Part shown: in pieces, positions 1-64,000 of the stretch
How positions within the stretch are numbered: the stretch's first letter is position 1
Layout of the letters: each line of letters begins with the position of its first letter
IMG/VR virus record: IMGVR_UViG_3300042305_001773
Coordinates: 62,001-126,000 of that record
DNA: 64,000 nt
Reading direction: 5' to 3' (one strand)
The notes under the pieces: model-generated
What the model saw: the letters and a program-made list of their open reading frames with translations, nothing else
Told to the model about the DNA's origin: nothing
The model's database searches: none
Translations under genes and position numbers: made by a program

Positions 1-31
1 GTTTGGAAATGACCTTCAAACAACAAAACAT

Positions 32-102
32 TGGGACCGCTGGGAATCGAACCCAGACCGAGGGATTAAAAGTCCCCTGCTCGACCTTCGAGCTACGGTC
101 CC
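32..102 (-). tRNA. trnK: tRNA-Lys(UUU)
   Basis: Reverse complement folds as a cloverleaf: GGGACCG/CGGTCCC acceptor stem, GCTC/GAGC D stem, GGGGA-CTTTTAA-TCCCT anticodon arm, CTGGG-TTCGATT-CCCAG T arm. No encoded CCA. Confidence 0.95.
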
Positions 103-108
103 CCGCGT

Positions 109-693
109 TTAACGCACGCGTGCGTTCGTGAGTCGGCACGACCCGTCCGCGCAGTCACGGCCTTCCGATTGCGCCTGCAAAGCTTCACGCGTCACTTCTT
201 GCGGCATGCTACCCATTTCGTGGATGCGCCACTTACCGCGGACCTTGTGCATGATCAGTTTGAACTCGCACAACTCCCACGGCGGCAGCATAGCGCTCCG
301 CTCCCGAAACTCCGAGTACGGCAGTTCTTCGCCGTCTTTGCCGGCCATTGTTTCTTGGACGACATTGACGACCACAACCTGACCGCGATCATCAGCCTCG
401 ACGAAATCGACGCGCACGACGCGCATGTAGCAGTCGACTTCGTCAAAGAACTGCTTCAGCTCGTCGGTGAACTGTTCCTGATTCGGAAAGTTCGGAGTCA
501 TCGTACCAATCACACCCTCAACACTTTCCATGTTGCTGGCGTGAAAGTTCTCCTGCACGACGGTCTCGATCAACTGCATTTCTTTGCGGCCGCGGGCGTT
601 CAGCTCGCCACCGAAAGAGATGCCTGACCACATCATGAAAACCGCGAACGTCAACAAAACCACAGAACCCATGAGCTTGAACAACTTAATCAT
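109..693 (-). CDS. Exported protein, possibly SnoaL/NTF2-like fold
   Basis: N-terminal hydrophobic signal segment; helix-strand pattern (VVQENFHASNMESVEGVIGTM...WRIHEM) reminiscent of NTF2-like proteins. Confidence 0.5.
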   Translation of the reverse strand: MIKLFKLMGSVVLLTFAVFMMWSGISFGGELNARGRKEMQLIETVVQENFHASNMESVEGVIGTMTPNFPNQEQFTDELKQFFDEVDCYMRVVRVDFVEADDRGQVVVVNVVQETMAGKDGEELPYSEFRERSAMLPPWELCEFKLIMHKVRGKWRIHEMGSMPQEVTREALQAQSEGRDCADGSCRLTNARVR

Positions 694-874
694 CTCGCTG
701 ACTCCTTGTTAAGCACATCTCAGCAAAACCGCCTAAAGCGGCCCAACCAAGAAATGCACCTGTTAGGTCTACTGCGTCTCCCATTTGGAAGGACCGCGCC
801 GCAAATAGCCCAAGTACGGCGCCGGCCACAGTACACGTAACAATCAAGATCTCACGCATAATCGGGTATGGCAT
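686..874 (-). CDS. Small membrane protein
   Basis: 62 aa with two hydrophobic segments; GAGGAGG RBS just upstream. Confidence 0.6.
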   Translation of the reverse strand: MPYPIMREILIVTCTVAGAVLGLFAARSFQMGDAVDLTGAFLGWAALGGFAEMCLTRSQRDD

Positions 875-912
875 GGCATCCTCCTCGCATAGCCCGAATG
901 TGTGTGCTCAAT

Positions 913-950
913 CCCGCAAACACGTATTTGCGGGGCACAAAGAATATGCC
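913..950 (-). promoter_or_regulatory. Intergenic inverted repeat plus GGCATATT motif
   Basis: CCCGCAAA-N6-TTTGCGGG at 913-934; adjacent 16-mer 935-950 matches 33086-33101 at 13/16 positions. Confidence 0.35.
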
Positions 951-975
951 TTGATATTGCCAGATATTTAGGCAA

Positions 976-2118
976 TCAGGCGGGGGCGCAAACAGGCCCG
1001 TCACAGCGTTTTTGCTCAACCCAATTGGGCGGCAACGTATACCAGCCTTTGTCGTAAAGCTGGTAGATCTTTTGAAACGCTTCGTCATACATAGCGCCGC
1101 ATGCTTCAAGACTGTAGGTGCTGCGGGCGGCTTTTGCAATTGCAGCGCGGTCAAGGTCGCGTACTTTGGTGAGGGCCTGCATCCAGTCAGCCAACGTCTT
1201 GCAGCGAAATCCGTTGACGCCGTTTTGTACCGTTTCAGTGAACGCGCCGTAATCTGTTGCGATGAGCGGCGTACCGCACAGCAGACCCTCGACACCAGAG
1301 CCGCCAAACGGCTCAATAAAGTTAGTGGGCATGAGCGAGCAAATAGCGTTGCGCATAAAATCACTGCGCTCGCGACCAGCCAGCGGACCCTTGTACACGA
1401 TGTTCGGGTGCGCCCAACGTGTGTGATCGCCCTGCCCGCACAGCACGATCTTGGCGCTGCGATCTATGTTGGGTAAAAACTTGGCAATTTCATATAGCGT
1501 GTCGAGCCCTTTGCAAGCGTCAATACGACCGAGAAACGCGTAATACGAGCCGGGCTTGAAGCTGGGCTGCCAGTCTTCGATATCAAAATAGTTCGGGATC
1601 ACGAACTCGTAGTGCGCACCTTGCCGCCCATCTTTACCGGCGTGATAGTGCCGCCACGCGTAGCTCTCAAATATCTTAATCGTGCCGTCAACCAGTGTGG
1701 GGTAGCCAATGCCAGTTTCAACGTGAGTGTTGTCAGGGAAGTCTTGCAGCAGCCGTGAGTGCGCGTGGCCGAACGGGTGGCAGATGATGTCGCGCGGTTT
1801 GACCCGTTGCTTCATCGCCGGAACAAGGCGTTCTTCAAACAACCGATGATGCGGCGCGCCGACTGTGGCGTTGTCTCCATGAAACGCTTTCTTGTCACGA
1901 TTGCCCAGCATGTTTTCAAATTCGTCATGCGTGAGCATTTCTACTTTCTCGTCAGCCAGACTTTCACTGCCGGCGTTCGCGTACTCAATGACGCGATACC
2001 CGTACATGCGCAGCATTTTGGAGAAGCGCAGAGCTTTTCCGGTGAACGCGCAATGGGAGTACGCTGCCGTATGCTTGGTGTGAAAGATACCAACGAGATG
2101 CAGTGTCGGCCGTGACAT
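976..2118 (-). CDS. Glycosyltransferase, GT4/GT-B fold
   Basis: FLGRIDACKG and EPFGGSGVEGLLCGTPLIATDYGAFTETV (EX7E-type GT-B C-terminal motif). Confidence 0.88.
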   Translation of the reverse strand: MSRPTLHLVGIFHTKHTAAYSHCAFTGKALRFSKMLRMYGYRVIEYANAGSESLADEKVEMLTHDEFENMLGNRDKKAFHGDNATVGAPHHRLFEERLVPAMKQRVKPRDIICHPFGHAHSRLLQDFPDNTHVETGIGYPTLVDGTIKIFESYAWRHYHAGKDGRQGAHYEFVIPNYFDIEDWQPSFKPGSYYAFLGRIDACKGLDTLYEIAKFLPNIDRSAKIVLCGQGDHTRWAHPNIVYKGPLAGRERSDFMRNAICSLMPTNFIEPFGGSGVEGLLCGTPLIATDYGAFTETVQNGVNGFRCKTLADWMQALTKVRDLDRAAIAKAARSTYSLEACGAMYDEAFQKIYQLYDKGWYTLPPNWVEQKRCDGPVCAPA

Positions 2119-2127
2119 GTGTGTTCC

Positions 2128-2562
2128 TTACTGGTCGAATGAGAATTCTTGCTGCCGCGGATCTGGCGTAGTCTTTTGCTGCTTTAATTGCGTCGCGGTG
2201 GCGGTGAGACTGGCCGCGATTTTTTGCCGCGCGTCGTCAGTCACAGCCGGAATAAATAATGTGTACGCGTTGCCCGGCCCAAACATAATCGTGACGCCCT
2301 TTTCGTTTACTTGTGTTTTGCTGGGGTGAAAAATACCTAGCAAACCTTTGAGATAATTATTCTCCGCCACAATCGCTGAAATCGTGGCGGCCAGCTCGTT
2401 CACCCGATCGTTTTTGAAGCCGACAAAGCGAATGCCGCTCTTTGCGATTTCGAGCAGCTTTGTAACCGCCCATGAGCTGTCTTCGAGTAACGAGATCACG
2501 GCTTCCGGGCTCAGCATCTCTTCTTTCGGCCGATCGCATTTTTTGTTGGCGCAGCAACCCAT
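2128..2562 (-). CDS. Hypothetical protein
   Basis: Start moved to MGCCANKKC, which follows an AAAGGA RBS. Confidence 0.65.
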   Translation of the reverse strand: MGCCANKKCDRPKEEMLSPEAVISLLEDSSWAVTKLLEIAKSGIRFVGFKNDRVNELAATISAIVAENNYLKGLLGIFHPSKTQVNEKGVTIMFGPGNAYTLFIPAVTDDARQKIAASLTATATQLKQQKTTPDPRQQEFSFDQ

Positions 2563-2665
2563 GTCGTTTCCTTTGGTAGTAGCGGGTATCACGATACGCG
2601 ACGTACAAAATCAAACTGCCCCATATCAGCATGACGCTGATAAAAATAACCCATTTAGCAAGCAT
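2357..2665 (-). CDS. Possible small membrane protein
   Basis: N-terminal TM helix is convincing; the C-terminal ~200 nt overlap the next gene and may be spurious. Confidence 0.35.
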   Translation of the reverse strand: MLAKWVIFISVMLIWGSLILYVAYRDTRYYQRKRHGLLRQQKMRSAERRDAEPGSRDLVTRRQLMGGYKAARNRKERHSLCRLQKRSGERAGRHDFSDCGGE

Positions 2666-2666
2666 G

Positions 2667-2876
2667 TCAATTCAACCGCATGATTCGGCGTGACGGGCGA
2701 AACTCAGCGCTACACGAACAACGGTCAGTAAACACGTCTTCGGAAACAGGCACATAGACCACTTTTGTTTTGTACCCGCAGCGTCGTTCAGTTTCGCGGG
2801 GTGACCACCCGCGGCGTATTTCAAGAGCACGTAAAGCAATTTCTTCTTCTGTCGGCGGCGGCACACGGGCGGCCAT
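2667..2876 (-). CDS. Hypothetical protein
   Basis: Fits the tight minus-strand gene tiling. Confidence 0.55.
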   Translation of the reverse strand: MAARVPPPTEEEIALRALEIRRGWSPRETERRCGYKTKVVYVPVSEDVFTDRCSCSAEFRPSRRIMRLN

Positions 2877-2885
2877 ATTTTCTCC

Positions 2886-3287
2886 TTAGCCGTAAAGTTT
2901 GAAAATCTTGCGCTGCTTCGGTGTCGCGTCAACTGGTGTTTTGGTAACTGCGGGAGCTGTTGCAGACGGAATAACGCGCGTTACGTGCGCCGCCAGCCGC
3001 TCGCGAAACTGCAGACTCACTAGCTCGTCGTGGCGCCTACGAGCCTCCGCGCGAAAATACTCCATGCGCGTTTTTCGTTCTGCCAACCACACACGTTCAC
3101 GCATGAAATCAAATCGCAACCAGAGCAAAAACAATACGCCAATGACAAGCGCACCAATAGCTCCGGTTGGATCAGATTTGAACGCGCGACCCGTGACAGG
3201 TTGCTCAACACGTACGACTGTTGTTGAGTCCGTGTTTAGTTGCATAACACGCGGCACAGGCCGGGAGATACTTTTCTTCGCAGCCAA
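2886..3287 (-). CDS. Hypothetical membrane protein
   Basis: Single TM segment (AIGALVIGVLFLLWL); start uncertain, possibly MQLNTDS. Confidence 0.6.
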   Translation of the reverse strand: MAAKKSISRPVPRVMQLNTDSTTVVRVEQPVTGRAFKSDPTGAIGALVIGVLFLLWLRFDFMRERVWLAERKTRMEYFRAEARRRHDELVSLQFRERLAAHVTRVIPSATAPAVTKTPVDATPKQRKIFKLYG

Positions 3288-3786
3288 GTTCTACAGATGG
3301 GCCGGCGAGGGTTGGCTGGCCGTCGCACAGCTTAAGGTTAAACACAGCTTTGCGCAAGCAGAATGTGCACGTTGTTTTGACTTCTTCAATCGAGTCCGCA
3401 AGTTCAAGCAGGCGCTGTGAAGCTGGGAAGAGTTGGCGACGAAAGTCTGTCCGCAGGCCGTAACAGATCACCGGAACACCAGCATCAGCGGCAGCGCGAA
3501 ATTGGTCAATATCAGCCGCACATAAAAACTGCGCCTCGTCGACCAGTATGCACGCCACGCCAGTAAGCGCCGGGAGTACAAGCGGACCAGCCGCGGGAAC
3601 AACGATGTCAGCCGGCATCTCCAGCCCGGCGCGCGTTTTTATGCTATCTGCGCCAAACCTAGTATCGACGGCGGGTTTGACGAGTACGACTTTTTTGCCC
3701 TGCTGCCGGTAGTTGTGCGCGACGGCAAGAAGATTTAGTGTTTTAGCGCTGCCGACAGTACCGTACCGAAAATAGAGTTTGGCCAT
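3205..3786 (-). CDS. tdk: Thymidine kinase (type II)
   Basis: KLYFRYGTVGSAKT P-loop, ILVDEAQFL, YGLRTDF, CxxC zinc pairs. Start set at MAKLY. Confidence 0.96.
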   Translation of the reverse strand: MAKLYFRYGTVGSAKTLNLLAVAHNYRQQGKKVVLVKPAVDTRFGADSIKTRAGLEMPADIVVPAAGPLVLPALTGVACILVDEAQFLCAADIDQFRAAADAGVPVICYGLRTDFRRQLFPASQRLLELADSIEEVKTTCTFCLRKAVFNLKLCDGQPTLAGPSVELGCEEKYLPACAACYATKHGLNNSRTC

Positions 3787-3797
3787 TTTTATGCGCG

Positions 3798-4250
3798 TTA
3801 CCGGCAAAAACGAATTTTGAAATCAGCGCCCATACCGAAGCCGAAATTATCTTTTGTGGCCAGCGTGAACGTGCGACTTTCCGCAGTAAAGCAATACTCC
3901 ATGTCGTGTGCGCCGTTGCACGGATTACCACCAAACGGGAATTCGTTTGGCCGCACGACCTCGCCGTTCAAAACAAGATCGTCGTTGACCGAGCCTTGCA
4001 GGTGCACGGTAACCGGCAGCGGAATACTAGACGGAATGGTAAATGTTTCCTCGCCGCGGATGTACGTAAACGAACAAAACGGCCCAAGATAGTCGGTCGA
4101 TTCTTGGTATTTGTACTCCAGCTCTTCTGAATAAAATGCGGAGCACTCGCAGGGCGGGCAACAACACGGCTCCGAGCTAGAAACGACGAGTGGGCCGCCA
4201 CAACCCGCGACGCGCAAGAGGCCGTTGATAACCGTGAGTTCTGGCGCCAC
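3798..4250 (-). CDS. Cys-rich hypothetical protein, probably virion-associated
   Basis: PCCCPPCEC motif; located at the end of the structural cluster. Confidence 0.6.
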   Translation of the reverse strand: MAPELTVINGLLRVAGCGGPLVVSSSEPCCCPPCECSAFYSEELEYKYQESTDYLGPFCSFTYIRGEETFTIPSSIPLPVTVHLQGSVNDDLVLNGEVVRPNEFPFGGNPCNGAHDMEYCFTAESRTFTLATKDNFGFGMGADFKIRFCR

Positions 4251-4256
4251 AGCAAA

Positions 4257-5291
4257 TTACGCGTGTTCAAGGAGAATAGCGTCAACTAACGCCGCACCGT
4301 GCCCGCACAAAATGTAGCCAATAACGGTCGTGCCGCTGGTTAAACGCTGCCCTAATTGCGCGTCAGAGAACGCGTAAATATCACGCAACCGCCCGATAAT
4401 GTTATCGGACGATAAACTACGGTACAGAATTGGTACACGAGCAAACTGCCCAGACCGCGTTTTTAGAGTTGTAGCCGTCGGCGTGACGGCAAATTGAAAC
4501 GTGGTATTCAAAAGCATAACTGTTGATGTGTTCGGCGCGAACACGGCTGCGCATGCGTTTTCGTCGTACGTGGTCGAGACGCCGTTCCAGTTACTGGATA
4601 AAAAGCGATTACAGCCGTTCACGTTATTGCATGTCGGATTGTAACCGTCGGTCCAAAACGTGTGGCTGATCGTTCGCGACCTGCCGGAGCGAATAACGCC
4701 GTACAACTTACCGTCGGATTCTGAGTCTACAACCGTGTCGGTCGACTCCGAGTCAAGGATCGCACCGGCGATAAACCCATACGTTGTAGTACTGGTAGCG
4801 TTTGTTGCGACGACTGCGATCGCGTCTTTTGCTTCCCATAGATATACAACGCCGCTACCGTTTGCGGTCAACCACCATTTACCCCAGCCAAACACTTGCC
4901 CGCCGGCAAAAGGATCAACACTGTTCCATGTTGTACCCGTCGGTGTGCCGGCGCCAGCGTTTTTCACGAGATTTACCATCATCGTGTTTGTTGTATAGCT
5001 TTCGCCGCCTTGCATAGTAATTGACGGCGTTGAATCAGTGCCCGCAATCATAATGCGCTGATTGAGCGTGTTTGTCGGCGTTGCGCAATACAAGCACTCT
5101 GTTTGGCCGCGCGTAACTTTCGTCCATGTACCTGCCGACGCAGAGCCTGCGGTGCGTATTGTGCCGTCGTTGTATGTTGTACGCGTGGCCAGATCAAAAA
5201 TAGCGTCGAGCAACTGCGCACATGTCGCCGTGCTACCGGAACCAAATCCGACAGAACCAACATAACGCCAATTGATATGTTCTACACTCAT
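4257..5291 (-). CDS. Putative virion structural protein
   Basis: Gly/Thr/Ser-rich beta-type composition; located in the fibre cluster. Confidence 0.55.
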   Translation of the reverse strand: MSVEHINWRYVGSVGFGSGSTATCAQLLDAIFDLATRTTYNDGTIRTAGSASAGTWTKVTRGQTECLYCATPTNTLNQRIMIAGTDSTPSITMQGGESYTTNTMMVNLVKNAGAGTPTGTTWNSVDPFAGGQVFGWGKWWLTANGSGVVYLWEAKDAIAVVATNATSTTTYGFIAGAILDSESTDTVVDSESDGKLYGVIRSGRSRTISHTFWTDGYNPTCNNVNGCNRFLSSNWNGVSTTYDENACAAVFAPNTSTVMLLNTTFQFAVTPTATTLKTRSGQFARVPILYRSLSSDNIIGRLRDIYAFSDAQLGQRLTSGTTVIGYILCGHGAALVDAILLEHA

Positions 5292-5629
5292 GAGAGACTT
5301 CCTCCGCTTAGTTTGTACGAATTAAATTTTATACTTGTCCGATTAAGTTCTAGTGTAGTACCTGTTGTTGGTATTTTTACTGCCGGTTCAAATTTGATGT
5401 AATTACACGCGTGTATCGTATGCGCACCAAACCGAATATGCGCGCCGTTTATTTCAATAATCGTGTCGGCCGGCATCAAGTTTAACGTAGATTGTCCGCC
5501 ATTCAATTCCAGCGGCCATAACCGAAAACGCCGCGCGTCATACAACTCACTTAGCCGCCAAATACCGGCAGCTTTACCTTCTGTAGGGTATAGGTCTGAG
5601 CCAATCCGGCCGCCAGTTCTGCCAAGCAT
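5288..5629 (-). CDS. Hypothetical virion-associated protein
   Basis: GIWRLSELYDARRFRLWP resembles short motifs seen in phage tail-associated proteins. Confidence 0.55.
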   Translation of the reverse strand: MLGRTGGRIGSDLYPTEGKAAGIWRLSELYDARRFRLWPLELNGGQSTLNLMPADTIIEINGAHIRFGAHTIHACNYIKFEPAVKIPTTGTTLELNRTSIKFNSYKLSGGSLS

Positions 5630-5985
5630 TAGCCGACCTCTTCAAAACTACAGACGGCGTCGAGCGCCGAATTTGCAGAAGCCGTTAATCTTAGCGCGTC
5701 GCCCTCGACGATGTAGAAGGGGTTTTCTTTCGCGATAACTACAAGTGAAGATTGCGGCGGGACTGGAATCAACCGCGCGATGTGCGCCGCCGTGCCAGAG
5801 CGAAAAATATCCGCCGTGATGTTCGCCACGTTATTTGACACGTTTGTGACGATTAGTGCGTTGATTTTTAAAACTTTGTTGCTGTTAGCGGCGTTACTGG
5901 CAATCGCGGTAGGCGTGGTTGTCACTTGTTGCAACGTTGTGCGACCGTAAACAGACGCTGCGGTAACAATATTTGGGTTAGCCAT
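5629..5985 (-). CDS. Small beta-sandwich virion protein (MANPNIV type)
   Basis: MANPNIV...SNKVLKINALIVTNV...LEEGD-like ALRLTAS pattern resembles a family common in aquatic phages (from memory). Confidence 0.65.
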   Translation of the reverse strand: MANPNIVTAASVYGRTTLQQVTTTPTAIASNAANSNKVLKINALIVTNVSNNVANITADIFRSGTAAHIARLIPVPPQSSLVVIAKENPFYIVEGDALRLTASANSALDAVCSFEEVG

Positions 5986-6061
5986 ATGACACCTACAAGT
6001 CGCTCATAATAATCGGTAATGTTGAGTTACGCAATACGCGATATTTGACTAATGCCGCGCA

Positions 6062-8602
6062 TTAACTAAATAAAATTGACGGCCAAATAGCCACTGGGCC
6101 TGTGGGGCCTGTAGGGCCAGATGGGCCGCCGGATGGCCCTGTTGGACCAACCGGTCCGGTTGCGCCTGTTTCACCAAACGGACCTGTTGGCCCGCTCGCG
6201 CCTGTCGGACCGGTGACGCCAGTCGGTCCAGTTGTTCCCTGCGGACCTGTTGGTCCAGTTGGGCCTTCAACACCTGTCGCGCCATCTGGTCCAATGGGCC
6301 CAGTCGCGCCCTCGGGGCCGTCTGGTCCGGTTGCGCCTTGTGCCGCTAACACCGGCACGCCACCGATTAAAATAACATCTTGGTACTCAGTCGATTCAAC
6401 GGTTGGCGCTGGACCTGTCGGGCCTGTTGGGCCATCCGGGCCAGAGGCGCCCGTCGGTCCTGTTGCGCCCTGTGCCGCAGCAACAGGAACGCCGCCGATT
6501 AAAATAACATCAGGTTCTTCTGTTGCTTCTACAGTAGGCGCGGGGCCGGTAGGTCCGCTTGGCCCGCGCGGGCCAACTTGTCCGCGAAGTCCTGTAGGTC
6601 CTTCTGGTCCTGACGGCCCGGACGGACCGACGGGCCCCGTTGGTCCGGTCGCGCCTTGTGCAGCAACAACAGGGACGCCGCCGATTAACAAAACGTCCGG
6701 CTCTTCAGTCGCTTCAACCAGCGGAGCCGGCCCTGTCGGGCCAGTTGCGCCGTCCGCGCCAGTTGGACCATCGGCACCCGTTGCGCCGGCTTCGCCGTTT
6801 GGTCCTTGTACGCCGTTTAAACCGCGCTGGCCTGTTAAACCTCTGGGGCCAGTCGAACCAGTCGCGCCCTGTACAGCGACAATCGGCACGCCGCCAATTA
6901 AAACAACTTCAGGAAACTCTGTCGGCTCTACAAGCGGCGGCGGACCGGCCGGGCCGGTTGGACCTGACGGCCCGGATGGCCCGCTCGGGCCGAGAGGGCC
7001 TTGTATACCCTGCGGGCCTTGCAACCCAATAACACCCTGTATACCGGTCGCGCCTTGTGGTCCGGGCGTGCCTTGTATGCCTTGTATACCTGTCGCGCCC
7101 GTCGCGCCAAGCGAGCCAGTAACACCTGTCGCACCTTGCGGGCCGCTTGCGCCTGTTGGACCCTGAATACCGGTTGGGCCGGTGGGGCCTTCTGGTCCAG
7201 TAGGCCCTATTACACCAGTTGCGCCAATCTCTCCTTGCGGTCCCGTTGGTCCGGTAGCACCCGGCGGGCCGACAACACGACCAATGTTTTGCCACGTTGT
7301 TCCGGTCCACGTATACGCAACGCCTTCAGCGGCGTTCACAGGGAGATCTTCGTCTGTTAACGCGTCTACGCCGATGATCCACGTATCGCCGATCACGGGC
7401 GTCCCAGCAGGCGGCCAGCTTTGCGTCGTTCCGTAAAACCGAACACCTACACCTGTTGCGCCGGTTGTACCAACCGGACCCGTCGCGCCCGTTGCGCCCG
7501 GATCGCCTTGCGGCCCGTCGTCGCCAACGTCGCCCTGCGGCCCTTGCGGTCCAGTCGCGCCCTGCGGACCAGTTGCGCCGTCAATACCGTTTATTCCGTT
7601 TGTGCCGGCGACGCCCGTCGCACCTTGCGGCCCGCTCGCGCCTGTAGGGCCGGCAATGCCTGTGGCGCCAAGTTCGCCTTGTGGTCCTGTCGGACCTTGC
7701 GTGCCTGTGGCACCAGTCGGGCCTGCGTCTCCAGTTAGACCGACGTTACCCTGCGGGCCAGTGGCACCTTGTATTCCTGTAGCGCCAGTCGGCCCCTCGA
7801 CACCAGTCGCTCCGACGGTGCCTTGTAAACCCTGCGGCCCTGACAGACCTTGTATACCTTGTGGCCCTTGCGGACCCGATAAACCTTGTAAGCCCTGTGG
7901 GCCTGTCGGACCCGGCAAACCCGTCGCACCAGTCGCGCCAGCGGGTCCTGTTAAACCCTGTGTGCCTGTCGGGCCGGGCTCGCCAGTCAAACCAGTCGCA
8001 CCAGTCGCACCGAGCGATCCAGTCGCACCAGTAGCTCCGAAAGCGCCCGTCGGGCCTTGTATACCAGCTGAGCCGGCGAACCCGCGCGGGCCTGTCTCAC
8101 CTTGCGGCCCCGTCGCGCCTGTTGCACCGCTGCTGCCTTGTGCGCCGCTAGCGCCAGTCGCGCCGGCCGGACCTGTGGCGCCAGTCGGGCCGCGAATACC
8201 AGTTGCGCCCGTCGCGCCACTGATGCCAGAGACACCAGCAGCGCCTTGCAGGCCAGTAGCGCCTGTGGGGCCTGCCGCGCCGGCTAGACCCGGCACACCA
8301 GTGGCGCCGGATTCGCCGGCAGGGCCAGCGACACCCGTTGCGCCGCGAGCCCCAGTTGGACCCATGGCGCCCACCATACCCGCGGAACCTTGCGGGCCGG
8401 TAGCGCCCGCAGGGCCGGTCACGCCGGTAGCGCCCCGAACACCAGTTGCACCTTGCGAGACGAGATTCAGCGCGGCCAGCAGATTGCCGACCGTTGTCTT
8501 TTTAGTGGTAGGAAGATCTGCCTGCTGATCAACGATTGCTATTAAATCGTCGGGGCCCGGTATTGGTTTACTGGGCAGGTCAGATATGCGCTTTTTAGCC
8601 AT
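6062..8602 (-). CDS. Collagen-like fibre protein (846 aa)
   Basis: Long Gly-X-Y tracts (GATGATG, GPTGPQG); four P-x-VE-x-TE-x-x-[DE]V-x-LIGGVP interruptions. Confidence 0.92.
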
Positions 8603-8657
8603 CGTGCTATCCCTGCAGACAGAATGCCTGCCCTATAAAATAGCATATTTCGGCTAA

Positions 8658-8921
8658 TCAGTCGTTGTCCCGCGACTCAATCTTTTCGAACAATTTGTTT
8701 AGCCGATAATCGCTGGAATAACCCGAGTAAGTGCCGCGTAAAACACGCGACAGACTCGGGCTGCGCCGCGGATGAAACCGATAGCGACGAAACCGCAGGA
8801 TCGATTTGTGCCGATAGGGCATTTTCGGAAGTTTGTTATACCAGTAGATTTTCCGCGCCGCCCAATAACCAATAGCGCCGACAACGCAACCAGATAAAAA
8901 ACAGGCAATCAGCGGAGTCAT
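8658..8921 (-). CDS. Small membrane protein
   Basis: N-terminal TM helix followed by a basic tail. Confidence 0.55.
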   Translation of the reverse strand: MTPLIACFLSGCVVGAIGYWAARKIYWYNKLPKMPYRHKSILRFRRYRFHPRRSPSLSRVLRGTYSGYSSDYRLNKLFEKIESRDND

Positions 8922-8941
8922 GGTTTCCCTCGACGGTTTAG

Positions 8942-9088
8942 TTATTTAGCCGATAACTGGTACATAGCCACATTGCTGACGGCGTAACAGAAGAACGCCA
9001 ACCCGAGCCACGGATTATTTTTCCAACACTGCTCGGCGGCGGCATATGCGTAAATCGCCGACACCACTAGAAGCAACCAGCCGCTCAT
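8942..9088 (-). CDS. Small membrane protein (48 aa, not in ORF track)
   Basis: Translated by hand: MSGWLLLVVSAIYAYAAAEQCWKNNPWLGLAFFCYAVSNVAMYQLSAK; two TM segments. Confidence 0.7.
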   Translation of the reverse strand: MSGWLLLVVSAIYAYAAAEQCWKNNPWLGLAFFCYAVSNVAMYQLSAK

Positions 9089-9098
9089 ATCACCACTT

Positions 9099-9145
9099 AA
9101 AAAAAGACCCGCCGAGTGAGCATCGTTGAGAGGCCCGGCGGGTTT
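9099..9145 (-). terminator. Intrinsic terminator
   Basis: Minus strand ACCCGCCGGG-N17-CTCGGCGGGT, then C and a T7 run. Confidence 0.75.
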
Positions 9146-9167
9146 GCTGCGTTAAATTCAAAGCAAC

Positions 9168-9542
9168 TCAGGCAGTCGGCGGTGTCGGCTGTACGGACGG
9201 GGGAATAGCCGGGGCCGGAGGCGGTGTGATTGTCACAGTGCCGTCAGCGTTGTACGTGAACTGCCCAACCATAGCTGCGCCTTCTTGAATCGCTTCGGGC
9301 CGAACTTCAGCGATTAAGGCGCCGAGCTTGGCGTGCAGTCGAAACACTTCGACAGCATCTGTTCCAAGTGCCGAGGCGATTTGCGAGGGGGACGCCTGCG
9401 GGTTACGCCAAAACTGCTTGGCGCCCTGATTAAACGCCGTCACCATGCTTTGAAACGTGGTGCGCGCTTGCTGCTTGATCTGGTTCGCTTGGCGTTGAGC
9501 CGGCGTGAGTTCGTTGACGACTGGGGTATCGAGAATGCTCAT
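9168..9542 (-). CDS. Hypothetical protein with Pro-rich tail
   Basis: GGAG RBS; has its own promoter and terminator. Confidence 0.75.
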   Translation of the reverse strand: MSILDTPVVNELTPAQRQANQIKQQARTTFQSMVTAFNQGAKQFWRNPQASPSQIASALGTDAVEVFRLHAKLGALIAEVRPEAIQEGAAMVGQFTYNADGTVTITPPPAPAIPPSVQPTPPTA

Positions 9543-9566
9543 GAGTTTGCTCCATTAGGTGTTATC

Positions 9567-9595
9567 AGTATACCTGCCAACACAAGTTTGCTCAA
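9567..9595 (-). promoter_or_regulatory. Sigma70-like promoter
   Basis: Minus strand TTGAGC-N17-TATACT. Confidence 0.65.
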
Positions 9596-9598
9596 CCG

Positions 9599-11872
9599 CT
9601 ACACAATGGTTGGGACGCGCCCGGCAGTAGTGCGCAAATAATTGAGATTGAAGAAATCTGGTCGAACCTTGATGGCGCGATACCACACGTTTGGTAGTTG
9701 CATTTCAAATACAACACCCTGATTCACGCCAGTCGTCGAAAAGTTAAATTCTACGGTATTTGGGTTGTCCGCGTTTAAAAGCAACGTGCCTGAATACGTT
9801 GTGTCATTTGCTTTCAAAAACGTATACGACCCGCAGCAGGGCGTGTTGCCGTACGGCGATGCGCCGTGCGCCCGAACAATCGCCAGAGAATTCGCAAGAT
9901 CTATTTCGTATACGACGCCGCGGTGCGGGCGACTAGAGCACGTCTGATTGTCTGAAATAGAGACGATATCGTTGCCGGGTGTCAGCGGCGTAAAATCTAC
10001 GTGCCAGCGTGCGTCGTGTTGCGCGTCAGTGCCGTTGTATTGACTACCAGATACCGTAGGCTCACCTTGCGGCGTTAACCATTTAGTATTCTGCGTCATA
10101 TTTTGTTTGATAACAGGCGCAAGCGGGCCGGCGTGACAGTAACCAGTACCAGAGATAATCCAAATGATATCTTTTGTCTCGTAGTCAATAGCGAACACTG
10201 CGCCGTTGTGCCGGCAGCTGACCACGATATTGCCGGTTACAGGATTGACGTCGACAGAATTCAGGTGGAAGTAGTCTGAATACGTGGTGTTGAAGTAATC
10301 GTCACTCCACCATTCCCATACGATCTGGCCCTGTGGGTTTTGTTCTTGGATATAAAAGCCGGTGGCGTCATATGACTCGCACAAGATGTTGCCCTTGCGC
10401 GCTCCGGGCCCCTTTACGGCGTGGGATTCGTGAATTTCCCATGTGTGAAAACCGCCGCGCGTGTCGGGGTTAATCATCGTATAGGGCTTGGCCGTTAAAT
10501 CGTTCAAACCGATATTGATGTCCCAGCGCGGCGCGGTGTTTGTAGTGCCGTTGGTCATTAGTTTGTTTTTGTCCCACCCGGCGTGCAAACTGACAACTTC
10601 TGCCAGTGAACTGTCGTTGTATGTATACCAAACAGGCACGGCGTTTGAATTGTAAACTGCCATATACGCGCCAACGGGCGCCGCAATGTAGTAGCCCGGA
10701 ACATACGCGTTTGTTTTTGTAGAGATGACGGGTAACGCCGGAAAGTCGCTCGGGAGAATGCGTACGAAATAACTCTGCGCGCCAATTTTGATGCGCAGCG
10801 CTTTATTGACCGTCGCTGTACCTGTGACCGCGGTGCCGCCATTGATGGTGACAGAATAATTGCGCGCAGATGAGCTGTAGAAATCTGTACCCGACCAGAC
10901 AACGTAATCCTGAATTGCCGGATTGAAAGCCGGCTCCATGTCGTTGCCGTCCACAGTAACCGCGAGGCTCGTTACTGTGGCGTTCGACGGAATCTCGACG
11001 AACATGTCCGAGAACAGAGGCTCCTCAGAGATCAATTCCGTAGAAAGAACAGTCGCAGCCCACTGCACCTGATGCGCTGTTGGACCAGTGACCGTGATTG
11101 CAAGCGCTTTGTTTACGCCGTCGGCAGTGACTTCAACGCCAGAGTCTTCCGGCCAGTCCGCGGCAACTACCTCGGCCACGGGAACACCGGACAGACTGAT
11201 ATTGTTAGCATAATCCCTGTAAATGCTGCCGCGGATCGTCCACGCCGCGGAAGTCGTAGCGGACAGGTCGTACGCGGATACTTTGACTTCAAACGCCCAT
11301 GCGGCTCCGGGCGCCAGCGTCAAATATCCAGCCGTACCGTTAATGTACATGCGGGTTGGCGTGTCGTTTTCGGTCGTTGCACGCAGCGTGTACACCGAAA
11401 ATTGTGCGTCACCCGGCGCAAAGAAACTGCCCGCCGACAAAGCCAGTTGAGATTCTTTGGCAGCCACCGCGTGCTTGCCCGCGGCAATGCTATTTAAACC
11501 GCCGGCTGTGTTGTTCGCACCGCCCAGCACAACAGAATTGACGCCGCTAGCTGTGTTGTCTTGTCCGCCCACAACCGCTGACTTCGCGCCAGACGCCGTA
11601 TTATTGCCGCCGCCTAGCGTGGCGGCATTTAGGGCGCTAACGGTGTTGTTCGCGCCGCCACCGGCAAAACCGTCTGTGCCGGTGACCTCGTTATTGGTGC
11701 CGGGGAGTTCGGCGCCGGTCGCGGAGTAGGCCAGTTGGTTCCACGGAGTGATACCGTCGCCATACTTGATCTTGCCCGTGTCGATCTCAAGACACGGTTC
11801 GCCCGCCGCAAGAACTTCGTTTTGATCAGCAAGATAACTTGCCGTTCCTCTTTTAATTCTTATTTCTATCAT
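9599..11872 (-). CDS. Fibre-like protein with C-terminal arylsulfotransferase (ASST)-like propeller
   Basis: IRIKRGT..GEPCLEIDTGKIKYGDG N-terminal module; GGxNNTA adhesin stalk repeats; cadherin-like segment; IHESH, FHLNSV, SCRH, QHDARW motifs. Confidence 0.8.
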   Translation of the reverse strand: MIEIRIKRGTASYLADQNEVLAAGEPCLEIDTGKIKYGDGITPWNQLAYSATGAELPGTNNEVTGTDGFAGGGANNTVSALNAATLGGGNNTASGAKSAVVGGQDNTASGVNSVVLGGANNTAGGLNSIAAGKHAVAAKESQLALSAGSFFAPGDAQFSVYTLRATTENDTPTRMYINGTAGYLTLAPGAAWAFEVKVSAYDLSATTSAAWTIRGSIYRDYANNISLSGVPVAEVVAADWPEDSGVEVTADGVNKALAITVTGPTAHQVQWAATVLSTELISEEPLFSDMFVEIPSNATVTSLAVTVDGNDMEPAFNPAIQDYVVWSGTDFYSSSARNYSVTINGGTAVTGTATVNKALRIKIGAQSYFVRILPSDFPALPVISTKTNAYVPGYYIAAPVGAYMAVYNSNAVPVWYTYNDSSLAEVVSLHAGWDKNKLMTNGTTNTAPRWDINIGLNDLTAKPYTMINPDTRGGFHTWEIHESHAVKGPGARKGNILCESYDATGFYIQEQNPQGQIVWEWWSDDYFNTTYSDYFHLNSVDVNPVTGNIVVSCRHNGAVFAIDYETKDIIWIISGTGYCHAGPLAPVIKQNMTQNTKWLTPQGEPTVSGSQYNGTDAQHDARWHVDFTPLTPGNDIVSISDNQTCSSRPHRGVVYEIDLANSLAIVRAHGASPYGNTPCCGSYTFLKANDTTYSGTLLLNADNPNTVEFNFSTTGVNQGVVFEMQLPNVWYRAIKVRPDFFNLNYLRTTAGRVPTIV

Positions 11873-11878
11873 GTTTTA

Positions 11879-14800
11879 TTACGTGTTAAAGGGTGCTGTC
11901 GGGGGTGTGAAGTTGCCGGTGTAAAGTGCCGCGCCCTTCGTGATGCGCAGTTCATCAATGTAGCCGTTAAACCCGTACTGGGCCGTGTGCGCGTAACCGC
12001 CGATCGTCGGCAAGTATGTGAGATTGTTGAAATCAAAAGCGCTATTTACCGGGTCCCCGCCAACACCGTCCAGATACAACCGCATGACGCCGTTGTGCCG
12101 ACACAGCGCAAAGTGCTGCCAAGTATTATTCGACACGGCCGGTCCCCACACATATGTGCCGGGATTTGCTGAGCCGTGATCGAGAAACAGATTGCCTTCA
12201 GAGATTTGCAATGCCAGATAGTTAAAACCGCTTTCGACTTGGCTGTAAATTGTGGTGCCCGGGTCTGGAGCAGTAGGATAAATCCAACCCTCGATTGTAA
12301 AATCTCCCGTACCATACGCGAACATCTCAGGATCTGTCGGTGTCACTTGAACGTTGTCGCCGTAACCCGTGAAATCGCCGCTTGCTCCGTCAAACTTGCT
12401 TTCCGTCGTGCTGATGGCTGCGTTGCCGTTTGACGTTACCGCGTGCGTGTTCGCGCTGCTGTCGGTGAACGTAGTACTACCGTTCGCGCCGTCCATGTGA
12501 AGAAGCAGCACTGTGTTGAATGGCGGCGGCGGCAAGCAGCGATTGATCAAACCACGCTCTAACGCAATCAGCGCGGCTTCGCCCAGCGCGTGGTCAAAGA
12601 TAACTATTTCCGCGATATCGCCGATCAGCGATTCGTTTGCCGCGAGCGAACCGCCGTGACCAATAAACAGGTCTCCGCCCTGTTTAGCTGCCATGTCCGC
12701 ATACAGCGTCGTAGAAACTTCTTCGCCGTTGACCCGGAGTTTCAGCAGTCCGTCAGCGTTAACGGTGTAGCTCAACAGCGTCCAGTCTAGCGGAAGTGTT
12801 GTCGGATACGCGCCGCACTCGTCATTGCCGTAATTACCGGTGCAAGAGGCGTTGTAGAACGTCAACCGATCGGACGGAGCATTGACGTTGATCGTAGCGC
12901 CGTCGAGCGAGTTGTAATCTAGTCCGCTGTCAGGCTGAAAACTCAAAATTCGCGCGTAGGCGTGGTCGTTGTTGGCTTGCTTGAACACCATAAACCCGCT
13001 GGAGTTCTTCAAGTTAAATTGATAACCCACGTCCAGCACGTTCGGGTCGCCGCTGAAGCGCACGACGTCCTGTCCGTTTGGCCCCTCGCCGACCGCCACA
13101 AACGGAGCCGGCGCATAGTCAGCCGGAGTCGCCGTACGGCCGTTTCCGCTCTTGTCAGCCCACGTAACAATCGTGCCGTTAACCTCGCCAATATCGCCCG
13201 TCGAGTCGAGCCACAGATCGCAGCCGGTGACGTCGGTCGGTGTGACGTCGGCTGTTGCGCGGAAAGGAGCAGTCGGCGGGGTGAAGTTGCTTGTGTAGAC
13301 AGCTGTGCTTTTAATGACACGCAGTTCGTCGATATAGCCATTCAACACCGCTGTGGACGGCGAATATCCACCGATGAGTGGCCTGTTAGTTGGGTTTACC
13401 TGATAATTGGTGCTGTCTATAAAGTCACTGCCGCTTTGAACGCCGTCAATAAACAATTTTGTGATACCGCCGCTTCTACAAACGGCGAGGTGATGCCACT
13501 GATTCGCCGTAATATTTGCAGACGCAGAAATGCGATCAGCCGCATTAACGTACCAACGGACATTCCCGTCAGAAATGTACCACGCGGGCGAATTGTTTTC
13601 ATCATAATTTCGCCATTCCATGATGTGCTGAGGTCCGGCCGTGCTATTCAAAAACACCCAGACCTCGACGGTAAAGTCGTCGGACCCAAACGCAAAATCA
13701 TTTGAACTTGCAACCACCAAAGTGCCGGCGCCGGCTAGTGCGAGACTCGCGCCGCCGAACTTGCTCTGTGCGGTGCTGATTTGAGCATTGCCGTTAGCGG
13801 TCACCGTCAACGCATTAGTAGACGAATCCGTAAACGTCGTACTTCCATCAGCTCCGTCAAAATGGAGGAGCAGGTCAGCGGTCGGGCCGGGAACAAACGG
13901 ATTCGGGAACGGAACCGTGGGCGGCGTGAAGTTTGCTGTATAGCGGGCGACGCCCTTTGTAATGCGGAGGTCGTCGATGTAGCAATCGGTTTCCGCAAGC
14001 TGATAGTTGATGGTAGACGCACCAATACTAATACGCGATGCTCCTGTTGGTATCACCGCAGATGTCGTCGTACCTTGCGAGACGCCATCTATGTAAAAAG
14101 TGCGCGTGCTACCGATCTTGGTAATTGCATAGTGATTCCAATAACCAAGAGCCGGGAATGTCACGCTGAACGGCGACGATGAACCGAAATAGTTCCAGTC
14201 AAGGGTTGAATTATTATTGATCAGCCCCCAAGTTTCCCCAGAGTTGTTTTCAAAACAAACGTAGCGATCATTTGGCTCCGTAGAGGTAAATCTCATCCAC
14301 CACTCAACTGTGTAGTCCGCGCTCTCTAGGTCAAAGTCGCCGTCTACCGTCAGGCAGTCGTCCGATTGCAGCAAAACGCTCGCCCCGCCGAACTTGCTCT
14401 GCGCTGTGCTGATGGCAGCGTTGCCGTAGTCGGTCACGGTATTCTGCAGGTACGAGTTGTCTGTAAATACAGCGCTGCCGTTTGCGCCGTCCATATGAAG
14501 CAGCAGCGTGACATTCTCGGCGTAAGGGTCGCCCGTTGGTTGCGTAGCCGGCGGGATGACCGGATCAGGAAGCGCCTTGGTCGGCGGATTGAACTCGGCG
14601 ATGTAACGCGCCACACCCTTCGTAATCCTGAAGTCGTCGATCAGGCCGTCGAGGTAGTAGTCGTCTTCGTTCGTCCAGCGCCGGCCAATCACGGCGGTTG
14701 TCTGCGTGCCGCCGTCCAGATTGATATTTGTATTCGCGGTCGCAACTTCGGCGCCGTTGATGTACATCTTCAGAACGCCGTCGAGCCGCACGAACGCGTA

Positions 14801-17800
14801 GTGCGCCCACGTGTTGTAGTACTCGGCGATGTTGGCCGACACGAATGTGAAATTATCCATGTCGTAGCAGAAGCCAAACATGTTCGTGTCGTCGCTGAAA
14901 CCGATCAGGTACGTGCCGGCTTCCTCTGCTGTCGACGCCGTGGAGAACACTGCAGAGTACTGAACATAACTCAGCTTGCCCCAGAACTCGACGGTAAAGT
15001 CGCCGTCGTCAAAGGCGAACTCGGGTGACATCGCGATCTCGCAGTGTCCGCCCGCAAACTCGCCGCTTGCGTTGCCGTACTTGATATCTTCAAGATTCAG
15101 GTAGGCGCTGCCCGTCGCCGCGACCTCGTGGTTGTGCTTGGACGTGTCGATGAACGTCGTGATCGGCCCAGTTCCGCCACCACCGCCGCCTGCGGCATCT
15201 GGAAAGGCCGCCGTGGGGGGCGTAAAGTTATCAGTGTAGCGCGCGACACCCTTGGTAACCCGCAGTTCGTCGATATAGCCGTCGAAGTTGTACGACGGGC
15301 TGTGGCCGTAACTCCCGACCTGCGGCGTGAACGTAGTGTTGGCGAAATCAAAAGTGCATGCCGCCGGCACGCCACCAACGCCGTCAACGTAAACAGTGGC
15401 CATCCCCTCCTTGCGGCATACCGCAATATGGTGCCACGTGTCGGCCGTTATCGAGCCGCCGTAGACATACGCGCCGGGATTTGAGTAGTTAAAAATAAAC
15501 TGGACTAGTCCGTTTTCGGTTCCAAGAACGCAATAATTGTTGCCCGATGTTGATTGGCCATAGATAACGTGCCAACTGCTTAAATCCGCGCTATTGACCC
15601 AGCACTCGATGGTGAAATCCTCTGTGCCGTAGGCGAAGTTCGCAGATGCGGGGGCGGTCAAGAACGAATTAGAACCGCCGTTAAAGTACCCGCTCGCGCT
15701 GCCGAACTTGATCTCCCCGGTAGAAACAACCGCGTCCCCGGTGGCGACGACGGCCAATGCGTTCGGCGACGAATCGACAAAGGTCGTGCCGTTATTCTCG
15801 CCGTCCATGTGGAGCAGCATCGAAACGTTGTTGAAGTACGGATCGACTCCGGGCGGAGGAACGAGCGTGATCGTGGGGTTTAAGAACGGCGCCGCTGGCG
15901 GATTGAAGTTTTCCGTGTACAGCGCTGTGCCTTTTATGATGCGGAGTTCGTCGATGTGGCCTTTGGAAAAACTTGCAGCGGAAGCTAAGTTCGCATCCGC
16001 TCCGATGTATGTTGGGCCGGGGTTGGTAAGCAAACTACCCGCGTATGTAAATGACAAAACTTGAAGGCCGTCGATAAAAAGACGGAAATTATCTCCAGCT
16101 CGGGTCGCCGCCACATGGTGCCACTGCGCCGGCGCGTATGTTCCTGCCAAGGTAGTGTCCAGCCAACCAGCCCCGGTACTACACAACAGCCTGAACGCGC
16201 TCACACCAGCATACGCACTAATACGCACTTGTGCTGCAGCGGCGCTTTCGCCGACCGTGATCAAAGTATGCGAACCGTCGCCGACGCCACTGCTGTCGCT
16301 CTCTGGTCGCCACCACGTTTCCACAGTCCAGTCACCGCTGCTTAAGTCTATTGCCGCAGTTGGCGCTATCGTGAGTGCAGACGCGGCGTCAAAGTATGCG
16401 CTCGCCCCGCCGAACCTGCTCTGCGCCGTGGATATGGCCGCGTTGCCGGCGCGAGTCACGGCCAACTGATTTTTGCCGCTGTCCGTAAACGTCGTGCTGC
16501 CGTTTGCGCCGTCAAAGTGCAGTAGAAGATCCGGGGCGGGCGTAGACGTTGTCGCAAAGGGCTCCGTCGGCGGCGTGAAGTTAGCTGTATAAACGGCCGC
16601 TCCTTTGACGATACGGACGTCGTCGATATAGCCTTCTACGGTGTATGGTGCTTGTGACGTTCCAATAGTTAACATGTCTGTGGGGTTTAGTACGTACGAA
16701 ACAGAATTGGGCGCGCTGGCGATTTCCGCTCCGTCCGCGAAAAACCGCAGCGTTCCGCTGTGGCGGGCTACTGCTACGTGCACCCACTGCTCAACCGGGC
16801 AGACCCAGCCGCTGCTAGAAAGATCCCAGCCGGTGCAGCCGACACCCATACGAACCTCTGTGGCGCAATTCACGCTCCACGTGCCACATTGTGTTGCGCC
16901 GCCAAATATAGAGGTGTCGCTGGTGTTGGAAAGACGCATCCACCACTCTGCAGTGAAGTCGCCGGTTCCGAAATCAAGCGCAGAAGAATAAGGTATTGAA
17001 AGATATCCACCCCCGCTGCGCGACATAAACAACGACGAGCCGCCAAACTTGCTTTGTGCCGTGGATATGGCGGCGTCACCGTTCGCCGTCACAGTCAGCC
17101 CGTTCTTGCCGCTGTCCGTGAACGTCGTGCTGCCATTTGCGCCATCAAAGTGGAGCAGCAGCGCGGGACCGGCTGGCGGGTTCGGGAACGGCAGGGTGGG
17201 CGGCATGAAGTTGGCGGTGTAGAGGGCCGCGCCCTTCGTGATGCGGAGTTCGTCGATGTAGCCGTTAAAAGTCCTGTAGTTCTCGCCATCCGCCCCTATT
17301 CTGAGATCAGAACTCACCAACGCCGGCCGTGCGCTGTCGTTCACTGTGCCGATTAGTGTGCCATTGGAGAAGGCGTACCAATCGTCGCCGGAACGGCAGA
17401 GAGCCAAATGATACCAGTCCCCAGCAACGGGACTCCACTGACCAAAAACTATATCTCCAGCCGAGCCCAGATGAAAGCCAAGAGCGCTGCCCGGAATCAC
17501 TGGTGCGTTCCAATACAAACCCCATTTCGGGTTGCCCCCGCCGCCGCCAGACTGACCACATATGCTGGTAGGCTGTTCGGTATCTGTAAAATTCAACCAC
17601 ATTTCTATAGTGAAGTCACCGGCGTTCACAAAGTCCCACAAGGAGGAGTCCGGGATAGACAACCAAGAGCCACTGCCGTTGAAATACCCGCTCGACCCGC
17701 CAAACTTGCTCTCTGTTGTAGAAAGCGTCGCGCCATTCGCTGTAACAGTCAGCCCGTTCTCGCCGCTGTCTACGAACGAAGCGCCGTCGAAATGCAGAAG

Positions 17801-20800
17801 CAGCGCCGTCTCAACCGTCGGCATCGTGACGACCTTGGTGTAGCCGAGCGGAAACGAGGCTGTGGGCGGCGTGAAGGCAGCCGTATAACGCGCAAGTCCC
17901 TGCGTGATGCGCAGTTCGTCGATATAAAATTCTTGCGGACCAAAATCAGCGGCCTGTTGACCCACTTGTACTGTGGCGTATTTGGGCAAGTTAAAAGCCG
18001 TGCCCGAATACACCTGCACGCCGTTTACATACATCTTAAATTCGTTTGCGTCTGCGTTGTTGACCCACGCAAGATGCGCCCAAGAACCATATGTATATGG
18101 CGTCGGCGTACTCGGAAACGAATCTGCGGACGGCGTATTTCCCGCGCCCAGCGCTCGCATATAAATAGAATTATCTGCGACTGCGACGTCCATAATCCAG
18201 CGATTTGGAAAATTTTGAGAACCAGCGCCGAGAACTTGTTGGTTATTTACAACGCTCGGGCCGGCGCTTAAAAACCAGCACTCTACAGTCCAACTGCCGC
18301 TAGAGAGATCTACGCCCGGGAAACCGTCAAGATAGTCTGTGTCCGTGTCGGGGCATTTGAGGCTTGCGCCGCCGAACTTACTCTGCGCAGTACTGATTTG
18401 AACCGTTCCTTCAGCCGTAGCCGATCCAGCTAGAGGAGAAGAGTCAACAATATTGGTGCTACCGTTTGCGCCGTCCATTTTGAGGAGCAGCGAGACCTTG
18501 TCGAAGTCGGGGTCGAGGAGCGACTGGCCGGCTTGATTGGGAAACTCTGCTGTGGGCGGCGTGAAGTTGGCCGTGTAGCGCGCGACTCCCTTCGTGATGC
18601 GCAGGTCGTCGATGTACATTTCGGATGTGAAACCGATGTTGTTGGGTTGCATGGCCCCGATCAGCAATCGGTACGGGCCAGCCAAGGGCGCGATGGCGGA
18701 AGAGCCGACGCTCGTGCCGTCCACATAAATCGTGACGGTGCCGTTCGCTCTTGCCGCCGCGATATGAACCCACTGCTCTCGCGGAACCACGCCGCCTATG
18801 GCGCATTGCTGTGTCCCTTCGTCCCACCTCAAGGCGTCGTCAGATCCGATCCATAAATGCAATCCGTAAGGAACATTAATGGTATTAGAAAGATTCAAGA
18901 CCGTAGCGTCGCCAACGGATGACGGACGCCAAACCCACGCTTCAAGCGTCCAATCCCCTTCGGACATGTCCTCGAAGTCCGAAAAATCTCCACTATCCAG
19001 ATAGCCGTTGCCCAAAGACAACGAAGAGCCGCCGAACTTGCTCTGTGCGGTTGAAATAGCAGCACTACCGTTTGCGGTTACAGTCACCGCGTTCGCGCTG
19101 CTGTCGGTGAACGTAGTACTACCGTTCGCGCCGTCCATGTGAAGAAGCAGCGACACGTCGTTGAAATACGGGTCACCGTTACCGCCATCAGTGCCGACCC
19201 CTGCGTTCGCGGGTTTGTCCATATGGAGCAAGAGTGAAACGTTGTCGCCGTATACGTCAGCCGTGAAGTCTTCCTTGCCGAGTTCGTAGTTGTAGAGCAT
19301 CTGGACGTCCTGCAACGACAAGACGCGATCCCAGATACCAAGCTGATCTACCACACACGCGAGGTCGTTCTGCGTCGCCGTCTGGTCGCCAATACCGACG
19401 CGCAGCGGAATGTTTCCCGCACTGAACGACCCGAGCGTGGCGACCTGCGCGGCCTGTGAACCGTTGAGATACAACGTAAGCGTGTTGGCGGTGGCGCTGT
19501 ATACCAGCACAACGTGATGCCAGAGGTTGGCTTCTAGATCCGGCACGACAACGGTGTAAATATCGTCGTCTGTGGCAATACGACCAAACACGGCGTTGGT
19601 GTCAGACCCGTCGTCGCCGAAGCCAAGTTCGACCTGCCCAGAAGCGTTGCCGGCTGCCCAGTTCTGCACGAGCACAGACCGGCCCCCAGCCATGGACGCT
19701 GCTTTAAACCACGCCGAGATAGCGAACGAACCGTCGAGCGCAAAATCGCTGGGCGCCTGTAGGTAGTTGTTTCCGCCAGTAAACTCCGCGGCGTTTTCAA
19801 TGACACCCGAGTCAAAACCAACGGTGCCGGTCGGGGTCAGCGGTACTTCGGCGGCGGTGATATCTAAACGAGCGCCGGTTTCTTCGTTCAACGGCCAGAA
19901 CGCTTTCATGCCCTCACACAGCGGATGCACAGCGCTTACAACAGACCAGCGCTCCATCATGTAATTTTCCGCGTCCAACAAATCGGCCGCGGACAAGACG
20001 CTGTCGTACAAGACAATCTCTGCAATGTCGCCGCTGTAGTTGTCATCGGCAAAGTCGCTGCGCGAGCCGCCGAGCGAAAGGTGCGTCATCGGCGGGACGG
20101 TAAACCCCTCGACTGACACCGTGTTTAAACCATTTAACCGCGTAGACAAACCGGCCAGACTAAACTGCAATGTGTAGACAACCGGTACAAGATTATCGAC
20201 TGCCTGTGTTGCGCTATATTCACCGTCAAAAAATACGCCAAACTCTCCGCCTGTTTCTGTACCGCACAACACAAGCTCTGTGTTGTTGTTAGCCGTATAT
20301 GCCGCAATAACTTTACCGTCGGCACTCGCGCCCCGTCGGCGTAGAGCAACGAGCAGTGTAAACTCCTCGGGCAGGTCCAGCTTGCCGATCATCGCGTCGT
20401 TCTCACCGTCGAACGTCACGACATCTTGATTTGCAAGTTGATTGGCAACAGTCGGTCGGTTTGCTTTATTCGACTGCACGAACTTTGCGTCAGAGTCGGA
20501 AGCGTCCTCCCACAGCGACACGCGGTTGGCAACGCGATGCACGTAGTCAACATTGTCGGCGTCAAGCCACAGTTTCAGGCCGGGTAACGTAGGCGGACTG
20601 AACGTACCGGGTACGGCCGGAACAGCGCCGGCAGTGAACTCACCGCCGTCAACAACTTCCAGCGCGGGATTCGAATATGGTAGGTCGCGCCACGGAGTTA
20701 CACCGTTGCCGTACTTCACCTTATTTGTGTCAATCTCAAGACCCGGCTCGCCGCGGAGCAGAACGGGGTTGAGAGCGTACAGAGCCGCAGCAGTACCGCG

Positions 20801-20824
20801 CTTAAATTGAATATTTGATGGCAT
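11879..20824 (-). CDS. Giant multi-LamG (concanavalin A-like) fibre/adhesin (2981 aa)
   Basis: IQFKRGT N-terminal module; about 13 LamG-type modules, mostly LLLHxDGANGSTTFTDSS...AISTAQSKFGG...YIDELRITKGVARYTANFTPPT. Confidence 0.88.
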   Translation of the reverse strand: MPSNIQFKRGTAAALYALNPVLLRGEPGLEIDTNKVKYGNGVTPWRDLPYSNPALEVVDGGEFTAGAVPAVPGTFSPPTLPGLKLWLDADNVDYVHRVANRVSLWEDASDSDAKFVQSNKANRPTVANQLANQDVVTFDGENDAMIGKLDLPEEFTLLVALRRRGASADGKVIAAYTANNNTELVLCGTETGGEFGVFFDGEYSATQAVDNLVPVVYTLQFSLAGLSTRLNGLNTVSVEGFTVPPMTHLSLGGSRSDFADDNYSGDIAEIVLYDSVLSAADLLDAENYMMERWSVVSAVHPLCEGMKAFWPLNEETGARLDITAAEVPLTPTGTVGFDSGVIENAAEFTGGNNYLQAPSDFALDGSFAISAWFKAASMAGGRSVLVQNWAAGNASGQVELGFGDDGSDTNAVFGRIATDDDIYTVVVPDLEANLWHHVVLVYSATANTLTLYLNGSQAAQVATLGSFSAGNIPLRVGIGDQTATQNDLACVVDQLGIWDRVLSLQDVQMLYNYELGKEDFTADVYGDNVSLLLHMDKPANAGVGTDGGNGDPYFNDVSLLLHMDGANGSTTFTDSSANAVTVTANGSAAISTAQSKFGGSSLSLGNGYLDSGDFSDFEDMSEGDWTLEAWVWRPSSVGDATVLNLSNTINVPYGLHLWIGSDDALRWDEGTQQCAIGGVVPREQWVHIAAARANGTVTIYVDGTSVGSSAIAPLAGPYRLLIGAMQPNNIGFTSEMYIDDLRITKGVARYTANFTPPTAEFPNQAGQSLLDPDFDKVSLLLKMDGANGSTNIVDSSPLAGSATAEGTVQISTAQSKFGGASLKCPDTDTDYLDGFPGVDLSSGSWTVECWFLSAGPSVVNNQQVLGAGSQNFPNRWIMDVAVADNSIYMRALGAGNTPSADSFPSTPTPYTYGSWAHLAWVNNADANEFKMYVNGVQVYSGTAFNLPKYATVQVGQQAADFGPQEFYIDELRITQGLARYTAAFTPPTASFPLGYTKVVTMPTVETALLLHFDGASFVDSGENGLTVTANGATLSTTESKFGGSSGYFNGSGSWLSIPDSSLWDFVNAGDFTIEMWLNFTDTEQPTSICGQSGGGGGNPKWGLYWNAPVIPGSALGFHLGSAGDIVFGQWSPVAGDWYHLALCRSGDDWYAFSNGTLIGTVNDSARPALVSSDLRIGADGENYRTFNGYIDELRITKGAALYTANFMPPTLPFPNPPAGPALLLHFDGANGSTTFTDSGKNGLTVTANGDAAISTAQSKFGGSSLFMSRSGGGYLSIPYSSALDFGTGDFTAEWWMRLSNTSDTSIFGGATQCGTWSVNCATEVRMGVGCTGWDLSSSGWVCPVEQWVHVAVARHSGTLRFFADGAEIASAPNSVSYVLNPTDMLTIGTSQAPYTVEGYIDDVRIVKGAAVYTANFTPPTEPFATTSTPAPDLLLHFDGANGSTTFTDSGKNQLAVTRAGNAAISTAQSRFGGASAYFDAASALTIAPTAAIDLSSGDWTVETWWRPESDSSGVGDGSHTLITVGESAAAAQVRISAYAGVSAFRLLCSTGAGWLDTTLAGTYAPAQWHHVAATRAGDNFRLFIDGLQVLSFTYAGSLLTNPGPTYIGADANLASAASFSKGHIDELRIIKGTALYTENFNPPAAPFLNPTITLVPPPGVDPYFNNVSMLLHMDGENNGTTFVDSSPNALAVVATGDAVVSTGEIKFGSASGYFNGGSNSFLTAPASANFAYGTEDFTIECWVNSADLSSWHVIYGQSTSGNNYCVLGTENGLVQFIFNYSNPGAYVYGGSITADTWHHIAVCRKEGMATVYVDGVGGVPAACTFDFANTTFTPQVGSYGHSPSYNFDGYIDELRVTKGVARYTDNFTPPTAAFPDAAGGGGGGTGPITTFIDTSKHNHEVAATGSAYLNLEDIKYGNASGEFAGGHCEIAMSPEFAFDDGDFTVEFWGKLSYVQYSAVFSTASTAEEAGTYLIGFSDDTNMFGFCYDMDNFTFVSANIAEYYNTWAHYAFVRLDGVLKMYINGAEVATANTNINLDGGTQTTAVIGRRWTNEDDYYLDGLIDDFRITKGVARYIAEFNPPTKALPDPVIPPATQPTGDPYAENVTLLLHMDGANGSAVFTDNSYLQNTVTDYGNAAISTAQSKFGGASVLLQSDDCLTVDGDFDLESADYTVEWWMRFTSTEPNDRYVCFENNSGETWGLINNNSTLDWNYFGSSSPFSVTFPALGYWNHYAITKIGSTRTFYIDGVSQGTTTSAVIPTGASRISIGASTINYQLAETDCYIDDLRITKGVARYTANFTPPTVPFPNPFVPGPTADLLLHFDGADGSTTFTDSSTNALTVTANGNAQISTAQSKFGGASLALAGAGTLVVASSNDFAFGSDDFTVEVWVFLNSTAGPQHIMEWRNYDENNSPAWYISDGNVRWYVNAADRISASANITANQWHHLAVCRSGGITKLFIDGVQSGSDFIDSTNYQVNPTNRPLIGGYSPSTAVLNGYIDELRVIKSTAVYTSNFTPPTAPFRATADVTPTDVTGCDLWLDSTGDIGEVNGTIVTWADKSGNGRTATPADYAPAPFVAVGEGPNGQDVVRFSGDPNVLDVGYQFNLKNSSGFMVFKQANNDHAYARILSFQPDSGLDYNSLDGATINVNAPSDRLTFYNASCTGNYGNDECGAYPTTLPLDWTLLSYTVNADGLLKLRVNGEEVSTTLYADMAAKQGGDLFIGHGGSLAANESLIGDIAEIVIFDHALGEAALIALERGLINRCLPPPPFNTVLLLHMDGANGSTTFTDSSANTHAVTSNGNAAISTTESKFDGASGDFTGYGDNVQVTPTDPEMFAYGTGDFTIEGWIYPTAPDPGTTIYSQVESGFNYLALQISEGNLFLDHGSANPGTYVWGPAVSNNTWQHFALCRHNGVMRLYLDGVGGDPVNSAFDFNNLTYLPTIGGYAHTAQYGFNGYIDELRITKGAALYTGNFTPPTAPFNT
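12449..12509. repeat. 61-bp exact direct repeat, copy 1 (copy 2 at 19091-19151)
   Basis: gttcgcgctgctgtcggtgaacgtagtactaccgttcgcgccgtccatgtgaagaagcagc read identically at both loci. Confidence 0.85.
19091..19151. repeat. 61-bp exact direct repeat, copy 2
   Basis: Identical to 12449-12509. Confidence 0.85.
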
Positions 20825-20838
20825 GATGTGCTACTGAG

Positions 20839-23559
20839 TTAGGATACGACTGTTATGGGCAAACCAGCGGTGGCACGCAGGTAATCAATGTCGAAATAGT
20901 CTTTAGAGACTTTCGTGATCCTATAGAGATCGCCGGGAAAGTCTACCGCAAAAATGACGCCCGTGGGAGAAGCGCCGTCGCCGGCGTCACCGTATTCGAC
21001 AAGCGGCGGGTGTTGCTGCGTGAAATTTAACACGTGGCTAAATGAGCCGTTATCGTGCAGCATGATTTGATAGCTGCCGAGGTAGCCGGACGTGCCGTTG
21101 GGGGCAAAAGCACTAGAACGGTGAATTGCGTGCTCGTTAGTCAGGTCAATTTCGTAAATAACGCCACGGGCAGCAGGCGAGTTTTCGCTATTTGGCCAGT
21201 ACGTTAAAGCACGCGTTGCCGTGATTGTACCCGTAGCCGTAACCGTACCCGTTGTCGCGACGTTATAGGTAAACGTGTTTGCGTTTACAACGGCGACAGA
21301 AAATACACCATTGAACACAGCCTCGTTTGCCCCGGTTACCTTCACATACGAGCCGTTTACAAAACCGTGCGCCGTTGCGGTACCCGTGACAAGATTGCCG
21401 TCCTGCGCAAGTGCCGTCACCGTTTTGGGCGAATTAGTGCTGCCGGCAAAAAACCCCGCTTGATTGTCAAATATTGCAACAACTTCGTTGCCCGGCGTAA
21501 GCGGATTTACATTAACAGCCCAGCGCGCATGATGCTGGCCTTCAGGGCCAAGATACTGGTAACCCTCTAGTTCCGGCTCGCCTTCAAGGGTCAGCCATTT
21601 GGCGTTATCCAACGTGTACTGGTTTGCCGTCTGCTGAATACCGCCCCACGGTTGTGACGCACCCTGAATCACCCACTTGACGTTTTTAGTCGCGCGCTCA
21701 ACGCAAACAATAGCTGAGCACTGCCGGCAGCTGAACAGCATGTCGCCTGTAACCGGGTGGATATCCACCGAGTTCATGTGGAAGAACGACGCGTTCCGCG
21801 CCAGCGTTGTCTGGTCAAACCTGTCGCTCGTCCACCACTCCCAGCCGATCGTGTTTTGCGGGGTCTGCTCTTGGACATAGACGCCGTACGCTTTGTCGGT
21901 CAGGGCTTGTGAGCCGGCGGTTGGCTGCGTGACGAACGTGTTGTAAAGAATATTGCCACGCTGTTGCGGCGGGCTCTTGATTTCTAAAAACTCGTGATTG
22001 CCAAAGTTGTATTGGTAGCTATTGCCGTTTCGAATAGCTGGCAAAAAGCTGAATTCTTTAGTGTCAATAGAGTCTTCGGTGATCGTCATCGAGAAGCGCG
22101 TACCTGTGCCGTTACGGCTGACGCCGATCTTGTTCCGGTCGTTGCCGTGCTGCGCTAAGTGCGGCGTGCCGGCGTTCTGTACGTACCACACCGGTACGCC
22201 GTTTTCGTCGTACACGATATTGTAGTTGTTGACATTAATGTCACGGCGGCTTGTCGTGATGTAGTAGCCGGGCACGTAGCCGGCTTGCGGCTGTGTTGTA
22301 ATCGTGCCGAGCGGCATATCGGACGGGAGCAGGCGGACATAGTAATCGTCTGTGCCGTTTGTTACGCGAATAAGCTTCCCGACCGAGCTAACACCCGGAT
22401 AAGCGACGCCGTTAACCGTCACTGTGTAGGTGACAGATGAGCCAGCCGCCACAGACGTCGTCAGAATGCCGTAGTCGCGGATTGCCGCGTTGAATGTCGG
22501 ATACAGCGTATTTGTGTTACCGACAATAGAAGCAGTAATTGTGTTAATTGCGCCGGTTACGTTCAACGTGACAAACGCCTCGTAGTTAATAGACGGTTGC
22601 GGAGGCGCCGAAATCGTGTACGTGTTCTCGCCGCCGCCGTACAGCGTTTGAACTTCGGCTGGTGTCAGCGCGCGATTCCAGACACCAAGGCAGTCGATAT
22701 CCGCTGACACAACGTTCGTGCGTCCGAGCATAAACTTGGCTGTGGCGTTCGTCGGGCCAGCGCCGCTAACGAGCACGGCAGCGGTTTGAACGCCGTTTTC
22801 ATAAATGCGCAGATAGTTTTGCGTCGTGTCGTGTACAAAGACAATGTGGCGCCACTGGGCATATGGTAACTCGGTGGCGGTGGCAACTGTTGTGTTTGCA
22901 GTCCCAACTTTCGGTAACCACGTGAGCTTGCCGTCGGGCGCAAAATAAATACGGGCCTGATCAGCTGCGCCGAAGCCGGCGATATTTACAAGCGGATATT
23001 CCGCCGCTGTGGCGCCAAGTAGCGTCCAGTACCCCGGCGAGGGTACGTAGCCAGCGGCGCCAATAAACGTGTGCATCCGCCACAGCTGCCCGTTGAGCGA
23101 AACCATATCGCCGGGGCCGTATGTAACGCCACCGTTATATGCGCCCTTAAAGCGCGTATCGACTTTGACCCACATCGCTAAAGTCTTATGTCCGACAAAA
23201 GCGTTATTTGCGTAATAGAAATTACGCTTTGCCAGCCGCAGTGCGCCGTCGAAACCCGACACTGTCTGCTCCGAAACTCCTTCATACAGCGTGACATTGC
23301 CGCCAGACACGTCATCGACACGCATGCTGTTTCGGTCAAACATCCAGAACGCCATCAATCCTTGGCGCAGCTGGTCATACTGTACTTCGCCGCCGTCGAC
23401 GCCGCCGGACGTCGTAAGGTCAACGACGGAACCGTCAGCTTTTTTCGTAAACAGCCGCCCGTCGGCGGTATTGATAGCTAATTCGCCGAGGGCGAGGTCG
23501 GCGGCTGTCGGTACGGCGCCGGCGTCGCCGCTGCGCTTGTGCTTAATAATGTTTGCCAT
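20839..23559 (-). CDS. Fibre-like protein: LamG + CBM5/12-like + ASST-like propeller
   Basis: IIKHKRSG..LALGELAINTADGRLF N-terminus; YGPGDMVSLNGQLW module; NHEF, FHMNSV, SCRQ, QHHARW motifs. Confidence 0.8.
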   Translation of the reverse strand: MANIIKHKRSGDAGAVPTAADLALGELAINTADGRLFTKKADGSVVDLTTSGGVDGGEVQYDQLRQGLMAFWMFDRNSMRVDDVSGGNVTLYEGVSEQTVSGFDGALRLAKRNFYYANNAFVGHKTLAMWVKVDTRFKGAYNGGVTYGPGDMVSLNGQLWRMHTFIGAAGYVPSPGYWTLLGATAAEYPLVNIAGFGAADQARIYFAPDGKLTWLPKVGTANTTVATATELPYAQWRHIVFVHDTTQNYLRIYENGVQTAAVLVSGAGPTNATAKFMLGRTNVVSADIDCLGVWNRALTPAEVQTLYGGGENTYTISAPPQPSINYEAFVTLNVTGAINTITASIVGNTNTLYPTFNAAIRDYGILTTSVAAGSSVTYTVTVNGVAYPGVSSVGKLIRVTNGTDDYYVRLLPSDMPLGTITTQPQAGYVPGYYITTSRRDINVNNYNIVYDENGVPVWYVQNAGTPHLAQHGNDRNKIGVSRNGTGTRFSMTITEDSIDTKEFSFLPAIRNGNSYQYNFGNHEFLEIKSPPQQRGNILYNTFVTQPTAGSQALTDKAYGVYVQEQTPQNTIGWEWWTSDRFDQTTLARNASFFHMNSVDIHPVTGDMLFSCRQCSAIVCVERATKNVKWVIQGASQPWGGIQQTANQYTLDNAKWLTLEGEPELEGYQYLGPEGQHHARWAVNVNPLTPGNEVVAIFDNQAGFFAGSTNSPKTVTALAQDGNLVTGTATAHGFVNGSYVKVTGANEAVFNGVFSVAVVNANTFTYNVATTGTVTATGTITATRALTYWPNSENSPAARGVIYEIDLTNEHAIHRSSAFAPNGTSGYLGSYQIMLHDNGSFSHVLNFTQQHPPLVEYGDAGDGASPTGVIFAVDFPGDLYRITKVSKDYFDIDYLRATAGLPITVVS

Positions 23560-23570
23560 GTGAGTACCTG

Positions 23571-24416
23571 TTAGTAAGCGCCGCCGTCGATAATAGAGTT
23601 GTTGTAAATAACGGTACCGCCGCCACCAAAATTAATTGGGGCATCATCGGCGGCCGAAAAAGTCATCGTGTTAGATACGGTTAATGTTTTTGTCGCGGCA
23701 ACAACTACGCCGGTGGCGTTTTCACCGGCAGGACCTTGCGGGCCGGTCGGGCCTTGTGCGCCAGTTGCACCAATCGCCCCTGTTTGCCCGTCGTTCCCCG
23801 CTGGACCCGCGGGGCCTTGTGGCCCAGTCGCACCTTCTACGCCGGCCGGACCTGTGCTGCCCTGCGGTCCGCGAATCGGGCCGACGTTGACCCAACTTGT
23901 GCCTGTCCAAACAACGCCGTCGCCGGGTAACGTGCCGACTGGCGCGTCGTTTGGCGCCGGATCGGCGATCAGCCACATATCACCTACATCTGGATTTTGC
24001 GCTGGCGGCCACGTAAGCGCCGTACCTTCAATCGTCACACCGGAACCGGCAGGACCTTGCGGGCCGGTGGCGCCAACAAGTCCTTGCGCACCAGTCGCGC
24101 CGGCGTCTCCAGCAGGTCCTTGCGGTCCCGTTGCCCCCTGTGCGCCAGCAGCGCCCTGTGCGCCGGGCTCGCCTTGAGGACCAGTAGCGCCCGTGTCGCC
24201 AGCAGGGCCTTGCGGGCCTGTAGCGCCGCGCGGGCCAGTCGGCCCTGTGGCGCCAGCTCCGCCCCCGCCACCGCCGTCTGTCAAACCGAGAATGGCCCCA
24301 ATCGTTGTGCGCTTTGTCGCCAGATTGTTCGGGTTTTGCGTATCAACAATCGGGACGATGTCGTTCAGCGTTGGTGTTTGTTTTTCAGGTAACGCTGAAA
24401 TACGTTTATTCGACAT
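23571..24416 (-). CDS. Collagen-like fibre protein (281 aa), paralog of 6062-8602
   Basis: Shares the KRISxLP..IVD..TKxTT N-terminus and WPP..GDxWxI..WTGTxWxNxG domain; Gly-X-Y tracts. Confidence 0.9.
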
Positions 24417-24428
24417 TGTGCACCTGCG

Positions 24429-24758
24429 TCAGTAAGGGTCGTCGTCTTCTTCTGGCCGCTGGCGGTGCTTGCGTTTTTTCTCGTGCTTTACGCCTTCGAG
24501 ATCATCTGCCGCGCGCACCAACCATTTGGCTAGTTTGCGGGCATCGACAGGCGATAAAAGAGGTAGCTGTGCGCCAAAAACATCGATAACAATTCCTGCT
24601 TCGGTGTAGTTTTCAGCGTCCCATTCGCCAGCTTGAAACCGCGCGGTCGGCGTGTCTTCTTGCGATTTGGCCGCGTTTACGTTTCTAAATTCTATGTGAT
24701 CGGGGTTGTTAACAACAACTGTGGCCACGAAATTATTCCTCCTGAAGATCATCAACAA
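24429..24758 (-). CDS. Hypothetical protein
   Basis: Coupled minus-strand ORF. Confidence 0.65.
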   Translation of the reverse strand: MLMIFRRNNFVATVVVNNPDHIEFRNVNAAKSQEDTPTARFQAGEWDAENYTEAGIVIDVFGAQLPLLSPVDARKLAKWLVRAADDLEGVKHEKKRKHRQRPEEDDDPY

Positions 24759-25005
24759 TTACAGGCGTCAAATCACCAGCGCGAACGGCCACAAATTTGC
24801 CGGCGTAATATTCGTCGGCATCTTCGCGAGAAAAACCATCCGATAAAAGTTTGGCATACATTTTTGCGCGACTGTACACAGCAACCGGTTCTTTGTCGGC
24901 GATGTACCCAACACCAATAAGCGCGACGTCCATATTGTCAAACAATACGGCTTCGGGGTTCAGATCCGATAATTCGGCAAGAATGCGGTGTACTTGTGCT
25001 GTCAT
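24733..25005 (-). CDS. Conserved small phage protein
   Basis: LFDNMDVALIGV...VYSRAKM...GFSREDADEY...TPVIV resembles a widespread phage family (from memory). Confidence 0.75.
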   Translation of the reverse strand: MTAQVHRILAELSDLNPEAVLFDNMDVALIGVGYIADKEPVAVYSRAKMYAKLLSDGFSREDADEYYAGKFVAVRAGDLTPVIVDDLQEE

Positions 25006-25505
25006 TTCCTAACTCCGATCTGGAGATCTTCTAGAAATAAGATAGCAATATCGCTCGCGCGGCGGTAGCCTTCGCGCACACCTTTTTGATATTCAGGGTG
25101 CCCCGGCGGCGTATTTTTTTCGGGCATGTCGGCGATTGTGGCAAGAGCGGCCACAAACCGATTTTGTAACCGACGATATTCTGGCGAGTTTAATACCACT
25201 GATGTTTCAACCGCAGCGGCGGGCGCGGCTACTTCTGCCGCCAAGGCGGGTTTGAGGCCCATTTTTTGCAGCGCCTTCGTAGCTCGCGTCAGAGAATCAA
25301 AGTCACGAAACGTCTGCACCGAGCGCGGCACGTACTTTTGCGCGAGTTGATGCAACGTTAAACACAAGTGTGTCAGCTCTTCGCCTGCCGTCTTTTTTTG
25401 GTGTTTTACTTCTCTGCGCGCTACTTCCGCCCGCGTCATGCGAACAAATTTTTCGCGGTCAGCTTTTTTCTGCACAACTTCAGGCGACAAAACTAGCAAC
25501 TCCAT
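25002..25505 (-). CDS. Hypothetical protein
   Basis: Start reassigned to MELLVLSP, removing the overlap with tmk. Confidence 0.65.
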   Translation of the reverse strand: MELLVLSPEVVQKKADREKFVRMTRAEVARREVKHQKKTAGEELTHLCLTLHQLAQKYVPRSVQTFRDFDSLTRATKALQKMGLKPALAAEVAAPAAAVETSVVLNSPEYRRLQNRFVAALATIADMPEKNTPPGHPEYQKGVREGYRRASDIAILFLEDLQIGVRK

Positions 25506-25515
25506 ATGAATCCTT

Positions 25516-26145
25516 TCATGTGTGTGAGACAGTCTTACGCGAAACGGCAGAAAACAAGCGATAAATTTCTTCGTGTGTAGCGTCAACAGCGGAGTCCGCA
25601 TTGATGTGGTGCACAATGCTTGCGTGCGGACGATGCGCTGCGTGCGTTTTATAAGCCGCCCGCATCCTGTGCTGGTCTTCCAGACAGCGGCGCTCGTAGC
25701 GGTCTGGTTTTGTGCTCCCGGGCGGCCGCCGTTGCCGGACATTTTCAGGCGCGATGTCCATAAGAAAGAGCACGTCAGGGCAGATGTACGACGTCTCACG
25801 AAAAATATTGACAATCAAATCAGTGGATATGTTATTTATTTCGCCCTGATACACGAGCGTGGACAACAACCAGCGATCGCAGATAACAACATGCCCGGCG
25901 GCAAACAGCTCGCGAATGTGCGCCGATAATTCAGCGCGCGCGGCTGAGAACAAAAGCATCTGGGCTGCCGGAGAAATAGGTGCGTCGTTGTGCAGCAGAA
26001 TTTGCCGAATAGCCGTACCAATACTCGTCGTCCCCGGATCTGCTACCTGCGTTGCGGCTACGCCTTCTTTATGCAACCGCTGCAACAACATGCGCGCCTG
26101 CGTTGTTTTACCGGCGCCATCGATTCCTTCGAAACAAACGAACAC
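25516..26145 (-). CDS. tmk: Thymidylate kinase
   Basis: FVCFEGIDGAGKTTQ P-loop, LLFSAARAE, VICDRWLLSTLVYQG, PDVLFLMDI. Confidence 0.95.
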   Translation of the reverse strand: MFVCFEGIDGAGKTTQARMLLQRLHKEGVAATQVADPGTTSIGTAIRQILLHNDAPISPAAQMLLFSAARAELSAHIRELFAAGHVVICDRWLLSTLVYQGEINNISTDLIVNIFRETSYICPDVLFLMDIAPENVRQRRPPGSTKPDRYERRCLEDQHRMRAAYKTHAAHRPHASIVHHINADSAVDATHEEIYRLFSAVSRKTVSHT

Positions 26146-26159
26146 GAGGTTCCTTTCGT

Positions 26160-26474
26160 TTAGCGCCCGGTGATTTGAAAACTAGGCGAATCGCTCCCAG
26201 CTGATTTTGTTATCTTGGTCTGATTGCCAGTAATGTTGATGTCGCCGGGAACAGGGATGATCAACTCGGGCGCCGGCGCGAAAAGCAATAACTCGCGGCC
26301 GTCGGCAAAGCGCAGCGCTAATCCGCTTTGAGTGTGACCAACACCAACGACACTATTTGTTGCAAGCCACACGGCAGCATACTCGCAGAACGCCTTCAGC
26401 TGATCACTGACCAGCTCTGGCTTGTTGGCTGTAAAATCAGCAAGAATGTTATTCAACACTTCGCTTTCGGGCAT
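26160..26474 (-). CDS. Hypothetical protein
   Basis: Start reassigned to MPESEVLN. Confidence 0.6.
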   Translation of the reverse strand: MPESEVLNNILADFTANKPELVSDQLKAFCEYAAVWLATNSVVGVGHTQSGLALRFADGRELLLFAPAPELIIPVPGDINITGNQTKITKSAGSDSPSFQITGR

Positions 26475-27231
26475 ATCGAACCTCTCTTTTCTTTTTAACT
26501 GGAGTGGGTTTGGCCTTTTCTGCCTCAGCCGCGGCAGCACGTATCCCGGTTGTATGTTGTGCAACCATTTTGTCAAGTTTGGCTTTTTGACGACACTCTT
26601 TAATTGCCCGGCTGACGTCACTCAAAAGGTTACGCGCGGCGTGAGAGAACAAGCGAAGCACATAAAACCGCTCGGCGGCGCGCAACGCTAATAGATCGCC
26701 GTCAAGCTGGGTAAGAATCTTCTTTGCTTTTGGCGCGGCCGCGGTGCCATTCGCCGCGACCAGCGCTAGCAAATCTTTAGCGGTACAAATAATGTCGGAA
26801 AGCACGATGATTTGCGCGCCTACCGGACTGCCGCTGACGCGACCACGAAACTCCATATCACGCTTTGTCTCGACCATGCGAAAATCGCGGCTGATGTCCG
26901 CAACCATGGCGGCCACCTGTACCGTCGAGATCTCAGCTATGTTCTCAAACGCGCAAGCACTTATGTTTAGAACATCGTGCAGCAGTGCGCCCTGAATAAT
27001 CGCCGCAATACTGTCTTTCGTATCGTCGGGTAGATAATCGGCGCGGACGTCTTGATACAGTTTATGCGCAATTGTCTCCGCCTGTCGGGCTACCTGTTTG
27101 CTGTGCTCTACAAGACTAATTCCGGCGGTTGTACGTAAATCTCGATAGTGCTGCTCGGCGAAAGCCAGTATTTGCCGTAACGGCACTACTGGGCTGTCAG
27201 ATTTTTTCATGGCATCTCCATATGCCGTCAC
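26449..27231 (-). CDS. RelA/SpoT/Mesh1-type HD-domain protein, degenerate
   Basis: H..xRTTAGISLVEHSKQVA, ALLHDVLNIS, VAAMVADIS, IIVLSDII; the ED motif after HD is missing. Confidence 0.7.
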   Translation of the reverse strand: MTAYGDAMKKSDSPVVPLRQILAFAEQHYRDLRTTAGISLVEHSKQVARQAETIAHKLYQDVRADYLPDDTKDSIAAIIQGALLHDVLNISACAFENIAEISTVQVAAMVADISRDFRMVETKRDMEFRGRVSGSPVGAQIIVLSDIICTAKDLLALVAANGTAAAPKAKKILTQLDGDLLALRAAERFYVLRLFSHAARNLLSDVSRAIKECRQKAKLDKMVAQHTTGIRAAAAEAEKAKPTPVKKKREVRYARKRSVE

Positions 27232-28271
27232 ACAAGTTTGAGCAGCGTTTGCCAGCCTAACTCAAACGATTTGCGGCGCGTTGATAAGTTGTAATTCACC
27301 CGGCGATTCAGGTTGTCGATGTGCATTGGTTCTGCAATAAGCGTTTGCAAGCCAGTGATCAACCGTTCATAGTCTGGCGCTGCGTGAGGAACGCCATTTT
27401 CGTCGTAGTCTACTCGTGTCTTTACGAGCACGCCATTCGCATCTTGATATACAAAGTCAAGCTGCGGCGACAGGGCAAATGAAAGCACCGGCGTTCCACA
27501 ATTAATAGACGTCAAACTGCAAAACCCGTAGTTGTCGCATTCGGCCGGAAAAAGGGTCAAATCGTGCGCCGTGTACATCGCGGGCCGTTTGGCAAGCGGA
27601 GTATTACGCACCAGTTTCACGCGTCCGTTTGTCTTGCGCCCCAGCGTCTGAAAAAATTTAGCTACAGACGGCGCAAAGCGACAGGACGTAATAGCCACAG
27701 TAAGTTGCGCGTCTGGCATGCGTTCCAGCAAATAACCAAGCAAACCCAAAAACTGACTGTTTGCGCAGCGGGCGTTGCGGTCAAACCACGGTAAAAATAT
27801 CTTTACCTGCCGACTGTTCACCGGCTTAGTTTTTTTCGTTGCTGGTAGGCCAACATCAAACGGAATGTACGTGACATTCTTTAATTTGTAGACCTTGGCA
27901 AACAGCTCGCGCGACTCCGAATTCATCGCAATCACGTGGTCAGCGCGCTGCATGACCTTGCGAAACGGGCGCATCAGTTCTTGCCACATGGGAACGATAA
28001 TCGTGCGTATCCCAAACCGCCGTGTAAAGTTCAGCGTATCGAGCCGCGGCGGTTGCGTATAAATAATCGTGTGGCACGTTTTAGCCCAGTGCGTAAACGG
28101 GCATTTCTTTTTGTGCACGACAATGCGATCGTGATGCGTGCAGAGTTTGGCTGGCGGCGCATCGGAATAGATGGTGTATTCGACGCCCTGCGTGCGCAAA
28201 AAGTCTGCAAGCCGCACAGCAAAGTACGCTTCGTCGCAATGGGCGTAGTGTGTATAGATACCAATACGCAT
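27228..28271 (-). CDS. Glycosyltransferase, GT-B/GT4-like
   Basis: DLTLFPAECDNYGFCSLTSINCGTPVL and NGVLV C-terminal motifs. Confidence 0.75.
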   Translation of the reverse strand: MRIGIYTHYAHCDEAYFAVRLADFLRTQGVEYTIYSDAPPAKLCTHHDRIVVHKKKCPFTHWAKTCHTIIYTQPPRLDTLNFTRRFGIRTIIVPMWQELMRPFRKVMQRADHVIAMNSESRELFAKVYKLKNVTYIPFDVGLPATKKTKPVNSRQVKIFLPWFDRNARCANSQFLGLLGYLLERMPDAQLTVAITSCRFAPSVAKFFQTLGRKTNGRVKLVRNTPLAKRPAMYTAHDLTLFPAECDNYGFCSLTSINCGTPVLSFALSPQLDFVYQDANGVLVKTRVDYDENGVPHAAPDYERLITGLQTLIAEPMHIDNLNRRVNYNLSTRRKSFELGWQTLLKLV

Positions 28272-28274
28272 AAG

Positions 28275-30197
28275 TTATTGAGCTGGCGCACCTTGGCCAA
28301 ATTGTTGCGCCATCACCATTGCGCCGCCTTGAGACCGCGCTTGCTGCCGAATGTCGTCAATGATGCTGGTCACAAGCGCGTGCATCGTCGAGTCGGAGCG
28401 CTTGAGTTTGATTAGCTCTGAATCCTTTACAGACTCAGGCATAGACAACAGCTGATTTGCAATAAGCTGCGCCTGCTGCTGCAGCTCTTCAGGCGTTCTC
28501 GGTACGTTCGGCGAGTTCTGCCGCTGCGATAGAAACTGGTCGACCGGACTCGGCATCTGACCCGGCATACCACCGGCCGGAGCTTGAGCCGGCGCGCCGC
28601 CTCCTTGCGGCATACCCGTAGCGCCGGCACCAGTGTTGCCGACACCTGACATCATGTCGGGCGCCTGACTCATATCCTTCATCTGCTGCGCCTGCTGCAT
28701 CTCAGCCTGCATGCGCTCTTGCTCTTCCGCGTAGATCTTCTCTTCTTCGAGCATCTGCTTGATCTCGTCGCGATAGTCCAGACCAACACTCGACAGCCCG
28801 GTGCTCTTGCTGATCTGCTGGCCCTGCATGAGCTGGAGTTTGGCCATCTGACGATTGAGGTCGTCGGCGTGCGTGACGCGCATAAGCTTGGCGCTCACCG
28901 GCTCCCACGACATAACGCGCGAAATAGAAGACACAAGCTCGTTGAGAAACAAGTTCATATTGTGCGGTAAGTGGCTCCAGTTCGCTTCAAAAAGGCGTAG
29001 CGCGGCGGGAGCGGCTTGCAGCGTGAGCGTGCCGTTAAAAAGCTCGACCGGCATTCCGATGCACTTCAGCAGTGTTTCGAGCCCCTGATCAAGCAGGTCG
29101 CGCGGGGCGAGCTGCGACGCGTCGCCGCCAAGGGCCTGATACTGCACGGGGAACGGAAGAATGTTCCATCGCGCCGGGTCTGTGCGGCGAGCACGAATCA
29201 TCGAGTTTACACGCGCCGTAAAGCTCGACAGATTAATAGTGTGAACCGGATCGGAAGACTGCGAGTCGCCGCCACGGGGCATCGGCGTAATCACGCGAAA
29301 CGGGATAACATAATCCAGCGCAACAGCTTCGTTGTATCGCTTCAAAATTTGGTAGTACCACGCTTCGCGGAAGTTAGCCAGCACGCGCGAGATACCCCAG
29401 CCGCGGTTACGCATACCGGCCAGCGGATCTTCTTTCAGATGGAAAATCACACCCTTATCAAACATCAAGTTCTGGCCATTCTTGATCGCCTGAATAACTT
29501 CCCAACTAGCGCGCTCAAGATGATGTAAATGGCCCTGTTTGATCAGCGTGCGATAATCTTCTGGGATCTTCCACACATACGAGCACTCGCCCGTGTACGG
29601 ATCCCACAAGATATCAATTTCGTGCGGGCTCCAGCGCTTGACAGTGATATGGCTTGTATCACCACTACGCCGGTCGATATGTTTCCACGGCCCGACGTAT
29701 TTGCATTTTGGGCAGCTAGCGTGAAACTGGAAATTCTGCCACGAGAACGCGCACTGGTCTGAATTCACGACCCGATCAAGCGGCATTTCAAGTCCGCATT
29801 TTGGGCAGAACAGATAGCGCCGAAACGGCACAAGCAGACTTGTAAAAGAGTTGCCGTAGGTCATGTAATCCATGCCTACAGAGTGCAGTACATTTTTAAT
29901 GCTGAGCGTGTCCGAAAGAAATGTTTCGTACTTCTCTTTCTCTTCACGCCCGGTTTTGTTTTCACCGACGTCTTGAATTTCAACGTCTGTAATAAAATAA
30001 GACACCACGCGATCGATGGCCTGCCGATACGGGCCATTCGCGTTCATAATGTATTCCGTCCAGCGCAGCGCGGTCTGGATGCTCTCCGGCATCGACAGAC
30101 TAGCTACGTCACAGAACGGATCAGGAAACCGCTCGTCGGCTTGTACGCCGCGACCGAGCGAGTTGTACCCCATAGAAGCAGATGGTTGCAGCGACAC
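28275..30197 (-). CDS. Probable portal protein with CxxC insertion
   Basis: 640 aa; YRQAIDRVVSYF, IFHLKED..RGWGISRV segments and Gln/Met-rich low-complexity tail resemble portals of large phages; two CPKC motifs. Confidence 0.55.
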   Translation of the reverse strand: MSLQPSASMGYNSLGRGVQADERFPDPFCDVASLSMPESIQTALRWTEYIMNANGPYRQAIDRVVSYFITDVEIQDVGENKTGREEKEKYETFLSDTLSIKNVLHSVGMDYMTYGNSFTSLLVPFRRYLFCPKCGLEMPLDRVVNSDQCAFSWQNFQFHASCPKCKYVGPWKHIDRRSGDTSHITVKRWSPHEIDILWDPYTGECSYVWKIPEDYRTLIKQGHLHHLERASWEVIQAIKNGQNLMFDKGVIFHLKEDPLAGMRNRGWGISRVLANFREAWYYQILKRYNEAVALDYVIPFRVITPMPRGGDSQSSDPVHTINLSSFTARVNSMIRARRTDPARWNILPFPVQYQALGGDASQLAPRDLLDQGLETLLKCIGMPVELFNGTLTLQAAPAALRLFEANWSHLPHNMNLFLNELVSSISRVMSWEPVSAKLMRVTHADDLNRQMAKLQLMQGQQISKSTGLSSVGLDYRDEIKQMLEEEKIYAEEQERMQAEMQQAQQMKDMSQAPDMMSGVGNTGAGATGMPQGGGAPAQAPAGGMPGQMPSPVDQFLSQRQNSPNVPRTPEELQQQAQLIANQLLSMPESVKDSELIKLKRSDSTMHALVTSIIDDIRQQARSQGGAMVMAQQFGQGAPAQ

Positions 30198-30209
30198 GGG
30201 CGCCTCGTG

Positions 30210-30359
30210 CTATTTGGCCGTTGTTTGCACAGTGTCCGCAGCTCGTTTGCGGAAATCACTATCAAGCGCTTGAACCTGCGCTTTCTTTTCAGCTGGTTGC
30301 GGGGCGTCCTCGTGCTCAGGGGGCGTGACGCCGGCTTTTATCACTCCACACTTTTCCAT
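30210..30359 (-). CDS. Small protein upstream of the portal (49 aa, not in ORF track)
   Basis: Translated by hand: MEKCGVIKAGVTPPEHEDAPQPAEKKAQVQALDSDFRKRAADTVQTTAK; fills the gap exactly. Confidence 0.65.
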   Translation of the reverse strand: MEKCGVIKAGVTPPEHEDAPQPAEKKAQVQALDSDFRKRAADTVQTTAK

Positions 30360-30362
30360 GAT

Positions 30363-31277
30363 TTAAACCTCGTCGTAATTTGCCCGCACAGCGCGCTCAA
30401 CGAGTAAAACACAGTACTCGCGGTTATCATAAACATACTGAAATCCCGTCGTATGGACAAGGTATAAACGCCGATCGTCATTAATTTGCACCGCCCACGG
30501 ACGCTGATACGGATCGTTTGACGGCGGAAACCAGCGGGCCGCGTTTTGCTCAAATCGCAGATCGTAAATTAATACGATGAAACCGTTCTCCTCGATGCTG
30601 TCTGGGGAGACCTGCGCAACCGACACAATTACATCGTGAAAAAAAGCCGGAACTGTGCCGATGCCTTCTTTTTCAAAATACAACAATTTCTGCGGCGGCC
30701 CTGCTTTGTGCGCCGTAGCTGCTGCTGTCGGCACGGGATTATTAGATTGCTTTTTTAAGCCAAATGCTGCCATCGGGCTGTAGTTGCGGTCGATCTTTTC
30801 GATCGGCGGCATGGCGGGTGGCGGGTCTAGTTCCGCGATCAACTGCGCAGCTAGCTCTTCTTCAGTTTCTTCGGGCTGCTGAACCTGCGGCGCAACTTGC
30901 TTCTTTGAGCGAACAGCTGGCACTCGCTGTACGCCCGCTTTTTCCATTTTTGCAAGCTCTTCAAACACCATGGCGGCGCGCTCCCTAATAGAGTTGATAT
31001 CATTACCGGGTATAGATGCTTGAGCCTTGGATAAAGCTTGTTCGACAGCGGGACCGGTCATTTGATCGAGTGTTAATCCGCCCACATTTGCGCCGTTGGG
31101 ATCGACGACATTAATTTTGATCTTGGTCCGGTCGTGTGGGTTGAAATTAACTGGGATGCCTCCGGGCGTAGCAGGCGCAACGATCACGCCTTTGAGGCCC
31201 TTGCTGCCGCGTATAACGTCGAGCATTGTACGGCCATTTTCCATCCGCTCGCTTGACGGGTCTCGGTAGTCGGACAT
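30363..31277 (-). CDS. Hypothetical protein
   Basis: 304-aa ORF with GGAG RBS. Confidence 0.75.
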   Translation of the reverse strand: MSDYRDPSSERMENGRTMLDVIRGSKGLKGVIVAPATPGGIPVNFNPHDRTKIKINVVDPNGANVGGLTLDQMTGPAVEQALSKAQASIPGNDINSIRERAAMVFEELAKMEKAGVQRVPAVRSKKQVAPQVQQPEETEEELAAQLIAELDPPPAMPPIEKIDRNYSPMAAFGLKKQSNNPVPTAAATAHKAGPPQKLLYFEKEGIGTVPAFFHDVIVSVAQVSPDSIEENGFIVLIYDLRFEQNAARWFPPSNDPYQRPWAVQINDDRRLYLVHTTGFQYVYDNREYCVLLVERAVRANYDEV

Positions 31278-31293
31278 AAAAGCTCCAATAGCT

Positions 31294-31336
31294 AAAAAAA
31301 GGGGGCAACGAGTGGCCGAAGCCTAAACGTTGCCCC
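31294..31336 (-). terminator. Intrinsic terminator
   Basis: GGGGGCAACG-N17-CGTTGCCCCC followed by T7; inner GGC-TTCG-GCC tetraloop hairpin. Confidence 0.8.
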
Positions 31337-31610
31337 CGAAAGATTCCGAACTTAACTCGGGGCACACTGAATACAACCGCGTTTTTGGAACATGAAAATA
31401 CAGTCGACCCAGCGGAACCCCACTACCGCAAACCAGCCGAACGTGCTCTTCCGTCGGTAAAACTTCTGCGAGAATTTTACCGGAGATGAGCTGCGCAACT
31501 ACCAAACCCGTTCCGTTATCGTCCGGGAAGAACGGCAACGTACTCGGCGCCGCGTCGATGTTTAACAACCACGCTAACGCCGAATCTTCAGGCTTGATGA
31601 AATAGCGCAT
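31323..31610 (-). CDS. Hypothetical protein
   Basis: Coupled minus-strand ORF. Confidence 0.65.
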   Translation of the reverse strand: MRYFIKPEDSALAWLLNIDAAPSTLPFFPDDNGTGLVVAQLISGKILAEVLPTEEHVRLVCGSGVPLGRLYFHVPKTRLYSVCPELSSESFGGNV

Positions 31611-31611
31611 G

Positions 31612-32808
31612 TCAGACAGTTACTGCAGCACTCTCTGTTGAAACACTTTGCTTGTGTTTCTTCGGGACGAACTCGACCGGCGCTAACAACTCACCGCGAT
31701 ACGGGAACGGCGTGTTCTGCCACTCCTGCGCCCGGTTCACCTGAATAGCGCTGAGGCGACTCAACACTAAAGGTGTAGCCGGATTTAGCGCGGCTGTAAA
31801 TAGCTCCTCATCAAGCGCTTCCCGCTGCGCCCTCTTTGGCGCGTGAAACCGCAAATAAGTTGCGGCCGCCGACGGCATCTGTTCGATCGCCGTCTTGATA
31901 TCAATCGTTATCTCCAGCGGTTGATCTGGCGACAATAGCGCATCACACATCTCGCTTTCGGTGGGCTTAATATCGCCTACCTCGGCGTACATTCCGCGCA
32001 GAATGTCGTCAAGAATCCACTGGGGCATTCCTTCCGCCGTCTCCAGTCCGTGCCGAGCCAGAATCTTGCCGGCAGGATTCGGCAACGACACAGTCATGTC
32101 GCTGACCGAACCGAAAGGATTTCGATCCATATCGCCTAACACAGGCGAGAAATCTTCAATCGCAGCGTCGTGCTTGACCGCCTTGGTGACGTCCTTAGCC
32201 GACTCTTCGGTGAGCGCAGCAACGTTGATGTACGTCTTGTTGCCGAACTCCCGAAGCATGCTGTCGCGCAGCTTGCGCCGGTAAGTCTCTACCAACTCAG
32301 ACGGAGCATTCTGGATGGCCAATGCGGTCAACTTATCCTCGTCAATCCGCATGTGGTCACGAACCGGAATGTACACCGTCGGCCAACGACAGGGTTCGAA
32401 CACGACCTTCTCGCCCCGCTTATCGGCATATCCATAGTTGCAGATGTTATGAAGCATGTCGCAGCCGCGCTTCGCATTGAGCCGGTGCTTTTGCTTGTTC
32501 ATATTCAACTGCGAACCGAAACCCTTGGCAGAGATCGGGGCCCGAAAGTCCCACTTGCCAAGCGTTTCCAGATATACGTTGCCAGACCGGTCTGCCAGCG
32601 CCATCGCCGGAGACAGAGTTAGCCCCGCATGCCGAGTTACTTCAAGCACTAACGCTGACGGACGAACGTTATCGCCGAACCGCCTAAGAGGCGAGTCGAA
32701 CTTTTTGCCTTCGCCGGCCAGCCAGCTTACCGCTACGAGTTCTTCGCAGCGCGCCGCTACCCGATCGAAAGCCGCGATAATCGTTGCCTGTGTCTTCGCG
32801 ATATCCAC
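31612..32808 (-). CDS. Hypothetical protein (398 aa)
   Basis: GTG start with AAGGAG RBS. Confidence 0.8.
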   Translation of the reverse strand: MDIAKTQATIIAAFDRVAARCEELVAVSWLAGEGKKFDSPLRRFGDNVRPSALVLEVTRHAGLTLSPAMALADRSGNVYLETLGKWDFRAPISAKGFGSQLNMNKQKHRLNAKRGCDMLHNICNYGYADKRGEKVVFEPCRWPTVYIPVRDHMRIDEDKLTALAIQNAPSELVETYRRKLRDSMLREFGNKTYINVAALTEESAKDVTKAVKHDAAIEDFSPVLGDMDRNPFGSVSDMTVSLPNPAGKILARHGLETAEGMPQWILDDILRGMYAEVGDIKPTESEMCDALLSPDQPLEITIDIKTAIEQMPSAAATYLRFHAPKRAQREALDEELFTAALNPATPLVLSRLSAIQVNRAQEWQNTPFPYRGELLAPVEFVPKKHKQSVSTESAAVTV

Positions 32809-33091
32809 AACCTACTCCTTTATGCAAGTTACCATCCTTGACGGATTTGGATTCAAAGTGTTTCGACGAATATAAGGACCACTCTTTCGGCGTTACGACA
32901 ATTTCTTCATAGTCTCCACTAGAAGTCTTGTCATAAAACTGAACGAGCGTCCGGGTTACATCGAGAACTTCCTGTCTGCGAACAGGTCGTCCTTTGAATC
33001 GCACTACATCACGCAAACACGAGATCCCCCTTACAGCAATACAGCTGCGGTTATTAATGCTGCCCGCGCTCAACGATAAAGCGCAGTACAA
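32684..33091 (-). CDS. Possible small hypothetical protein
   Basis: Central part (VRFKGRPVRRQEV...EEIVVTPKEW) looks coding; start uncertain; 125-nt overlap with the next gene. Confidence 0.35.
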   Translation of the reverse strand: MYCALSLSAGSINNRSCIAVRGISCLRDVVRFKGRPVRRQEVLDVTRTLVQFYDKTSSGDYEEIVVTPKEWSLYSSKHFESKSVKDGNLHKGVGCGYREDTGNDYRGFRSGSGALRRTRSGKLAGRRRQKVRLAS

Positions 33092-33123
33092 TAAATATGC
33101 CAGATTATGCTGAAAAATTTAGT

Positions 33124-33558
33124 TCAGCTATCTGGGTCAGGCAGCACGCCATCGAAGACGTTTAGCGAGCCGTCGTCTTCGTCAGAAAAGAAGTCGCCCG
33201 AATTGACAGATGATTTGGGCGCGGTTGGCGTTTTGATCTCAGGCGGCGCTTCTAGATGCACGGGGTCAACGCCTAGATAACCGGTCTCGTCTGGTTCTAG
33301 GTTGTCTTCCGCAATATCAAAAAGCGGTATATTGCCCCACGGCGTAAGCAAGTGACGGAGGGGCGGTTTAGATATGTTTAAGCGTACGCCGGCAAAACTG
33401 AACACGCTGACATCGCGATTCACTAATTCTTTAAGCCGCGCTGTCAGTTTCTCCAACGCGTCAAACTCCTCCACTTTAAAGTCACCTTCCATGGTGAGGA
33501 TCACAGCGTAATAGTGTTCTGGCTTCTTGTCAGTTTCCGGCGTTGGTGTGTCGTCCAT
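33124..33558 (-). CDS. Hypothetical acidic protein
   Basis: Coupled minus-strand ORF. Confidence 0.7.
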   Translation of the reverse strand: MDDTPTPETDKKPEHYYAVILTMEGDFKVEEFDALEKLTARLKELVNRDVSVFSFAGVRLNISKPPLRHLLTPWGNIPLFDIAEDNLEPDETGYLGVDPVHLEAPPEIKTPTAPKSSVNSGDFFSDEDDGSLNVFDGVLPDPDS

Positions 33559-33559
33559 G

Positions 33560-34201
33560 TTACTCCCTCATGTCTAGCGGGTCTTTGCCGTTGAAGCCGC
33601 TCATTATGCCAGCCTGATAAATGCTGTGCGGAATCAGGTGCGGCTGATCGGTGCTTACCTGTCGCGCGACTGCCGGCGCGTTTATTTGCGGCTCAGCATA
33701 CACCACAAACTTGTTGGACATAACGCCGACAACGTGCACTTCTAAAACTTGCCCAGTACGCGATGTTGGGTCAGGTACCGTCACCGGCTGCAAAAACGAG
33801 TTGGCGAATAACTGCGTCCCGGGGTTGGAGTACGCAATACCGCCTAGAAACTCAAAGCACTCGTCTTTGCGTCGCTGGTCGATACAGTACAGTCGTTTAT
33901 CCCAGTTGATCGGCTTTTGCCTGCCGGGAGCAGGCATAACGCCAAACCCAGAAAAGAAGCGCTCGTGATCTCTTGCAAGGTCGACAAAAAATGGCCGTAA
34001 GTCGTCGGCGTCGGCTGGAAAGCGTGCGTCAAATTCAACAACCGGATCGCGATCGAATCCTCCGCGCGTAAACAGCAGCGCGGCAGTAAACAACACGAGC
34101 GGGTTGTCGCGTTGACTCAGGGCGTCCGCGCACGAAAGCGGCGCAATAGAATCGGCGCCAGTGATCTCGTCAATTTGTACAAATGTGTTCGGCCGGTTCA
34201 T
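33560..34201 (-). CDS. Hypothetical protein
   Basis: Coupled minus-strand ORF. Confidence 0.7.
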   Translation of the reverse strand: MNRPNTFVQIDEITGADSIAPLSCADALSQRDNPLVLFTAALLFTRGGFDRDPVVEFDARFPADADDLRPFFVDLARDHERFFSGFGVMPAPGRQKPINWDKRLYCIDQRRKDECFEFLGGIAYSNPGTQLFANSFLQPVTVPDPTSRTGQVLEVHVVGVMSNKFVVYAEPQINAPAVARQVSTDQPHLIPHSIYQAGIMSGFNGKDPLDMRE

Positions 34202-34207
34202 GCCGCA

Positions 34208-34897
34208 TCACTGTTTTTTTGCGTGCGTGAGGCCGGCGTTTGTTGTCTGTATCAGCAGCAGCAAAACAAACGCAGCGTCCACGACATTATCAATACCGGT
34301 CGATTTGTACTTAGCCGAATCGAACGCGGCGCCTAGAGATTTGTTGGCGGCGGCGATCATGTCTTCTTTACTAGATTTACCATTGCCAGTCGCAAATTTC
34401 TTGATTGTACTAATAGCAAAACCAGTCGATATCAAATCAGCTTCTTCGGCCCACGTGGCAACCGTGACCTTCATGCCGCCCAGAACTTCGGAGGCAGTTG
34501 CCACACGAGACAGTACCGCTGGGATACCAAACTTCTTATTTACAAAGAACTCGCGCGGCGGGGTGTATTTGACGTCTTCGTAGCCGACGACGTCAGGCGC
34601 CACGGTATTGAGAAACGCCCGCAGCCGCACGAACCGCGACGCCCCCGATTCGAGACCCTGTACCGACAGATCCCACTGAAACAGCTGCAGCTTTTCCTGC
34701 AGCATTTTCTTGCCGGGAATGAAGTCGTAAACCGCGACGCCGCAGTTACTACCTAAGTCGAGCCCAAGAAACCGAATCGCGTCAGCCGGCTTTTTATCCA
34801 GCTTTGCCCCAAATTGCTTGGGGTCTTTGTACATCCTGTACTTGGGCACGCAACGCTCCTGACTATTTTGGGCCTGTACGTGCTGTACGCCACGCAA
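34208..34897 (-). CDS. ruvC: RuvC-like Holliday junction resolvase
   Basis: FLGLDLGSNCG, GYEDV, FATGNGKSSKEDM, DNVVDA acidic catalytic motifs; the start may lie slightly downstream. Confidence 0.85.
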   Translation of the reverse strand: MRGVQHVQAQNSQERCVPKYRMYKDPKQFGAKLDKKPADAIRFLGLDLGSNCGVAVYDFIPGKKMLQEKLQLFQWDLSVQGLESGASRFVRLRAFLNTVAPDVVGYEDVKYTPPREFFVNKKFGIPAVLSRVATASEVLGGMKVTVATWAEEADLISTGFAISTIKKFATGNGKSSKEDMIAAANKSLGAAFDSAKYKSTGIDNVVDAAFVLLLLIQTTNAGLTHAKKQ

Positions 34898-35528
34898 TAA
34901 ACCGCTGCCACAATGACGGCGGTGTTTGCGGCTTTACAGCAAGAGCATCGGAGCACGCTCTAAGCTTCTCCTGCGCGTCTTGCAACTCCTTATACACCAC
35001 GTTGAGCCGAGTCTGCAAGACGTCGTTCATCATTTTCAGGTGCTCGGCCATAAAGTTGACGTTATACGTTGGTGTGCCGTTACGCGTTGCAAACTCAATA
35101 ACAGTTGCCGAAAAGCGCGCCATGCCCGCAGCCGCTGGCGACTCCTCGCCAATTACAGATACCTCGCGCACACCTTTGAACCACGCCGCGCAAAATACCT
35201 CGCCGATCGCCGCAAAGAGCGCCAGCCGAACAGGATATCTAAACGCAAAAAAGTCGCGTCGGTTTAGCGCTTGCTCAAACGTGCGCACCGGATCGGCGCC
35301 GTTTACAAAGTCACGTTGCGCCGCTGCAAGTGACTCAGCAATTTTGACGATCTCGTCCTGCGAAATGTTGTGCTCGATATACCAATTCGCAGCTTCGTCT
35401 GTGCGCGCCGCTGGATCGAGATTTTCAATGGCGCGTACCATCAGGGTAGGCGTGATGTACGCGTAATCGCGCTCTGGGTTGTATAACGGGCCGCTGTCGC
35501 CCTTTTGGCGATAACCAATGCTGCTCAT
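34863..35528 (-). CDS. Hypothetical protein with C-terminal coiled coil
   Basis: Start reassigned to MSSIGYRQ, removing the overlap. Confidence 0.65.
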   Translation of the reverse strand: MSSIGYRQKGDSGPLYNPERDYAYITPTLMVRAIENLDPAARTDEAANWYIEHNISQDEIVKIAESLAAAQRDFVNGADPVRTFEQALNRRDFFAFRYPVRLALFAAIGEVFCAAWFKGVREVSVIGEESPAAAGMARFSATVIEFATRNGTPTYNVNFMAEHLKMMNDVLQTRLNVVYKELQDAQEKLRACSDALAVKPQTPPSLWQRFIAWRTARTGPK

Positions 35529-35538
35529 AACATCCTTT

Positions 35539-36390
35539 CTATGATGCAGACTCCACCTGCCGCGCTGCCGTTTGTCGGCACCGTACGCACAGCACGCCGG
35601 AATCTTTAGGGTCAAAAAACGCATCAGTATTGCACGCGTCGCAATGCCGAGTGACATACGTGCGTTGATGCGTGGCAAACATGCACTGATCCGCGCCAAG
35701 CCAGCAGTGCAAACACGAATGCTCGTAGCCGTCAGGGCATGGTCGGGCACGGGTGCGCACCTCGATGAGCCCGCGGTTATCGCGCTGCATGCTGCTGCTC
35801 ACGCTCACCTTAGAGAACGCCGGTTGTTCTCGACTACGCTCTGCTTCTACGTGCGCGAAAAACAGCAGGTTTAAAAAGTGCGTCGCTGTTGTATACGGAT
35901 ACGCACCCCACGGCGCAGAAAAGCCAAGCGTCTGCGAGATTGCTCGGCAGCTGTTCTGCGAGAAAAACTGAGTAAATAACATAGCCGCCGGCGATCCCCC
36001 GACCGCGCGACATTCGAGTAAGTACCCCGAAACTGTCTTACGTTTATACGGGCGTACGCCCTCAACACACACCGGTACAAGCTCATCTTCAAGCTGCCGC
36101 GTCCACGGCAATACCGGAAGCCCGGCTTTTAGCGTCTCGATGTTGCCGGCAAGACGCCACGCTAATTCGTACGCAGCGCGCTTTGACAGCCGCGTGCCTG
36201 CTAGCGCCCGGACAGAATCAAACACAGCCGGCTGCGAGACTGCATCCGGCAACTCCGCAAGCACGTCGCGGCATATATCCCGCAACGTCTCTCCGGCTAC
36301 ATTCGCGTCGATGTAGGGCCGAAGAGCGCGTTCAGCGAGTTTGTCGCGGTACTGGCGTAAACGCACATAACTAAAGGGCGGGCGTTTCAT
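35539..36390 (-). CDS. Hypothetical protein with Cys-rich (zinc-binding) C-terminus
   Basis: CP..CLHC..C, HCDAC and CVRC motifs. Confidence 0.7.
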   Translation of the reverse strand: MKRPPFSYVRLRQYRDKLAERALRPYIDANVAGETLRDICRDVLAELPDAVSQPAVFDSVRALAGTRLSKRAAYELAWRLAGNIETLKAGLPVLPWTRQLEDELVPVCVEGVRPYKRKTVSGYLLECRAVGGSPAAMLFTQFFSQNSCRAISQTLGFSAPWGAYPYTTATHFLNLLFFAHVEAERSREQPAFSKVSVSSSMQRDNRGLIEVRTRARPCPDGYEHSCLHCWLGADQCMFATHQRTYVTRHCDACNTDAFFDPKDSGVLCVRCRQTAARQVESAS

Positions 36391-37018
36391 CAGCGCCCCG
36401 CAACGTTATGTCCGCCGGCGTTGTGAGCTGTTCCGGGTTTGCCGGCACGGTACTTAAACCGCTTTCACCGCCGCGGACTACGACTTTGCGATCCGGGTTG
36501 TTGGCTTCCCACTGTTGCCGCGCTTTGGTGCAAGTCTCCTCGGCCGTTGTCGCGGTCTCTTTAACCGACAAAGCCTCCTGCTCAAGCGACAGAATAATCG
36601 TCCCTAGCTCGCTCGACAGCAGGTTGGCGATATCACCAACGCACACCACGCTCTTAATGTGCGCAACGACCGGCTCAGACTCTTTGCCGTCTTTCACCGT
36701 CCGAAACGTAATCGCAATGTCTTCGATCTTGATCGTCTCGGGAATCGGGTCGCTTAAGGTCTTTCCGTGCAACTCCGCGCCAATTTGCCGCAGCGCGTTA
36801 AACCGCGTGTACATCTCCTCCATCCGCGCCGCCGACTCCTTGATCAACGTCGAAGGGTTCACCTTGACTGTTTGCGGCTGCGAAGCTGCGGACTGTAAAG
36901 CTTTTGCCAGCGCTGACGCGTCCATTTTAATCGGCACGGTTACGTTAGTTGTTCCGCCAGTGCTGCAGGCGGCGCCCGTTTTCTCACTCACTGCGTCGAC
37001 AATCGTCGTTTTTGCCAT
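36371..37018 (-). CDS. Hypothetical coiled-coil protein
   Basis: Start reassigned to MAKTTIVD after a TAAGGA RBS. Confidence 0.65.
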   Translation of the reverse strand: MAKTTIVDAVSEKTGAACSTGGTTNVTVPIKMDASALAKALQSAASQPQTVKVNPSTLIKESAARMEEMYTRFNALRQIGAELHGKTLSDPIPETIKIEDIAITFRTVKDGKESEPVVAHIKSVVCVGDIANLLSSELGTIILSLEQEALSVKETATTAEETCTKARQQWEANNPDRKVVVRGGESGLSTVPANPEQLTTPADITLRGADETPAL

Positions 37019-37028
37019 TGTTTCGTCC

Positions 37029-37433
37029 TTAAAGTGTTTTAACTGCAAACCCAAACCAATAACGTAGTCCGCTATGCGCTCCGGTATCGGGATCATACAG
37101 CAACTCAACCGGATTTCCAGTGGCCACATAAAAGTGGTGAACTGGTCGCGGCAGGTAAGCTGCGCAAGATAACCCGATCTGCAGCAGAAACGCCATCGCA
37201 AGATCTGCTGCTGGATTAAGATCGTACGAAAAAAGCGGAATTCGTAAATACTCGTCGTGCTCGGAAAACGCCCACACCGGCGGCTCGCCGGGGTTATGGG
37301 CGGCGTCCAGAATATGCCATTTAGAGCCGCCGACCTCGTCGATCGGTTTTATCAGGGCAGGCTCAAACGGAACGCCTTCCGGCCAGCGCTCCCGGGTCTT
37401 TTTCATATCTAAACGGGCGACAGAAACTTTCAT
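37029..37433 (-). CDS. Hypothetical protein
   Basis: Coupled minus-strand ORF. Confidence 0.65.
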   Translation of the reverse strand: MKVSVARLDMKKTRERWPEGVPFEPALIKPIDEVGGSKWHILDAAHNPGEPPVWAFSEHDEYLRIPLFSYDLNPAADLAMAFLLQIGLSCAAYLPRPVHHFYVATGNPVELLYDPDTGAHSGLRYWFGFAVKTL

Positions 37434-38128
37434 GTCGTCATCGTCCTTGGCTCCGCGGTTTCAACGCCGGAGTCGTTAACGTTAATTTTCACACCCTCGC
37501 GAAAATGACAGAAACGAATATCTTGGTGTTTAAACGCCGCGCCAAGAACACGCTCGCCATACTTTTGCTGAAACCCGGCGGGCGGAAAATCAAACTGATA
37601 CAGCAACTCTGTTTTAATTGCCCACCAGCCGCCGATCACATACGGCAGATATGTCTTTTCGTATGTGGGATTGAACCACGGCTGTTGCTGCATCCACCAC
37701 AACTGCTCGTCTGGGAGCTTGGCGCGCTCAACTGACCCGACAAGGTTACAGCCATTTACGTTAGTTGTTACACGCGCAAACCAGTTGTGTATATCTTCGG
37801 TCGGTTCAAGATACGAATCGTGGTCAAACCACATCGTAATCGGCGCCGTGATTGGTGGCTCGTAGAACATGCGCCGCATCATAGGATACTTCATCAGGTT
37901 TTCAGCGCTGTGAAAAATAGTCGCTGAATGAAAGTGATCAGCAATCTGCTGTAAAAGAAACTGAGTCGTGTCTGGCCCCACGGCGTTACACCCAAAACGA
38001 AAAGAGACGTTTTGTGTGGCCAGCTCGCGCATCGGGCCGTTAAGCACGCGTTGCGCAAGTTGAAAGTGTTTGTCTTCAGCGCCGTAAAAAAGCACGCAGA
38101 TACAAACAGAAGCGGCTCCATCCGCCAT
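37430..38128 (-). CDS. GT-A fold glycosyltransferase-like protein
   Basis: N-terminal strand CICVLFYG, MWFDHDSY (DxD), GGWWAIKTELL. Confidence 0.55.
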   Translation of the reverse strand: MADGAASVCICVLFYGAEDKHFQLAQRVLNGPMRELATQNVSFRFGCNAVGPDTTQFLLQQIADHFHSATIFHSAENLMKYPMMRRMFYEPPITAPITMWFDHDSYLEPTEDIHNWFARVTTNVNGCNLVGSVERAKLPDEQLWWMQQQPWFNPTYEKTYLPYVIGGWWAIKTELLYQFDFPPAGFQQKYGERVLGAAFKHQDIRFCHFREGVKINVNDSGVETAEPRTMTT

Positions 38129-38152
38129 ACACGACTCCGTTCAACTAAAGAC

Positions 38153-38701
38153 CTACAGCCTTGCCGGCGCTAGCGCCGCTTTCGCTACCGCAACCGGCAT
38201 GACGACCGGCGGCACGCGTGACCGGCCGAGAAGCTTCAAAACCCGCATCACATTCTGCGAATCAGGTTCGATATTCTTCTTAGCGTCTTTGACCATCTTA
38301 TCGACCAGCTCAAGAAACGTCGTGCGTTCTTTCACAGACGCAAAATTGAACCGCACCGAAAACTGAGTTACCGTCTTACCGGCGTGCTCGTCTGCAACGT
38401 CGCACCTGTCCCACGCCGACTTATCGTCGCCGCGCGTGTAGACACAGGCAATCCGCCCTAGAAAGTCATAGACCACAATAACAGCCGATTTATCAATATC
38501 CCCAACTAACGAGAAAGCGTGCGGAAATTGCGTTGCCGGAATAAACGGCAACTTTTCCACGACCTGCTCGGTAAGTTCGAGACGCTGTAGCTGCAGCGGA
38601 AATGTGCGGTGACCGCGTTCATTATCCTTGATGTAGAACTCGGCCTCCAGCGCACCGACGCCGGGCTCAATCACAACGGGAACGTTACGTACAGAAAACA
38701 T
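38153..38701 (-). CDS. Hypothetical protein
   Basis: AGGAGG RBS. Confidence 0.7.
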   Translation of the reverse strand: MFSVRNVPVVIEPGVGALEAEFYIKDNERGHRTFPLQLQRLELTEQVVEKLPFIPATQFPHAFSLVGDIDKSAVIVVYDFLGRIACVYTRGDDKSAWDRCDVADEHAGKTVTQFSVRFNFASVKERTTFLELVDKMVKDAKKNIEPDSQNVMRVLKLLGRSRVPPVVMPVAVAKAALAPARL

Positions 38702-38709
38702 AAAACCTC

Positions 38710-39597
38710 CTAACGCGTCATATCGGACCGGCGACGCGGCGAGGCTTCTTGCTCTTCCGTATCGTCATCAACCTCTTCGCGCTTGTCTAGTTCTTCCCGA
38801 ACCTTAGCGCACATCGCGCGGTGATCCGCCACGATGTCAGACATCTTTTCAAAGTTTTCGATGATCTCAGTAAAGTAACCTTGAACAGTTGCATCGAACT
38901 TTGACGGTGCAGCATTTACGATGTCGTCGTAAATGTTGTCACGCTTCTCGCTCAACCAGAGCGAATCAGAACGAGAAATCCAGCGCCGCTGATGCTGCAG
39001 CAAATCGTGCAGCTGCTGCTTGAGCCCCTTCGGCGACTGATGCGTGCGGCCGCTTGTCTTCTGCTTGCCGCGCATTTCCTGCAGCTCCGTCGCTAGCGTG
39101 CGGGCAGTGAACGCCTCTTCGGCGCACTTTTCCTCGATAGCGGCTCGCTGTGTATCGTCAGGAATCTGCGTGAGAAGCTGAACGTGCGATGTCGTCAACC
39201 GCCAGCGCGGGCGATCGGGGCATCGCAAGCTGAGCAGCCGAATAACTTCAGCTTCGCTCGGATACTTCTCGAAGAAGTTTACGGCACCGCGCATCTGCTC
39301 AACGGTATACACGGGCGCAAAGATCGCCATGAGCAATGAAGCTCCGTCGATGTGTTGCGTCCGCTGCTCCGGCGTCAGATAGCGTTCTGGATCTCCCTTT
39401 ACCTCCGAAATAAGCTTCCCGATCCGCCAGTACGCGCGCAGGCTAGCTTCCTGCGCGTCACTGAACAGACCGTCGATTTCGGAAACGACGTCCTGCAACT
39501 CAGGCGTCAAATTCTCCGTTGCTACTAAGAGCGGCGAATTACGAGACTCGACCATGTCAGCCTGAATCATCGCCGCCGCCTTAGACTTCCTACCCAT
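38710..39597 (-). CDS. DUF1016/YhcG N-terminal-like DNA-binding protein
   Basis: YWRIGKLI, FFEKYP, LTTSHVQLL, R...FTARTL resemble the DUF1016_N pattern. Confidence 0.55.
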   Translation of the reverse strand: MGRKSKAAAMIQADMVESRNSPLLVATENLTPELQDVVSEIDGLFSDAQEASLRAYWRIGKLISEVKGDPERYLTPEQRTQHIDGASLLMAIFAPVYTVEQMRGAVNFFEKYPSEAEVIRLLSLRCPDRPRWRLTTSHVQLLTQIPDDTQRAAIEEKCAEEAFTARTLATELQEMRGKQKTSGRTHQSPKGLKQQLHDLLQHQRRWISRSDSLWLSEKRDNIYDDIVNAAPSKFDATVQGYFTEIIENFEKMSDIVADHRAMCAKVREELDKREEVDDDTEEQEASPRRRSDMTR

Positions 39598-39624
39598 TGA
39601 ATCTCTCCCTATAAGTGAGGTTAA

Positions 39625-40791
39625 TTATTTTCGCTTTCTGCCTTTCGGGGCAGGAAGCAGCAATTCAAGCGCGGTTGTTTGCAGTAGGTCGCGTAGGGTG
39701 TGGTAATGCCCACGCGAGCACCGCAACATAGAACAAAACAAGTCATAGGCTGTCCGCTGCCTAAGTACTTCTTTTGTGTAAACGTCAATAGCGTCGCGCG
39801 GCTCTACGTCCGCGCCCACCATTGCTGTGTTTCGAATAATTTGTTTGGCATCTTCTCGCGTGATTTTGAACTTCATCAGGTACGAAGTCCACTTATCAGT
39901 CGCGGCGTCCATAGTTGTCTTGTCTGGCGAAAACTCCAGCGACAAACCCATGAGCGCTGAGACGCGATTTGCCACGGCATTCATATCAATACTGCGCTCG
40001 GCGACGTTAGACGCCAGTATCGCCGTACGACCGACAAGGTCAGCGCCAGTGTGATTCAGCCGGCCACCTTTACCTGCTGGAGACAGTGCTGCGCCAAATT
40101 TCGTGTACAAGCAGGTAGACGCCCGGATCGCGTTACCGGTGTCTTCGCGATTTGAGAAGTACCAGCCAGCCGCAAAAGTGTGGCGCGGGTCTGTATAGAT
40201 ATCTGTACGTCGTGATTTAGGGTCGATGAAATACAGCCGCAGCTCTCGCCCCAAAAGTTCCGCCCGAAAAAACTCGGCCTGCGGTTGTTTATCGTACAGT
40301 TCGTTGCTGACAGTTTCCATAAACAAGCTGTTATCCAGCATGCGGTGGTCAAGACCCAGAAAACCTTCAACAGACCGCTCGCGGTGGTTCACCAGCAGCG
40401 TGCGCTCGCGCAACGCATCAAACCTAACACGAAGTGTCGTGTTGTAAATACTGACTGCCGCGGCAATGTCGTTTGCGCGGGTGGTCGTACGAACCTGTCT
40501 GACGTTTTCGCCTGACAGCTCGTTAAACAACTGCGACAGCCCGACAGACAAGACCGACGATAGCGCCCGAAAACCAATGGCGTTAAAGCGGTAGCCGTTT
40601 TCTACGATGCTGCCGTCGGGCCCCATAATTAACTGGGACTCCTCAACAACTGGGACTGACTCCGTGCTGGCGGAGCGCATCTCCAGAAATTTTCGGCATT
40701 CCTCTAACTGGCTAGCCGAAAACGAAAACGCCGGCACGGGCGCAAATACGCTGCGCACAGTTGTAGTTGCCGACGACATTCGGGCCTCCAT
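39625..40791 (-). CDS. DUF932-like protein
   Basis: GFLGLDHRMLDNSLFME and GWYFSNREDTGNAIRAS segments resemble DUF932 motifs. Confidence 0.45.
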   Translation of the reverse strand: MEARMSSATTTVRSVFAPVPAFSFSASQLEECRKFLEMRSASTESVPVVEESQLIMGPDGSIVENGYRFNAIGFRALSSVLSVGLSQLFNELSGENVRQVRTTTRANDIAAAVSIYNTTLRVRFDALRERTLLVNHRERSVEGFLGLDHRMLDNSLFMETVSNELYDKQPQAEFFRAELLGRELRLYFIDPKSRRTDIYTDPRHTFAAGWYFSNREDTGNAIRASTCLYTKFGAALSPAGKGGRLNHTGADLVGRTAILASNVAERSIDMNAVANRVSALMGLSLEFSPDKTTMDAATDKWTSYLMKFKITREDAKQIIRNTAMVGADVEPRDAIDVYTKEVLRQRTAYDLFCSMLRCSRGHYHTLRDLLQTTALELLLPAPKGRKRK

Positions 40792-40797
40792 GCCACA

Positions 40798-41361
40798 CTA
40801 GTCGTAATACCAGTCTGAGCCGATCGCGTTAAAGAGCGTGGTGGTGTGCTCAACTATAAAGATATTCTTGACAGTTGGCGGAAAACTGCAGATCCACTGA
40901 ACACGAGGAATGCCGGTGTCGTCTGTTATATGGTTGTGGGCGCACAGCATCGTCCGCACCACAGGAAAACACATGATGAACCGGCGCTCTGTGTTTACTT
41001 CCATTTTGTGCAGGTTCTTGGCCACCGCGGCGCACAACCTGTTTTTACCGTCTTTCGGCAGTTTGAACAGATCAGCCATCGTCAATTCGTGGAGCCGCGG
41101 AATGCGCCGGCCGCACAATACGCCGGGAAAGCGGTGAAACTCAGAGTTAAACCAGCTAAAGTTCAGCTTGTCGTGGCCGGTCATGTCACGGCACTCGTTC
41201 GCCATCTTGCCCCAGCCAGATATCTTAATACCGCACTCTTTGAAGACGCGCTTGATAATGCGCTCCTCAAAAGCGAGTTGGCGCTGAAACCGAATGGCCT
41301 CAGCGCCGTCACTGTCTTGATTGAACAGTTCGTTGAAGAACTGGTCGCGCGGGTCGGACAT
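40798..41361 (-). CDS. Hypothetical protein
   Basis: Coupled minus-strand ORF. Confidence 0.7.
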   Translation of the reverse strand: MSDPRDQFFNELFNQDSDGAEAIRFQRQLAFEERIIKRVFKECGIKISGWGKMANECRDMTGHDKLNFSWFNSEFHRFPGVLCGRRIPRLHELTMADLFKLPKDGKNRLCAAVAKNLHKMEVNTERRFIMCFPVVRTMLCAHNHITDDTGIPRVQWICSFPPTVKNIFIVEHTTTLFNAIGSDWYYD

Positions 41362-41363
41362 AG

Positions 41364-41573
41364 TCAGGACGCCGTATTGTTATCAAAGTAACCGGCAATA
41401 GATGACGCCGGCGGCAGCGGCATCCACAGTAGCAACGCTTGTTGGGTCGCCAGCTCGCCACCCGTCACCATGAACTGGTCGTGCGTGATGGGGTCAGCGG
41501 CGAGCACCTTTTCGTCGCGCCCGGGGAGCCTGTCGTTTACGTGAGTCCACCTTCCGAACTTTGGTTCCTTCAT
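41364..41573 (-). CDS. DUF551-like small protein
   Basis: WTHVNDRLP...WMPLP signature. Confidence 0.65.
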   Translation of the reverse strand: MKEPKFGRWTHVNDRLPGRDEKVLAADPITHDQFMVTGGELATQQALLLWMPLPPASSIAGYFDNNTAS

Positions 41574-41835
41574 GAAGCACCTTTTCTACGTCTTTGAGTA
41601 ATCCTTCGGCGTTAATGATTTTGTCGCACGCCGATTCGCCCGCTGGCACGCATTGATGCGTTTCCAGCACGTCTCGCACCACCCAAGCCAGCCAGTCTAC
41701 TTCTTCTCGCGTAAACGAGATCGAGATGCTGACCGGCTTGATCATTTCTTTAGCTGTCTTCTTCTTCGTCTTCTTCGTCATATTTGTCCGCATTGTGTTC
41801 CTCGTCATACTCGTCAACGGCTTCCATAAATTCAT
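41494..41835 (-). CDS. Hypothetical protein
   Basis: True start is probably downstream (MTKKTKK or MIKPV); overlaps both neighbours. Confidence 0.4.
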   Translation of the reverse strand: MNLWKPLTSMTRNTMRTNMTKKTKKKTAKEMIKPVSISISFTREEVDWLAWVVRDVLETHQCVPAGESACDKIINAEGLLKDVEKVLHEGTKVRKVDSRKRQAPRARRKGARR

Positions 41836-42115
41836 TGAAGCTCATGCCCGGCGAGTTAACGCACTCCATAAATTGATAAATAAACCGGCTCTCTCCCGTC
41901 TCTTTGTCGACGCGCTCCGTTAGCCGGTAGTGCATCATGTCGCCGGTTTCGTGGTCGTAACCGCTGATGATGGTATCGGCTTCGGGAATAGGCACGGGCA
42001 ACTTAGATCCGTCTACAGGGCCGCCAAAACACTCGGCAACCTGAAACAGTTCTTTTTGCATGCCCATAAGTTCGTGCTCAAAAGGCGTATCATCGTCGTC
42101 GTTGTCGTCGTCCAT
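41750..42115 (-). CDS. GGPxDG-motif small protein, copy 3
   Basis: ECFGGPVDGSKLPV; TAATG coupling to the upstream gene. Confidence 0.7.
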   Translation of the reverse strand: MDDDNDDDDTPFEHELMGMQKELFQVAECFGGPVDGSKLPVPIPEADTIISGYDHETGDMMHYRLTERVDKETGESRFIYQFMECVNSPGMSFNEFMEAVDEYDEEHNADKYDEEDEEEDS

Positions 42116-42456
42116 TAGTCTCGATCCCAGTTGTACCAGTCCGGCTCCAGATCGGGGTCGTAATTGTTCGCAGGGCATCCGGGGTGGCCGATAATGATAT
42201 TGTCTATTATGGTTTTGCTATCCGTCCCGGCGTAAGCGTAAAACGTTTTCTCGTCCTCAAGACAACCTTTTTCGGCGTTGTATTTTTTCGCAGTCAGCAG
42301 CACGTAATAGTGCGGTTTTCCGTCGGCATCTGGAAACGATATCGTGGCGCTGCCGGACTGACTTACGGCGCCAGTGCTGCACCACGTCCCGTCTCTCGGC
42401 CCGCCGTACACTTCGCACCACAGATAATCAAGATGCGCGCGCGACTTGTCAGCCAT
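42115..42456 (-). CDS. GGPxDG-motif small protein, copy 2
   Basis: EVYGGPRDGTW. Confidence 0.7.
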   Translation of the reverse strand: MADKSRAHLDYLWCEVYGGPRDGTWCSTGAVSQSGSATISFPDADGKPHYYVLLTAKKYNAEKGCLEDEKTFYAYAGTDSKTIIDNIIIGHPGCPANNYDPDLEPDWYNWDRD

Positions 42457-42472
42457 ATACCCTCCGTAAGGT

Positions 42473-42814
42473 TTAAAACTCTTTGTCGGGAAACGTCAAT
42501 TCAATCACCGGATTCGTGTCTCGAATCTCTCCGAGCGTTGCATCCTCTGCGTGCACACCGCGGTACGCGTAAAAATTCCACCACCGGTTAGCGCGCTTTG
42601 GGTCAGCCTGCTGCCACGCTAAGTACCAATGGCACACATCGGCGCCATTCTCGTCTTTCACTTTTTGATAGAAAAAACCCGGTGATTCGTAATAAATATC
42701 GGGATACACATCCTCGATGTTGTCTGGCGCGAAAACGGGCAGATCGCGGCCGTCGAGCGGGCCGCCGACACAGGTCATGAGCGACCCGCAACGCATATCT
42801 TCAGCACGTATCAT
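42473..42814 (-). CDS. GGPxDG-motif small protein, copy 1
   Basis: TCVGGPLDGRDLPV. Confidence 0.7.
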   Translation of the reverse strand: MIRAEDMRCGSLMTCVGGPLDGRDLPVFAPDNIEDVYPDIYYESPGFFYQKVKDENGADVCHWYLAWQQADPKRANRWWNFYAYRGVHAEDATLGEIRDTNPVIELTFPDKEF

Positions 42815-44184
42815 CAGTCAACCTGTCCAAGGGGATCCAGATCCGCTCCGACAACTTCGCCGACCGTGCTTGACGCTGCCATAAGCTCAGGCACGTCGGT
42901 CATCTGATTATTCTTTAACTCTTCCATCACCTGCTCGCGATACTTACGCGCCGGGTCGCAGATGGTGTAGTCGTTCACGCCAAGTAAGCCGTGCAACATG
43001 CCGAGGACTTTAGGGTTGTCTTCAAGCATGATGGACGCCTCAACTTCAGACACGGCGTCTTGCTTGGAAATACCAAGCGCCTTAGAAAATACCAGCGGTG
43101 TTTCAGCGTTCTTGGTGCCGTGCTTGTATTCCAAATCGCAGACCTGCTTGAGCAAGCCCGGCAGCTTGGGGTCCATACCCGGAACCGGCTTACCGTCGCC
43201 CGACTGTAGCTCCATGAGCAACCGAATGGACGCAGTGTGCCAGTCCCAGAAATGGAACTGCTGGTTCTTGTAAGTCTCGTTGCCGTTCTTGTCGACGGCC
43301 GGGACGATCTCGTTGTACCAGAGCAGATTAACAACGATCTTGCGCCCGGGAGCGCCGAGATTGTTCTTAGTCGCTGCAATACGAATCGATGCGCCCTCGT
43401 AGCGTGGCGGGATGTTCTTCTGCGACGCCTTCGACATGTCGAGGATCAACGTCGGGTAGTAATCCAGACTAGCGCCACCGGGAGCGTACTTCTTGGGCGG
43501 GCCAAATCCCATGGAGTTAATTTCCTCCTTGAGATGGTTCGTCGCAACAAGCGCAATCGGGTAATGCCGCAGAGTGGGCACCAGCGCCGTCCGCATGAAG
43601 TCAGACAGGTTGCGGGCGAGATACGGGTGGCCGGCCGCGGCGTGACCCTCGTCGGCTACCTTCTCGACGCGACGATCGACTTCGACAGCCGAGATGGAGT
43701 CGATGCCAATACAGATAGGAATAACTCTGTCCGGCGCGTTGGCTGCGTCGACCTGCTTGTGAATCGCCTGACAGAACTCCATGTAGTGCTTCTGCCACTC
43801 TTCCACGCTCGCCGCCGTCTTGATGCGGGTCCGAGCGATGTACTGCTGGTTGTGGCTGAACAAGCCCGACATCATCGTCGGCGAGCCCTTGTTCTCAGTG
43901 TCGATCATGATGGCTCCGCCGCCATACATGTGAAACCAGCGCATGATCTCGATGAGCAAGGCGGACTTACCCGCGCTGAACTCGCCGCGAAGCTGCGTAA
44001 AGCGCGACAGCGGGAAAATGTTGGCCTGCAGCAGATAACGCGCTGCAAGCGTCGGAAGCGGCAAGCCGATCAGCGGATCTTGATCTTCCGCCGTCGCCTT
44101 GAGCACTTCCGTGATAACCGGATGCTCGCCATTGCGGGCGAACACATCAACCTCGTCGTGATCTTCTTTACGTTTCCTGCCCAT
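42814..44184 (-). CDS. recA: RecA/UvsX-like recombinase
   Basis: Walker A GEFSAGKS, IDTEN, Walker B IGIDSISA, ATNHLKE, APGGASLDYY. Start reassigned to MGRKRKED. Confidence 0.85.
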   Translation of the reverse strand: MGRKRKEDHDEVDVFARNGEHPVITEVLKATAEDQDPLIGLPLPTLAARYLLQANIFPLSRFTQLRGEFSAGKSALLIEIMRWFHMYGGGAIMIDTENKGSPTMMSGLFSHNQQYIARTRIKTAASVEEWQKHYMEFCQAIHKQVDAANAPDRVIPICIGIDSISAVEVDRRVEKVADEGHAAAGHPYLARNLSDFMRTALVPTLRHYPIALVATNHLKEEINSMGFGPPKKYAPGGASLDYYPTLILDMSKASQKNIPPRYEGASIRIAATKNNLGAPGRKIVVNLLWYNEIVPAVDKNGNETYKNQQFHFWDWHTASIRLLMELQSGDGKPVPGMDPKLPGLLKQVCDLEYKHGTKNAETPLVFSKALGISKQDAVSEVEASIMLEDNPKVLGMLHGLLGVNDYTICDPARKYREQVMEELKNNQMTDVPELMAASSTVGEVVGADLDPLGQVD

Positions 44185-44209
44185 AAATTCCCTTCTTGAT
44201 ATAAATACC

Positions 44210-44256
44210 CCGACCCCGGCGCGCACGCACTGAGGAAAACGTGACGCCGGGGTCGG
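44210..44256. other. Intergenic 12-bp perfect stem with 23-nt loop
   Basis: ccgaccccggcg (44210-44221) / cgccggggtcgg (44245-44256), between the SSB-like and recA genes. Confidence 0.7.
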
Positions 44257-44266
44257 AGCGAAATAA

Positions 44267-45637
44267 TTACTTCTGCGATGCGCGAGCACGAGCCCGCGCC
44301 AGAATGTCCGCAGAGTCCCGCTTCGCGGGGCCAGCCTGCGCCATAGACGGCGGAGCTGGCGGCGCGGGCGGAGCCGAGGCAAAGATATCAGCAACGCTGG
44401 CATCTACCTCCGGCGAAACTTCAGCCTCCGGCTGCGGGTCCCACGGAGCCACGGGATCGGGCTGTGGCGCCGGGCGGCGGGCGGGGGCTGCCGCGCGAGG
44501 AGCTGGCGCCGGCGGGGCTTCCAGCTCTTCCACAGGCGTCTCTACGCCCTGAAACGTCGACGTACCCTTCGGCAGCGCCCGGAGGTACTGCGGGAAGTCA
44601 CGCCAAGCGAAATCGAGCGCTTCTCGCGGGAACACAGGAGCCAGCATTTCAGCCTGCTCCTCGTACGACGGCAATCGCAGGAAGTCTTCCCACGTGCCGG
44701 CTTCCGCAACGATGCGATCGGCATACGGCTCCAACGAAATCTCCTGACCGTTAAACGTGTCATGGAGAATGCCGAAGTGCGTGTAATCACTTCGCGAGTG
44801 CGGGTAACCAACGATGTACTGAGCGCCCTGCGGCCCGCGAGCGAACTTGGGGCACTGGAACGTCGTGGGACCCTCGATGCCGGTTGCGATTAGATTGGCG
44901 GCGCCACTCTTGAACGCTTCCGGCAAAATCGTAAACAACTTCGCCGGACCAAGCGACAACATATCGTTGATTAAAAACTCGCCGGTGTTTTCGTCACGAA
45001 CGTTTAACGCCGAGTGCAAAGCTTCAGCCGCGCTGGTCTTCAACCCGATGATGCGCGCATTGCGCTTGTTATCATCTGAAAACGCGCCCAGCTGAATCTT
45101 GCCGTGTTCATCAACGTAAACGGCGGTTGCCGAAATAAACATTGTCTTCTCGGGCTTCTTGAGCGACCCGATGTGCGAGTTACGCACAAACTCCTTCGAC
45201 AGCAGCTCAGCGAATAACCGACCCAGCGTCGGGTGCGGGTTGTCCTTAGAGCTGTCGTAGGCAACCTTGCGCAGAACGTGCAGCGGGCTTTCGTACAGGT
45301 TCACTTCGGGGTTACCGTCGTGAACGATGAAGCAGATGCCCGGGTTACCTACCCAGTGCGCGCAGGTCAGCAACCGGCTCCAGTCACCCATAGCGACGTT
45401 GTCAGGCCCTTCGCGGAAGCTGGCAAACGTTTCACCGTTTTTGCCCTCCTCGTAGATGGGAAGCAGCCGCAGGCAGAGGCCGTTTCCGAGGAGTTCACCG
45501 CCCGCCGCAATCAGAATGTTGTTCTGCTTGCCGTAGGCGTAACGACTCTTGCTGTTAGAGCCGCCAGTACCGATGTTGTTGGCCTTACGGTACTCAGGAT
45601 CAATCGCCGCAAAATTAGCCGCGTTATAGCGTGGCAT
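44267..45637 (-). CDS. Putative single-stranded DNA-binding protein (gp32-like role)
   Basis: Sits between polA and recA; Pro/Ala-rich acidic tail ending DILARARARASQK as in phage SSB-like proteins. Inference. Confidence 0.45.
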   Translation of the reverse strand: MPRYNAANFAAIDPEYRKANNIGTGGSNSKSRYAYGKQNNILIAAGGELLGNGLCLRLLPIYEEGKNGETFASFREGPDNVAMGDWSRLLTCAHWVGNPGICFIVHDGNPEVNLYESPLHVLRKVAYDSSKDNPHPTLGRLFAELLSKEFVRNSHIGSLKKPEKTMFISATAVYVDEHGKIQLGAFSDDNKRNARIIGLKTSAAEALHSALNVRDENTGEFLINDMLSLGPAKLFTILPEAFKSGAANLIATGIEGPTTFQCPKFARGPQGAQYIVGYPHSRSDYTHFGILHDTFNGQEISLEPYADRIVAEAGTWEDFLRLPSYEEQAEMLAPVFPREALDFAWRDFPQYLRALPKGTSTFQGVETPVEELEAPPAPAPRAAAPARRPAPQPDPVAPWDPQPEAEVSPEVDASVADIFASAPPAPPAPPSMAQAGPAKRDSADILARARARASQK

Positions 45638-45681
45638 ACAAACCTTTCTATGTAATTGAGGGCCCTATTGCCCTATGTGGA

Positions 45682-45717
45682 TGTCTGCAACTATAGCAGA
45701 CAAAACCATTCTGTCTA
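45682..45717 (-). promoter_or_regulatory. Extended -10 promoter overlapped by a palindrome
   Basis: Minus strand TAGACA-N16-TATAGT with TG extension; TGTCTGC-N7-GCAGACA inverted repeat spans the -10. Confidence 0.55.
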
Positions 45718-48700
45718 GCCCTTCTCGTCACAAAACCAATCGACTCCCAAACCCCTAGATTTCTCGGGTTTTAGGTTCTCTCCCCAGTGGAAAAACACGT
45801 CACGACTCATACCAAAGTGGTAAGGTTCGGCCACGTCGATTTTGGTGCCGTCGAGCCTGTGCGGCCAGAACGGAACACCGTCAATCATGCACGCCGGAAT
45901 AACTTCTTTGTACAAACGCTCAGCGTGCTCTAACGGCACAATTAACACAATTGCGTCGTGAATCTGCAGCGCGATTTTGTAATCAATATCCGAGTGCTCT
46001 GCGCGGTACTTGTAGAAGTTGTAAAGCGCGATAGACACAGCGTCAGCTACTCCACCTTGAATCGGGAAGTTCTGCGCCTGCCGCTCTTGCTCGCCACGTA
46101 CGGCTCGGTCCTTCGTCGGCATGAACCGGCGAAACCGCCCGTACGGTCCTACCAGCCACCCCGGGTCTTGCGACCGCATACGGCATTCTGCAAGAAACGT
46201 CTTAGTACCGGGATAAGATTGGAAGTAGGCGTCGATCATCGCTTGGCACTGATCGGCTGTAACGTCGTGGCCTTCCTCTTTGCATTGACGCGCAAGAGCT
46301 TCTGAACCGCGGCCGTACGGAATACCGAAATTCACGTTCTTGGCTGCGACACGAAGACCCTTTACGCCAGCGTCCACCATACCTTGTTTTGTAGGCGTGA
46401 CGCCGCTAAGCCGGAATGTCTTAACCGCCTGCTGGCTGTGGATGTCGTAGTGGTCCGGGTGATCCTCTGGCAGAAGATTACGCCGGACGTGCTCAATCAT
46501 ATTTTTATCTTGACTCAACCACGCGAGGACCGCCAATTCCGCACCAGTGAGGTCCGTTTCGATCCCGATGCAACCTTTGGGTACACGAAGGATTGAGCGG
46601 ACGGGATGCTGGTATTTATCTTTTCCGAGGATACGCTTGTAGTCGTCTTCCCGCCGCGAACTAAGGTTTTGTAGCGGCGGACGACTGCTGCTTGCCCGAC
46701 CTGTTTCCTTGGTCTGAAACATGTGAGTACGGACTTTACCATCAGAGTGGACGCACCCGACAAGACCTTTTTCATACGTGTAATTACCGTTCTCATCGAG
46801 TTCGTATTCTCCGTCTTCTGTTTCAGCGGGTTTGCGCAAGACCGACTGCAGCACCTGACTAATGAATTTATAGTCACGGATTTTCGCTGCCGTCGAGTTC
46901 ATGTGACCAAGAATGCCCAGACTCTCCTTGTCCGTACTGGGCGTGGCTGTCTCTGGGTTGATGCCTCGATACGACATTTCATTCCACAGCACAGGACGCT
47001 TACCGGTTGTCTTCACCGGGCGCAGGTCAAGCGTTTGCGCGTCTTCCGGGATTGGCGGTGAGTTCGTGTACCGGTCGGCAAAGTCGCGGCCGAAAAGCGC
47101 TATCGCCAATTGGGGCTGCGACTTTGGATTAAACGCCGGCCACTGCAGCTCCTCGCGGATTTCAGCCAGCAGTCGTTCCTGCGTGTTCATAAACAACGTG
47201 GTCAGCTCATCCGCGCGATTGCGGTCGATTTCAAGGCCAGTCATTTCCATCTCTAGAAACGCCAGCGATGAGTTGTGTGCTGTCCAGTACGGCAGCCAGC
47301 AGTCATGGCCTGTGCTGGACCGAGCGATGAGGCCGTCTTTGCCGTTGGTGCCGTAGAACCGCATCATGATTCGACGCGTGACGTCGACGTCATACGAGGC
47401 GTACGGGTGAAGAATATGCGCAGGGCACTCGCCGTAACCACCAACCTCGCTCGCCTTCAATTTGTTATCAGAGCGGTACTTTTTCTTCCAGTGATCAAGT
47501 GGCTCCCAGTAAGTTGGCGCCGCTGTGAATCTCATGGAGCACTCGTCGAGACCGTACCGCGCGCACTCGTTAACGGCGTGGTACATGAGACTTGTATCCC
47601 AACCGCCGTGCGTGCGGTCGTCGGGATCTTCGGCGGGAGCGTACTCCGGGCGTACATCCACGCCAAAATCAAAAAGCCATGGCAAGTCAGCACGGAAAAA
47701 GTGCCCACCCACACGGACGTTTCTTTCGGGCGTGCTTTTGAGCAGCCGCGTGAGCTGCCGGCGAGCTGCGTCCAGATTTGGCTGAAACGCTTCTGCGCCA
47801 CCCTGATGCCGCAGAACAATCGTGCGCGCCCACTTGTCTTTATTTGATATCTGAACCGTCCGCAGATACGCGCCTTCTTCCGTCGGATACTCGCCGTGCC
47901 ACTCACAGTCGATCGCGATGATGTTGGCGTTCGGGTCAGGATCGCTAACCATTTCGTCCACAATTTCCGCCAACGCTGCTTCGGTGTACACGTCGGCATG
48001 ATCAACGGCTTCCTCGTCTAAGATCTCATCGTGAATTAGGGCTTTAAATCGACGGATCTGTCCGACGAAATCTTCAGTCACTTCTGGCTTGCGCACCACA
48101 AATGCCGGGTGCATCACCGACAGCGCTTTCATCGTCCGGGGATTGCCGTCTGTGTCTACGGACGAGACGTCGAGGATGCGGCCGGCGAGGCCGGTGATGG
48201 CGCCCGTCGTACGCATGACTGCTTTTGTCGCCTCGTTGCCGAGGCACAGAATAAACTCCGGCTGGACGATGCGAATTTCTTGCTCCAGCAGAATTGCGCA
48301 GTTTTTGATCCACGCGGCCGGGACAGCCGTAATTTCCATCGGCGGCGCAAACTTGCACGCAAACGTAACGTACCAGTCCTCGTACGCTTCGGGACTGATG
48401 CCGCACTCCTCAAAGATATCAGCCATCATGTTCATGGCTGGACCGGCAGTCGCGTTCAAGCTCTCCATCTCGTAATAGCCGGGGAGCTTGCCGACGATCA
48501 TCACCTTGGCTTTGCGCCACGGCCCGTACATCTCTACCGCCGCGCCCCGTTTCCCCCAGCGATGCCCGGGAAGAAACGGTACGGGAATAAGGTCTTTAGA
48601 GGACTTGTGCGAAATCGGCAGATGGAAGTCTGGCCGATACAGCGCGTTGCGGTAGAGATTCGTCAGGTGCGTACCTACAGGCACGGCCTTCTTTTTCTTG

Positions 48701-48882
48701 GCGCTCGCCTCGTCAATCTCGTCGCCCAACGCTACGGCGTGCGCGATAAAGTCTGGGCCGGCCGGCGGCATACCCGGTTCCGTAAGCGGAATGAACGGGT
48801 ATGCCGCGGCCGTAAAATCTTCTGTGTTCGGGTCATACAGCGTCTGGGTTAGACGATGCGTGAGCGAAATACCCTGTGTCAT
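45715..48882 (-). CDS. polA: Family A DNA polymerase with N-terminal family-4 UDG-like domain and 3'-5' exonuclease
   Basis: IVGKLPG..HPAFVVR (UDG-like); IAIDCEW ExoI; TGRASS..PPLQNL; motif A ETDLTGAEL; motif B RVAAKNVNFGIPYG; motif C LQIHDAI. Confidence 0.93.
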   Translation of the reverse strand: MTQGISLTHRLTQTLYDPNTEDFTAAAYPFIPLTEPGMPPAGPDFIAHAVALGDEIDEASAKKKKAVPVGTHLTNLYRNALYRPDFHLPISHKSSKDLIPVPFLPGHRWGKRGAAVEMYGPWRKAKVMIVGKLPGYYEMESLNATAGPAMNMMADIFEECGISPEAYEDWYVTFACKFAPPMEITAVPAAWIKNCAILLEQEIRIVQPEFILCLGNEATKAVMRTTGAITGLAGRILDVSSVDTDGNPRTMKALSVMHPAFVVRKPEVTEDFVGQIRRFKALIHDEILDEEAVDHADVYTEAALAEIVDEMVSDPDPNANIIAIDCEWHGEYPTEEGAYLRTVQISNKDKWARTIVLRHQGGAEAFQPNLDAARRQLTRLLKSTPERNVRVGGHFFRADLPWLFDFGVDVRPEYAPAEDPDDRTHGGWDTSLMYHAVNECARYGLDECSMRFTAAPTYWEPLDHWKKKYRSDNKLKASEVGGYGECPAHILHPYASYDVDVTRRIMMRFYGTNGKDGLIARSSTGHDCWLPYWTAHNSSLAFLEMEMTGLEIDRNRADELTTLFMNTQERLLAEIREELQWPAFNPKSQPQLAIALFGRDFADRYTNSPPIPEDAQTLDLRPVKTTGKRPVLWNEMSYRGINPETATPSTDKESLGILGHMNSTAAKIRDYKFISQVLQSVLRKPAETEDGEYELDENGNYTYEKGLVGCVHSDGKVRTHMFQTKETGRASSSRPPLQNLSSRREDDYKRILGKDKYQHPVRSILRVPKGCIGIETDLTGAELAVLAWLSQDKNMIEHVRRNLLPEDHPDHYDIHSQQAVKTFRLSGVTPTKQGMVDAGVKGLRVAAKNVNFGIPYGRGSEALARQCKEEGHDVTADQCQAMIDAYFQSYPGTKTFLAECRMRSQDPGWLVGPYGRFRRFMPTKDRAVRGEQERQAQNFPIQGGVADAVSIALYNFYKYRAEHSDIDYKIALQIHDAIVLIVPLEHAERLYKEVIPACMIDGVPFWPHRLDGTKIDVAEPYHFGMSRDVFFHWGENLKPEKSRGLGVDWFCDEKG

Positions 48883-48888
48883 AACGCC

Positions 48889-49974
48889 TCATAACAAAAA
48901 CGAAAGATCAGCCGTCACGTCAACAGCGTCGGCGGCCGATGACAACATCTCAAACAACTCCGGCCGCGAGTAATCAGCCGGGTCACGATCGTCCGGGAGA
49001 ATAACCGGAACGACATTAACGTTTCTCTGGCAAAGAGCTGCGACAACATGCTCAAGCTCGGTCTGCGCGTCGTGATCGAGGATGACGAACACGGGCTTGT
49101 TCGCCCATGTCGTCGCGATCGTGTTGCACTGCCACGCAGATAACGTCTTACCAAAAATACAGACGCCTGCAACTCCAAGCCGCCACACGCTCGGTACGCC
49201 CTCGACCACTACGGCGGCTGGCTGTTCCGCCGCGTTATCGTAGTTGTAGAGCACCTGACTCTTGCGCATGCCGTTGTAGTACTTGACAGTGTTTCGGCCC
49301 TCTCCAACGACGCGGCCTTGCCAGCCAACTAACTGCCCATGAAAATGAACAGGAATATAAATACGCCCGTGCATAATCCGGTGTTTGTCCAGCCGCGGAT
49401 TTACACACACGCCGATTTTGAACACATCGGCGAGTTCGCGGATATTCGTAAACCCGCGAGAAGCCAAGTACTCGACAGCCGGGTGATACTCCGGCAGCGA
49501 ATCAATCGGCAGGATCTCTCCGGGCGGTTCAATCGTTTCGTGTACCGTGTCGAGCGGTACTGACCTGATTGGCGTACGCGTCATGAATCGCCGGCCGGCG
49601 CCGAACACCATATCTTCAAACTGCTCCAGCCGGCCGGGCTTATCAAGACAGTTTTCGTTGTAGCACACGACCAAATGCGTGTTTGCCCGACGACCATTGC
49701 GAATGTCTGATCCGTACCGATGATTCACCCACAGACGATTTCGCTGGTCACGACAAAACGGACAACACACGCAGTAATACTCACCCCAGCTGCCGCGATA
49801 AGTAGACTTGCCGCGGCGAAGGGGATCATCAAATTGTTCGACCTGCGCGGGCACACCTTCGTTTGCGATAGTTACATCGCCGAATTTGTGCGCGAGCAGG
49901 CCATACAGTACGGGATTCAGGGGATTTGAACTTGGCGTTTTTGAGACCGCCATTTTCATACTGACTCCTCTCAC
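48889..49974 (-). CDS. dnaG: DnaG-like primase
   Basis: CPFC zinc finger, YLASRGF, GWQGR, TOPRIM VVEG, LDHDA, DPAD. Confidence 0.88.
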   Translation of the reverse strand: MRGVSMKMAVSKTPSSNPLNPVLYGLLAHKFGDVTIANEGVPAQVEQFDDPLRRGKSTYRGSWGEYYCVCCPFCRDQRNRLWVNHRYGSDIRNGRRANTHLVVCYNENCLDKPGRLEQFEDMVFGAGRRFMTRTPIRSVPLDTVHETIEPPGEILPIDSLPEYHPAVEYLASRGFTNIRELADVFKIGVCVNPRLDKHRIMHGRIYIPVHFHGQLVGWQGRVVGEGRNTVKYYNGMRKSQVLYNYDNAAEQPAAVVVEGVPSVWRLGVAGVCIFGKTLSAWQCNTIATTWANKPVFVILDHDAQTELEHVVAALCQRNVNVVPVILPDDRDPADYSRPELFEMLSSAADAVDVTADLSFLL

Positions 49975-51680
49975 GACAGCATGTCTTCAGCAAATGTGTC
50001 CACCGGCATAATCCGGCGGGGTGTGGAACGCGGACGCGTGAGCGCCTGCGCTTCTTCCGGCGTAACGGGCGCAATGTCGCCGCGCTGAATGATCCGCTTT
50101 GCCGCTTCAGACGCAGTGTACTCGTCATTCACGAGCCGAATCTCTGCAACCCTATCATCAATCTTGATTAGACCCTTGAGATTATCCGCGCGAAGATACC
50201 GCAACTTAGACCAGTAAATCGTCGACACATGACACGACTCGTCTCGCGCGTTGACGCAAAGGCACGCGTGAAGGTTCTCAGCGAATGACTTTGAACCAGA
50301 CGCGTCGGCGTGCGAAACGTATCGATACGCCGGAATATTCTTGACCTCACCTTGTGCCAGCTGATGCGCCAGCATGATAACCGCACCTGTGGGCACAGCA
50401 ATCCGCGCGCGCAACTGGTCAACAGCGTTTTTAATCGGTCGCGCTAGCGACTCTGCGTACTTCGTCTTGGCGTTTGCGTTCATTTCACGCTCCACCATGA
50501 CGCCGCAATAGTCGATAGCGACAAAACCAATTTCCATTCCACGTTCACGCGCCAGTTGCTCAAGCGCGATAACAATCTCCGCCACACCGCCCGCGCCGCG
50601 GTTGCCTGTCTTTTCGTTTTGCGAAAAGTCCAGATACATGAAGTTATTATTGAACCACGAACTAGCGGCGACCCAGCGTTCACGCTCGCCGAACATTACT
50701 TCGCCGTTTCTGTTTACAGGCAACTCGCGATCGTAGTCTTTGAGATTTTCGGCTGTGGACAGTTCCGCCCAGAAGTCGCGGCCGACTGCAAATAACGAGC
50801 GATCGATCTGCGCGGCGGCAGACCAGAACGTCGGATTCATCTTTTCGGCAGGATCTTCGTAGCCGATAAACACGGACAGTTTATTGGGCGAGTTGGCGGC
50901 GTACTGCTGCGCCATACGGACAGCCGTAACTGCCAGAAGTGTCGTCTTACCGCCGCCATACGGCCCTAAGACGCCAATAATGTCGCCGGCCCGAAAGCCC
51001 TGCAAATACTCGTCAATAAACGGAAGCGTGGTCGGAACAGCAACCGGCGGGAGCGCGATAGGTTGCCCGATTTCGGGCATCATGGCCGCATTCTCGAAGC
51101 TCTTACCCAAAGCGTCGACCGACTGCGCTCTCCTTGTCCATTGCGCCAACTGCGCCTCTAGATTATCTGGCGCGCCGCCAAACGTATTTAATACCGCCTG
51201 CGCCTCACTTTTGATCATCCGCTCGCGAATAAACCGCCGAACAATATCTTCGATGTATGACTTTTCGGCGCGAGCTTCGACTTCAGGCAGCGGCGCGGCG
51301 TTAAAAGACTCATCGACAAATCGGACCAGCGCCTCAATCGCTTCGTTGCTTAAGGCAATAGCCGCCGTACCAGCAGCGGCGCTATCGCGCCACGCAAGCA
51401 GCCGGGTGGTGATCATATCAGCCGTCAGCGCGCCGAACTGCTCGTTCAATTCTTTCATCGACGCAAACAGGTAATAAAACGGCAGCTCGTCAGTCGAATG
51501 GCCGAAATGACTGGGCGACAGACCGACGCGCAACGAATCTCGCAGCAGCGCTGGATACCGTAAAAGACCCGAAATCATTGTGCCGATCTCGGGCGTTGTT
51601 ACCGCGTCAACTGCTCTTGGCTTTTCATCCATGAATTCACTCGGCATCGTAATTTCTCCAATGCTGCCGTATCTCGACAA
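49971..51680 (-). CDS. dnaB: DnaB-like replicative helicase
   Basis: GPYGGGKTT Walker A, VAIDYCG Walker B, LAHQL; start possibly MPSEF. Confidence 0.85.
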   Translation of the reverse strand: MSRYGSIGEITMPSEFMDEKPRAVDAVTTPEIGTMISGLLRYPALLRDSLRVGLSPSHFGHSTDELPFYYLFASMKELNEQFGALTADMITTRLLAWRDSAAAGTAAIALSNEAIEALVRFVDESFNAAPLPEVEARAEKSYIEDIVRRFIRERMIKSEAQAVLNTFGGAPDNLEAQLAQWTRRAQSVDALGKSFENAAMMPEIGQPIALPPVAVPTTLPFIDEYLQGFRAGDIIGVLGPYGGGKTTLLAVTAVRMAQQYAANSPNKLSVFIGYEDPAEKMNPTFWSAAAQIDRSLFAVGRDFWAELSTAENLKDYDRELPVNRNGEVMFGERERWVAASSWFNNNFMYLDFSQNEKTGNRGAGGVAEIVIALEQLARERGMEIGFVAIDYCGVMVEREMNANAKTKYAESLARPIKNAVDQLRARIAVPTGAVIMLAHQLAQGEVKNIPAYRYVSHADASGSKSFAENLHACLCVNARDESCHVSTIYWSKLRYLRADNLKGLIKIDDRVAEIRLVNDEYTASEAAKRIIQRGDIAPVTPEEAQALTRPRSTPRRIMPVDTFAEDMLS

Positions 51681-52407
51681 CGCCTAATTTAATCTCGTTC
51701 TCTATCCACCATTTGTATTCTGGATGCGCGGTCATGACAGCGGCATATGACCGTTGCTGCGCTTCGTAATCGAGCGCGGCTTTCCACAGATAGCGCTCTA
51801 CTGCTTTTTCACAGTTACGACGGGCCGCAAACGCGTTTCGAAAAAACGGTGTTGCGGTGACATAACTTTCGTCGCAGAGTACATATAGCTCCTGCGCGGC
51901 CTCTGGCATTTTGTATATCGCAGTTGTCGACATGCGTAAATGCAACGTCTCTGCCGCCACGTAAAAACGATCTTTGATTATCCGCGGCATGTGCGCCATG
52001 TAGTCGCGGTAAATCTCAGCCGATTTGGCGCTGTATAAAACAGACGGGCGCATTTCCGTCAGCCGCTGGTGGCCCGTTGAAATGCGTTCTGTGGCGAGCG
52101 CCGAGAAATGCGCATACACCCAGCCGCCAAGATCCGCGCCTGCGCGCTCTGCCGCGCGCAGAATTTTGCCCCAGACGGGCGTGTGCTTCACGCCAAAGTT
52201 ATCTTTACCACCATCCCACGCCGGCCTACGTTTCAGATGGGCAGGCGCTTCCCAGTCAGCGACGCGCTCGTTGAGATGAATATATTGGTACCGGATATAC
52301 GCAAGTTTTTGCGCGTCGGTGAGCGTGTGGTACCAGTCGACCGACAAGATATCTGAATCAATCTCCGCTGTCTGCGTCGCGGGTTCGCCAAGAGCGCTGC
52401 GCGTCAT
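51637..52407 (-). CDS. Hypothetical replication-cluster protein
   Basis: Start reassigned to MTRSALGEP; lies between the two helicase genes. Confidence 0.65.
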   Translation of the reverse strand: MTRSALGEPATQTAEIDSDILSVDWYHTLTDAQKLAYIRYQYIHLNERVADWEAPAHLKRRPAWDGGKDNFGVKHTPVWGKILRAAERAGADLGGWVYAHFSALATERISTGHQRLTEMRPSVLYSAKSAEIYRDYMAHMPRIIKDRFYVAAETLHLRMSTTAIYKMPEAAQELYVLCDESYVTATPFFRNAFAARRNCEKAVERYLWKAALDYEAQQRSYAAVMTAHPEYKWWIENEIKLGVVEIRQHWRNYDAE

Positions 52408-53896
52408 GCCAATTCTGCTCCCATCCGAGGAGTTTGTAGCTGTTTCGTCGACCCAGACTCTTCCGGTAGAAGGTCGGGTCGAACGTGTCCATGCAATCCA
52501 GTACTTCGCCAAATTCTTTCCGCGTGCCGTCTGGGGCTGTGTAAATTCGGCTTACACGCCCCGGACCCTGCACGTCCACAATATCGCTATCACGGTCATC
52601 GGCGCGGACAAGAACGTTTAGTTGTTCAAAGTCAACGCCGGTGGCCCATACATCCGTGGCGATTACGCGCTTGAGTTGTCCAGACTCGAAATTAGAGCGC
52701 ATGTCGTATTTCTGTATATCTGTGAGTGGTTTGTAATCGGCGGGCAGAAGACCCTTTTTCCGATAACCAGCACAGTCATACGGCGACATGTTTCCATATA
52801 CGAGACTGAAATCAGGCAATTGCGCGCCGAGATGAACAGCGTGTTCAATCGTCTCTACGAGGATCAAAATCTGATGCGATTCTGGGTATCCCCGCACGGC
52901 TTCGGCGATGATACGGTTCCGCTCGTGGTTTGTCCAGATGCCGTATCGCTTTCGTGCCACGCGGTTGCCGTAGCGCTCTGCAGGGTTTGACCGCAGCCGC
53001 ATGGGCAGCCAATTCACGCGCACCGGAACAACCAGCCCAAGCTCTACCGCGTTCTGATAAGTCAGCTCAAACACCATTGGACCGAACATAGGCTCAAGCA
53101 CAGCATGAGCGTTATCCATCCGTGCATATGGCGTCGCGCTCAAACCGAAATTGCGGCTCGTGCGGTACCGCGCTGCCAACGCTGTTGAAAAGTTCAGCGT
53201 GGCAAGTTGGTGAACTTCGTCCGCGAACAGAAAATCTGCGTCACCATCGGAGTGCGCCAAGCTGCCGGCCGTAATCACGGTCACGCGCTCCCACTGTTTC
53301 CAACCGTCGCCTACGCGACCTACCTTCGGCAAAAGCCGTTTCAGGCTGCGCACGATGCGGTCGGCCACGTCGACTGACTTGGTGACAACGTGGATCTTGG
53401 CGGTCGGAAACAACAGCGCTGCCGCGCCAATCAGGGTTGTTTTGCCGAACCCCGTGACGGCTTTGATAATCCCGCACGGTACGCGAGAAATCGTACGTAG
53501 GCACTCTTCCTGTCTGGCGCGGAACGTGATCCGGCCGTCGAGGTTTTCCCACTGCGGCGTGAAGCAGTCTGGGCGTTTTCTTTGACCAGATCTGTCAACG
53601 AGCAACGTGGGGCAGCCAAGTTTCTTAAGCCTGTTCACCATGCGGGCTAAATATCCGCTGAGCACAATCACATGTCCGTGCTCAACCCGGTGCAGCTTAT
53701 ATTCTTTCGTTTGAAAGAACATTCGCTGCCCGGTAATCGGATCTCGGCGCGCGCCACCGTGAACCTGCTCGACATGCGAATACCGCAAGTCGTGCGTGAG
53801 CCGTTTAATCAGCTCGTCGTTCAGCGGTGCGTTATCAGCGCCGGTGAGCGTTAAAACGTTTCCAACGCGTGTAATTGTTACAGGCTGAGCAATCAT
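52358..53896 (-). CDS. Superfamily 2 helicase (UvsW/ResIII-like)
   Basis: RARQEEC, AVTGFGKT, DEVH, GLSATP, ATDVWATGVDF, QGPGRVSR. Start reassigned to MIAQPV. Confidence 0.92.
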   Translation of the reverse strand: MIAQPVTITRVGNVLTLTGADNAPLNDELIKRLTHDLRYSHVEQVHGGARRDPITGQRMFFQTKEYKLHRVEHGHVIVLSGYLARMVNRLKKLGCPTLLVDRSGQRKRPDCFTPQWENLDGRITFRARQEECLRTISRVPCGIIKAVTGFGKTTLIGAAALLFPTAKIHVVTKSVDVADRIVRSLKRLLPKVGRVGDGWKQWERVTVITAGSLAHSDGDADFLFADEVHQLATLNFSTALAARYRTSRNFGLSATPYARMDNAHAVLEPMFGPMVFELTYQNAVELGLVVPVRVNWLPMRLRSNPAERYGNRVARKRYGIWTNHERNRIIAEAVRGYPESHQILILVETIEHAVHLGAQLPDFSLVYGNMSPYDCAGYRKKGLLPADYKPLTDIQKYDMRSNFESGQLKRVIATDVWATGVDFEQLNVLVRADDRDSDIVDVQGPGRVSRIYTAPDGTRKEFGEVLDCMDTFDPTFYRKSLGRRNSYKLLGWEQNWHDAQRSWRTRDADSGD

Positions 53897-53897
53897 A

Positions 53898-54395
53898 CTA
53901 GCCGTCGCTTCCCGGTCCTGAGACGGGCTCGACGGAAAGGACTTCAAATGTCCCATACTTTTCCTGCGCGTTGTTGAACGGGGAGAAGCCCCGGTACTTT
54001 CCAACTAAAGTGAGTAAATGCACAAAGTCTCCCAATGAAATCTCGTCTGGAAGCACCGCCGACAATATCACAATGTCGCCGGGGCGAAAAGCCTCGTGCA
54101 GCGCGTAGTGGCTACGCATCTGATTATCAGCTTGCGGCGTCAAAATCGTACGGCGCCAGTCGTTGCGCGGCTCGCCCATAACGATCGGGCACCAGTCGAT
54201 TTTTTTGACGTCACTGTGGTGCCGGTTGGCGATCTTGGCTGCGTAGCGCATGCAAGCCAGCCACGCAGACGGCAAGAACATAACCCGCTGACTTGGGTCG
54301 CGGTCAAAGCAGAAAATAATTTGGCCGTGACGCCGCTTTTTTGCCGAGCCAAGGCAAACACGGTTGAACCGGATTTTGATAGTTATTTCTTGCAT
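53898..54395 (-). CDS. Stand-alone Cas7-group RAMP-like protein (165 aa)
   Basis: ITIKIRFNRVCLGS (beta1+G); FDRDPSQRVMFLPSAWLACMR (RD..P.IPGSS.KG..R equivalent); HEAFRPGDIVILSAV; GKYRGFSPF..KYGTFEV (modified G-rich loop). Confidence 0.65.
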   Translation of the reverse strand: MQEITIKIRFNRVCLGSAKKRRHGQIIFCFDRDPSQRVMFLPSAWLACMRYAAKIANRHHSDVKKIDWCPIVMGEPRNDWRRTILTPQADNQMRSHYALHEAFRPGDIVILSAVLPDEISLGDFVHLLTLVGKYRGFSPFNNAQEKYGTFEVLSVEPVSGPGSDG

Positions 54396-54396
54396 G

Positions 54397-55338
54397 TCAC
54401 TGCTGCTTCGTGCTCATATGCTCCGCGTACGCTGCTCGCTCGGCCGGCGTTTTGAAAAACAAGTTGGGTGCGAACAAACCGTCTTTTGCGCCGCGCCGGT
54501 TTTCTAAACTGTCGAGCCAGTTGTAGCGTAAATAGCGCACAAATGCCTGCGACGCGCGTAGGTCGCCCTTAGCGCCGCCCCGCACAGCTTTGTGAATGCG
54601 ATACAGAAAGTTTGCTGGGTCCTGCAGATCGACATCCGCGGGCTCAACAGTCTTCCACGCCCGCAAAACGTTCGCGCAGCGCAGTTCACGGCTTTTGTGT
54701 AACAACCGTTTTGGCGTCGATACGTGCTCTTGTACTTGCGGCGTTAAACCTAAAAACAACTCAAGCTTTGCGGCGCGATCAGGAGCTTTTCTGTCGACGT
54801 ACCAGCGCGGGTCAACGATAGTCGCCAAAAGCTGTGCTGCGACCTCGCCGTCCAGCGTCGGTATGAACGCCAAAGCTTTGTGCGCAGGGTGCATACGAAA
54901 ATAGGCTTTCGCCGCATCATCAAACACAAAGTTAGCGCGCTGGAGTCGCCCGATCATGGCGTACGTCGGATAATCATGGACTGAGAGCTTGTGCCACCCG
55001 CCTGCAGCCGGGGCTACGTCTACGCTGCGCATTCGCCGCAGTACGATCTGTGGGTCGGCAATCTCTTCTGCCGTGTGCAGCACGTTTGGCCCCGCCACCT
55101 CGACACGATTGATCTCGTTTTTGTAGTGCCGCAGATACAACGCAGAAATAAGCTCTGCATTCTGCGGTAGCCCCAGCACGCGCACCTGTAAGCCTATGCC
55201 GGTCAGCACCGGAGACAGTAAAAACGAATCAAGCAATTGATCTGAATTTGTCGCCGGACCAATGCCGACAGAAAACCAGATCCGCCCATCTGTGTGGGTG
55301 TGCAGTTTGATTACGTTTTCGTCAACTACGCTGTACAT
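54397..55338 (-). CDS. IS110/Nop(Tas)-like protein, apparently inactivated
   Basis: AFIPTLDGEVAAQLLATIVDPRWY..AKLELFLGLTP matches the IS110 Tnp/Nop IPGIG..AA.LLAEI.D..RF...L..Y.GL.P motif; C-terminal RASQAFVRYLRYNW helix; no DEDD or SG catalytic motifs seen. Confidence 0.6.
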   Translation of the reverse strand: MYSVVDENVIKLHTHTDGRIWFSVGIGPATNSDQLLDSFLLSPVLTGIGLQVRVLGLPQNAELISALYLRHYKNEINRVEVAGPNVLHTAEEIADPQIVLRRMRSVDVAPAAGGWHKLSVHDYPTYAMIGRLQRANFVFDDAAKAYFRMHPAHKALAFIPTLDGEVAAQLLATIVDPRWYVDRKAPDRAAKLELFLGLTPQVQEHVSTPKRLLHKSRELRCANVLRAWKTVEPADVDLQDPANFLYRIHKAVRGGAKGDLRASQAFVRYLRYNWLDSLENRRGAKDGLFAPNLFFKTPAERAAYAEHMSTKQQ

Positions 55339-57475
55339 GCCGTAACTCCGGTGCCTCTAATTCAATTGCTGATTCAAACAGATGCGAAAGATTAATCGCG
55401 TGCGTGACGAGCAAACACTGCAAACCTTTTGCTGTGGATAGCTCGCGTAGCTTCTCTAGAACCGGCGCTAATGCCTGAATACGCGGCTGATCCAAAGACG
55501 CAGTCGGCTCGTCCAGCGCGAGTAAGCCGATTTCTTCGGCAAACATGGCGTTGACGGCGACTCGAAACGCAAGTGCCAAGACGGTTTTTTGCCCGACGGA
55601 CAATCGCTGGGCGACTTGTCGGCGGCCGTCAAAGAATTCGGCGATAAATGTCGGTGTTCCATCCGTGGCCACCTTGATAACAAAATTAACACGAAACACT
55701 TGCAGCAGCTCGTTAATCGCTGACTCTAGCCGCTGGAGGTTGCGCTGGGCGACTAGGCGCGGAGCGTTCTTCAGGGCCTCTCGTGCTGTTTCGGCAACAC
55801 CCGACCAACTGCGCAATTTCTTAGCCCGCTGTTCTTGCTGTCTAACCTCCGCTGCCTGCTCGTCAAAACGCTTCTTCTCAAACAAAATTTGCGCGCGCTG
55901 ATCAGCCAGTCCGGTTCGCGTCTTCAACTGATCCTGCAACTGGTGCAGACGTGTCTGCGATAAATGGGCGTCGGCCTGTGTTACCGAGATCTCTGCTAAC
56001 TCTTCCTCTAGCTGCTTTTTGCGCGACCGTAACGCTTCGATGGCCCCGTTGACCTGTGCGCGTTCTTCACGCGCTTTCTGCGCCAACGGTTCAATCTCTT
56101 TTTTGACGCGCTGAAATTCTTCGTAATCAACTACCGCCTGTTGCAGCGCGTCCTCGCTCAACTCCGGCGGCTTCACGGCCAGCAGGTCTTTTTCCGCCGC
56201 ATTAAGCTGCTGTTCTTTTGCTTCCCGGGCTTTCTGTCTCTTTTCCCAGTCCTGCCACACACCTTCTTTAAATGTCTGCTGGCTCGCGGCCTGTTTCCAC
56301 TCCGCTAACTCTTCTTCCATTTTAACAAGGTCGGCTTTGTACTGTTCAACCTGTGAGGCAAGCTGCGACGACGGCGTATGGCACGTCGGGCACTCGGCAA
56401 TGCCGTCTGCCGAAAACATATCAATAAAACGCTTGGCCTCTTTGATGCGCTGCTCTTTTGCGTGCTGATCGCGGCGCATCTCTTCTGCTGTCGGTAGGCC
56501 GGGTTTTTCTGGCTGCTGGTCTTTCTCTCGCTCAGCGTCGAGTTGTGCCCGCGTAGCTTGAAAGTTTTCTTTCGCCTTTGCCACGCTCTTGTAGCTTGCC
56601 CAGTGACCCAGCGCGACTCTCGCGGCAGCGTGAGACTCTTCCTGCCCGTTAGCCGCCTCTGTCAGCGCAAGTAAGTCGGCGTCGTACTGCGCAGACGCGT
56701 TAACAAGGTCATCCAGCTTTTTTTGCTGCAGCTCCAGCTGCTGTTCGAGCTTCGACAGCTCGCCCGCACCGCGCTCCCGCGCGTCCCACTGCTGAATCGT
56801 CGCTTGATCAGACCGCATGTGCGACAGGATGTCGTCGGGGTTGGGCAACTTCGCCATCTGCTCCGACAACGCCTGCGCCCGCTTGGCCGCGTCGCTGGCC
56901 TGCGCGTCTAACTCGTCAGCCGTCTGCACGATCTCGGGAATGTTTAGCTTTGTCAAAGACTTGCCGATCGCGTCCTGACACTTGTCAGCACGAGCGGTGT
57001 TAAACAACCGCTGAAAAAACTTATCTGTGTCGGTCTGATTATCGTCGATGAACGAGAAGATCTCGGTCTGCGACACAATAATGAACCGGCTGATGAATTT
57101 AGCGTCGACGCCCAGCAGCTTTTCGATGCCGGCGGTCACGCTCTTGTCGCCGCGGCCTATTTCTTTGCCGTCCACGAGCAGCGTGGCCTGCTCTTTCTCC
57201 GGGAGCAGGTGCCGCGTCACAACGGCGATATGCCCGTTGTGCTCGAACTCTAGCGTGGCGTACGCCGGTTCACCTTCGCGAGCATATTGCGAAATGTTGT
57301 CGGACTTTACGCCAAAATTTGGATTCTCGCCGGTGAGCAACCACCGAATCGCCCCGAACAAGCTGCTCTTGCCCGAACCGTTTTCGCCGAGAATCGCCAC
57401 CAGCCCGCGCGTGAACTCACACACTCGATAGCGGTGGTGTACCCAGTTCTTCACTTCCAGTCTCAAGAGCTGCAT
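55322..57475 (-). CDS. sbcC: SbcC/Rad50 ATPase
   Basis: GENGSGKSS, coiled coil with CPTC hook, LSVGQK signature, LDEPT, LLVTH. Confidence 0.94.
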   Translation of the reverse strand: MQLLRLEVKNWVHHRYRVCEFTRGLVAILGENGSGKSSLFGAIRWLLTGENPNFGVKSDNISQYAREGEPAYATLEFEHNGHIAVVTRHLLPEKEQATLLVDGKEIGRGDKSVTAGIEKLLGVDAKFISRFIIVSQTEIFSFIDDNQTDTDKFFQRLFNTARADKCQDAIGKSLTKLNIPEIVQTADELDAQASDAAKRAQALSEQMAKLPNPDDILSHMRSDQATIQQWDARERGAGELSKLEQQLELQQKKLDDLVNASAQYDADLLALTEAANGQEESHAAARVALGHWASYKSVAKAKENFQATRAQLDAEREKDQQPEKPGLPTAEEMRRDQHAKEQRIKEAKRFIDMFSADGIAECPTCHTPSSQLASQVEQYKADLVKMEEELAEWKQAASQQTFKEGVWQDWEKRQKAREAKEQQLNAAEKDLLAVKPPELSEDALQQAVVDYEEFQRVKKEIEPLAQKAREERAQVNGAIEALRSRKKQLEEELAEISVTQADAHLSQTRLHQLQDQLKTRTGLADQRAQILFEKKRFDEQAAEVRQQEQRAKKLRSWSGVAETAREALKNAPRLVAQRNLQRLESAINELLQVFRVNFVIKVATDGTPTFIAEFFDGRRQVAQRLSVGQKTVLALAFRVAVNAMFAEEIGLLALDEPTASLDQPRIQALAPVLEKLRELSTAKGLQCLLVTHAINLSHLFESAIELEAPELRHVQRS

Positions 57476-58598
57476 CGTTGGGTTCTCCCGTCATGTATTT
57501 TGAAAACTGTACATCAAGCTCTTTGTTTGCGTCGTCGGCTGCGAGTAGTGCCGCGGCCAACTTGTATGCGTCTGTCCCGTCACCCAGCAAGTCGCCGAGC
57601 GCGGACAGCAAATCGTTCTTGGCGCCGTCTCTGGTGCCCGTGCGTTTATCGGCGTCGTACTTGTTGGTCAACGCCTCACAGAACACATGCGCTGCGTCGC
57701 CAACTGCCGTGACCAGCCGGATATAAGCGTCAGGCAGCCGCTTGTCGAACTTCATGCGCACAATTGGCTTCATAATCTCTGGCGGATACCCAGCCTGAGT
57801 CGCCTCGGAGCGCGCGTCATTGATATCTCTGATCAACCATTCGGCGCACAGGTTATCTAGCAGCGCCTGATCTTCAACGCGATAGTCGAGGAACCGGCGT
57901 GTCTTGAGCGGCACAGGACGGAACTCAAAGTTCCCTTTCTCGTCGCCATAGATAACAAAAAAGAACTTCGCCGCCTCTTCACCGCAGTCCTGCATACAGA
58001 TTGAGCCCGGCGATAGCATCTGAATGGGCTGGCCCTGCGCGTTTGTGGCTGTCACTGTTTTGGTTACGTGAAAGTCGCCGGCCAGTACGGTTCGCACATG
58101 GTGCACGTCAAACAGGTCGCACTCAGTGCGGCCGACGTTGCCCATGAAATCTTTCCAAACCTGATGCACGATCAAGATATCAGTATCTTCCGGCACTTCT
58201 TTGAACGCCGTCTGGATCTCGCCGCGCGGCAGCCAGTCGAGGCCGTAAACGCGCACGCCGTTGATCGGCACAGTCTGCTTATGAATATGCCGCGACCATT
58301 TGTGCACGCTCAGCCACGGCGCGTTGCGGTCGTACTCGTGGTTGCCCTGAATATAGTGCACGTCAAGGTTAGCAGCCTGCATCCGGCTCAAACCGTTACA
58401 CAGCTGCGCGATCGGGCGGGCTGAGTTGCTTTTCTTCTCAAGCACGTCGCCGCCCAGAATTAACTGCAGGCCGTGGTTAATGCAGTAGTCAATAATTTGA
58501 TTGAAGCTGTAATACGCGTCGCCGTAGATGCCGGGACGCGTTGACCACGCACCGTCTTCAAGGTGCAGGTCGGCGGTAAACACAAAAAGGGGTCTCAC
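57417..58598 (-). CDS. sbcD: SbcD/Mre11 nuclease
   Basis: ADLHL, GGDV, GNHE, GDFH metallophosphoesterase motifs; adjacent to sbcC. Confidence 0.92.
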   Translation of the reverse strand: MRPLFVFTADLHLEDGAWSTRPGIYGDAYYSFNQIIDYCINHGLQLILGGDVLEKKSNSARPIAQLCNGLSRMQAANLDVHYIQGNHEYDRNAPWLSVHKWSRHIHKQTVPINGVRVYGLDWLPRGEIQTAFKEVPEDTDILIVHQVWKDFMGNVGRTECDLFDVHHVRTVLAGDFHVTKTVTATNAQGQPIQMLSPGSICMQDCGEEAAKFFFVIYGDEKGNFEFRPVPLKTRRFLDYRVEDQALLDNLCAEWLIRDINDARSEATQAGYPPEIMKPIVRMKFDKRLPDAYIRLVTAVGDAAHVFCEALTNKYDADKRTGTRDGAKNDLLSALGDLLGDGTDAYKLAAALLAADDANKELDVQFSKYMTGEPNDAALETGSEELGTPPLSSV

Positions 58599-58607
58599 GC
58601 ACCGCTC

Positions 58608-59228
58608 CTAGTCTTCGTCGTCCTCGTCTTCATAATCAACGCCATCGTCATCTTCAAAATACTCTTCTTCGTCGTATTGCTTGCTGTTGTTTTTGGCGCC
58701 GTACGGCAATTGCCAGTACGGGTTAACCGGCACATCAGACATGCCCGGACCATAGTCAAACGGCTTGAACAGTTTCATCAGCGTTGCCATGTATGCGCCG
58801 ATGATTTTGGGTAGTTTATTTACGTCAATAGACTGGATGGTGTGTGCCATCTCTTTCCACGACTCGGGCTCACCACTAAACCAACCGTCGTCTTTCTTTT
58901 TGCCTTTGGGCGTCGTGGTAACCACTTTGAAAAACGAAAGTGTGAACAGCTCGGCCAAATCTTCCATCGTTGGCTCGGGCTGACTGAACGCCTTGTGCTT
59001 CAGTCTGTGCTTTTGCTGCAGCGCCAACAACTCGCCGTCAAAATCTGCCTGCAACTGCTGCAAGTCTTTGGCTAGCCGGGCGGCAATCACGATCTCTTTG
59101 ACGCCCAGATGCGTCGGGTTCATCAGATCGAGAACCGACCACAGCAGATGGTAGTCGCGCTTCATCGCCGCGACATACGTCCGAATAAAATGCTGTTCTG
59201 TTTTAGATATGTTATTCGGATTGAACAT
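58608..59228 (-). CDS. Hypothetical protein with acidic tail
   Basis: 206-aa ORF. Confidence 0.7.
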   Translation of the reverse strand: MFNPNNISKTEQHFIRTYVAAMKRDYHLLWSVLDLMNPTHLGVKEIVIAARLAKDLQQLQADFDGELLALQQKHRLKHKAFSQPEPTMEDLAELFTLSFFKVVTTTPKGKKKDDGWFSGEPESWKEMAHTIQSIDVNKLPKIIGAYMATLMKLFKPFDYGPGMSDVPVNPYWQLPYGAKNNSKQYDEEEYFEDDDGVDYEDEDDED

Positions 59229-59259
59229 GCGGCAGCCTTGATTACACGCACGTAATTAA

Positions 59260-59502
59260 TTAGTCGCTTTCGGGCGGCGGCTCGTCTGTCACTCTCGCAA
59301 TAATACCATCTCGCTCAAGATCCTGCAGCAGCGGTTCAATTCGTCGTATGTATCCGCACAACATACTCATCCAGTTCACTAGCTCTTCCGGTGTACGCTG
59401 TAAAAACTTTTCTTTAAGCTCTTCTTCGGTGAGGTATTCGACCTCGATGTTCTCAAATTTATCGCCGCGCTTAGCGCGCAAATAAGCGCCGGTCATTCGC
59501 AA
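59260..59502 (-). CDS. Hypothetical protein
   Basis: Coupled ORF. Confidence 0.65.
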   Translation of the reverse strand: MRMTGAYLRAKRGDKFENIEVEYLTEEELKEKFLQRTPEELVNWMSMLCGYIRRIEPLLQDLERDGIIARVTDEPPPESD

Positions 59503-59726
59503 GCCTCCGTAGAAACACAGCCATCAAGGTGAAACACCGCCTTAAAAGTATCAAAAGCTTTTTCAACACGCATCCGCGTCATTACAGAAACGCCAATTAG
59601 CGCGTTTGCAATTTCATCAATATCGACATCTTCTTTTTCCAGTATGCGCTCTACCAGCAGGTCGAGATCGTCTGCTGTGTTGTAAATGTTTGTGATATCC
59701 GTCTCTAGTTGAAAACGATCAGCCAT
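59493..59726 (-). CDS. Hypothetical protein
   Basis: AGGAG RBS. Confidence 0.7.
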   Translation of the reverse strand: MADRFQLETDITNIYNTADDLDLLVERILEKEDVDIDEIANALIGVSVMTRMRVEKAFDTFKAVFHLDGCVSTEACE

Positions 59727-59778
59727 TTTTAGCTCCTAGTAAAAAAAACAATAAGTAGCTCAGCCGTCAGCCTCCGAT

Positions 59779-59854
59779 TAGCCGGGGTGAGATTTGAACT
59801 CACGGTCTCTAGCTTATGAGGCTAGCGAGGACGACCTAACTCCTCTACCCGGCG
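59779..59854 (-). tRNA. trnM: tRNA-Met(CAU), initiator-like
   Basis: CGCCGGG/CCCGGCT acceptor with C1:U72 mismatch, A11:U24, CTAGC-CTCATAA-GCTAG anticodon arm, GTGAG-TTCAAAT-CTCAC T arm. Confidence 0.92.
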
Positions 59855-59865
59855 ATAAATGTGTT

Positions 59866-61440
59866 TTAAACGTCGCCGCCAACAACGCCGCCAAACTGCG
59901 TAATAATAGCGTGTGCGTCATCAACCGAAATATCAAAAAACTCGTTGTCTTGCCGTTTATCGGCATACTCTCTGTGTAAACGTGTTTCGAGCGCTACGCA
60001 GTCGCCCGTAACGATATACCCAACTAGTTTTAATCCACCCGGCACAAAAGTCTGACTTTCGCGTTGTCGCGCTTCTACAGCGCGCCGTGTGCGCCCAATT
60101 TTAATGTAACCGCGCGTCGGCTCCTGCAAAAAGTAGACGTGCTCGTCCGTTTTTACGGGCGCTGATTCGTTCAGCGTCTCCTCGCCTAAAAACCCGGTCG
60201 GCACACGCGACAGATGTTTCGGTACAACAACGGCGCCCGCGCGCAGAATAAGCTTTGGCTCTTTTCTGCCGACGCCGGTCCAGTACAGCGCCATGTGCGG
60301 ATTTCTCCAATGCGGCGAGACAAGGCTTTGCGCGTTTAACTTCTTGCCAATAGAAAATCCGCGCCCCTGAATGTTTGCCGCTTTATCCTCCAGCCACTTC
60401 TTTGCCGCCTCGTCAGTTTCACGGTCGTAACGTTCCTGATGCTTTGCCAGCACAATCGGCGTGATCAGGTCGCTACCGCAGTGCAACATCGAGGCGAACG
60501 ACGCGAGTTTGAAAACAAACTGATTGACCTCTAGTGATTGGTACCCCATGTACAGCGGCAGCCGCTGCCCGCGGCAATCGTCTGCTGCGTGCTGATGTTT
60601 AATCGTCTCTTCAATTGTTTTCAAACGAACGACTGAGTTCTGTGACACAGGAAACATGTTCGGACCGCGCGTAAACTGATACGAATCGCCCACAGCAAGC
60701 TGCAAATCATCGGGCGCCTGCATCGCCTGATATCTAGTGGCTTCTAGCTGAAACGCCACAATGCTTTCGTGATCGTTGCCGGCAGCAAAGCTCGGTTCGT
60801 ATGGGCGGTCGTTTGATTCAGGAATGTCTTCGTACACACCGCCGAGCAAATAAACCTCGTGGTGATGATGCTCGCCCGGAAGCGGCTTGGTGTACTCGAC
60901 AAGCGCGCTGCCAATTACGCCAGCAAAAACGTCGACGTTTTTGTTAGTAAAATATTGCGTGTTCTCCGGCACAACGTGCGGCTGCCCCACCGTAATCAGA
61001 ACAGATTTGATTCCATACGGTTCGTGCCCCTCGGCAAATCGGAACAGCATTGTGCGCTGCGGGAAGTTCAAAAACGCCGCAGACACGTCGAGCTTTGTAT
61101 TACGAATCAGCTGCTCGACAATCGGGTAAACGTTATAGAACGGACGCTCCGTGTTGTACCACTCGTACTCGGATAGAACGCTGATGTGCGTCCGAACAAT
61201 ATCGCCAACAACTTTGTCTGTCCACTCGCCGGGAACGACGTTGCGGTCAAAAGGTTGCGTCGCCATCTGCTGTAAAAATTCTACATTCGACTGCTTCTTA
61301 AGCGCCTGCAACGCGCGGTCAACCGCGTTTAAATAAGCGTCACGCGATAAGCCAATTATTTCAGACTCGCCAGCTGCTAGTTGATGTTCAAAGTCAGTTA
61401 TTGATCGTTGTTTTGCATTTACAAAATCGTGAAAACGCAT
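59866..61440 (-). CDS. Protein with C-terminal GIY-YIG-like (T5orf172/MUG113) domain
   Basis: HVYFLQEPTRGYIKIGRT..R..E..LETRLHREY..RQDNEFF, preceded by a PHWRNPH-motif domain. Confidence 0.8.
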   Translation of the reverse strand: MRFHDFVNAKQRSITDFEHQLAAGESEIIGLSRDAYLNAVDRALQALKKQSNVEFLQQMATQPFDRNVVPGEWTDKVVGDIVRTHISVLSEYEWYNTERPFYNVYPIVEQLIRNTKLDVSAAFLNFPQRTMLFRFAEGHEPYGIKSVLITVGQPHVVPENTQYFTNKNVDVFAGVIGSALVEYTKPLPGEHHHHEVYLLGGVYEDIPESNDRPYEPSFAAGNDHESIVAFQLEATRYQAMQAPDDLQLAVGDSYQFTRGPNMFPVSQNSVVRLKTIEETIKHQHAADDCRGQRLPLYMGYQSLEVNQFVFKLASFASMLHCGSDLITPIVLAKHQERYDRETDEAAKKWLEDKAANIQGRGFSIGKKLNAQSLVSPHWRNPHMALYWTGVGRKEPKLILRAGAVVVPKHLSRVPTGFLGEETLNESAPVKTDEHVYFLQEPTRGYIKIGRTRRAVEARQRESQTFVPGGLKLVGYIVTGDCVALETRLHREYADKRQDNEFFDISVDDAHAIITQFGGVVGGDV

Positions 61441-61476
61441 ACGTGCGTCCTTTGTGTTTGACTTACCAAACTACAG

Positions 61477-61547
61477 ATGCCCGACTAGGATTCGAACCTA
61501 GACAAAGGGAACCAAAATCCCTTGTGCTACCGTTACACCATCGGGCA
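61477..61547 (-). tRNA. trnQ: tRNA-Gln(UUG)
   Basis: TGCCCGA/TCGGGCA acceptor, AGGGA-TTTTGGT-TCCCT anticodon arm, CTAGG-TTCGAAT-CCTAG T arm. Confidence 0.93.
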
Positions 61548-61554
61548 ACCGCGC

Positions 61555-61717
61555 GTTGATTCCATTCATTTACGCTCTTCTGACGCCCACCTCGGATACC
61601 GTCATGTTAAGCGTCGTCAGCTCGTGGTTATAACCCACTCACGGTTTGGGTGCCGGGCCGTCGATGATTGCAACGGCTTTGTGGCGGAAACGGGACGCCG
61701 GCTCGCCCTCCCGTGTA
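61555..61717 (-). ncRNA. Candidate structured RNA upstream of tRNA-Gln
   Basis: No ORF; several stems (ACGGGA/TCCCGT, GCCGTTG/CGACGGC, ACCCA/TGGGT, CTGACG/CGTCAG). Confidence 0.3.
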
Positions 61718-61718
61718 T

Positions 61719-61997
61719 TTATTCTTCTCCTGCCGCTACGTCGTTGAAGCTGACAAACTCGCCGCCATCGTCGTCAAACAGTACGCCCGGATCTCCGCCG
61801 TCTCCTGCCGCTTCCGCTGCGCGCTGAGCGTACTTTTTCAACAGTTTGTAGATTGCTGACCCGTGTTGATCGCCAAACTTGATGCACAGCAACGCCTCCA
61901 CGGTCAGATACTCTTCATAGCCTTCTTCGACGTTGTCCTCTTCGTACGGGTTCTCGTCGTCGATAAACCCGCCGAAGTCAAAATTTTCGTTGTACAT
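61719..61997 (-). CDS. Hypothetical acidic protein
   Basis: 92-aa ORF. Confidence 0.7.
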   Translation of the reverse strand: MYNENFDFGGFIDDENPYEEDNVEEGYEEYLTVEALLCIKFGDQHGSAIYKLLKKYAQRAAEAAGDGGDPGVLFDDDGGEFVSFNDVAAGEE

Positions 61998-62006
61998 GGT
62001 GTTGCC

Positions 62007-63167
62007 TTAATAAATAACGGTCAATGAAACGGCGCAATCGGTGAGCGGGAACAAATACACACCGCGCGCAGAGAATTGCCTTGGGCGCTCCAACCGCATA
62101 ACAACGCGACCAGAGTGCAAAAGTGTCGCTACAACATAGGGCCCGGTTGACGAAACCGAAGCGTCGAGCGAGATAACATAATCTGTACCGGGAACAGGCA
62201 CCTGCACAGACGCTCCGTGCGGGCCGGAGGCGCCAGTGATTCCCAGCCTAGCGGCTTCTTTGCCGCCGTCAATAACGCGCTCAAGTGACGCCACATCTTC
62301 GCGCGGCACAAATGCCCAGTGTACGGGCTTTGTAAACTCTCCAAGATACCCAGCACGCTCAATCTGTTTGCGCTGCTCTTCGCTGATGATTGCCGCAATC
62401 TCAAGATGCCGCGCGGCGATGTTTACGTACGCCAACAGCGCCGGCGAAATAGACGCGTAGTCTTCAGCCGTGTTGGTGCCGGTTATTACCGGCGACGAGC
62501 GCGGCCGAACAGGAAAGAACTCGCCAGTCTCCAAAAAGACAAAATGTGTGTTGGTGCCGTTGTCGAACGAGATGCCACGATACGCCGGGCCTAGCTCGCC
62601 ACTGGGCAGCTTGTCACGAAAGTTGACAAGGCTAGCCGACAACGCAGATGCCATTGTGTCGGTGAACTGGGCCGGAGCGAACACCCGAGACAGCATGCGC
62701 TCGTTGTAAATCTCAGGCGCAACCGGGTGCACAATTAGCGGATTTTTTGGAGACTCCGCGACCTCTGCGATTACGGCATCAAAGATATCTTGAGCCGGCA
62801 CGTCCGCATCAGCTAGCCCGTTCTCGATCAGATCGGCGAACAGAACGAGCGCCGCGCTAACAATTGCCGGCGCCGTTTGATCCGTGGCGCCGTATTGTTT
62901 TGCGACTGTGATACCGCGCGAAAGCGCCGCCTGCGTAATTGAAAAAGGTACTGCGCCCCAGTTGATGTTGCCCGAAACTTGAGCAAGCTGCCAAAGCGCT
63001 TTAAAGAACGCCGGATCTTTCTTCGGCGTGCAGGACTGGCGAAACAATTCGAGCGTGCAGGCCAGTAGCCGCAACTGCCCAAGGTCGTCAGTTGTGCGAA
63101 ATTTACTTAGAAACTCCCGAACATGAACTGATGGTTTTGGTGATTTGTCCACTGAATACTCCGTCAC
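62007..63167 (-). CDS. Hypothetical protein (386 aa)
   Basis: Long ORF. Confidence 0.75.
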   Translation of the reverse strand: MTEYSVDKSPKPSVHVREFLSKFRTTDDLGQLRLLACTLELFRQSCTPKKDPAFFKALWQLAQVSGNINWGAVPFSITQAALSRGITVAKQYGATDQTAPAIVSAALVLFADLIENGLADADVPAQDIFDAVIAEVAESPKNPLIVHPVAPEIYNERMLSRVFAPAQFTDTMASALSASLVNFRDKLPSGELGPAYRGISFDNGTNTHFVFLETGEFFPVRPRSSPVITGTNTAEDYASISPALLAYVNIAARHLEIAAIISEEQRKQIERAGYLGEFTKPVHWAFVPREDVASLERVIDGGKEAARLGITGASGPHGASVQVPVPGTDYVISLDASVSSTGPYVVATLLHSGRVVMRLERPRQFSARGVYLFPLTDCAVSLTVIY

Positions 63168-63918
63168 AAGCGTTTAAAAGTGTCATCACGTTCGCTTTAA
63201 AAGTGCCTAAAATGTTGTGCGCTGTGCCGTTATGGCTATCCACATATGACGCAAAAGAAGGTTGAACGTGACTGTCGATAAGGACAGCGTGAAAATTCGG
63301 GGCGCGCTCGCTGTCGGAAAGCGCGCACCGAGCCTGAAGAAACAACTGCAGGCCGCGCATAGCGTCGCCGATAAACAACACTACGCCACATTGTGTCTGA
63401 CATAGCTGACGTACCTGCTCCGCAAACACGAGAAAGTCTACGTACGTCGCAGCACCAAACGCGGCGCCGATCTCTGCTCCCGGACCATCAGGATAGATGT
63501 GCCCAGCCATCTCGCCCAACTCGACGTGCACGGTGGCGGGAACACCCAGCGTGTAAGCAGAGTGCAGCAAGCTGCGCTCCGTTGTCGCCCGCGGAGAATA
63601 CGCCCAGCGCCCGACAGCCTCGCCGTAACCAAGACCCTGATTGGCGGCTAGCCGCGCAACGTAGTTCAAGTCGTGCGTCATGCCGCGCTCTGCCAAGCGT
63701 ACATCGGCCACCAGCCCAGCGCCGGTGGTGGCAACAGCCGTGACATACTTCTTGCGCAGCAGCTCAACTGCGGCGATACCCGCGCCAGAATGAATCGCCG
63801 GCGCCGAAATAAATAACATTACCGGCTGGTCTTCAACGCGAGCTGTGTGAATCAGGCTTGCGGCGTTGACGTGAACTTCTTTGATTAAACACAGCGCATC
63901 GGCAATCTCTGGTGGCAT
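63103..63918 (-). CDS. Deoxyhypusine-synthase-like (DHS-like NAD-binding fold) protein, degenerate
   Basis: PVMLFISAPAI, AVATTGAG, GLGYGEAVG, SLLHSAYTLGVPATVHV, TYVDFLVF, GVVLFIG match the uncharacterised bacterial DHS-like family. Confidence 0.7.
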   Translation of the reverse strand: MPPEIADALCLIKEVHVNAASLIHTARVEDQPVMLFISAPAIHSGAGIAAVELLRKKYVTAVATTGAGLVADVRLAERGMTHDLNYVARLAANQGLGYGEAVGRWAYSPRATTERSLLHSAYTLGVPATVHVELGEMAGHIYPDGPGAEIGAAFGAATYVDFLVFAEQVRQLCQTQCGVVLFIGDAMRGLQLFLQARCALSDSERAPNFHAVLIDSHVQPSFASYVDSHNGTAHNILGTFKANVMTLLNACDGVFSGQITKTISSCSGVSK

Positions 63919-64000
63919 GGCGTCACACGGCGGTGTCGCCGCTCGAAGGGTGTCGAAAACAGGGAACGCGCTGTTTAAGCGTTGAGGTAATACAAGCGCG

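Follow-up and report, generated by a model that had tools for sequence, protein, structure and literature searches.

Background

The PAPS-independent arylsulfate sulfotransferases (ASSTs; Pfam PF05935/PF14269) include two solved enzymes of this type, E. coli CFT073 AssT (PDB 3ELQ, 3ETS, 3ETT, 4P04-07), which is the archetype of PF05935, and Cpz4 (PDB 9KF4, 9KF6), the ASST-type sulfotransferase of caprazamycin biosynthesis in Streptomyces. AssT is a periplasmic homodimer in which a six-bladed beta-propeller is preceded by a beta-sandwich, and its active-site disulfide depends on DsbL/DsbI. The chemistry of the family is of the ping-pong type and needs no nucleotide cofactor, His436 of AssT being transiently sulfated (PMC13426309). 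Characterised ASSTs take the sulfuryl group from aryl-type sulfate donors and have compact pockets (PMC13426309; bioRxiv 10.64898/2026.10.08.757636), while carbohydrate hydroxyls are known only as acceptors (Cpz4, DhAST). The physiological donors of the family are still unidentified after 40 years.

Enzymes are also displayed by phage fibres and tailspikes, such as the endosialidase six-bladed propellers of K1F and phi92 and the O-antigen or capsule esterases such as G7C gp63.1, and the receptor-binding proteins of Staphylococcus phages phi11 and 80alpha (PDB 5EFV, 6V8I) carry a propeller platform. Here we analysed a window of 64,000 nucleotides (positions 62,001 to 126,000 of IMG/VR record IMGVR_UViG_3300042305_001773) in which an initial annotation, made from the sequence alone, had proposed two virion fibres tipped with apparently active ASST domains.

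Results

Two fibre genes with ASST-type domains

The observation was confirmed: both ORFs exist, are intact, have ATG starts and no internal stops, begin with tail-fibre anchor modules and end in an ASST-type propeller (Table 1). Both proteins match Pfam PF05935 Arylsulfotrans above the curated cut-off (44.1 bits for ORF1 and 43.4 bits for ORF2, against 24.2), whereas PF14269 falls just below its own cut-off (26.4 and 24.7 against 27). A scan of the whole genome finds exactly these two genes. The genes are part of a tightly packed cluster in the order collagen-like fibre, ORF2, giant LamG adhesin, ORF1, small ORF, collagen-like fibre. A Pfam search of the inter-domain pieces (ORF1 150-285 and 280-385; ORF2 305-420 and 700-800) and of the 124-aa ORF gave nothing usable, and PHROG scans of 20 neighbouring ORFs were mostly blank.

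Table 1. Features of the fibre cluster, in positions of the 64,000-nucleotide window
Position	Strand	Feature	Supporting observation
9599..11872	-	ORF1, 757-aa fibre protein: Mtd_N anchor, YadA/UspA1-like beta-roll, a middle domain, a putative beta-sandwich and a predicted ASST propeller
11747..11863	-	ORF1 residues 4-42, Mtd_N tail-fibre anchor domain	PF18454, 35.2 bits against cut-off 26.3, found again in the whole-genome scan; 74% nucleotide identity with the anchor of the giant neighbouring gene
11438..11701	-	ORF1 residues 58-145, GGxNNTAxG-type beta-roll repeats, predicted trimeric shaft	Weak matches to UspA1 head repeats and an ice-binding beta-roll; predicted inter-chain contacts recur about every 15 residues in the homotrimer
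10736..11020	-	ORF1 residues ~285-379, putative beta-sandwich preceding the propeller, with a PAFxPxIxDY-type motif	Module precedes the ASST propeller in all the family architectures read; no Pfam hit
9602..10735	-	ORF1 residues 380-757, predicted ASST-type six-bladed beta-propeller	AF2 model pLDDT 91, pTM 0.91
10430..10432	-	ORF1 His481 codon (IHE motif), equivalent to AssT His252	Profile alignment to 3ELQ; invariant column
10259..10267	-	ORF1 His536-Leu-Asn538 (FHLNS motif), equivalent to AssT His356 and Asn358	Invariant
10211..10213	-	ORF1 Arg554 codon (SCR motif), equivalent to AssT Arg374	18-residue spacing from the HxN histidine, the same as in AssT and DhASST
10016..10018	-	ORF1 His619 codon (QH motif), equivalent to AssT His436	In the same column the H436N mutant chain 4P04 shows Asn; invariant
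20839..23559	-	ORF2, 906-aa fibre protein: long-tail-fibre-type N-terminus, a weak CBM5/12-like stretch, Laminin_G_3, a putative beta-sandwich and a predicted ASST propeller with an inserted domain
23389..23559	-	ORF2 residues 1-57, tail-fibre N-terminal anchor	phrog_1699, 19966 and 35830 (long tail fibre distal subunit), E 2e-12 to 6e-8; no match to Pfam Mtd_N at E <= 0.01
22648..22965	-	ORF2 residues 199-304, Laminin_G_3 (concanavalin-like lectin) domain	PF13385, 56 bits against cut-off 27.6
20842..22311	-	ORF2 residues 417-906, predicted ASST-type propeller with H522, H594, N596, R612 and H676	Model pLDDT 89.3
21193..21435	-	ORF2 residues ~709-789, small beta-domain inserted in the propeller and absent from ORF1	BLAST alignment is split; phrog_9998 matches residues 712-782; linkers on either side have low pLDDT in the model; no Pfam family
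11879..20824	-	Giant 2981-aa fibre or adhesin between the two ASST genes: Mtd_N anchor plus 12 Laminin_G_3 repeats	Gaps to its neighbours of 6 and 14 nt
9168..9542	-	124-aa ORF directly downstream of ORF1; a fibre-assembly role is only a guess	Conserved in relatives
6062..8602	-	846-aa collagen-like tail-fibre protein bounding the cluster	Pfam Collagen E 3e-89; PHROG tail fibre families
23571..24416	-	281-aa collagen-like fibre protein just upstream of ORF2
976..2118		Glycosyltransferase gene near the cluster

The C-terminal domains are predicted to be ASST propellers rather than generic propellers

A single-sequence phmmer search against PDB was too weak to reach AssT, and profiles were therefore used; with a mixed profile the best match was Cpz4 (E 9e-42), followed by AssT (E 1e-17). 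Comparison with the AssT structure and the Pfam families had been named beforehand as a test of the proposal, and its outcome agrees with it. In Foldseek searches the ORF1 model matched Cpz4 (E 1e-13) and AssT (E 2e-11), and the top hits of the ORF2 model were also AssT and Cpz4, E-values ranging overall from 1e-13 to 1e-10. By VIA-align the ORF1 model scored Z 31.9 to Cpz4 and 27.5 to AssT, against 19.9 or less for other propellers, and the ORF2 model scored Z 34.2 and 27, respectively, with rmsd about 3 A over 310-370 residues in these comparisons and Z 20.6 or less for the next folds. The top AFDB clusters, with TM 0.69, are named aryl-sulfate sulfotransferase. Concerning the segment before the propeller, the ORF2 model, the only one that included it, aligns partly with the AssT N-terminal beta-sandwich, from model residues 5-8 and chain residues 16-28, adding about 40-58 aligned residues.

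The catalytic residues are conserved

All the motifs on which the proposal was based are present, namely WEIHES, FHLNSV, SCRH and QHDARW in ORF1 and GNHEF, FHMNSV, SCRQ and QHHARW in ORF2. Profile alignment to AssT chains 3ELQ and 4P04 showed that their roles are those suggested by the initial annotation, H522, H594, N596, R612 and H676 of ORF2 corresponding to AssT His252, His356, Asn358, Arg374 and His436. These are the residues named in the literature as the conserved core (PMC13426309; bioRxiv 10.64898/2026.10.08.757636). In an alignment of 28 ASST propeller domains of the phage fibre type, the five mapped residues all lie among the 26 invariant columns out of 378, and we calculated the chance of this at about 1e-6. 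In a larger set of about 90 phage-type domains they are present in all but three. The column of Thr501 of AssT (where DhASST has a backbone contact at Tyr416/Ile417) aligns one or two residues before the invariant Gly-Ser (ORF1 G681-S682), in a region where the alignment is weak.

The conservation of the whole set bears on the possibility that the propeller was recruited only as a lectin-like receptor-binding head, in which the His/Asn/Arg cluster would hold an anionic group of the receptor (sulfate, perhaps phosphate or carboxylate) without any sulfuryl transfer during infection. Two family members (P0082 and P0087) have degenerate catalytic residues yet persist, suggesting that binding without catalysis is viable; non-enzymatic propeller platforms do exist on phage receptor-binding proteins, and no natural ASST donor is known on cell surfaces. 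However, the nucleophile His and all its helpers are invariant in domains down to about 33% identity, simple anion binding would not need the complete catalytic set, and catalytic residues tend to drift in binding domains that have lost catalysis. We consider a binding-only role possible but rather unlikely.

It is also possible that the His-nucleophile centre has been retuned to another ester (phosphoryl, acyl) or another surface substrate, so that the domain would be ASST by descent but not by reaction. The phage-type domains form one side of a branch with SH-aLRT 100, this branch being long and accompanied by a large score gap to cellular ASSTs, and identity to the solved enzymes is only 13-18%. 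On the other hand, every residue that contacts the sulfuryl group in AssT or DhASST and could be aligned is unchanged, and no ASST-fold enzyme with another reaction turned up in the literature searched, although that search was not aimed at this question. This hypothesis appears very unlikely.

Fibre-type N-termini and the predicted trimeric shaft

Besides the anchors listed in Table 1, PHROG tail-fibre N-termini were matched by both ORFs, and tblastn hits to structural or tail-fibre genes of cyanophages and Arthrobacter phages cover only residues 3-111. The first 300 residues of ORF1, submitted in three copies, are predicted to form a homotrimer with a score of 0.96 against a best control of 0.02; in the calibration of this method the mark was reached by 21 of 30 true homomers and by 0 of 23 monomers. 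Since Mtd_N suggested a diversity-generating retroelement target, we also searched for its hallmarks, but no RVT_1 was found in the genome and no TR/VR-like repeat in positions 5500-25000.

The genome, its relatives and the distribution of the domain

The genome is a virus record of 205,044 bp (CheckV 100%) from lake water, with sheath-like and baseplate-wedge genes and RNAP beta-like genes. The fibre cluster is syntenic in four related contigs and is far more variable than its flanks, as expected of host-range genes: in a 198-kb relative the flanking genes are mostly 91-100% identical, while ORF1 is 91%, ORF2 84% and the giant adhesin only 46-55% identical. Across IMG/VR loci the ASST module is shuffled among many fibre architectures and often occurs two or three times per contig. 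The phage clade has about 55 clusters at 50% identity, with a conserved core and diversified loops.

No ASST fibre was found in 50,697 phage isolates or in BFVD, and no paper in the literature searched links ASST domains and phage fibres. Among 185,579 species genomes there was no prophage copy, and no copy at all apart from one 2-kb MAG contig. Attempts to infer the host gave no indication: DNA polymerase A is 25% identical or less to any isolate, the genome has no psbA or WhiB, and the nearest cellular ASST clusters carry no organism names. The N-terminal anchors resemble those of cyanophages, but this module is widespread and we draw no host conclusion from it. No sulfatase, Sulfotransfer_3 or PAPS reductase was found in the genome.

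A further possibility is that the proteins are not a virion receptor-binding device but act inside or on the infected cell, for example by sulfating host envelope or phage components, or that they are released at lysis, the fibre-like N-termini serving only for oligomerisation. In favour of this view, the cluster lies about 80-100 kb from the recognisable baseplate and sheath genes, a glycosyltransferase gene lies nearby, and in some relatives the ASST unit sits near the N-terminus or in the middle of the protein and not at the tip. However, Mtd_N and long-tail-fibre anchors are tail-fibre attachment modules, the genes sit in an operon with collagen-like and LamG fibre proteins, hypervariability relative to the flanks is typical of adsorption proteins, and the genome has no sulfate-activation or donor-making genes. 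We consider this explanation unlikely.

Discussion

The explanation that we favour, with moderate confidence, is that ORF1 and ORF2 are two paralogous trimeric fibre proteins encoded in one fibre operon of an uncultured, contractile-tailed jumbo phage. In this view each monomer ends in a complete ASST unit, a beta-sandwich plus a six-bladed propeller, belonging to a phage-specific clade of the superfamily and closest in structure to Cpz4, with the sulfuryl-transfer centre kept (three histidines including the nucleophile, plus Asn and Arg). Most likely the propellers would be host-recognition heads whose inferred pocket would bind a sulfate-ester-bearing, or sulfatable, molecule on the cell surface. 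They would probably still carry out the cofactor-free chemistry of the family, forming a sulfo-histidine and passing the sulfuryl group to a hydroxyl or to water, and be receptor-modifying enzymes comparable in role to fibre-borne esterases; the absence of a nucleotide cofactor fits an extracellular role. It should be noted that our analysis demonstrates the genes, their domain architecture, the fold (on predicted models), the residue conservation, the phage origin and the synteny with hypervariability, while trimerisation of the shaft is a prediction in silico, and location in the virion, a role in adsorption, catalysis, the direction of transfer and the nature of the ligand are only inferred.

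The interpretation given by the initial annotation is supported only in part. Its claims that the N-termini are of fibre type, that the C-terminal domains are ASST propellers with an intact catalytic set and that such a domain is unusual for phage fibres hold. Binding or desulfation of a sulfated capsule or glycan was also suggested, but desulfation goes beyond known ASST chemistry, with its aryl-type sulfate donors and compact pockets. Sugar sulfates are poor leaving groups, so that simple desulfation of a polysaccharide is not the expected reaction. As for the speculation that the hosts might be PVC bacteria, we found no evidence for or against it.

A bolder hypothesis, which we regard as unlikely on present evidence although it is not excluded, is that the fibres are active virion-borne sulfuryl transferases that chemically edit the host's receptor on contact, either by stripping a sulfuryl group from an aryl-sulfate-type surface molecule or by sulfating a surface sugar. 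If so, they would be a new class of receptor-modifying phage enzyme and the first pointer to a natural, cell-surface substrate for the ASST family. Enzymatic domains on phage fibres define which surface chemistry a phage reads and are mined as tools, such as depolymerases and esterases, and a sulfuryl-transfer domain would add a new chemistry to that list. It would also imply that some abundant lake bacteria display sulfate esters, or sulfatable groups, as phage receptors. For enzymology, ASSTs are sought-after cofactor-free sulfation catalysts whose natural substrates are largely unknown; the phage clade offers a ready-made natural library, and the receptor of such a fibre would be a candidate physiological ligand. 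Should the domains prove to be binding-only, they would still be a clear example of an enzyme fold recruited as a receptor-binding head.

Comparison with known systems

The platform of phi11 and 80alpha is likewise a per-monomer propeller displayed on a trimeric baseplate fibre and used for sugar recognition. However, it is five-bladed and non-enzymatic, it has no ASST signature, and these structures were only distant Foldseek hits of our models, with TM-scores of 0.15-0.24.

With the enzyme-tipped fibres and tailspikes the logic is shared: a trimeric N-terminal anchor plus a C-terminal catalytic domain that works outside the cell without cofactors and recognises a surface polymer, although for the phage ASST proteins trimerisation is predicted and catalysis is inferred. 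Endosialidases also use a six-bladed propeller, and 3GVK and 4HIZ were distant structural hits. Those enzymes, however, are hydrolases, lyases or esterases, and no sulfuryl-transfer domain was found among the phage isolates, in BFVD or in the literature searched.

AssT shares with the phage proteins the predicted six-bladed propeller, a preceding module that in the ORF2 model aligns partly with its beta-sandwich, and aligned, invariant counterparts of its five sulfuryl-coordinating and catalytic residues. Its propeller carries much longer loops (454 against 366 residues for the aligned span), and identity is 13-16%.

Cpz4 is a soluble stand-alone biosynthetic enzyme of 472 aa, only about 18% identical and not fused to fibre modules. 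Its donor is supplied by dedicated pathway enzymes, for which the phage has no genes. It is nevertheless the best structural match (rmsd 2.7-3.0 A over 308-334 residues) and the best sequence-profile match, with the same HxNS...SxR...QHD...YR signature; it is PAPS-independent, and its physiological acceptor is a sugar hydroxyl of a glycoside (PMC13426309).

Genes and conserved motifs

The initial annotation placed in the window two fibre genes ending in ASST-like propellers with an apparently intact active site, and this observation was borne out. Both ORFs are intact and lie on the minus strand at exactly the coordinates proposed (see table), and every motif that had been described was found: in ORF1 IHE (H481), FHLNSV (H536, N538), SCRH (R554) and QHDARW (H619), and in ORF2 NHE (H522), FHMNSV (H594, N596), SCRQ (R612) and QHHARW (H676). 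Both proteins match the Pfam family PF05935 Arylsulfotrans above its curated cut-off of 24.2 bits (44.1 bits for ORF1 and 43.4 for ORF2), and a scan of the whole 205-kb genome with the same family found these two genes and no others.

Features of the fibre cluster and of the rest of the genome (tRNA positions were converted from genome positions)
Feature	Coordinates	Strand	Size or description
ORF1	window 9599-11872	-	757 aa
ORF2	window 20839-23559	-	906 aa
Domain inserted in the ORF2 propeller	window 21193-21435	-	ORF2 residues ~709-789
Giant protein between ORF1 and ORF2	window 11879-20824	-	2981 aa; Mtd_N anchor and 12 Laminin_G_3 repeats (DNA repeat period about 630-690 nt)
ORF directly downstream of ORF1	window 9168-9542	-	124 aa
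Collagen-like (Gly-X-Y) fibre protein	window 6062-8602	-	brackets the ASST cluster
Collagen-like (Gly-X-Y) fibre protein	window 23571-24416	-	brackets the ASST cluster
Collagen-like (Gly-X-Y) fibre protein	genome 165786-170390		next to the baseplate module
Family-1 glycosyltransferase	window 976-2118	-	just downstream of the fibre cluster
Thymidine kinase	window 3205-3807	-	just downstream of the fibre cluster
tRNA-Lys(ttt)	window 32-102	-
tRNA-Met(cat)	window 59778-59855	-
tRNA-Gln(ttg)	window 61476-61547	-
Two large RNA-polymerase beta-like ORFs	genome 10484-17747		outside the window

Family and predicted fold of the C-terminal domains

A word-indexed search with the ORF1 domain found 38 metagenomic proteins, almost all of which combine Mtd_N or Laminin_G_3 modules with the ASST domain. 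Twenty-eight such ASST domains were aligned (alignment A1), and a profile made from this alignment reaches Cpz4 (E 5e-9) and AssT 3ELQ (E 6e-4), while a second profile, A2, to which cellular relatives were added, reaches Cpz4 at E 9e-42 and AssT at E 1e-17 across AssT residues 174-568. From these alignments ORF1 H481 corresponds to AssT His252, H536 and N538 to His356 and Asn358, R554 to Arg374 and H619 to His436. The H436N mutant chain 4P04 shows Asn in the His436 column, confirming the register. In the ping-pong mechanism His436 is the residue that is transiently sulfated, and the sulfuryl group is coordinated by His252, His356, Asn358, Arg374 and Thr501 (PMC13426309, a 2026 review); a 2026 preprint on the Desulfitobacterium enzyme names the same conserved set. 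Of these residues, all except Thr501 could be given an equivalent.

AlphaFold2 models built on the alignments are confident, both for ORF1 380-757 (pLDDT 91, pTM 0.91) and for ORF2 320-906 (pLDDT 89.3, pTM 0.82). Foldseek ranks Cpz4 and AssT first, at E 1e-13 to 1e-10, and VIA-align gives Z 31.9-34.2 for Cpz4 and about 27 for AssT, at roughly 3 A over 310-370 residues, while the next, unrelated six-bladed propellers stop at Z 20.6 or less. In the ORF2 model some of the AssT alignments extend into the preceding beta-sandwich, and it is therefore possible that the phage module corresponds to the whole two-domain AssT unit. ORF2 also carries an extra small beta-domain of about 80 residues inserted in the propeller, which matches only phrog_9998 (unknown function), is joined by low-confidence linkers and is lacking in ORF1-type proteins. 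The ORF2-type orthologues among the metagenomic relatives (P0046, P0064, P0066) have propellers of the same ~490-residue length, suggesting that they share this domain.

Conservation of the putative active site

We evaluated whether the mapped residues are under selection. In A1, where identities fall to about 37%, only 26 of 378 columns are invariant and all five mapped catalytic residues are among them, for which we calculated a hypergeometric chance of about 1e-6. An exhaustive profile search of 1.84 billion representatives found 3848 relatives, with a sharp score gap between about 55 phage-type clusters (174 bits or more) and cellular ASSTs (144 bits or less). Reading the catalytic columns in all retrieved domains showed the full H..HxN..SxR..QH set in all but three of about 90 phage-type domains: in P0069 Arg is replaced by Lys, while P0082 and P0087 are degenerate, which makes them natural "inactive" controls. 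A maximum-likelihood tree of 132 domains places the phage-type group on one side of a branch with SH-aLRT 100 and puts ORF1 and ORF2 in different subclades; it should be considered, however, that the group was defined by score to the phage profile, so that the label is not fully independent of the sequences.

Evidence for a phage fibre identity

The genome is an IMG/VR virus record of 205,044 bp, with a CheckV completeness of 100%, 55.4% GC and nine tRNAs, three of which lie in the window. Outside the window it carries a baseplate wedge homologue, a sheath-like gene, a further collagen-like fibre and RNA-polymerase beta-like genes; two large ORFs match phage multisubunit RNA-polymerase beta-subunit families, suggesting phiKZ-like, host-independent transcription. 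Inside the window it carries DNA polymerase A, a UvsX-like recombinase, SbcC and helicases.

ORF1 begins with an Mtd_N domain, while ORF2 begins with the N-terminus typical of long-tail-fibre distal subunits. In 50,697 phage isolates only these N-terminal 50-110 residues find matches, in structural or tail-fibre genes of cyanophages and Arthrobacter phages. ORF1 residues 1-300 are predicted to form an intertwined homotrimer, with a score of 0.96 against a best control of 0.02; in the calibration of the method the mark was reached by 21 of 30 true homomers and 0 of 23 monomers, although this remains a prediction and not a proof.

The two genes flank the giant LamG protein with gaps of 6 and 14 nt. 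The cluster is syntenic in four related IMG/VR contigs, and in the 198-kb relative the flanking genes are mostly 91-100% identical, while ORF1 is 91%, ORF2 84% and the giant protein, the most variable gene of the cluster, 46-55% identical, which is the usual signature of adsorption genes. The 124-aa ORF, with no Pfam or PHROG family, is 98% conserved in this relative and occupies the position usually held by a fibre-assembly or chaperone gene. Across 22 IMG/VR loci the beta-sandwich-plus-ASST unit is fused to many different N- and C-terminal partners; some relatives carry two ASST propellers in one protein (P0058, P0059), and one 12.3-kb contig encodes three ASST fibres (P0036/P0041/P0055). 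A location in the virion is only inferred, and the cluster lies 80-100 kb from the recognisable baseplate genes; a role outside the virion was considered as a minor alternative.

Habitat and host

The sequence, whose source is a JGI metagenome, recurs in at least eight lake-water runs, and more weakly in other freshwater runs, from 2016 to 2025. The host could not be inferred, and no evidence was found either for or against the PVC bacteria suggested by the initial annotation. In the genome we found no sulfatase, PAPS-type sulfotransferase or PAPS reductase, and no DGR. The glycosyltransferase downstream of the fibre cluster could modify host or phage glycans.

Proposed mechanism

Since the ASST reaction needs no nucleotide cofactor, it is possible to infer that it is one of the few transferase chemistries that could work on a virion outside a cell. 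The closest characterised enzyme, Cpz4, sulfates a sugar hydroxyl of a glycoside, and DhAST can sulfate sugars weakly. All known donors are aryl-type sulfates, no natural donor has been identified, and the DhASST pocket is compact. We therefore consider it most likely that the propellers are receptor-recognition heads, whose pocket would engage a sulfate ester, or a sulfatable hydroxyl, on the host surface, and that they retain turnover. The genes, their domain architecture, the fold as modelled, the conservation of the residues, the phage origin and the synteny of a hypervariable cluster are supported directly by our analysis, and trimerisation is predicted, while presence in the virion, catalysis, the direction of transfer and the nature of the ligand are inferred. 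The main alternative is a head that only binds, whereas a chemistry altered with respect to that of ASSTs appears, like the non-virion role, a minor possibility. The interpretation given in the initial annotation is supported only in part: its specific idea that a sulfated polysaccharide is desulfated is chemically the least expected variant, because sugar sulfates are poor sulfuryl donors.

Comparison with known systems

To evaluate whether similar fibres are already known, the ASST domains alone were searched by tblastn against the phage-isolate collection at E <= 0.1, which returned only mis-filed enterobacterial AssT records and one irrelevant hit. Records OR851116.1, OR845375.1 and AFYI01000005.1, filed as phages or placed in the phage collection, carry an enterobacterial AssT gene and look like bacterial fragments, not phage ASSTs. 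In BFVD the best TM-score was 0.46, with all matches to generic propellers, and no ASST-type phage fibre was found in the literature searched for ASSTs or sulfotransferases in connection with phages or tail fibres. Enzyme-tipped phage fibres are an established pattern and ASSTs a known enzyme superfamily; what we regard as new is the enzyme class that here joins the former, and the phage-specific clade that is added to the latter.

What the first reader, a model, noticed from the sequence alone, without database searches (positions are those of the whole stretch)
53898..54395. Minimal stand-alone Cas7-like RAMP with no cas operon or array
The 165-aa protein carries the ordered RAMP elements (beta1-G, RD...P-S-x-x-x-x-x-R, HE..PG-beta, C-terminal G..G...YG.F.V loop) with almost no insertions (seen; pattern from the Csm3/Csf2 group). 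No cas1/2/5/6/8/10 or CRISPR repeats are in the window. It could be an ancestral-type or non-CRISPR RAMP forming an RNA filament, or an anti-CRISPR decoy subunit that poisons host Cascade (inference). It should be compared with recently reported viral stand-alone RAMP-RNA systems.
Basis: partly seen in the sequence, partly recalled or inferred. Interest (0 to 1): 0.8.

Follow-up and report, generated by a model that had tools for sequence, protein, structure and literature searches.

The report
Phage RAMP protein lacking guide RNAs
A small, strongly conserved protein of a 205-kb lake phage has the fold of CRISPR backbone (RAMP) proteins and is a distant relative of the recently described viral Vipr guide-RNA proteins. 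It belongs to a separate branch that is fixed inside the phage's DNA replication genes and has no guide-RNA array nearby, so what it binds is an open and testable question.

Summary
The 165-aa ORF at 53898-54395(-) is real and has over 200 homologues. Its AlphaFold model (pLDDT 83) matches only CRISPR RAMP backbone subunits (Csm3, Cmr4, Cas7) in the PDB. Profile comparison links it to array-flanked viral Vipr proteins, including the validated SUSP1 Vipr (97% probability, E 2e-11, 150 columns).

It is not a typical VIPR locus:
- It belongs to a deep separate clade (100/100 support).
- At 26-100% identity that clade always lies in one arrangement: SbcD, SbcC, p313, RAMP, SF2 helicase, then (where the contig reaches) DnaB, primase, PolA.
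- It is among the best-conserved genes there.
- Four of the five SUSP1 residues compared that read GGY are replaced (R138 to H, D177 to P).
- No period-5 repeat array of any motif occurs in the window, in about 101 kb of this genome, or near 41 of 42 relatives.
- One relative (L017) carries a canonical six-unit YNNGG array in a variable island after tRNA-Gln.

Best reading: a Vipr-derived RAMP recruited to phage DNA metabolism. The rival is a VIPR effector guided by distant arrays. An anti-CRISPR decoy is unsupported. It is a new variant of a known kind.

The parts
53898..54395 (-). 165-aa single-RRM RAMP protein, Vipr superfamily, replication-module clade
   Evidence: ORF. Homologues. AF2 model and Foldseek hits to Csm3/Cmr4/Cas7. 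hhalign to array-flanked Viprs and SUSP1 Vipr: 97%, E 1.7e-11. Separate clade with 100/100 support.
54397..55338 (-). p313, invariant upstream partner; its stop lies 1 nt before the RAMP start. Confident model with no PDB structural match, function unknown
   Evidence: Synteny in 42 of 42 loci and in distant members (300-333 aa). AF2 pLDDT 88.4. No PDB fold match. Faint Transposase_20/IS110 lead only.
52358..53896 (-). SF2 (ResIII/DEAD-type) helicase, 512 aa; its start lies 1 nt after the RAMP stop. Invariant downstream partner and candidate functional partner
   Evidence: Pfam ResIII/Helicase_C and PHROG DNA helicase. Called as 512 aa. Synteny. Only generic helicase-motif similarity to PbeA and type IV DinG.
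55322..57475 (-). SbcC/Rad50-like ATPase, same operon-like block
   Evidence: Pfam SMC_N, AAA_23. Syntenic in relatives and in distant members L195 and L201.
57417..58598 (-). SbcD/Mre11-like phosphoesterase
   Evidence: Pfam Metallophos. Synteny.
49971..51647 (-). DnaB-like helicase. Primase (48889-49974) and UDG-PolA (45715-48882) follow in the same block
   Evidence: Pfam. Gene calls. Synteny.
61476..61547 (-). tRNA-Gln marking the border of a hypervariable island. In relative L017 a six-unit YNNGG vrRNA-type array starts 4 nt after this tRNA; in the window a T5orf172 gene follows instead
   Evidence: ARAGORN and Rfam. L017 sequence. Homology to relatives stops exactly at the tRNA 3' end.

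Best explanation
The gene encodes a minimal RAMP protein (one RRM core, a beta-hairpin 'thumb' and a glycine-rich loop) that shares ancestry with the viral Vipr proteins of VIPR systems. It belongs to a deep, separate clade that has become a fixed part of a phage DNA replication/recombination module. It is probably co-translated with a 313-aa protein of unknown fold upstream and an SF2 helicase downstream, next to SbcCD, DnaB, primase and PolA. I think it most likely still binds a single nucleic-acid strand (RNA or ssDNA) through helix 1, the thumb and the G-loop, possibly as an oligomer as RAMPs do. I think it serves the phage's own DNA metabolism together with p313 and the helicase, for example by recognising or stabilising R-loops, primers or recombination intermediates. 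On this reading it is not a programmable silencer guided by a GGY/NN repeat RNA. Shown: the fold, the homology, the clade separation, the synteny, the conservation, the replaced GGY-reading residues and the absence of arrays. Inferred: strand binding, partnership with p313 and the helicase, and the role in replication or recombination.
For: Fold: all top PDB hits are RAMP backbone subunits. The Atlas structural neighbours of a close relative are PF03787 RAMPs, Csb2 and Cas5d. BFVD hits include a viral 'RAMP superfamily protein'.

Homology to Vipr: hhalign 97.0% (E 9e-11) to 19 array-flanked viral ORFs; 97.3% (E 1.7e-11, 150 columns) with SUSP1 Vipr as master sequence; borderline direct PDB hit to 36pp 'SUSP1 Vipr'.

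Separate clade: one branch with 100/100 support and length about 4.9 separates 38 clade members from 19 array-flanked Viprs.

Context: the order p206, SbcD, SbcC, p313, RAMP, helicase, p291, DnaB, primase, PolA holds in 42 of 42 loci. The RAMP is 63-100% identical, against minima of 37-50% for p291, DnaB, SbcC and p313. The p300/RAMP/helicase core, with SbcCD where the contig reaches, recurs at 26-34% identity in unrelated samples. Start and stop codons are 1 nt apart on both sides.

Changed RNA-reading residues: SUSP1 H17, R138, D177 and R179 map to S17, H100, P139 and N141; only W178 to F140 keeps its character. R138A and D177A abolish SUSP1 silencing (10.64898/2026.04.26.720927, section 5). 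Every array-flanked Vipr has G-[ILV]-[GC]-[DRE]-[FWY]-R-P, whereas every clade member has G-[FI]-S-P-[FYA].

No guide array: no YNNGG or NNNGG tract, no period 4-8 signal and no XYZNN signal in the window (positive controls 26-30 of 30, window 21, shuffles 20-21). None in contig positions 42,220-133,440 or the sibling extension. None within 10 kb in 41 of 42 relatives or in five distant members.
Against: One relative, L017 (RAMP 82% identical, same G-loop), carries a canonical six-unit YNNGG array on the same strand 7.5 kb upstream. The clade RAMP may therefore use such RNAs after all. About half of the 205-kb genome (positions 1-42,219 and 133,441-205,044) was not scanned. Residue mapping at about 15% identity is uncertain, and some array-flanked Viprs also lack the Asp (L089 and L079 have G-R-F-R-P). 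No experimental or RNA-seq evidence exists for any ligand. Placement among replication genes does not prove a replication function: the VIPR paper says some VIPR types have helicase or nuclease accessory genes (10.64898/2026.04.26.720920, section 9).
Confidence: 0.5

Rival explanations
1. It is a working VIPR effector. It polymerises on vrRNAs transcribed from arrays that lie far from the vipr gene in variable cargo islands, as in L017, or are supplied by other elements. It silences or, with the helicase and SbcCD, attacks competing phage DNA.
For: The L017 array has the full vrRNA layout: 10-13 YNNGG units per guide, a period of about 92 nt, and the 3' end GGCRTGG plus a U-rich stretch, as in canonical VIPR loci L054, L064 and L067. 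It lies on the same strand as the RAMP gene and next to an HNH-like ORF. Homology to Vipr is solid. The aromatic G-loop residue that stacks on G2 is kept. The VIPR paper reports helicase or nuclease vap genes in types III-V, and orphan vrRNAs are known to be used in trans (10.64898/2026.04.26.720920; 10.64898/2026.10.15.759431).
Against: Arrays are absent near 41 of 42 relatives, from about 101 kb of this genome and from distant clade members. L017-type array signatures occur in no other IMG/VR contig, although 11 lineage genomes of about 194-205 kb are in that collection. The GGY-reading residues are replaced. The gene behaves as a conserved core gene. No target was found for any L017 guide: searches found none, and the single 21-of-22 match lies in a tail gene of gut-bacterial phages and is judged chance.
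Confidence: 0.27
2. The L017 array is a 'solo' array that redirects another phage's canonical Vipr, and the clade RAMP has no link to it. The RAMP is an RNA-processing or RNA-binding factor (Cas6- or Csm3-like chemistry using the invariant D33, H96, H100 and E101) acting on phage transcripts or primers.
For: Solo vrRNAs on Vipr-less phages and satellites are documented (10.64898/2026.10.15.759431). The array sits in a hypervariable island and is unique to one contig. The clade has invariant acidic and histidine residues at positions where canonical Viprs have R-P.
Against: No catalytic site was tested. The Foldseek matches are to backbone subunits, not Cas6. No substrate is known.
Confidence: 0.15
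3. It is an anti-CRISPR decoy subunit that poisons the host's Cascade or Csm complex.
For: It has the RAMP fold and is phage-encoded. Nothing else supports this.
Against: It shows strict synteny with replication genes, 63-100% conservation across the lineage and persistence at 26% identity. There are no anti-CRISPR-associated regulators beside it. It has no close similarity to any host Cas7 family model.
Confidence: 0.03

Closest known systems
Vipr proteins of VIPR systems (e.g. Escherichia phage SUSP1 Vipr, PDB 36pp; bioRxiv 10.64898/2026.04.26.720920 and 10.64898/2026.04.26.720927)
   Same: Viral, small single-RRM RAMP with thumb and G-loop, outside any CRISPR locus. Profile homology over the whole length (97%, E 1.7e-11). 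Shared alpha2/G-loop/beta4 pattern: AG-x3-G-x3-aromatic...[FY]-G-x-F-x-V.
   Different: Separate deep clade. G-loop S-P-F in place of G-D-[FW]-R-P, and H-E in place of the R-P thumb motif. No flanking intergenic arrays. Tightly packed inside the SbcCD/helicase/DnaB/primase/PolA module rather than a two-gene vipr-vap locus. Conserved as a core gene.
Csm3 / Cmr4 / type VII Cas7 backbone subunits of class 1 CRISPR effectors
   Same: Best structural matches (9g9g_D, 6s6b_I, 8yhe_E, 9j9e; E 4e-5 to 1e-3, TM about 0.5).
   Different: 9-15% identity. Not recognised by Pfam RAMPs, NCBIfam or PADLOC models. Shorter (165 aa against about 200-300). No other cas genes and no CRISPR array.
RAMP-plus-helicase pairs: Cascade with Cas3, and type IV Csf2 with DinG
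   Same: A RAMP gene directly followed by an SF2 helicase gene, here with SbcCD nuclease genes upstream. This is an analogy of arrangement only.
   Different: No Cas5, Cas8 or Cas6, and no crRNA. The helicase shares only generic motifs with DinG (E 4e-4) and has no HD nuclease domain.
VIPR-null phages and satellites with solo vrRNAs (bioRxiv 10.64898/2026.10.15.759431)
   Same: The protein and RNA halves of the system are uncoupled within a genome.
   Different: This is the mirror image: here the protein is present without arrays, while L017 shows an array far from the gene.

Membership tests
Vipr / VIPR system | Single-RRM RAMP fold with thumb and glycine-rich loop | tested here: met
   AF2 model pLDDT 82.8 with a beta-alpha-beta-beta-alpha-beta core, hairpin 81-99 and loop 135-149. 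Foldseek PDB and BFVD hits are RAMPs. Atlas structural neighbours agree.
Vipr / VIPR system | Sequence or profile homology to validated or array-flanked Vipr proteins | tested here: met
   hhalign 97.0% E 9e-11 and 97.3% E 1.7e-11 over 150 columns with SUSP1 as master. Against SUSP1 alone: 74.5%. PDB 36pp hit at E 0.047.
Vipr / VIPR system | Residues that read the GGY motif (SUSP1 H17, R138, D177, W178, R179) | tested here: not met
   They map to S17, H100, P139, F140 and N141; only the aromatic is kept. The G-loop signature differs from all 19 array-flanked Viprs examined. The alignment is at about 15% identity, so the mapping is approximate.
Vipr / VIPR system | vrRNA: tandem YNNGG (or other XYZNN) repeats in or beside the locus | tested here: not met
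   None in the window, in about 101 kb of the genome, near 41 of 42 relatives, or near distant clade members. The controls SUSP1, L054 and L017 were detected. One relative has an array 7.5 kb away. Half of the genome is unscanned.
Vipr / VIPR system | Accessory vap gene beside vipr | tested here: inconclusive
   p313 and an SF2 helicase are invariant neighbours.
Vipr / VIPR system | Encoded by a virus or provirus | tested here: met
   205-kb tailed-phage contig with virion, fibre and replication genes. Relatives are IMG/VR viral contigs.
Vipr / VIPR system | Forms an RNA-guided filament that binds DNA by the 1-nt-skip code | not testable with these tools
   Needs biochemistry. No RNA data hold this genome.
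CRISPR-Cas class 1 backbone (Cas7/Csm3/Csf2) | Recognised by Cas7/Csm3/Csf2/RAMP sequence models | tested here: not met
   No hit in Pfam, NCBIfam or PADLOC for the protein or for 103 family members.
CRISPR-Cas class 1 backbone (Cas7/Csm3/Csf2) | Co-located cas genes and a CRISPR array | tested here: not met
   No CRISPR-like repeats, no Rfam CRISPR repeat match, and no cas hits among neighbours.
Anti-CRISPR proteins | Accessory, patchily distributed gene in a variable locus (as I know the class) | tested here: not met
   Core gene with invariant synteny and high conservation.

The most novel reading that the evidence does not exclude
A Vipr-type RAMP was domesticated, long ago, as a core factor of the replication/recombination machinery of a widespread group of large phages. 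It works with a dedicated SF2 helicase, a protein whose model matches no solved fold (p313) and SbcCD. That would be a Cascade-Cas3-like partnership acting on the phage's own DNA, using either no guide array or a kind of guide not yet recognised. It would show that RAMPs have a life outside immunity and inter-virus conflict, and would bear on which came first.
Probability: 0.35. Interest if true: 0.8.

Novelty: new variant of a known kind. Interest (0 to 1): 0.6.

Why it matters
VIPR systems were described only in 2026 and are proposed to be older than CRISPR. In the papers read here, vipr genes are typically flanked by intergenic vrRNA regions, or vrRNAs occur solo. This clade is different: it is very widespread (156 clusters at 50% identity), lacks arrays, has changed base-reading residues, and is fixed between SbcCD and a helicase in the replisome block. 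If it binds a different ligand, it widens what RAMPs are known to do. It would also offer a natural experiment on how the GGY pocket evolved. If instead it uses distant arrays, it shows that VIPR effectors can be core genes armed by swappable cargo arrays, with a helicase and nuclease at hand. Either outcome can be tested with a 165-aa protein.

Tried and rejected
1. Direct family searches (Pfam, PHROGs, NCBIfam, PADLOC) and GenBank phage searches by DNA and protein found nothing for the RAMP.

2. Searches for a vrRNA in the window were all at chance level: strict YNNGG, tolerant NNNGG, single-base period-5, periods 4-8, motif-agnostic XYZNN, and the L017 tail signature with 3 mismatches.

3. 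IMG/VR-wide searches with three L017 array signatures recovered only L017's own contig.

4. Targets of the L017 guides under the 1-nt-skip rule:
- Nothing above shuffled-guide controls in local sequence.
- Seeds for guides 3 and 5 in IMG/VR gave one family with 21 of 22 canonical positions in a tail-protein gene.
- I rejected it for four reasons. Its relatives are in gut Bacillota and Bacteroidota genomes. No other guide converges on it. The skipped bases are not on wobble positions. The corrected chance is about 0.1.

5. p313: the model is confident but has no PDB match, and the Transposase_20 signal is faint. I make no functional call.

6. RNA evidence: the 'RNA' runs hold only 6-10% of the words, as fragments 85-90% alike and probably DNA. 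They show nothing about transcription.

7. I first suspected the 2981-aa protein might be an N4-type virion RNA polymerase. PHROGs shows it is a repetitive virion/baseplate protein.

Full report
THE OBSERVATION

The ORF at 53898..54395 (minus strand, ATG, 165 aa) is present as described. It is called identically on the source contig. It is a real, conserved gene:
- 229 homologues in the 90%-identity clusters, many on contigs of about 200 kb.
- 156 representatives at the 50% level, nearly all 150-220 aa.

No family library recognises the protein or any of 103 relatives. GenBank phages hold nothing similar.

FOLD

An AlphaFold2 model built on 31 homologues is confident (pLDDT 82.8, pTM 0.76). 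It shows a ferredoxin-like core, a beta-hairpin at 81-99 and a glycine-rich loop between helix 121-134 and the last strand. In Foldseek against the PDB:
- 58 matches at E <= 1e-3.
- All 50 top matches are class 1 CRISPR effector structures: Csm (type III-A), Cmr (III-B), type VII, type III-E and type I-B CAST Cascade.
- Best E is 4e-5 and TM about 0.5.

The ESM Atlas structural neighbours of a near relative are PF03787 RAMPs, Csb2 and Cas5d. BFVD gives viral RAMP-like proteins.

RELATION TO VIPR

A deep-profile search of PDB sequences gave a borderline hit to 36pp, 'SUSP1 Vipr protein'. That led to three 2026 preprints:
- VIPR systems pair a viral RAMP (Vipr) with vrRNAs of 9-16 YNNGG repeats plus a tail. 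They recognise DNA through the NN dinucleotides with a 1-nt skip and act in conflicts between phages (10.64898/2026.04.26.720920).
- Vipr forms a helical filament with one protomer per repeat. H17, R138, D177, W178 and R179 hold the GGY motif (10.64898/2026.04.26.720927).
- Solo vrRNAs occur on satellites and on Vipr-less phages (10.64898/2026.10.15.759431).

I scanned viral contigs for seven-unit YNNGG tracts. I then searched my profile against all ORFs of those loci. It picked out 23 ORFs, mostly about 160-260 codons, nearly all lying directly beside arrays. Profile-profile comparison gave:
- 97.0%, E 9e-11, against those ORFs.
- 97.3%, E 1.7e-11, over 150 columns, with SUSP1 Vipr (fetched) as master sequence.

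The protein is therefore a homologue of Vipr.

WHY IT IS NOT AN ORDINARY VIPR LOCUS

1. Phylogeny. One branch (100/100 support, length about 4.9) separates 38 members of this family from 19 array-flanked Viprs including SUSP1. The two groups were gathered by different routes, so the split is partly expected, but the branch is long.

2. Context.
- In all 42 related IMG/VR loci the order is p206, SbcD, SbcC, p313, RAMP, SF2 helicase, p291, DnaB-like helicase, primase, UDG-PolA.
- The RAMP is 63-100% identical. That is better conserved than SbcC, p313, p291, DnaB and primase.
- Four members at 26-34% identity from unrelated samples keep the p300/RAMP/helicase core, with SbcCD where the contig allows.
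- The RAMP start lies 1 nt after the p313 stop, and the helicase start lies 1 nt after the RAMP stop.

3. RNA-reading residues.
- SUSP1 H17, R138, D177 and R179 map to S17, H100, P139 and N141. Only W178 to F140 keeps its character.
- R138A and D177A abolish SUSP1 function.
- All array-flanked Viprs share G-[ILV]-[GC]-[DRE]-[FWY]-R-P. All clade members, L017's included, have G-[FI]-S-P-[FYA].

4. No array.
- The window has no YNNGG or NNNGG tract, no period-5 signal for any base and no period 4-8 signal.
- A motif-agnostic XYZNN scan was prompted by the report of GAC/NN, CAC/NN and similar arrays (10.64898/2026.10.21.760802). It scored 21 of 30, against 20-21 in shuffles and 26-30 in the controls L017, SUSP1 and L054.
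- Walking along the source contig (JGI 3300042305 Ga0453197_0000013, 205,044 bp; the window is about 62,001-126,000) covered positions 42,220-133,440, plus about 10 kb more on a near-identical sibling contig. No array was found. The gene-free gaps to the left hold five tRNAs and a tmRNA.

THE EXCEPTION: L017

L017 (IMGVR_UViG_3300022752_005685; RAMP 82% identical) carries a typical array at 2321-2830:
- Six units about 92 nt apart.
- Each unit has 10-13 YNNGG repeats and ends in GGCRTGG plus a U-rich stretch.
- It lies on the RAMP strand, begins 4 nt after tRNA-Gln, and is followed by an HNH-like ORF.

Homology with every relative stops exactly at the tRNA 3' end and resumes near p206. The array therefore sits in a variable cargo island. 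In the window that island holds a T5orf172 gene.

Three array signatures recover only this contig in IMG/VR, which also holds 11 lineage genomes of about 194-205 kb.

I decoded the guides by the published rule and found no target:
- Nothing in local sequence.
- One 21-of-22 match in IMG/VR, in a tail gene whose relatives are in gut bacteria. I regard it as chance.

Whether the array serves the clade RAMP or is a solo array aimed at another phage's Vipr cannot be decided here.

NEIGHBOURS

- p313 gives a confident model (pLDDT 88.4) with no PDB match and only a faint Transposase_20/IS110 signal.
- The helicase is a ResIII/DEAD SF2 enzyme with only generic similarity to defence helicases.
- The window has no CRISPR array and no cas genes among the proteins tested.
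- Public runs show the genome in lake and freshwater metagenomes. The RNA-labelled runs hold only diverged fragments, probably DNA.

VERDICT

The decoy idea has no support.

The best-supported reading (0.5) is a Vipr-derived RAMP recruited to phage DNA metabolism, working with p313 and the helicase, with a changed ligand pocket and no guide array.

The main rival (0.27) is a true VIPR effector armed by distant, swappable arrays.

I class it as a new variant of a known kind. I could not check whether the VIPR authors already typed this clade, because their supplementary tables are not held.

Noticed in passing
window 9107-9142 (-): Rfam abiF RNA motif (44.6 bits, above the gathering score) in a 247-nt gap between small ORFs.
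   Followed up: no
L203:10592-13227 (just left of the window on the same contig); window 32-102: The phage encodes a cluster of tRNAs (Lys, Leu, Val, Glu, Leu) and a tmRNA with tag peptide GTFNSVPALAA.
   Followed up: partly
window 59866-61547; L017:2245-5010: A hypervariable island lies between tRNA-Gln and p206. The window holds a T5orf172/MUG113-domain gene and tRNA-Met there. L017 holds a six-unit vrRNA-type array, an HNH-like 120-aa ORF and other small genes.
   Followed up: yes
window 61548-61718 (-); L017:2080-2244: A non-coding stretch of about 170 nt upstream of tRNA-Gln looks similar by eye in both genomes. It could be a leader or a structured RNA.
   Followed up: no
L005, L007, L026, L027, L032 (about 10496-11900); L028, L032, L034 (upstream of the RAMP); L199:1129-3666: Insertions of about 1-1.7 kb lie between the RAMP and the helicase, or between p313 and the RAMP, in some relatives. 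One distant member has a LAGLIDADG domain inside its helicase. These are probably mobile endonucleases or inteins.
   Followed up: no
window 45715-48882 (-): A family A DNA polymerase is fused to an N-terminal uracil-DNA-glycosylase-superfamily domain and a 3'-5' exonuclease domain.
   Followed up: no
window 54397-55338 (-): p313 folds confidently (pLDDT 88) into an N-terminal alpha/beta domain plus a helical domain, with no PDB match. The similarity to IS110 Transposase_20 is very faint.
   Followed up: partly
window 11879-20824 (-) and 6062-8602 (-): A 2981-aa highly repetitive virion/baseplate-type protein and a collagen-like (Gly-X-Y) fibre protein. The latter accounts for the only short-range repeat family in the window.
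   Followed up: partly

Follow-up and report, generated by a model that had tools for sequence, protein, structure and literature searches.

The rad50 gene in the 205-kb genome (205,044 bases) of an uncultured lake phage is followed by a gene whose product resembles the RNA-guided TasR and IS110 proteins, and the locus raises the question of what such a protein does inside a DNA-repair operon. An earlier note made from the sequence had described this gene, hereafter the target, as a domesticated and catalytically dead relative of these proteins that might use a guide RNA in trans. The features of the locus were delineated within the window, i.e. the whole stretch of 64,000 nucleotides that was analysed (Table 1).

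Table 1. Features of the target gene, its protein domains and its operon, in positions of the window.
Feature	Position	Strand	Evidence
Target CDS, 313 aa; compact inactivated TasR/IS110-like protein	54397..55338	(-)	ORF, homologues, AF2 model, structure matches, dN/dS
Residues 1-110: RNase H/RuvC-like domain without catalytic carboxylates	55009..55338	(-)	Secondary-structure order, structure matches, D/E counts
Residues 111-127: short linker with invariant GGWH motif	54958..55008	(-)	No long helix pair between residues 110 and 138
Residues 128-308: Nop C-terminal/Tnp-like helical domain	54415..54957	(-)	TasH Nop domain Z 8.3-8.5
Residues 138-232: core homologous in sequence to IS110 Transposase_20 (PF02371)	54643..54927	(-)	hhalign, phrog_4285, column counts
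Overlap of 17 nt between rad50 end and target start	55322..55338	(-)	Sequence read directly
Rad50/SbcC-like ATPase, 717 aa, CPTC zinc hook; invariant upstream partner	55322..57475	(-)	Pfam SMC_N, AAA_23, SbcC_Walker_B; phrog_77
Mre11/SbcD-like phosphoesterase, 393 aa	57417..58598	(-)	Pfam Metallophos, phrog_100
Cas7/Csm3/Cmr4-like RAMP-fold protein, 165 aa, immediately downstream of the target	53898..54395	(-)	AF2, Foldseek, AFDB, VIA
SF2 helicase (ResIII + Helicase_C), XPB/Rad25-like; true start probably ATG 53896	52358..53896	(-)	Pfam, PHROG, PDB sequence matches XPBII, RAD25

Conservation and immobility of the target gene

The target proved to be a real gene of IS110 size, its open reading frame occupying exactly the interval listed in Table 1, with an ATG start preceded by GGAG 9 nt upstream and a TGA stop one base from the ATG of the downstream gene. 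Homologues were recovered as 326 clusters in one search and as at least 759 representative clusters of full-length proteins, formed at 50% identity, in another, and at least 17 studies of lakes and fresh water contributed metagenome runs in which the family occurs. The dN/dS of the family (0.03-0.08) signifies strong purifying selection, and since this comes together with the 759 full-length clusters, the conservation of the target is far beyond chance. The clade that hosts it consists of widespread uncultured freshwater phages with contigs of up to ~205 kb. When the target, a distant relative and Rad50 served as tblastn queries, no relatives emerged among 50,697 deposited phage genomes, the BFVD library of viral structures held no match to the target, and the polymerase of the phage is only 22-25% identical to those of T5-like and SPO1-like phages. 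The phage DNA itself was in no run recorded as RNA, and the four RNA-library runs that matched did so only through a related protein.

The target protein matched no model in Pfam (E<=1), PHROG, NCBIfam or PADLOC, and a search of PDB sequences with the family profile returned nothing meaningful. The models PF01548, PF02371 and Nop, through which the earlier note had expected the relationship to be checked, missed the target and had no match in six frames of the whole genome, so that the link to IS110 needs profile-profile and structure methods. Among 69 members of the family PF02371 matched a single relative (E 0.028), and phrog_4285, annotated as 'transposase', matched 12, within the Tnp-like region (residues 138-232).

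As the target overlaps or abuts both of its neighbours, there is no room for the ends of an insertion sequence, and the absence of such ends and of flanking non-coding space was correctly noted before. The gene is also a single copy, neither a paralogue nor any IS110 element being found in the whole 205-kb genome, and its synteny is fixed in 41 loci, which bears out the earlier view that it is not mobile.

Fold and ancestry of the target protein

The AF2 model of the target was of high quality (pLDDT 96.1 and above 90 almost throughout; pTM 0.93) and was used in place of the model in the ESM Atlas, which was too poor for use (pTM 0.43). In an exhaustive scan of the PDB (48,161 chains) the best structural match was TIGR-TasR (TaTasR, PDB 9MTY; VIA Z 10.7, 232 of 294 residues, model residues 8-305), followed by the Nop domain of TasH (Z 8.3-8.5 over model residues 127/128-308), and no other proteins reached Z >= 8. 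IS621 scored 7.9 and the IS110-family recombinases 6.5-7.9 over the whole chain, and no Nop5 or Prp31 chain was among the best 50 matches. Ranks 1-10 and 12 of the Foldseek search of the PDB were TasR, IS621 and ISCro4, rank 11 and all ranks below 12 being noise (probability <0.1), and in the AFDB clusters and the ESM Atlas the highest-ranking matches were IS110 transposases. TasR, TasH and IS621/ISCro4 align collinearly across both domains of the target (217-235 residues), and the likeness that the earlier note had seen therefore extends beyond a helix-hairpin-helix motif.

The C-terminal domain is the part of this relationship that can be followed in sequence. When compared by hhalign with a purpose-made alignment of 18 IS110 proteins, the target matched their Tnp domain over 87-91 columns (probability 90-95%, P 9e-9 to 2e-6), with its motifs IPxxD, DPRW and LGLxP aligned, in agreement with the earlier statement that the Tnp/Nop motif is intact. 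The column of the IS110 'SG' serine (S241 of IS621) is occupied by the unconserved E204/H205, another loop standing in place of that with the catalytic serine, and no more than 44 of 126 sequences have the nearby S207; the claimed loss of the catalytic serine is thereby upheld. Several polar residues of the target are nearly invariant (78-99%), namely H116 of GGWH, D122, Y126, H150 of HP, D176, S263 of LRASQ and E300, and these might make up an active or ligand site that has gone unrecognised. Aromatic residues, glycine and proline account for most of the conserved positions, as is typical of a scaffold, and D176 corresponds by hhalign to the structural 'GD..RF' position of IS110. A TasH-like Y/H dyad for RNA processing, for which Y304 and H307 were considered, was ruled out, as Y304 is replaced by F in 31 of 129 sequences and the two residues lie in a helix rather than a loop.

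The N-terminal domain follows the RNase H-like order in the AF2 model, with strands at residues 9-14, 20-24, 51-55 and 78-82 and helices at 36-40, 58-72 and 90-105, and the RVEVAGP segment (residues 78-84) picked out by the earlier note forms its strand 5. Taken alone, this domain matched RuvX/YqgF, the YqgF domain of Spt6/Tex and RuvC-type resolvases of poxviruses, phages and chloroplasts at Z 5-7 (RuvX 6.6, poxvirus resolvase 6.1, phage RuvC 5.6). Its RuvC nature is read from structure, since the hhalign comparison with the DEDD domain of IS110 was not significant (P 0.55). With the catalytic positions located through secondary structure and VIA ranges rather than by residue-level superposition, aspartate or glutamate occurs in 0-5 of 129 sequences at each position of strand 1 (9-14) and in none on strand 4 (51-56), and K11, H13, R53, G56 and N60 are conserved instead. 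Neither the DEDD carboxylates, the absence of which had been claimed, nor the Tnp serine is thus conserved in the family, in agreement with a catalytically dead protein.

The two domains are joined by a linker of 17-27 residues containing a single helix of 12 residues, as judged from secondary structure and alignment ranges, and the hhalign match to Tnp begins at residue 138 of the target, which equals residue 194 of IS4321. At this place IS621 has a coiled coil (123-188, 66 aa), as does TaTasR by the published description (K109-H168, 60 aa), whereas the modelled target is devoid of this dimerisation domain of ~60 aa.

The sequence-profile and structure methods point independently to the same family, and the best explanation is that the target derives from the TasR/IS110 lineage as a compact protein of two domains. 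TasR of the TIGR system (Faure et al. 2025, PMC12045711) likewise carries a RuvC fold at its N-terminus and a Nop domain at its C-terminus, is comparable in length (~300-320 aa) and often occurs in phages, but TaTasR possesses an active RuvC site (D11 and other acids) and a 60-aa coiled coil that gives a C2 dimer, and its adjacent TIGR array yields 36-nt guides, whereas the target sits in a DNA-repair operon. The IS110 bridge recombinases (IS621, PDB 8WT6/8WT9; ISCro4; IS4321) share the Tnp homology, the whole-chain fold and the size class, but the target lacks the DEDD tetrad (D11, E60, D102 and D105 in IS621), a serine of the S241 type, a coiled coil, a bridge RNA and element ends, and is single-copy and immobile. 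Loss of catalysis in this lineage has a precedent in Nop5/Nop56/Nop58 and Prp31, as Nop5 combines a Nop domain with an inactive RuvC-like N-domain that serves as a protein-docking module; the target differs from Nop5 and Prp31 in having no PF01798 match (E<=1) and neither a coiled coil nor a context of L7Ae or fibrillarin.

The rad50 operon and its neighbours

The overlap of the rad50 and target reading frames suggests translational coupling, and an abutting or overlapping arrangement was also seen in related loci. At identities as low as 30%, rad50 lies directly upstream of the target in each of the 41 loci whose upstream sequence was long enough; these include 37 of 37 loci, among them L038 at 31% identity, and the loci L066, L067 and L069 at 30-37% identity. 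The operon is part of a replication and recombination module with a UvsX-like recombinase, a family-A DNA polymerase, a primase, DnaB and the XPB-like helicase, the last of which comes after the target or after the RAMP gene in most loci. Other neighbours encode a 291-aa protein, probably of 256 aa from an internal start, and a 206-aa protein.

The RAMP-like neighbour was modelled by AF2 at pLDDT 82 and had 68 Foldseek matches in the PDB at E<=1e-3, the best 50 of which are all entries of CRISPR-Cas effector complexes, mostly type III Csm/Cmr and type VII. It matched Cmr6/RAMP in AFDB at 3e-7, VIA comparison gave it Z values as high as 11.2, PF03787 was matched by an ESMFold model made independently for its cluster, and a G-K-Y-R-G-F-S loop is conserved. 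Its sequence had no PF03787 or PADLOC match, cas genes were not noted, and no CRISPR array was found anywhere in the 205-kb genome. Of 37 loci, 36 have the gene, as does L069, and it is missing in three of the four distant loci, so the RAMP-like protein is not an obligate partner. An apparent fusion of RAMP and helicase in the distant locus L038 was ruled out, as the extra 270 aa are an intein-like insert and not a RAMP domain.

The invariant coupling of the target to rad50 and the RAMP-like and XPB-like helicase neighbours in this clade are new here. The earlier note mentioned neither the rad50 coupling nor the Cas7-like neighbour, and these are the most informative clues to the function of the target.

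Possible functions and their significance

Because a disarmed TasR/IS110 relative is always found in the Mre11-Rad50 operon, it seems that phage recombination has taken over a fold known from RNA-guided systems. We consider it somewhat better than an even chance that the target assists the phage Mre11-Rad50 machine as a non-catalytic accessory that binds nucleic acid, a reading in which the link to Rad50 and Mre11 is one of gene order alone. The protein would be synthesised in parallel with Rad50 and would act during end resection and recombination-dependent replication by recognising or holding DNA ends, branched DNA or RNA-DNA hybrids, in this clade together with the Cas7-like neighbour and the helicase. 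More speculatively, the surface that in TasR packs on its own coiled coil might in the target dock on the coiled coil of Rad50 instead.

The archaeal Mre11-Rad50 operon adds an RNase H-fold protein (NurA) and a helicase. Accessory partners of Mre11-Rad50 such as archaeal HerA-NurA, eukaryotic Nbs1/CtIP and T4 gp32/UvsY may be compared with the target by functional analogy only, no sequence or specific structural relationship having been found between them. NurA, in addition, is an active nuclease, unlike the target, and the helicase here is SF2 XPB-like and not HerA.

It is unlikely, yet worth weighing, that the target is instead an array-less RNA-guided DNA binder like the dead TasR and TasA. 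Its guide would be made elsewhere (a phage transcript, an RNA of the host or one contained in a coding sequence) and would lead the target to bind a particular sequence, or to bring Mre11-Rad50 and the helicase there, with the Cas7-like neighbour perhaps helping to hold the RNA. The Nop C-terminal domain is the guide-binding module of TasR, TasH and IS110, TasR is the closest solved fold, and the adjacent protein has the predicted fold of crRNA-binding Cas7. There is also precedent, as RNA-guided repression has been proven for TasA and for TasR with a dead RuvC, a tigRNA can be encoded within a gene, and a branch of viral TasR proteins with neither array nor coiled coil has been raised as an open question (Xu et al. 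2026, bioRxiv 10.64898/2026.09.09.750476). From the features described, the target family is probably this branch, since a compact TasR-like protein, no coiled coil, a dense viral genome and no array, i.e. all four features, are found in it; the accessible text of the preprint gives neither function nor neighbours for the branch and mentions neither a coupling to Rad50 nor a Cas7-like neighbour. PateTasR, a dead TasR described there, shares with the target a dead RuvC pocket with basic residues, but the dead TasRs are reported to keep the coiled coil and arrays and to act in RNA-guided repression. Against a guide in this phage, Tandem Repeats Finder (TRF) and a k-mer periodicity scan, methods that a single or highly degenerate unit would escape, found no periodic repeat array in all 205,044 bases, in line with the earlier claim that there is no TIGR array. 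Rfam yielded only tRNAs, a tmRNA and an abiF RNA motif over the whole genome, the largest intergenic gap is ~444 nt with none within the operon, and the confident model has no disordered insert to host an embedded RNA. The coiled coil of TasR, IS110 and Nop5 is described as dimerising these proteins and supporting guide and target (bioRxiv 10.64898/2026.09.09.750476), and its absence makes a guide RNA supplied in trans, as the earlier note had supposed, less likely.

That the target is still an enzyme, with a non-canonical site built from the conserved His, Asp, Tyr and Ser residues, is improbable. It could then be a structure-specific nuclease or a junction-resolving or strand-transfer enzyme acting after Mre11-Rad50 resection, a role suited to the near-invariant polar residues given above, to the resemblance of the N-domain to RuvC/RuvX resolvases and to the fact that a Holliday-junction resolvase was not identified in the module of the window. 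The RuvC/RuvX resolvases have the RNase H fold in common with the target but their carboxylates are absent from it, the canonical catalytic positions holding K/R, H, R and G. In addition, E80 is replaced by Q in 27 of 129 sequences, Y304 is variable, and the structural position of D176 and the scaffold-like make-up of the conserved residues speak against a site of this kind.

We also regard as quite improbable a regulator or shield that gates the phage Mre11-Rad50 nuclease to spare phage ends, or that acts as a decoy for a host nuclease or defence system. The tight coupling to rad50 would fit such a role, and TelN is described as a phage protein controlling Mre11-Rad50 at DNA ends (PMC12624138), but the target is a core gene of the replication and recombination module rather than of a variable accessory region, and no PADLOC or anti-defence family matched it. 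A decaying IS110 remnant or a chance resemblance of folds with no function of its own, for which the silence of the curated family models could be cited, has next to no probability and is refuted by the low dN/dS, the full-length conservation over 759 clusters, the fixed synteny and the agreement of independent methods.

It speaks against the accessory of Mre11-Rad50 that we prefer, and for an RNA-dependent role, that the folds of both the target and the neighbouring RAMP-like protein are best known as guide-RNA binders. A bolder and more doubtful reading is that the dead Tas-like protein and the minimal Cas7-like RAMP, with folds otherwise known only from RNA-guided systems, form with the XPB-like helicase a new, exapted accessory module of the phage Mre11-Rad50, in which the Tas-like protein would use the Rad50 coiled coil instead of the one it has lost. 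The starting points of resection or recombination-dependent replication would be selected by this module through RNA-DNA hybrids or a guide derived from a transcript. If true, this would supply a function for the array-less viral TasR proteins.

Much research is now devoted to Tas and IS110 proteins, both as programmable tools for DNA and as the source from which box C/D snoRNPs arose. The present family has kept their fold while giving up catalysis, the coiled coil that mediates dimerisation and any array, yet it remains strongly selected beside rad50. It would be a second domestication of the Tas/IS110 lineage after Nop5, here into DNA repair, and the puzzle of compact array-less viral TasR proteins posed in 2026 gains a concrete context of Mre11-Rad50, a Cas7-like RAMP and an XPB-like helicase. 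These findings suggest that the Mre11-Rad50 complexes of phages can have a dedicated third subunit.

Fold and ancestry of the 313-aa protein

The 313-aa protein encoded directly after rad50 (the target) has no counterpart among the models of Pfam, PHROG, NCBIfam and PADLOC (for Pfam and NCBIfam even at E<=1), and PF01548 and PF02371, the HMMs by which the earlier note proposed to check its reading of a dead IS110/Tas-like protein, had no match anywhere in the whole genome. Among 69 target relatives, 12 matched phrog_4285 'transposase' through residues about 108-209 and one reached PF02371 (E 0.028). The AF2 model of the target, built with 129 sequences (pLDDT 96.1, pTM 0.93), has an N-terminal RNase H order with strands at 9-14, 20-24, 51-55 and 78-82 and helices between them, and the motif RVEVAGP, guessed from the sequence to match a RuvC-like strand, is its strand 5. 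In the Foldseek search of the PDB, ranks 1-10 and 12 were TasR (9MTY), IS621 (8WT6/8WT9) and ISCro4 (probability 0.54-0.94, 314-352 columns), and rank 11 and all lower ranks were noise. VIA-align gave Z 10.7 for TasR over 232 residues (model 8-305), 8.5 for TasH (model 127-308), 7.7-7.9 for IS621 and 6.5 for ISCro4, and its exhaustive run over 48,161 representative chains returned only TasR and TasH at Z of at least 8; residues 1-110 alone match, at Z 5-7, RuvX/YqgF, the YqgF domain of Spt6/Tex and the RuvC proteins of poxviruses, phage, chloroplast and Thermus. The best matches were IS110 transposases among AFDB clusters and an IS110 transposase cluster in the ESM Atlas (TM 0.48, 239 residues). 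As the similarity runs through both domains in order, it is not that of a generic helix-hairpin-helix, the outcome that would have refuted the earlier note, and the proposed fold and Tas/IS110 ancestry are established.

An alignment of 18 IS110 proteins, 17 of them genomic and one being IS4321 from plasmid R751, was compared with the target family by hhalign, which placed target residues 138-232 on IS4321 194-286 in the Tnp domain (probability 90-95%, P 9e-9 to 2e-6), with the motifs IPxxx, (G)DxxRF-like DPRW and LGLxP in common, and gave no significant profile match between the N-terminal 137 residues and the IS110 DEDD domain (P 0.55). The column of the SG serine, which the earlier note by eye had found lacking in the Tnp motif, aligns to target E204/H205 and is not conserved; S207 nearby occurs in only 44 of 126 target-family sequences. 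Across the 129 sequences strand 1 holds 0-5 D/E per position and strand 4 none, with K/R11, H13, R53, G56 and N60 conserved in place of the acids. TaTasR requires D11 (PMC12045711), and catalysis by IS621 requires D11/E60/D102/D105 plus S241, whereas the target has no equivalents, so that the supposed loss of its catalytic residues is borne out. Near-invariant polar residues, mapped like the others by secondary structure and alignment ranges, are H116 (GGWH), D122, Y126, H150, D176, S263 (LRASQ) and E300.

The RuvC-like domain reaches to about residue 110 and the Nop C-terminal/Tnp-like domain begins at about 128-138; as only 17-27 residues separate them, against a coiled coil of 66 aa in IS621 (123-188) and of 60 aa in TaTasR (K109-H168; bioRxiv 10.64898/2026.09.09.750476), the dimerising coiled coil is missing from the target. 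To judge by the high pTM of the model, the two domains probably lie in direct contact. We regard the target as very probably an inactivated, coiled-coil-less Tas/IS110-like protein.

Coupling of the target to rad50

The target gene has GGAG 9 nt upstream of its start (sequence read directly); as this start lies within the gene before it, 17 nt being shared, and its TGA stop lies one base from the next ATG, there is no non-coding space and no room for IS ends, as first claimed. The record of 205,044 bp, of which the window is bases 62001-126000, is rated complete by CheckV and carries nearly all genes on the minus strand and the target as a single copy. Single copy, conserved gene order and overlapping or abutting neighbours likewise uphold the claim that it is not a mobile IS, and it is under purifying selection (dN/dS 0.03-0.08 against orthologues).

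A word-indexed search found 326 homologue clusters of about 311-318 aa, every one annotated hypothetical, and HMMER, run exhaustively over 1.84 billion representatives, raised the number to 759 at E<=1e-3, nearly all of full length. At least 20 metagenome runs from lakes or freshwater contain the target DNA, and the family occurs in only one MAG among 185,579 species genomes. By tblastn it is absent from 50,697 deposited phage genomes, and a Rad50 query found no relatives among deposited phage genomes; the family-A polymerase shares only 22-25% identity with those of T5-like and SPO1-like phages. By these comparisons the clade has no cultured relative.

The order of a protein of about 206 aa, Mre11, Rad50, target, 165-aa protein, SF2 helicase (XPB/Rad25-like by sequence), a protein of about 250-290 aa, DnaB and primase is the same in 36 loci of IMG/VR (48-100% identity) and in a Logan contig, L038 (31%), and the module also contains a UvsX-like recombinase and a family-A polymerase. 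The target directly follows Rad50 in three further distant loci of related phages (L066, L067 and L069; 30-37% identity), and the two genes are coupled. Downstream content varies in distant loci, the helicase following in L038, L067 and L069 and the 165-aa gene present in L069 (45% identity) and not in L038, L066 or L067. Several related phages have a helicase with some 300-400 additional aa (ORFs of about 887-919 aa in L014, L020, L033 and L034). The best PADLOC match of the Rad50-like protein was the Lamassu SMC subunit LmuB (1.2e-38), consistent with reports that Lamassu arose from repair proteins of the Rad50 type, and the local context is clearly replication and recombination.

The 165-aa neighbour, also without a Pfam, PHROG, NCBIfam or PADLOC match, has a confidently predicted RAMP fold of the Cas7/Csm3/Cmr4 kind (AF2 pLDDT 82), though the phage has no CRISPR array. 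Foldseek gave 68 PDB matches at E<=1e-3, and all 50 of those listed come from CRISPR-Cas effector complexes, the majority of them type III Csm/Cmr and type VII; AFDB gave Cmr6/RAMP at 3e-7, VIA-align reached Z 11.2 with 125 chains at Z of at least 8, and its cluster, modelled independently by ESMFold, matched PF03787 (TM 0.74). With 63-98% identity within the clade the neighbour is better conserved than the target, and it has an invariant D33 plus a G-K-Y-R-G-F-S loop.

Features of the phage genome (window positions unless another sequence is named)
Feature	Position	Strand	Remarks
Target ORF	54397-55338	-	313 aa, ATG start
RAMP neighbour	53898-54395	-	165 aa
291-aa protein	51637-52512	-	conserved operon gene; probably 256 aa from internal start; no relatives in family libraries
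206-aa protein	58608-59228	-	conserved operon gene; no relatives in family libraries
Rad50-like protein	55322-57475	-	
Helicase of L038	L038:6954-9443		270 aa extra right after GFGK Walker A motif; intein-like look
abiF RNA motif (RF03085)	9107-9142	-	Rfam, 44.6 bits, gathering score 37; in intergenic gap 8922-9167
tmRNA	L073:64-407 (piece just upstream of window; genome about 59464-59807)	-	full length, 97.5 bits; adjoins tRNA gene cluster
Three further tRNAs (Lys, Met, Gln)	32-102, 59778-59855, 61476-61547		
2981-aa ORF	11879-20824	-	some ten internal repeats, each roughly 200 aa long, matching baseplate-wedge and virion-structural PHROGs
Its neighbouring ORFs	9599-11872, 20839-23559		tail-fibre-like N-terminus in common
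Tandem repeats	6138-8434, in ORF 6062-8602	-	many, 9/18/27 nt; putatively collagen-like, period by eye
Second tandem-repeat region	genome 165.2-167.0 kb		beyond window

Search for a guide RNA and the proposed role of the target

The earlier note's expectation of no TIGR array or cis bridge RNA held: TRF gave solely short coding repeats, a scan of the 205 kb found no 7-10-mer recurring at 25-120-nt spacing, Rfam returned tRNAs, a tmRNA and one abiF RNA motif and nothing else, and intergenic gaps reach about 444 nt at most, with none in the operon. No run on record as RNA contains target DNA. In the main rival reading the target would be RNA-guided, its guide being made elsewhere. The Nop fold and the Cas7-like neighbour would speak for this, as would the fact that dead TasR and TasA are proven repressors (same preprint); the missing coiled coil and the failure to find an array both count against it. 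The preprint also leaves open the guide source of the array-less viral TasR branch, and the target, compared by description, matches that branch in every respect.

Made together with Rad50, the target would, in the reading we prefer, be a non-catalytic accessory that binds nucleic acid and helps the phage Mre11-Rad50 to process ends or to carry out recombination-dependent replication. We give this role an even chance, and put the inactivated Tas/IS110-like identity and the role together slightly above that. As the TasR coiled coil braces the RuvC helices (bioRxiv 10.64898/2026.09.09.750476) and the target lacks it, the coiled-coil-less version may, speculatively, dock on the coiled coil of Rad50.

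The first observation is therefore confirmed and its interpretation supported. As earlier papers describe TIGR-Tas and relate it to IS110 and Nop5 (PMC12045711, PMC11213020) and the array-less branch is mentioned in the preprint, the kind is not new and its variant has been sighted before. Among the papers listed by a full-text literature search none linked an IS110-like protein to phage Mre11-Rad50; what is new is the genomic partnership of the target with Rad50, and the likely role that it would have there.
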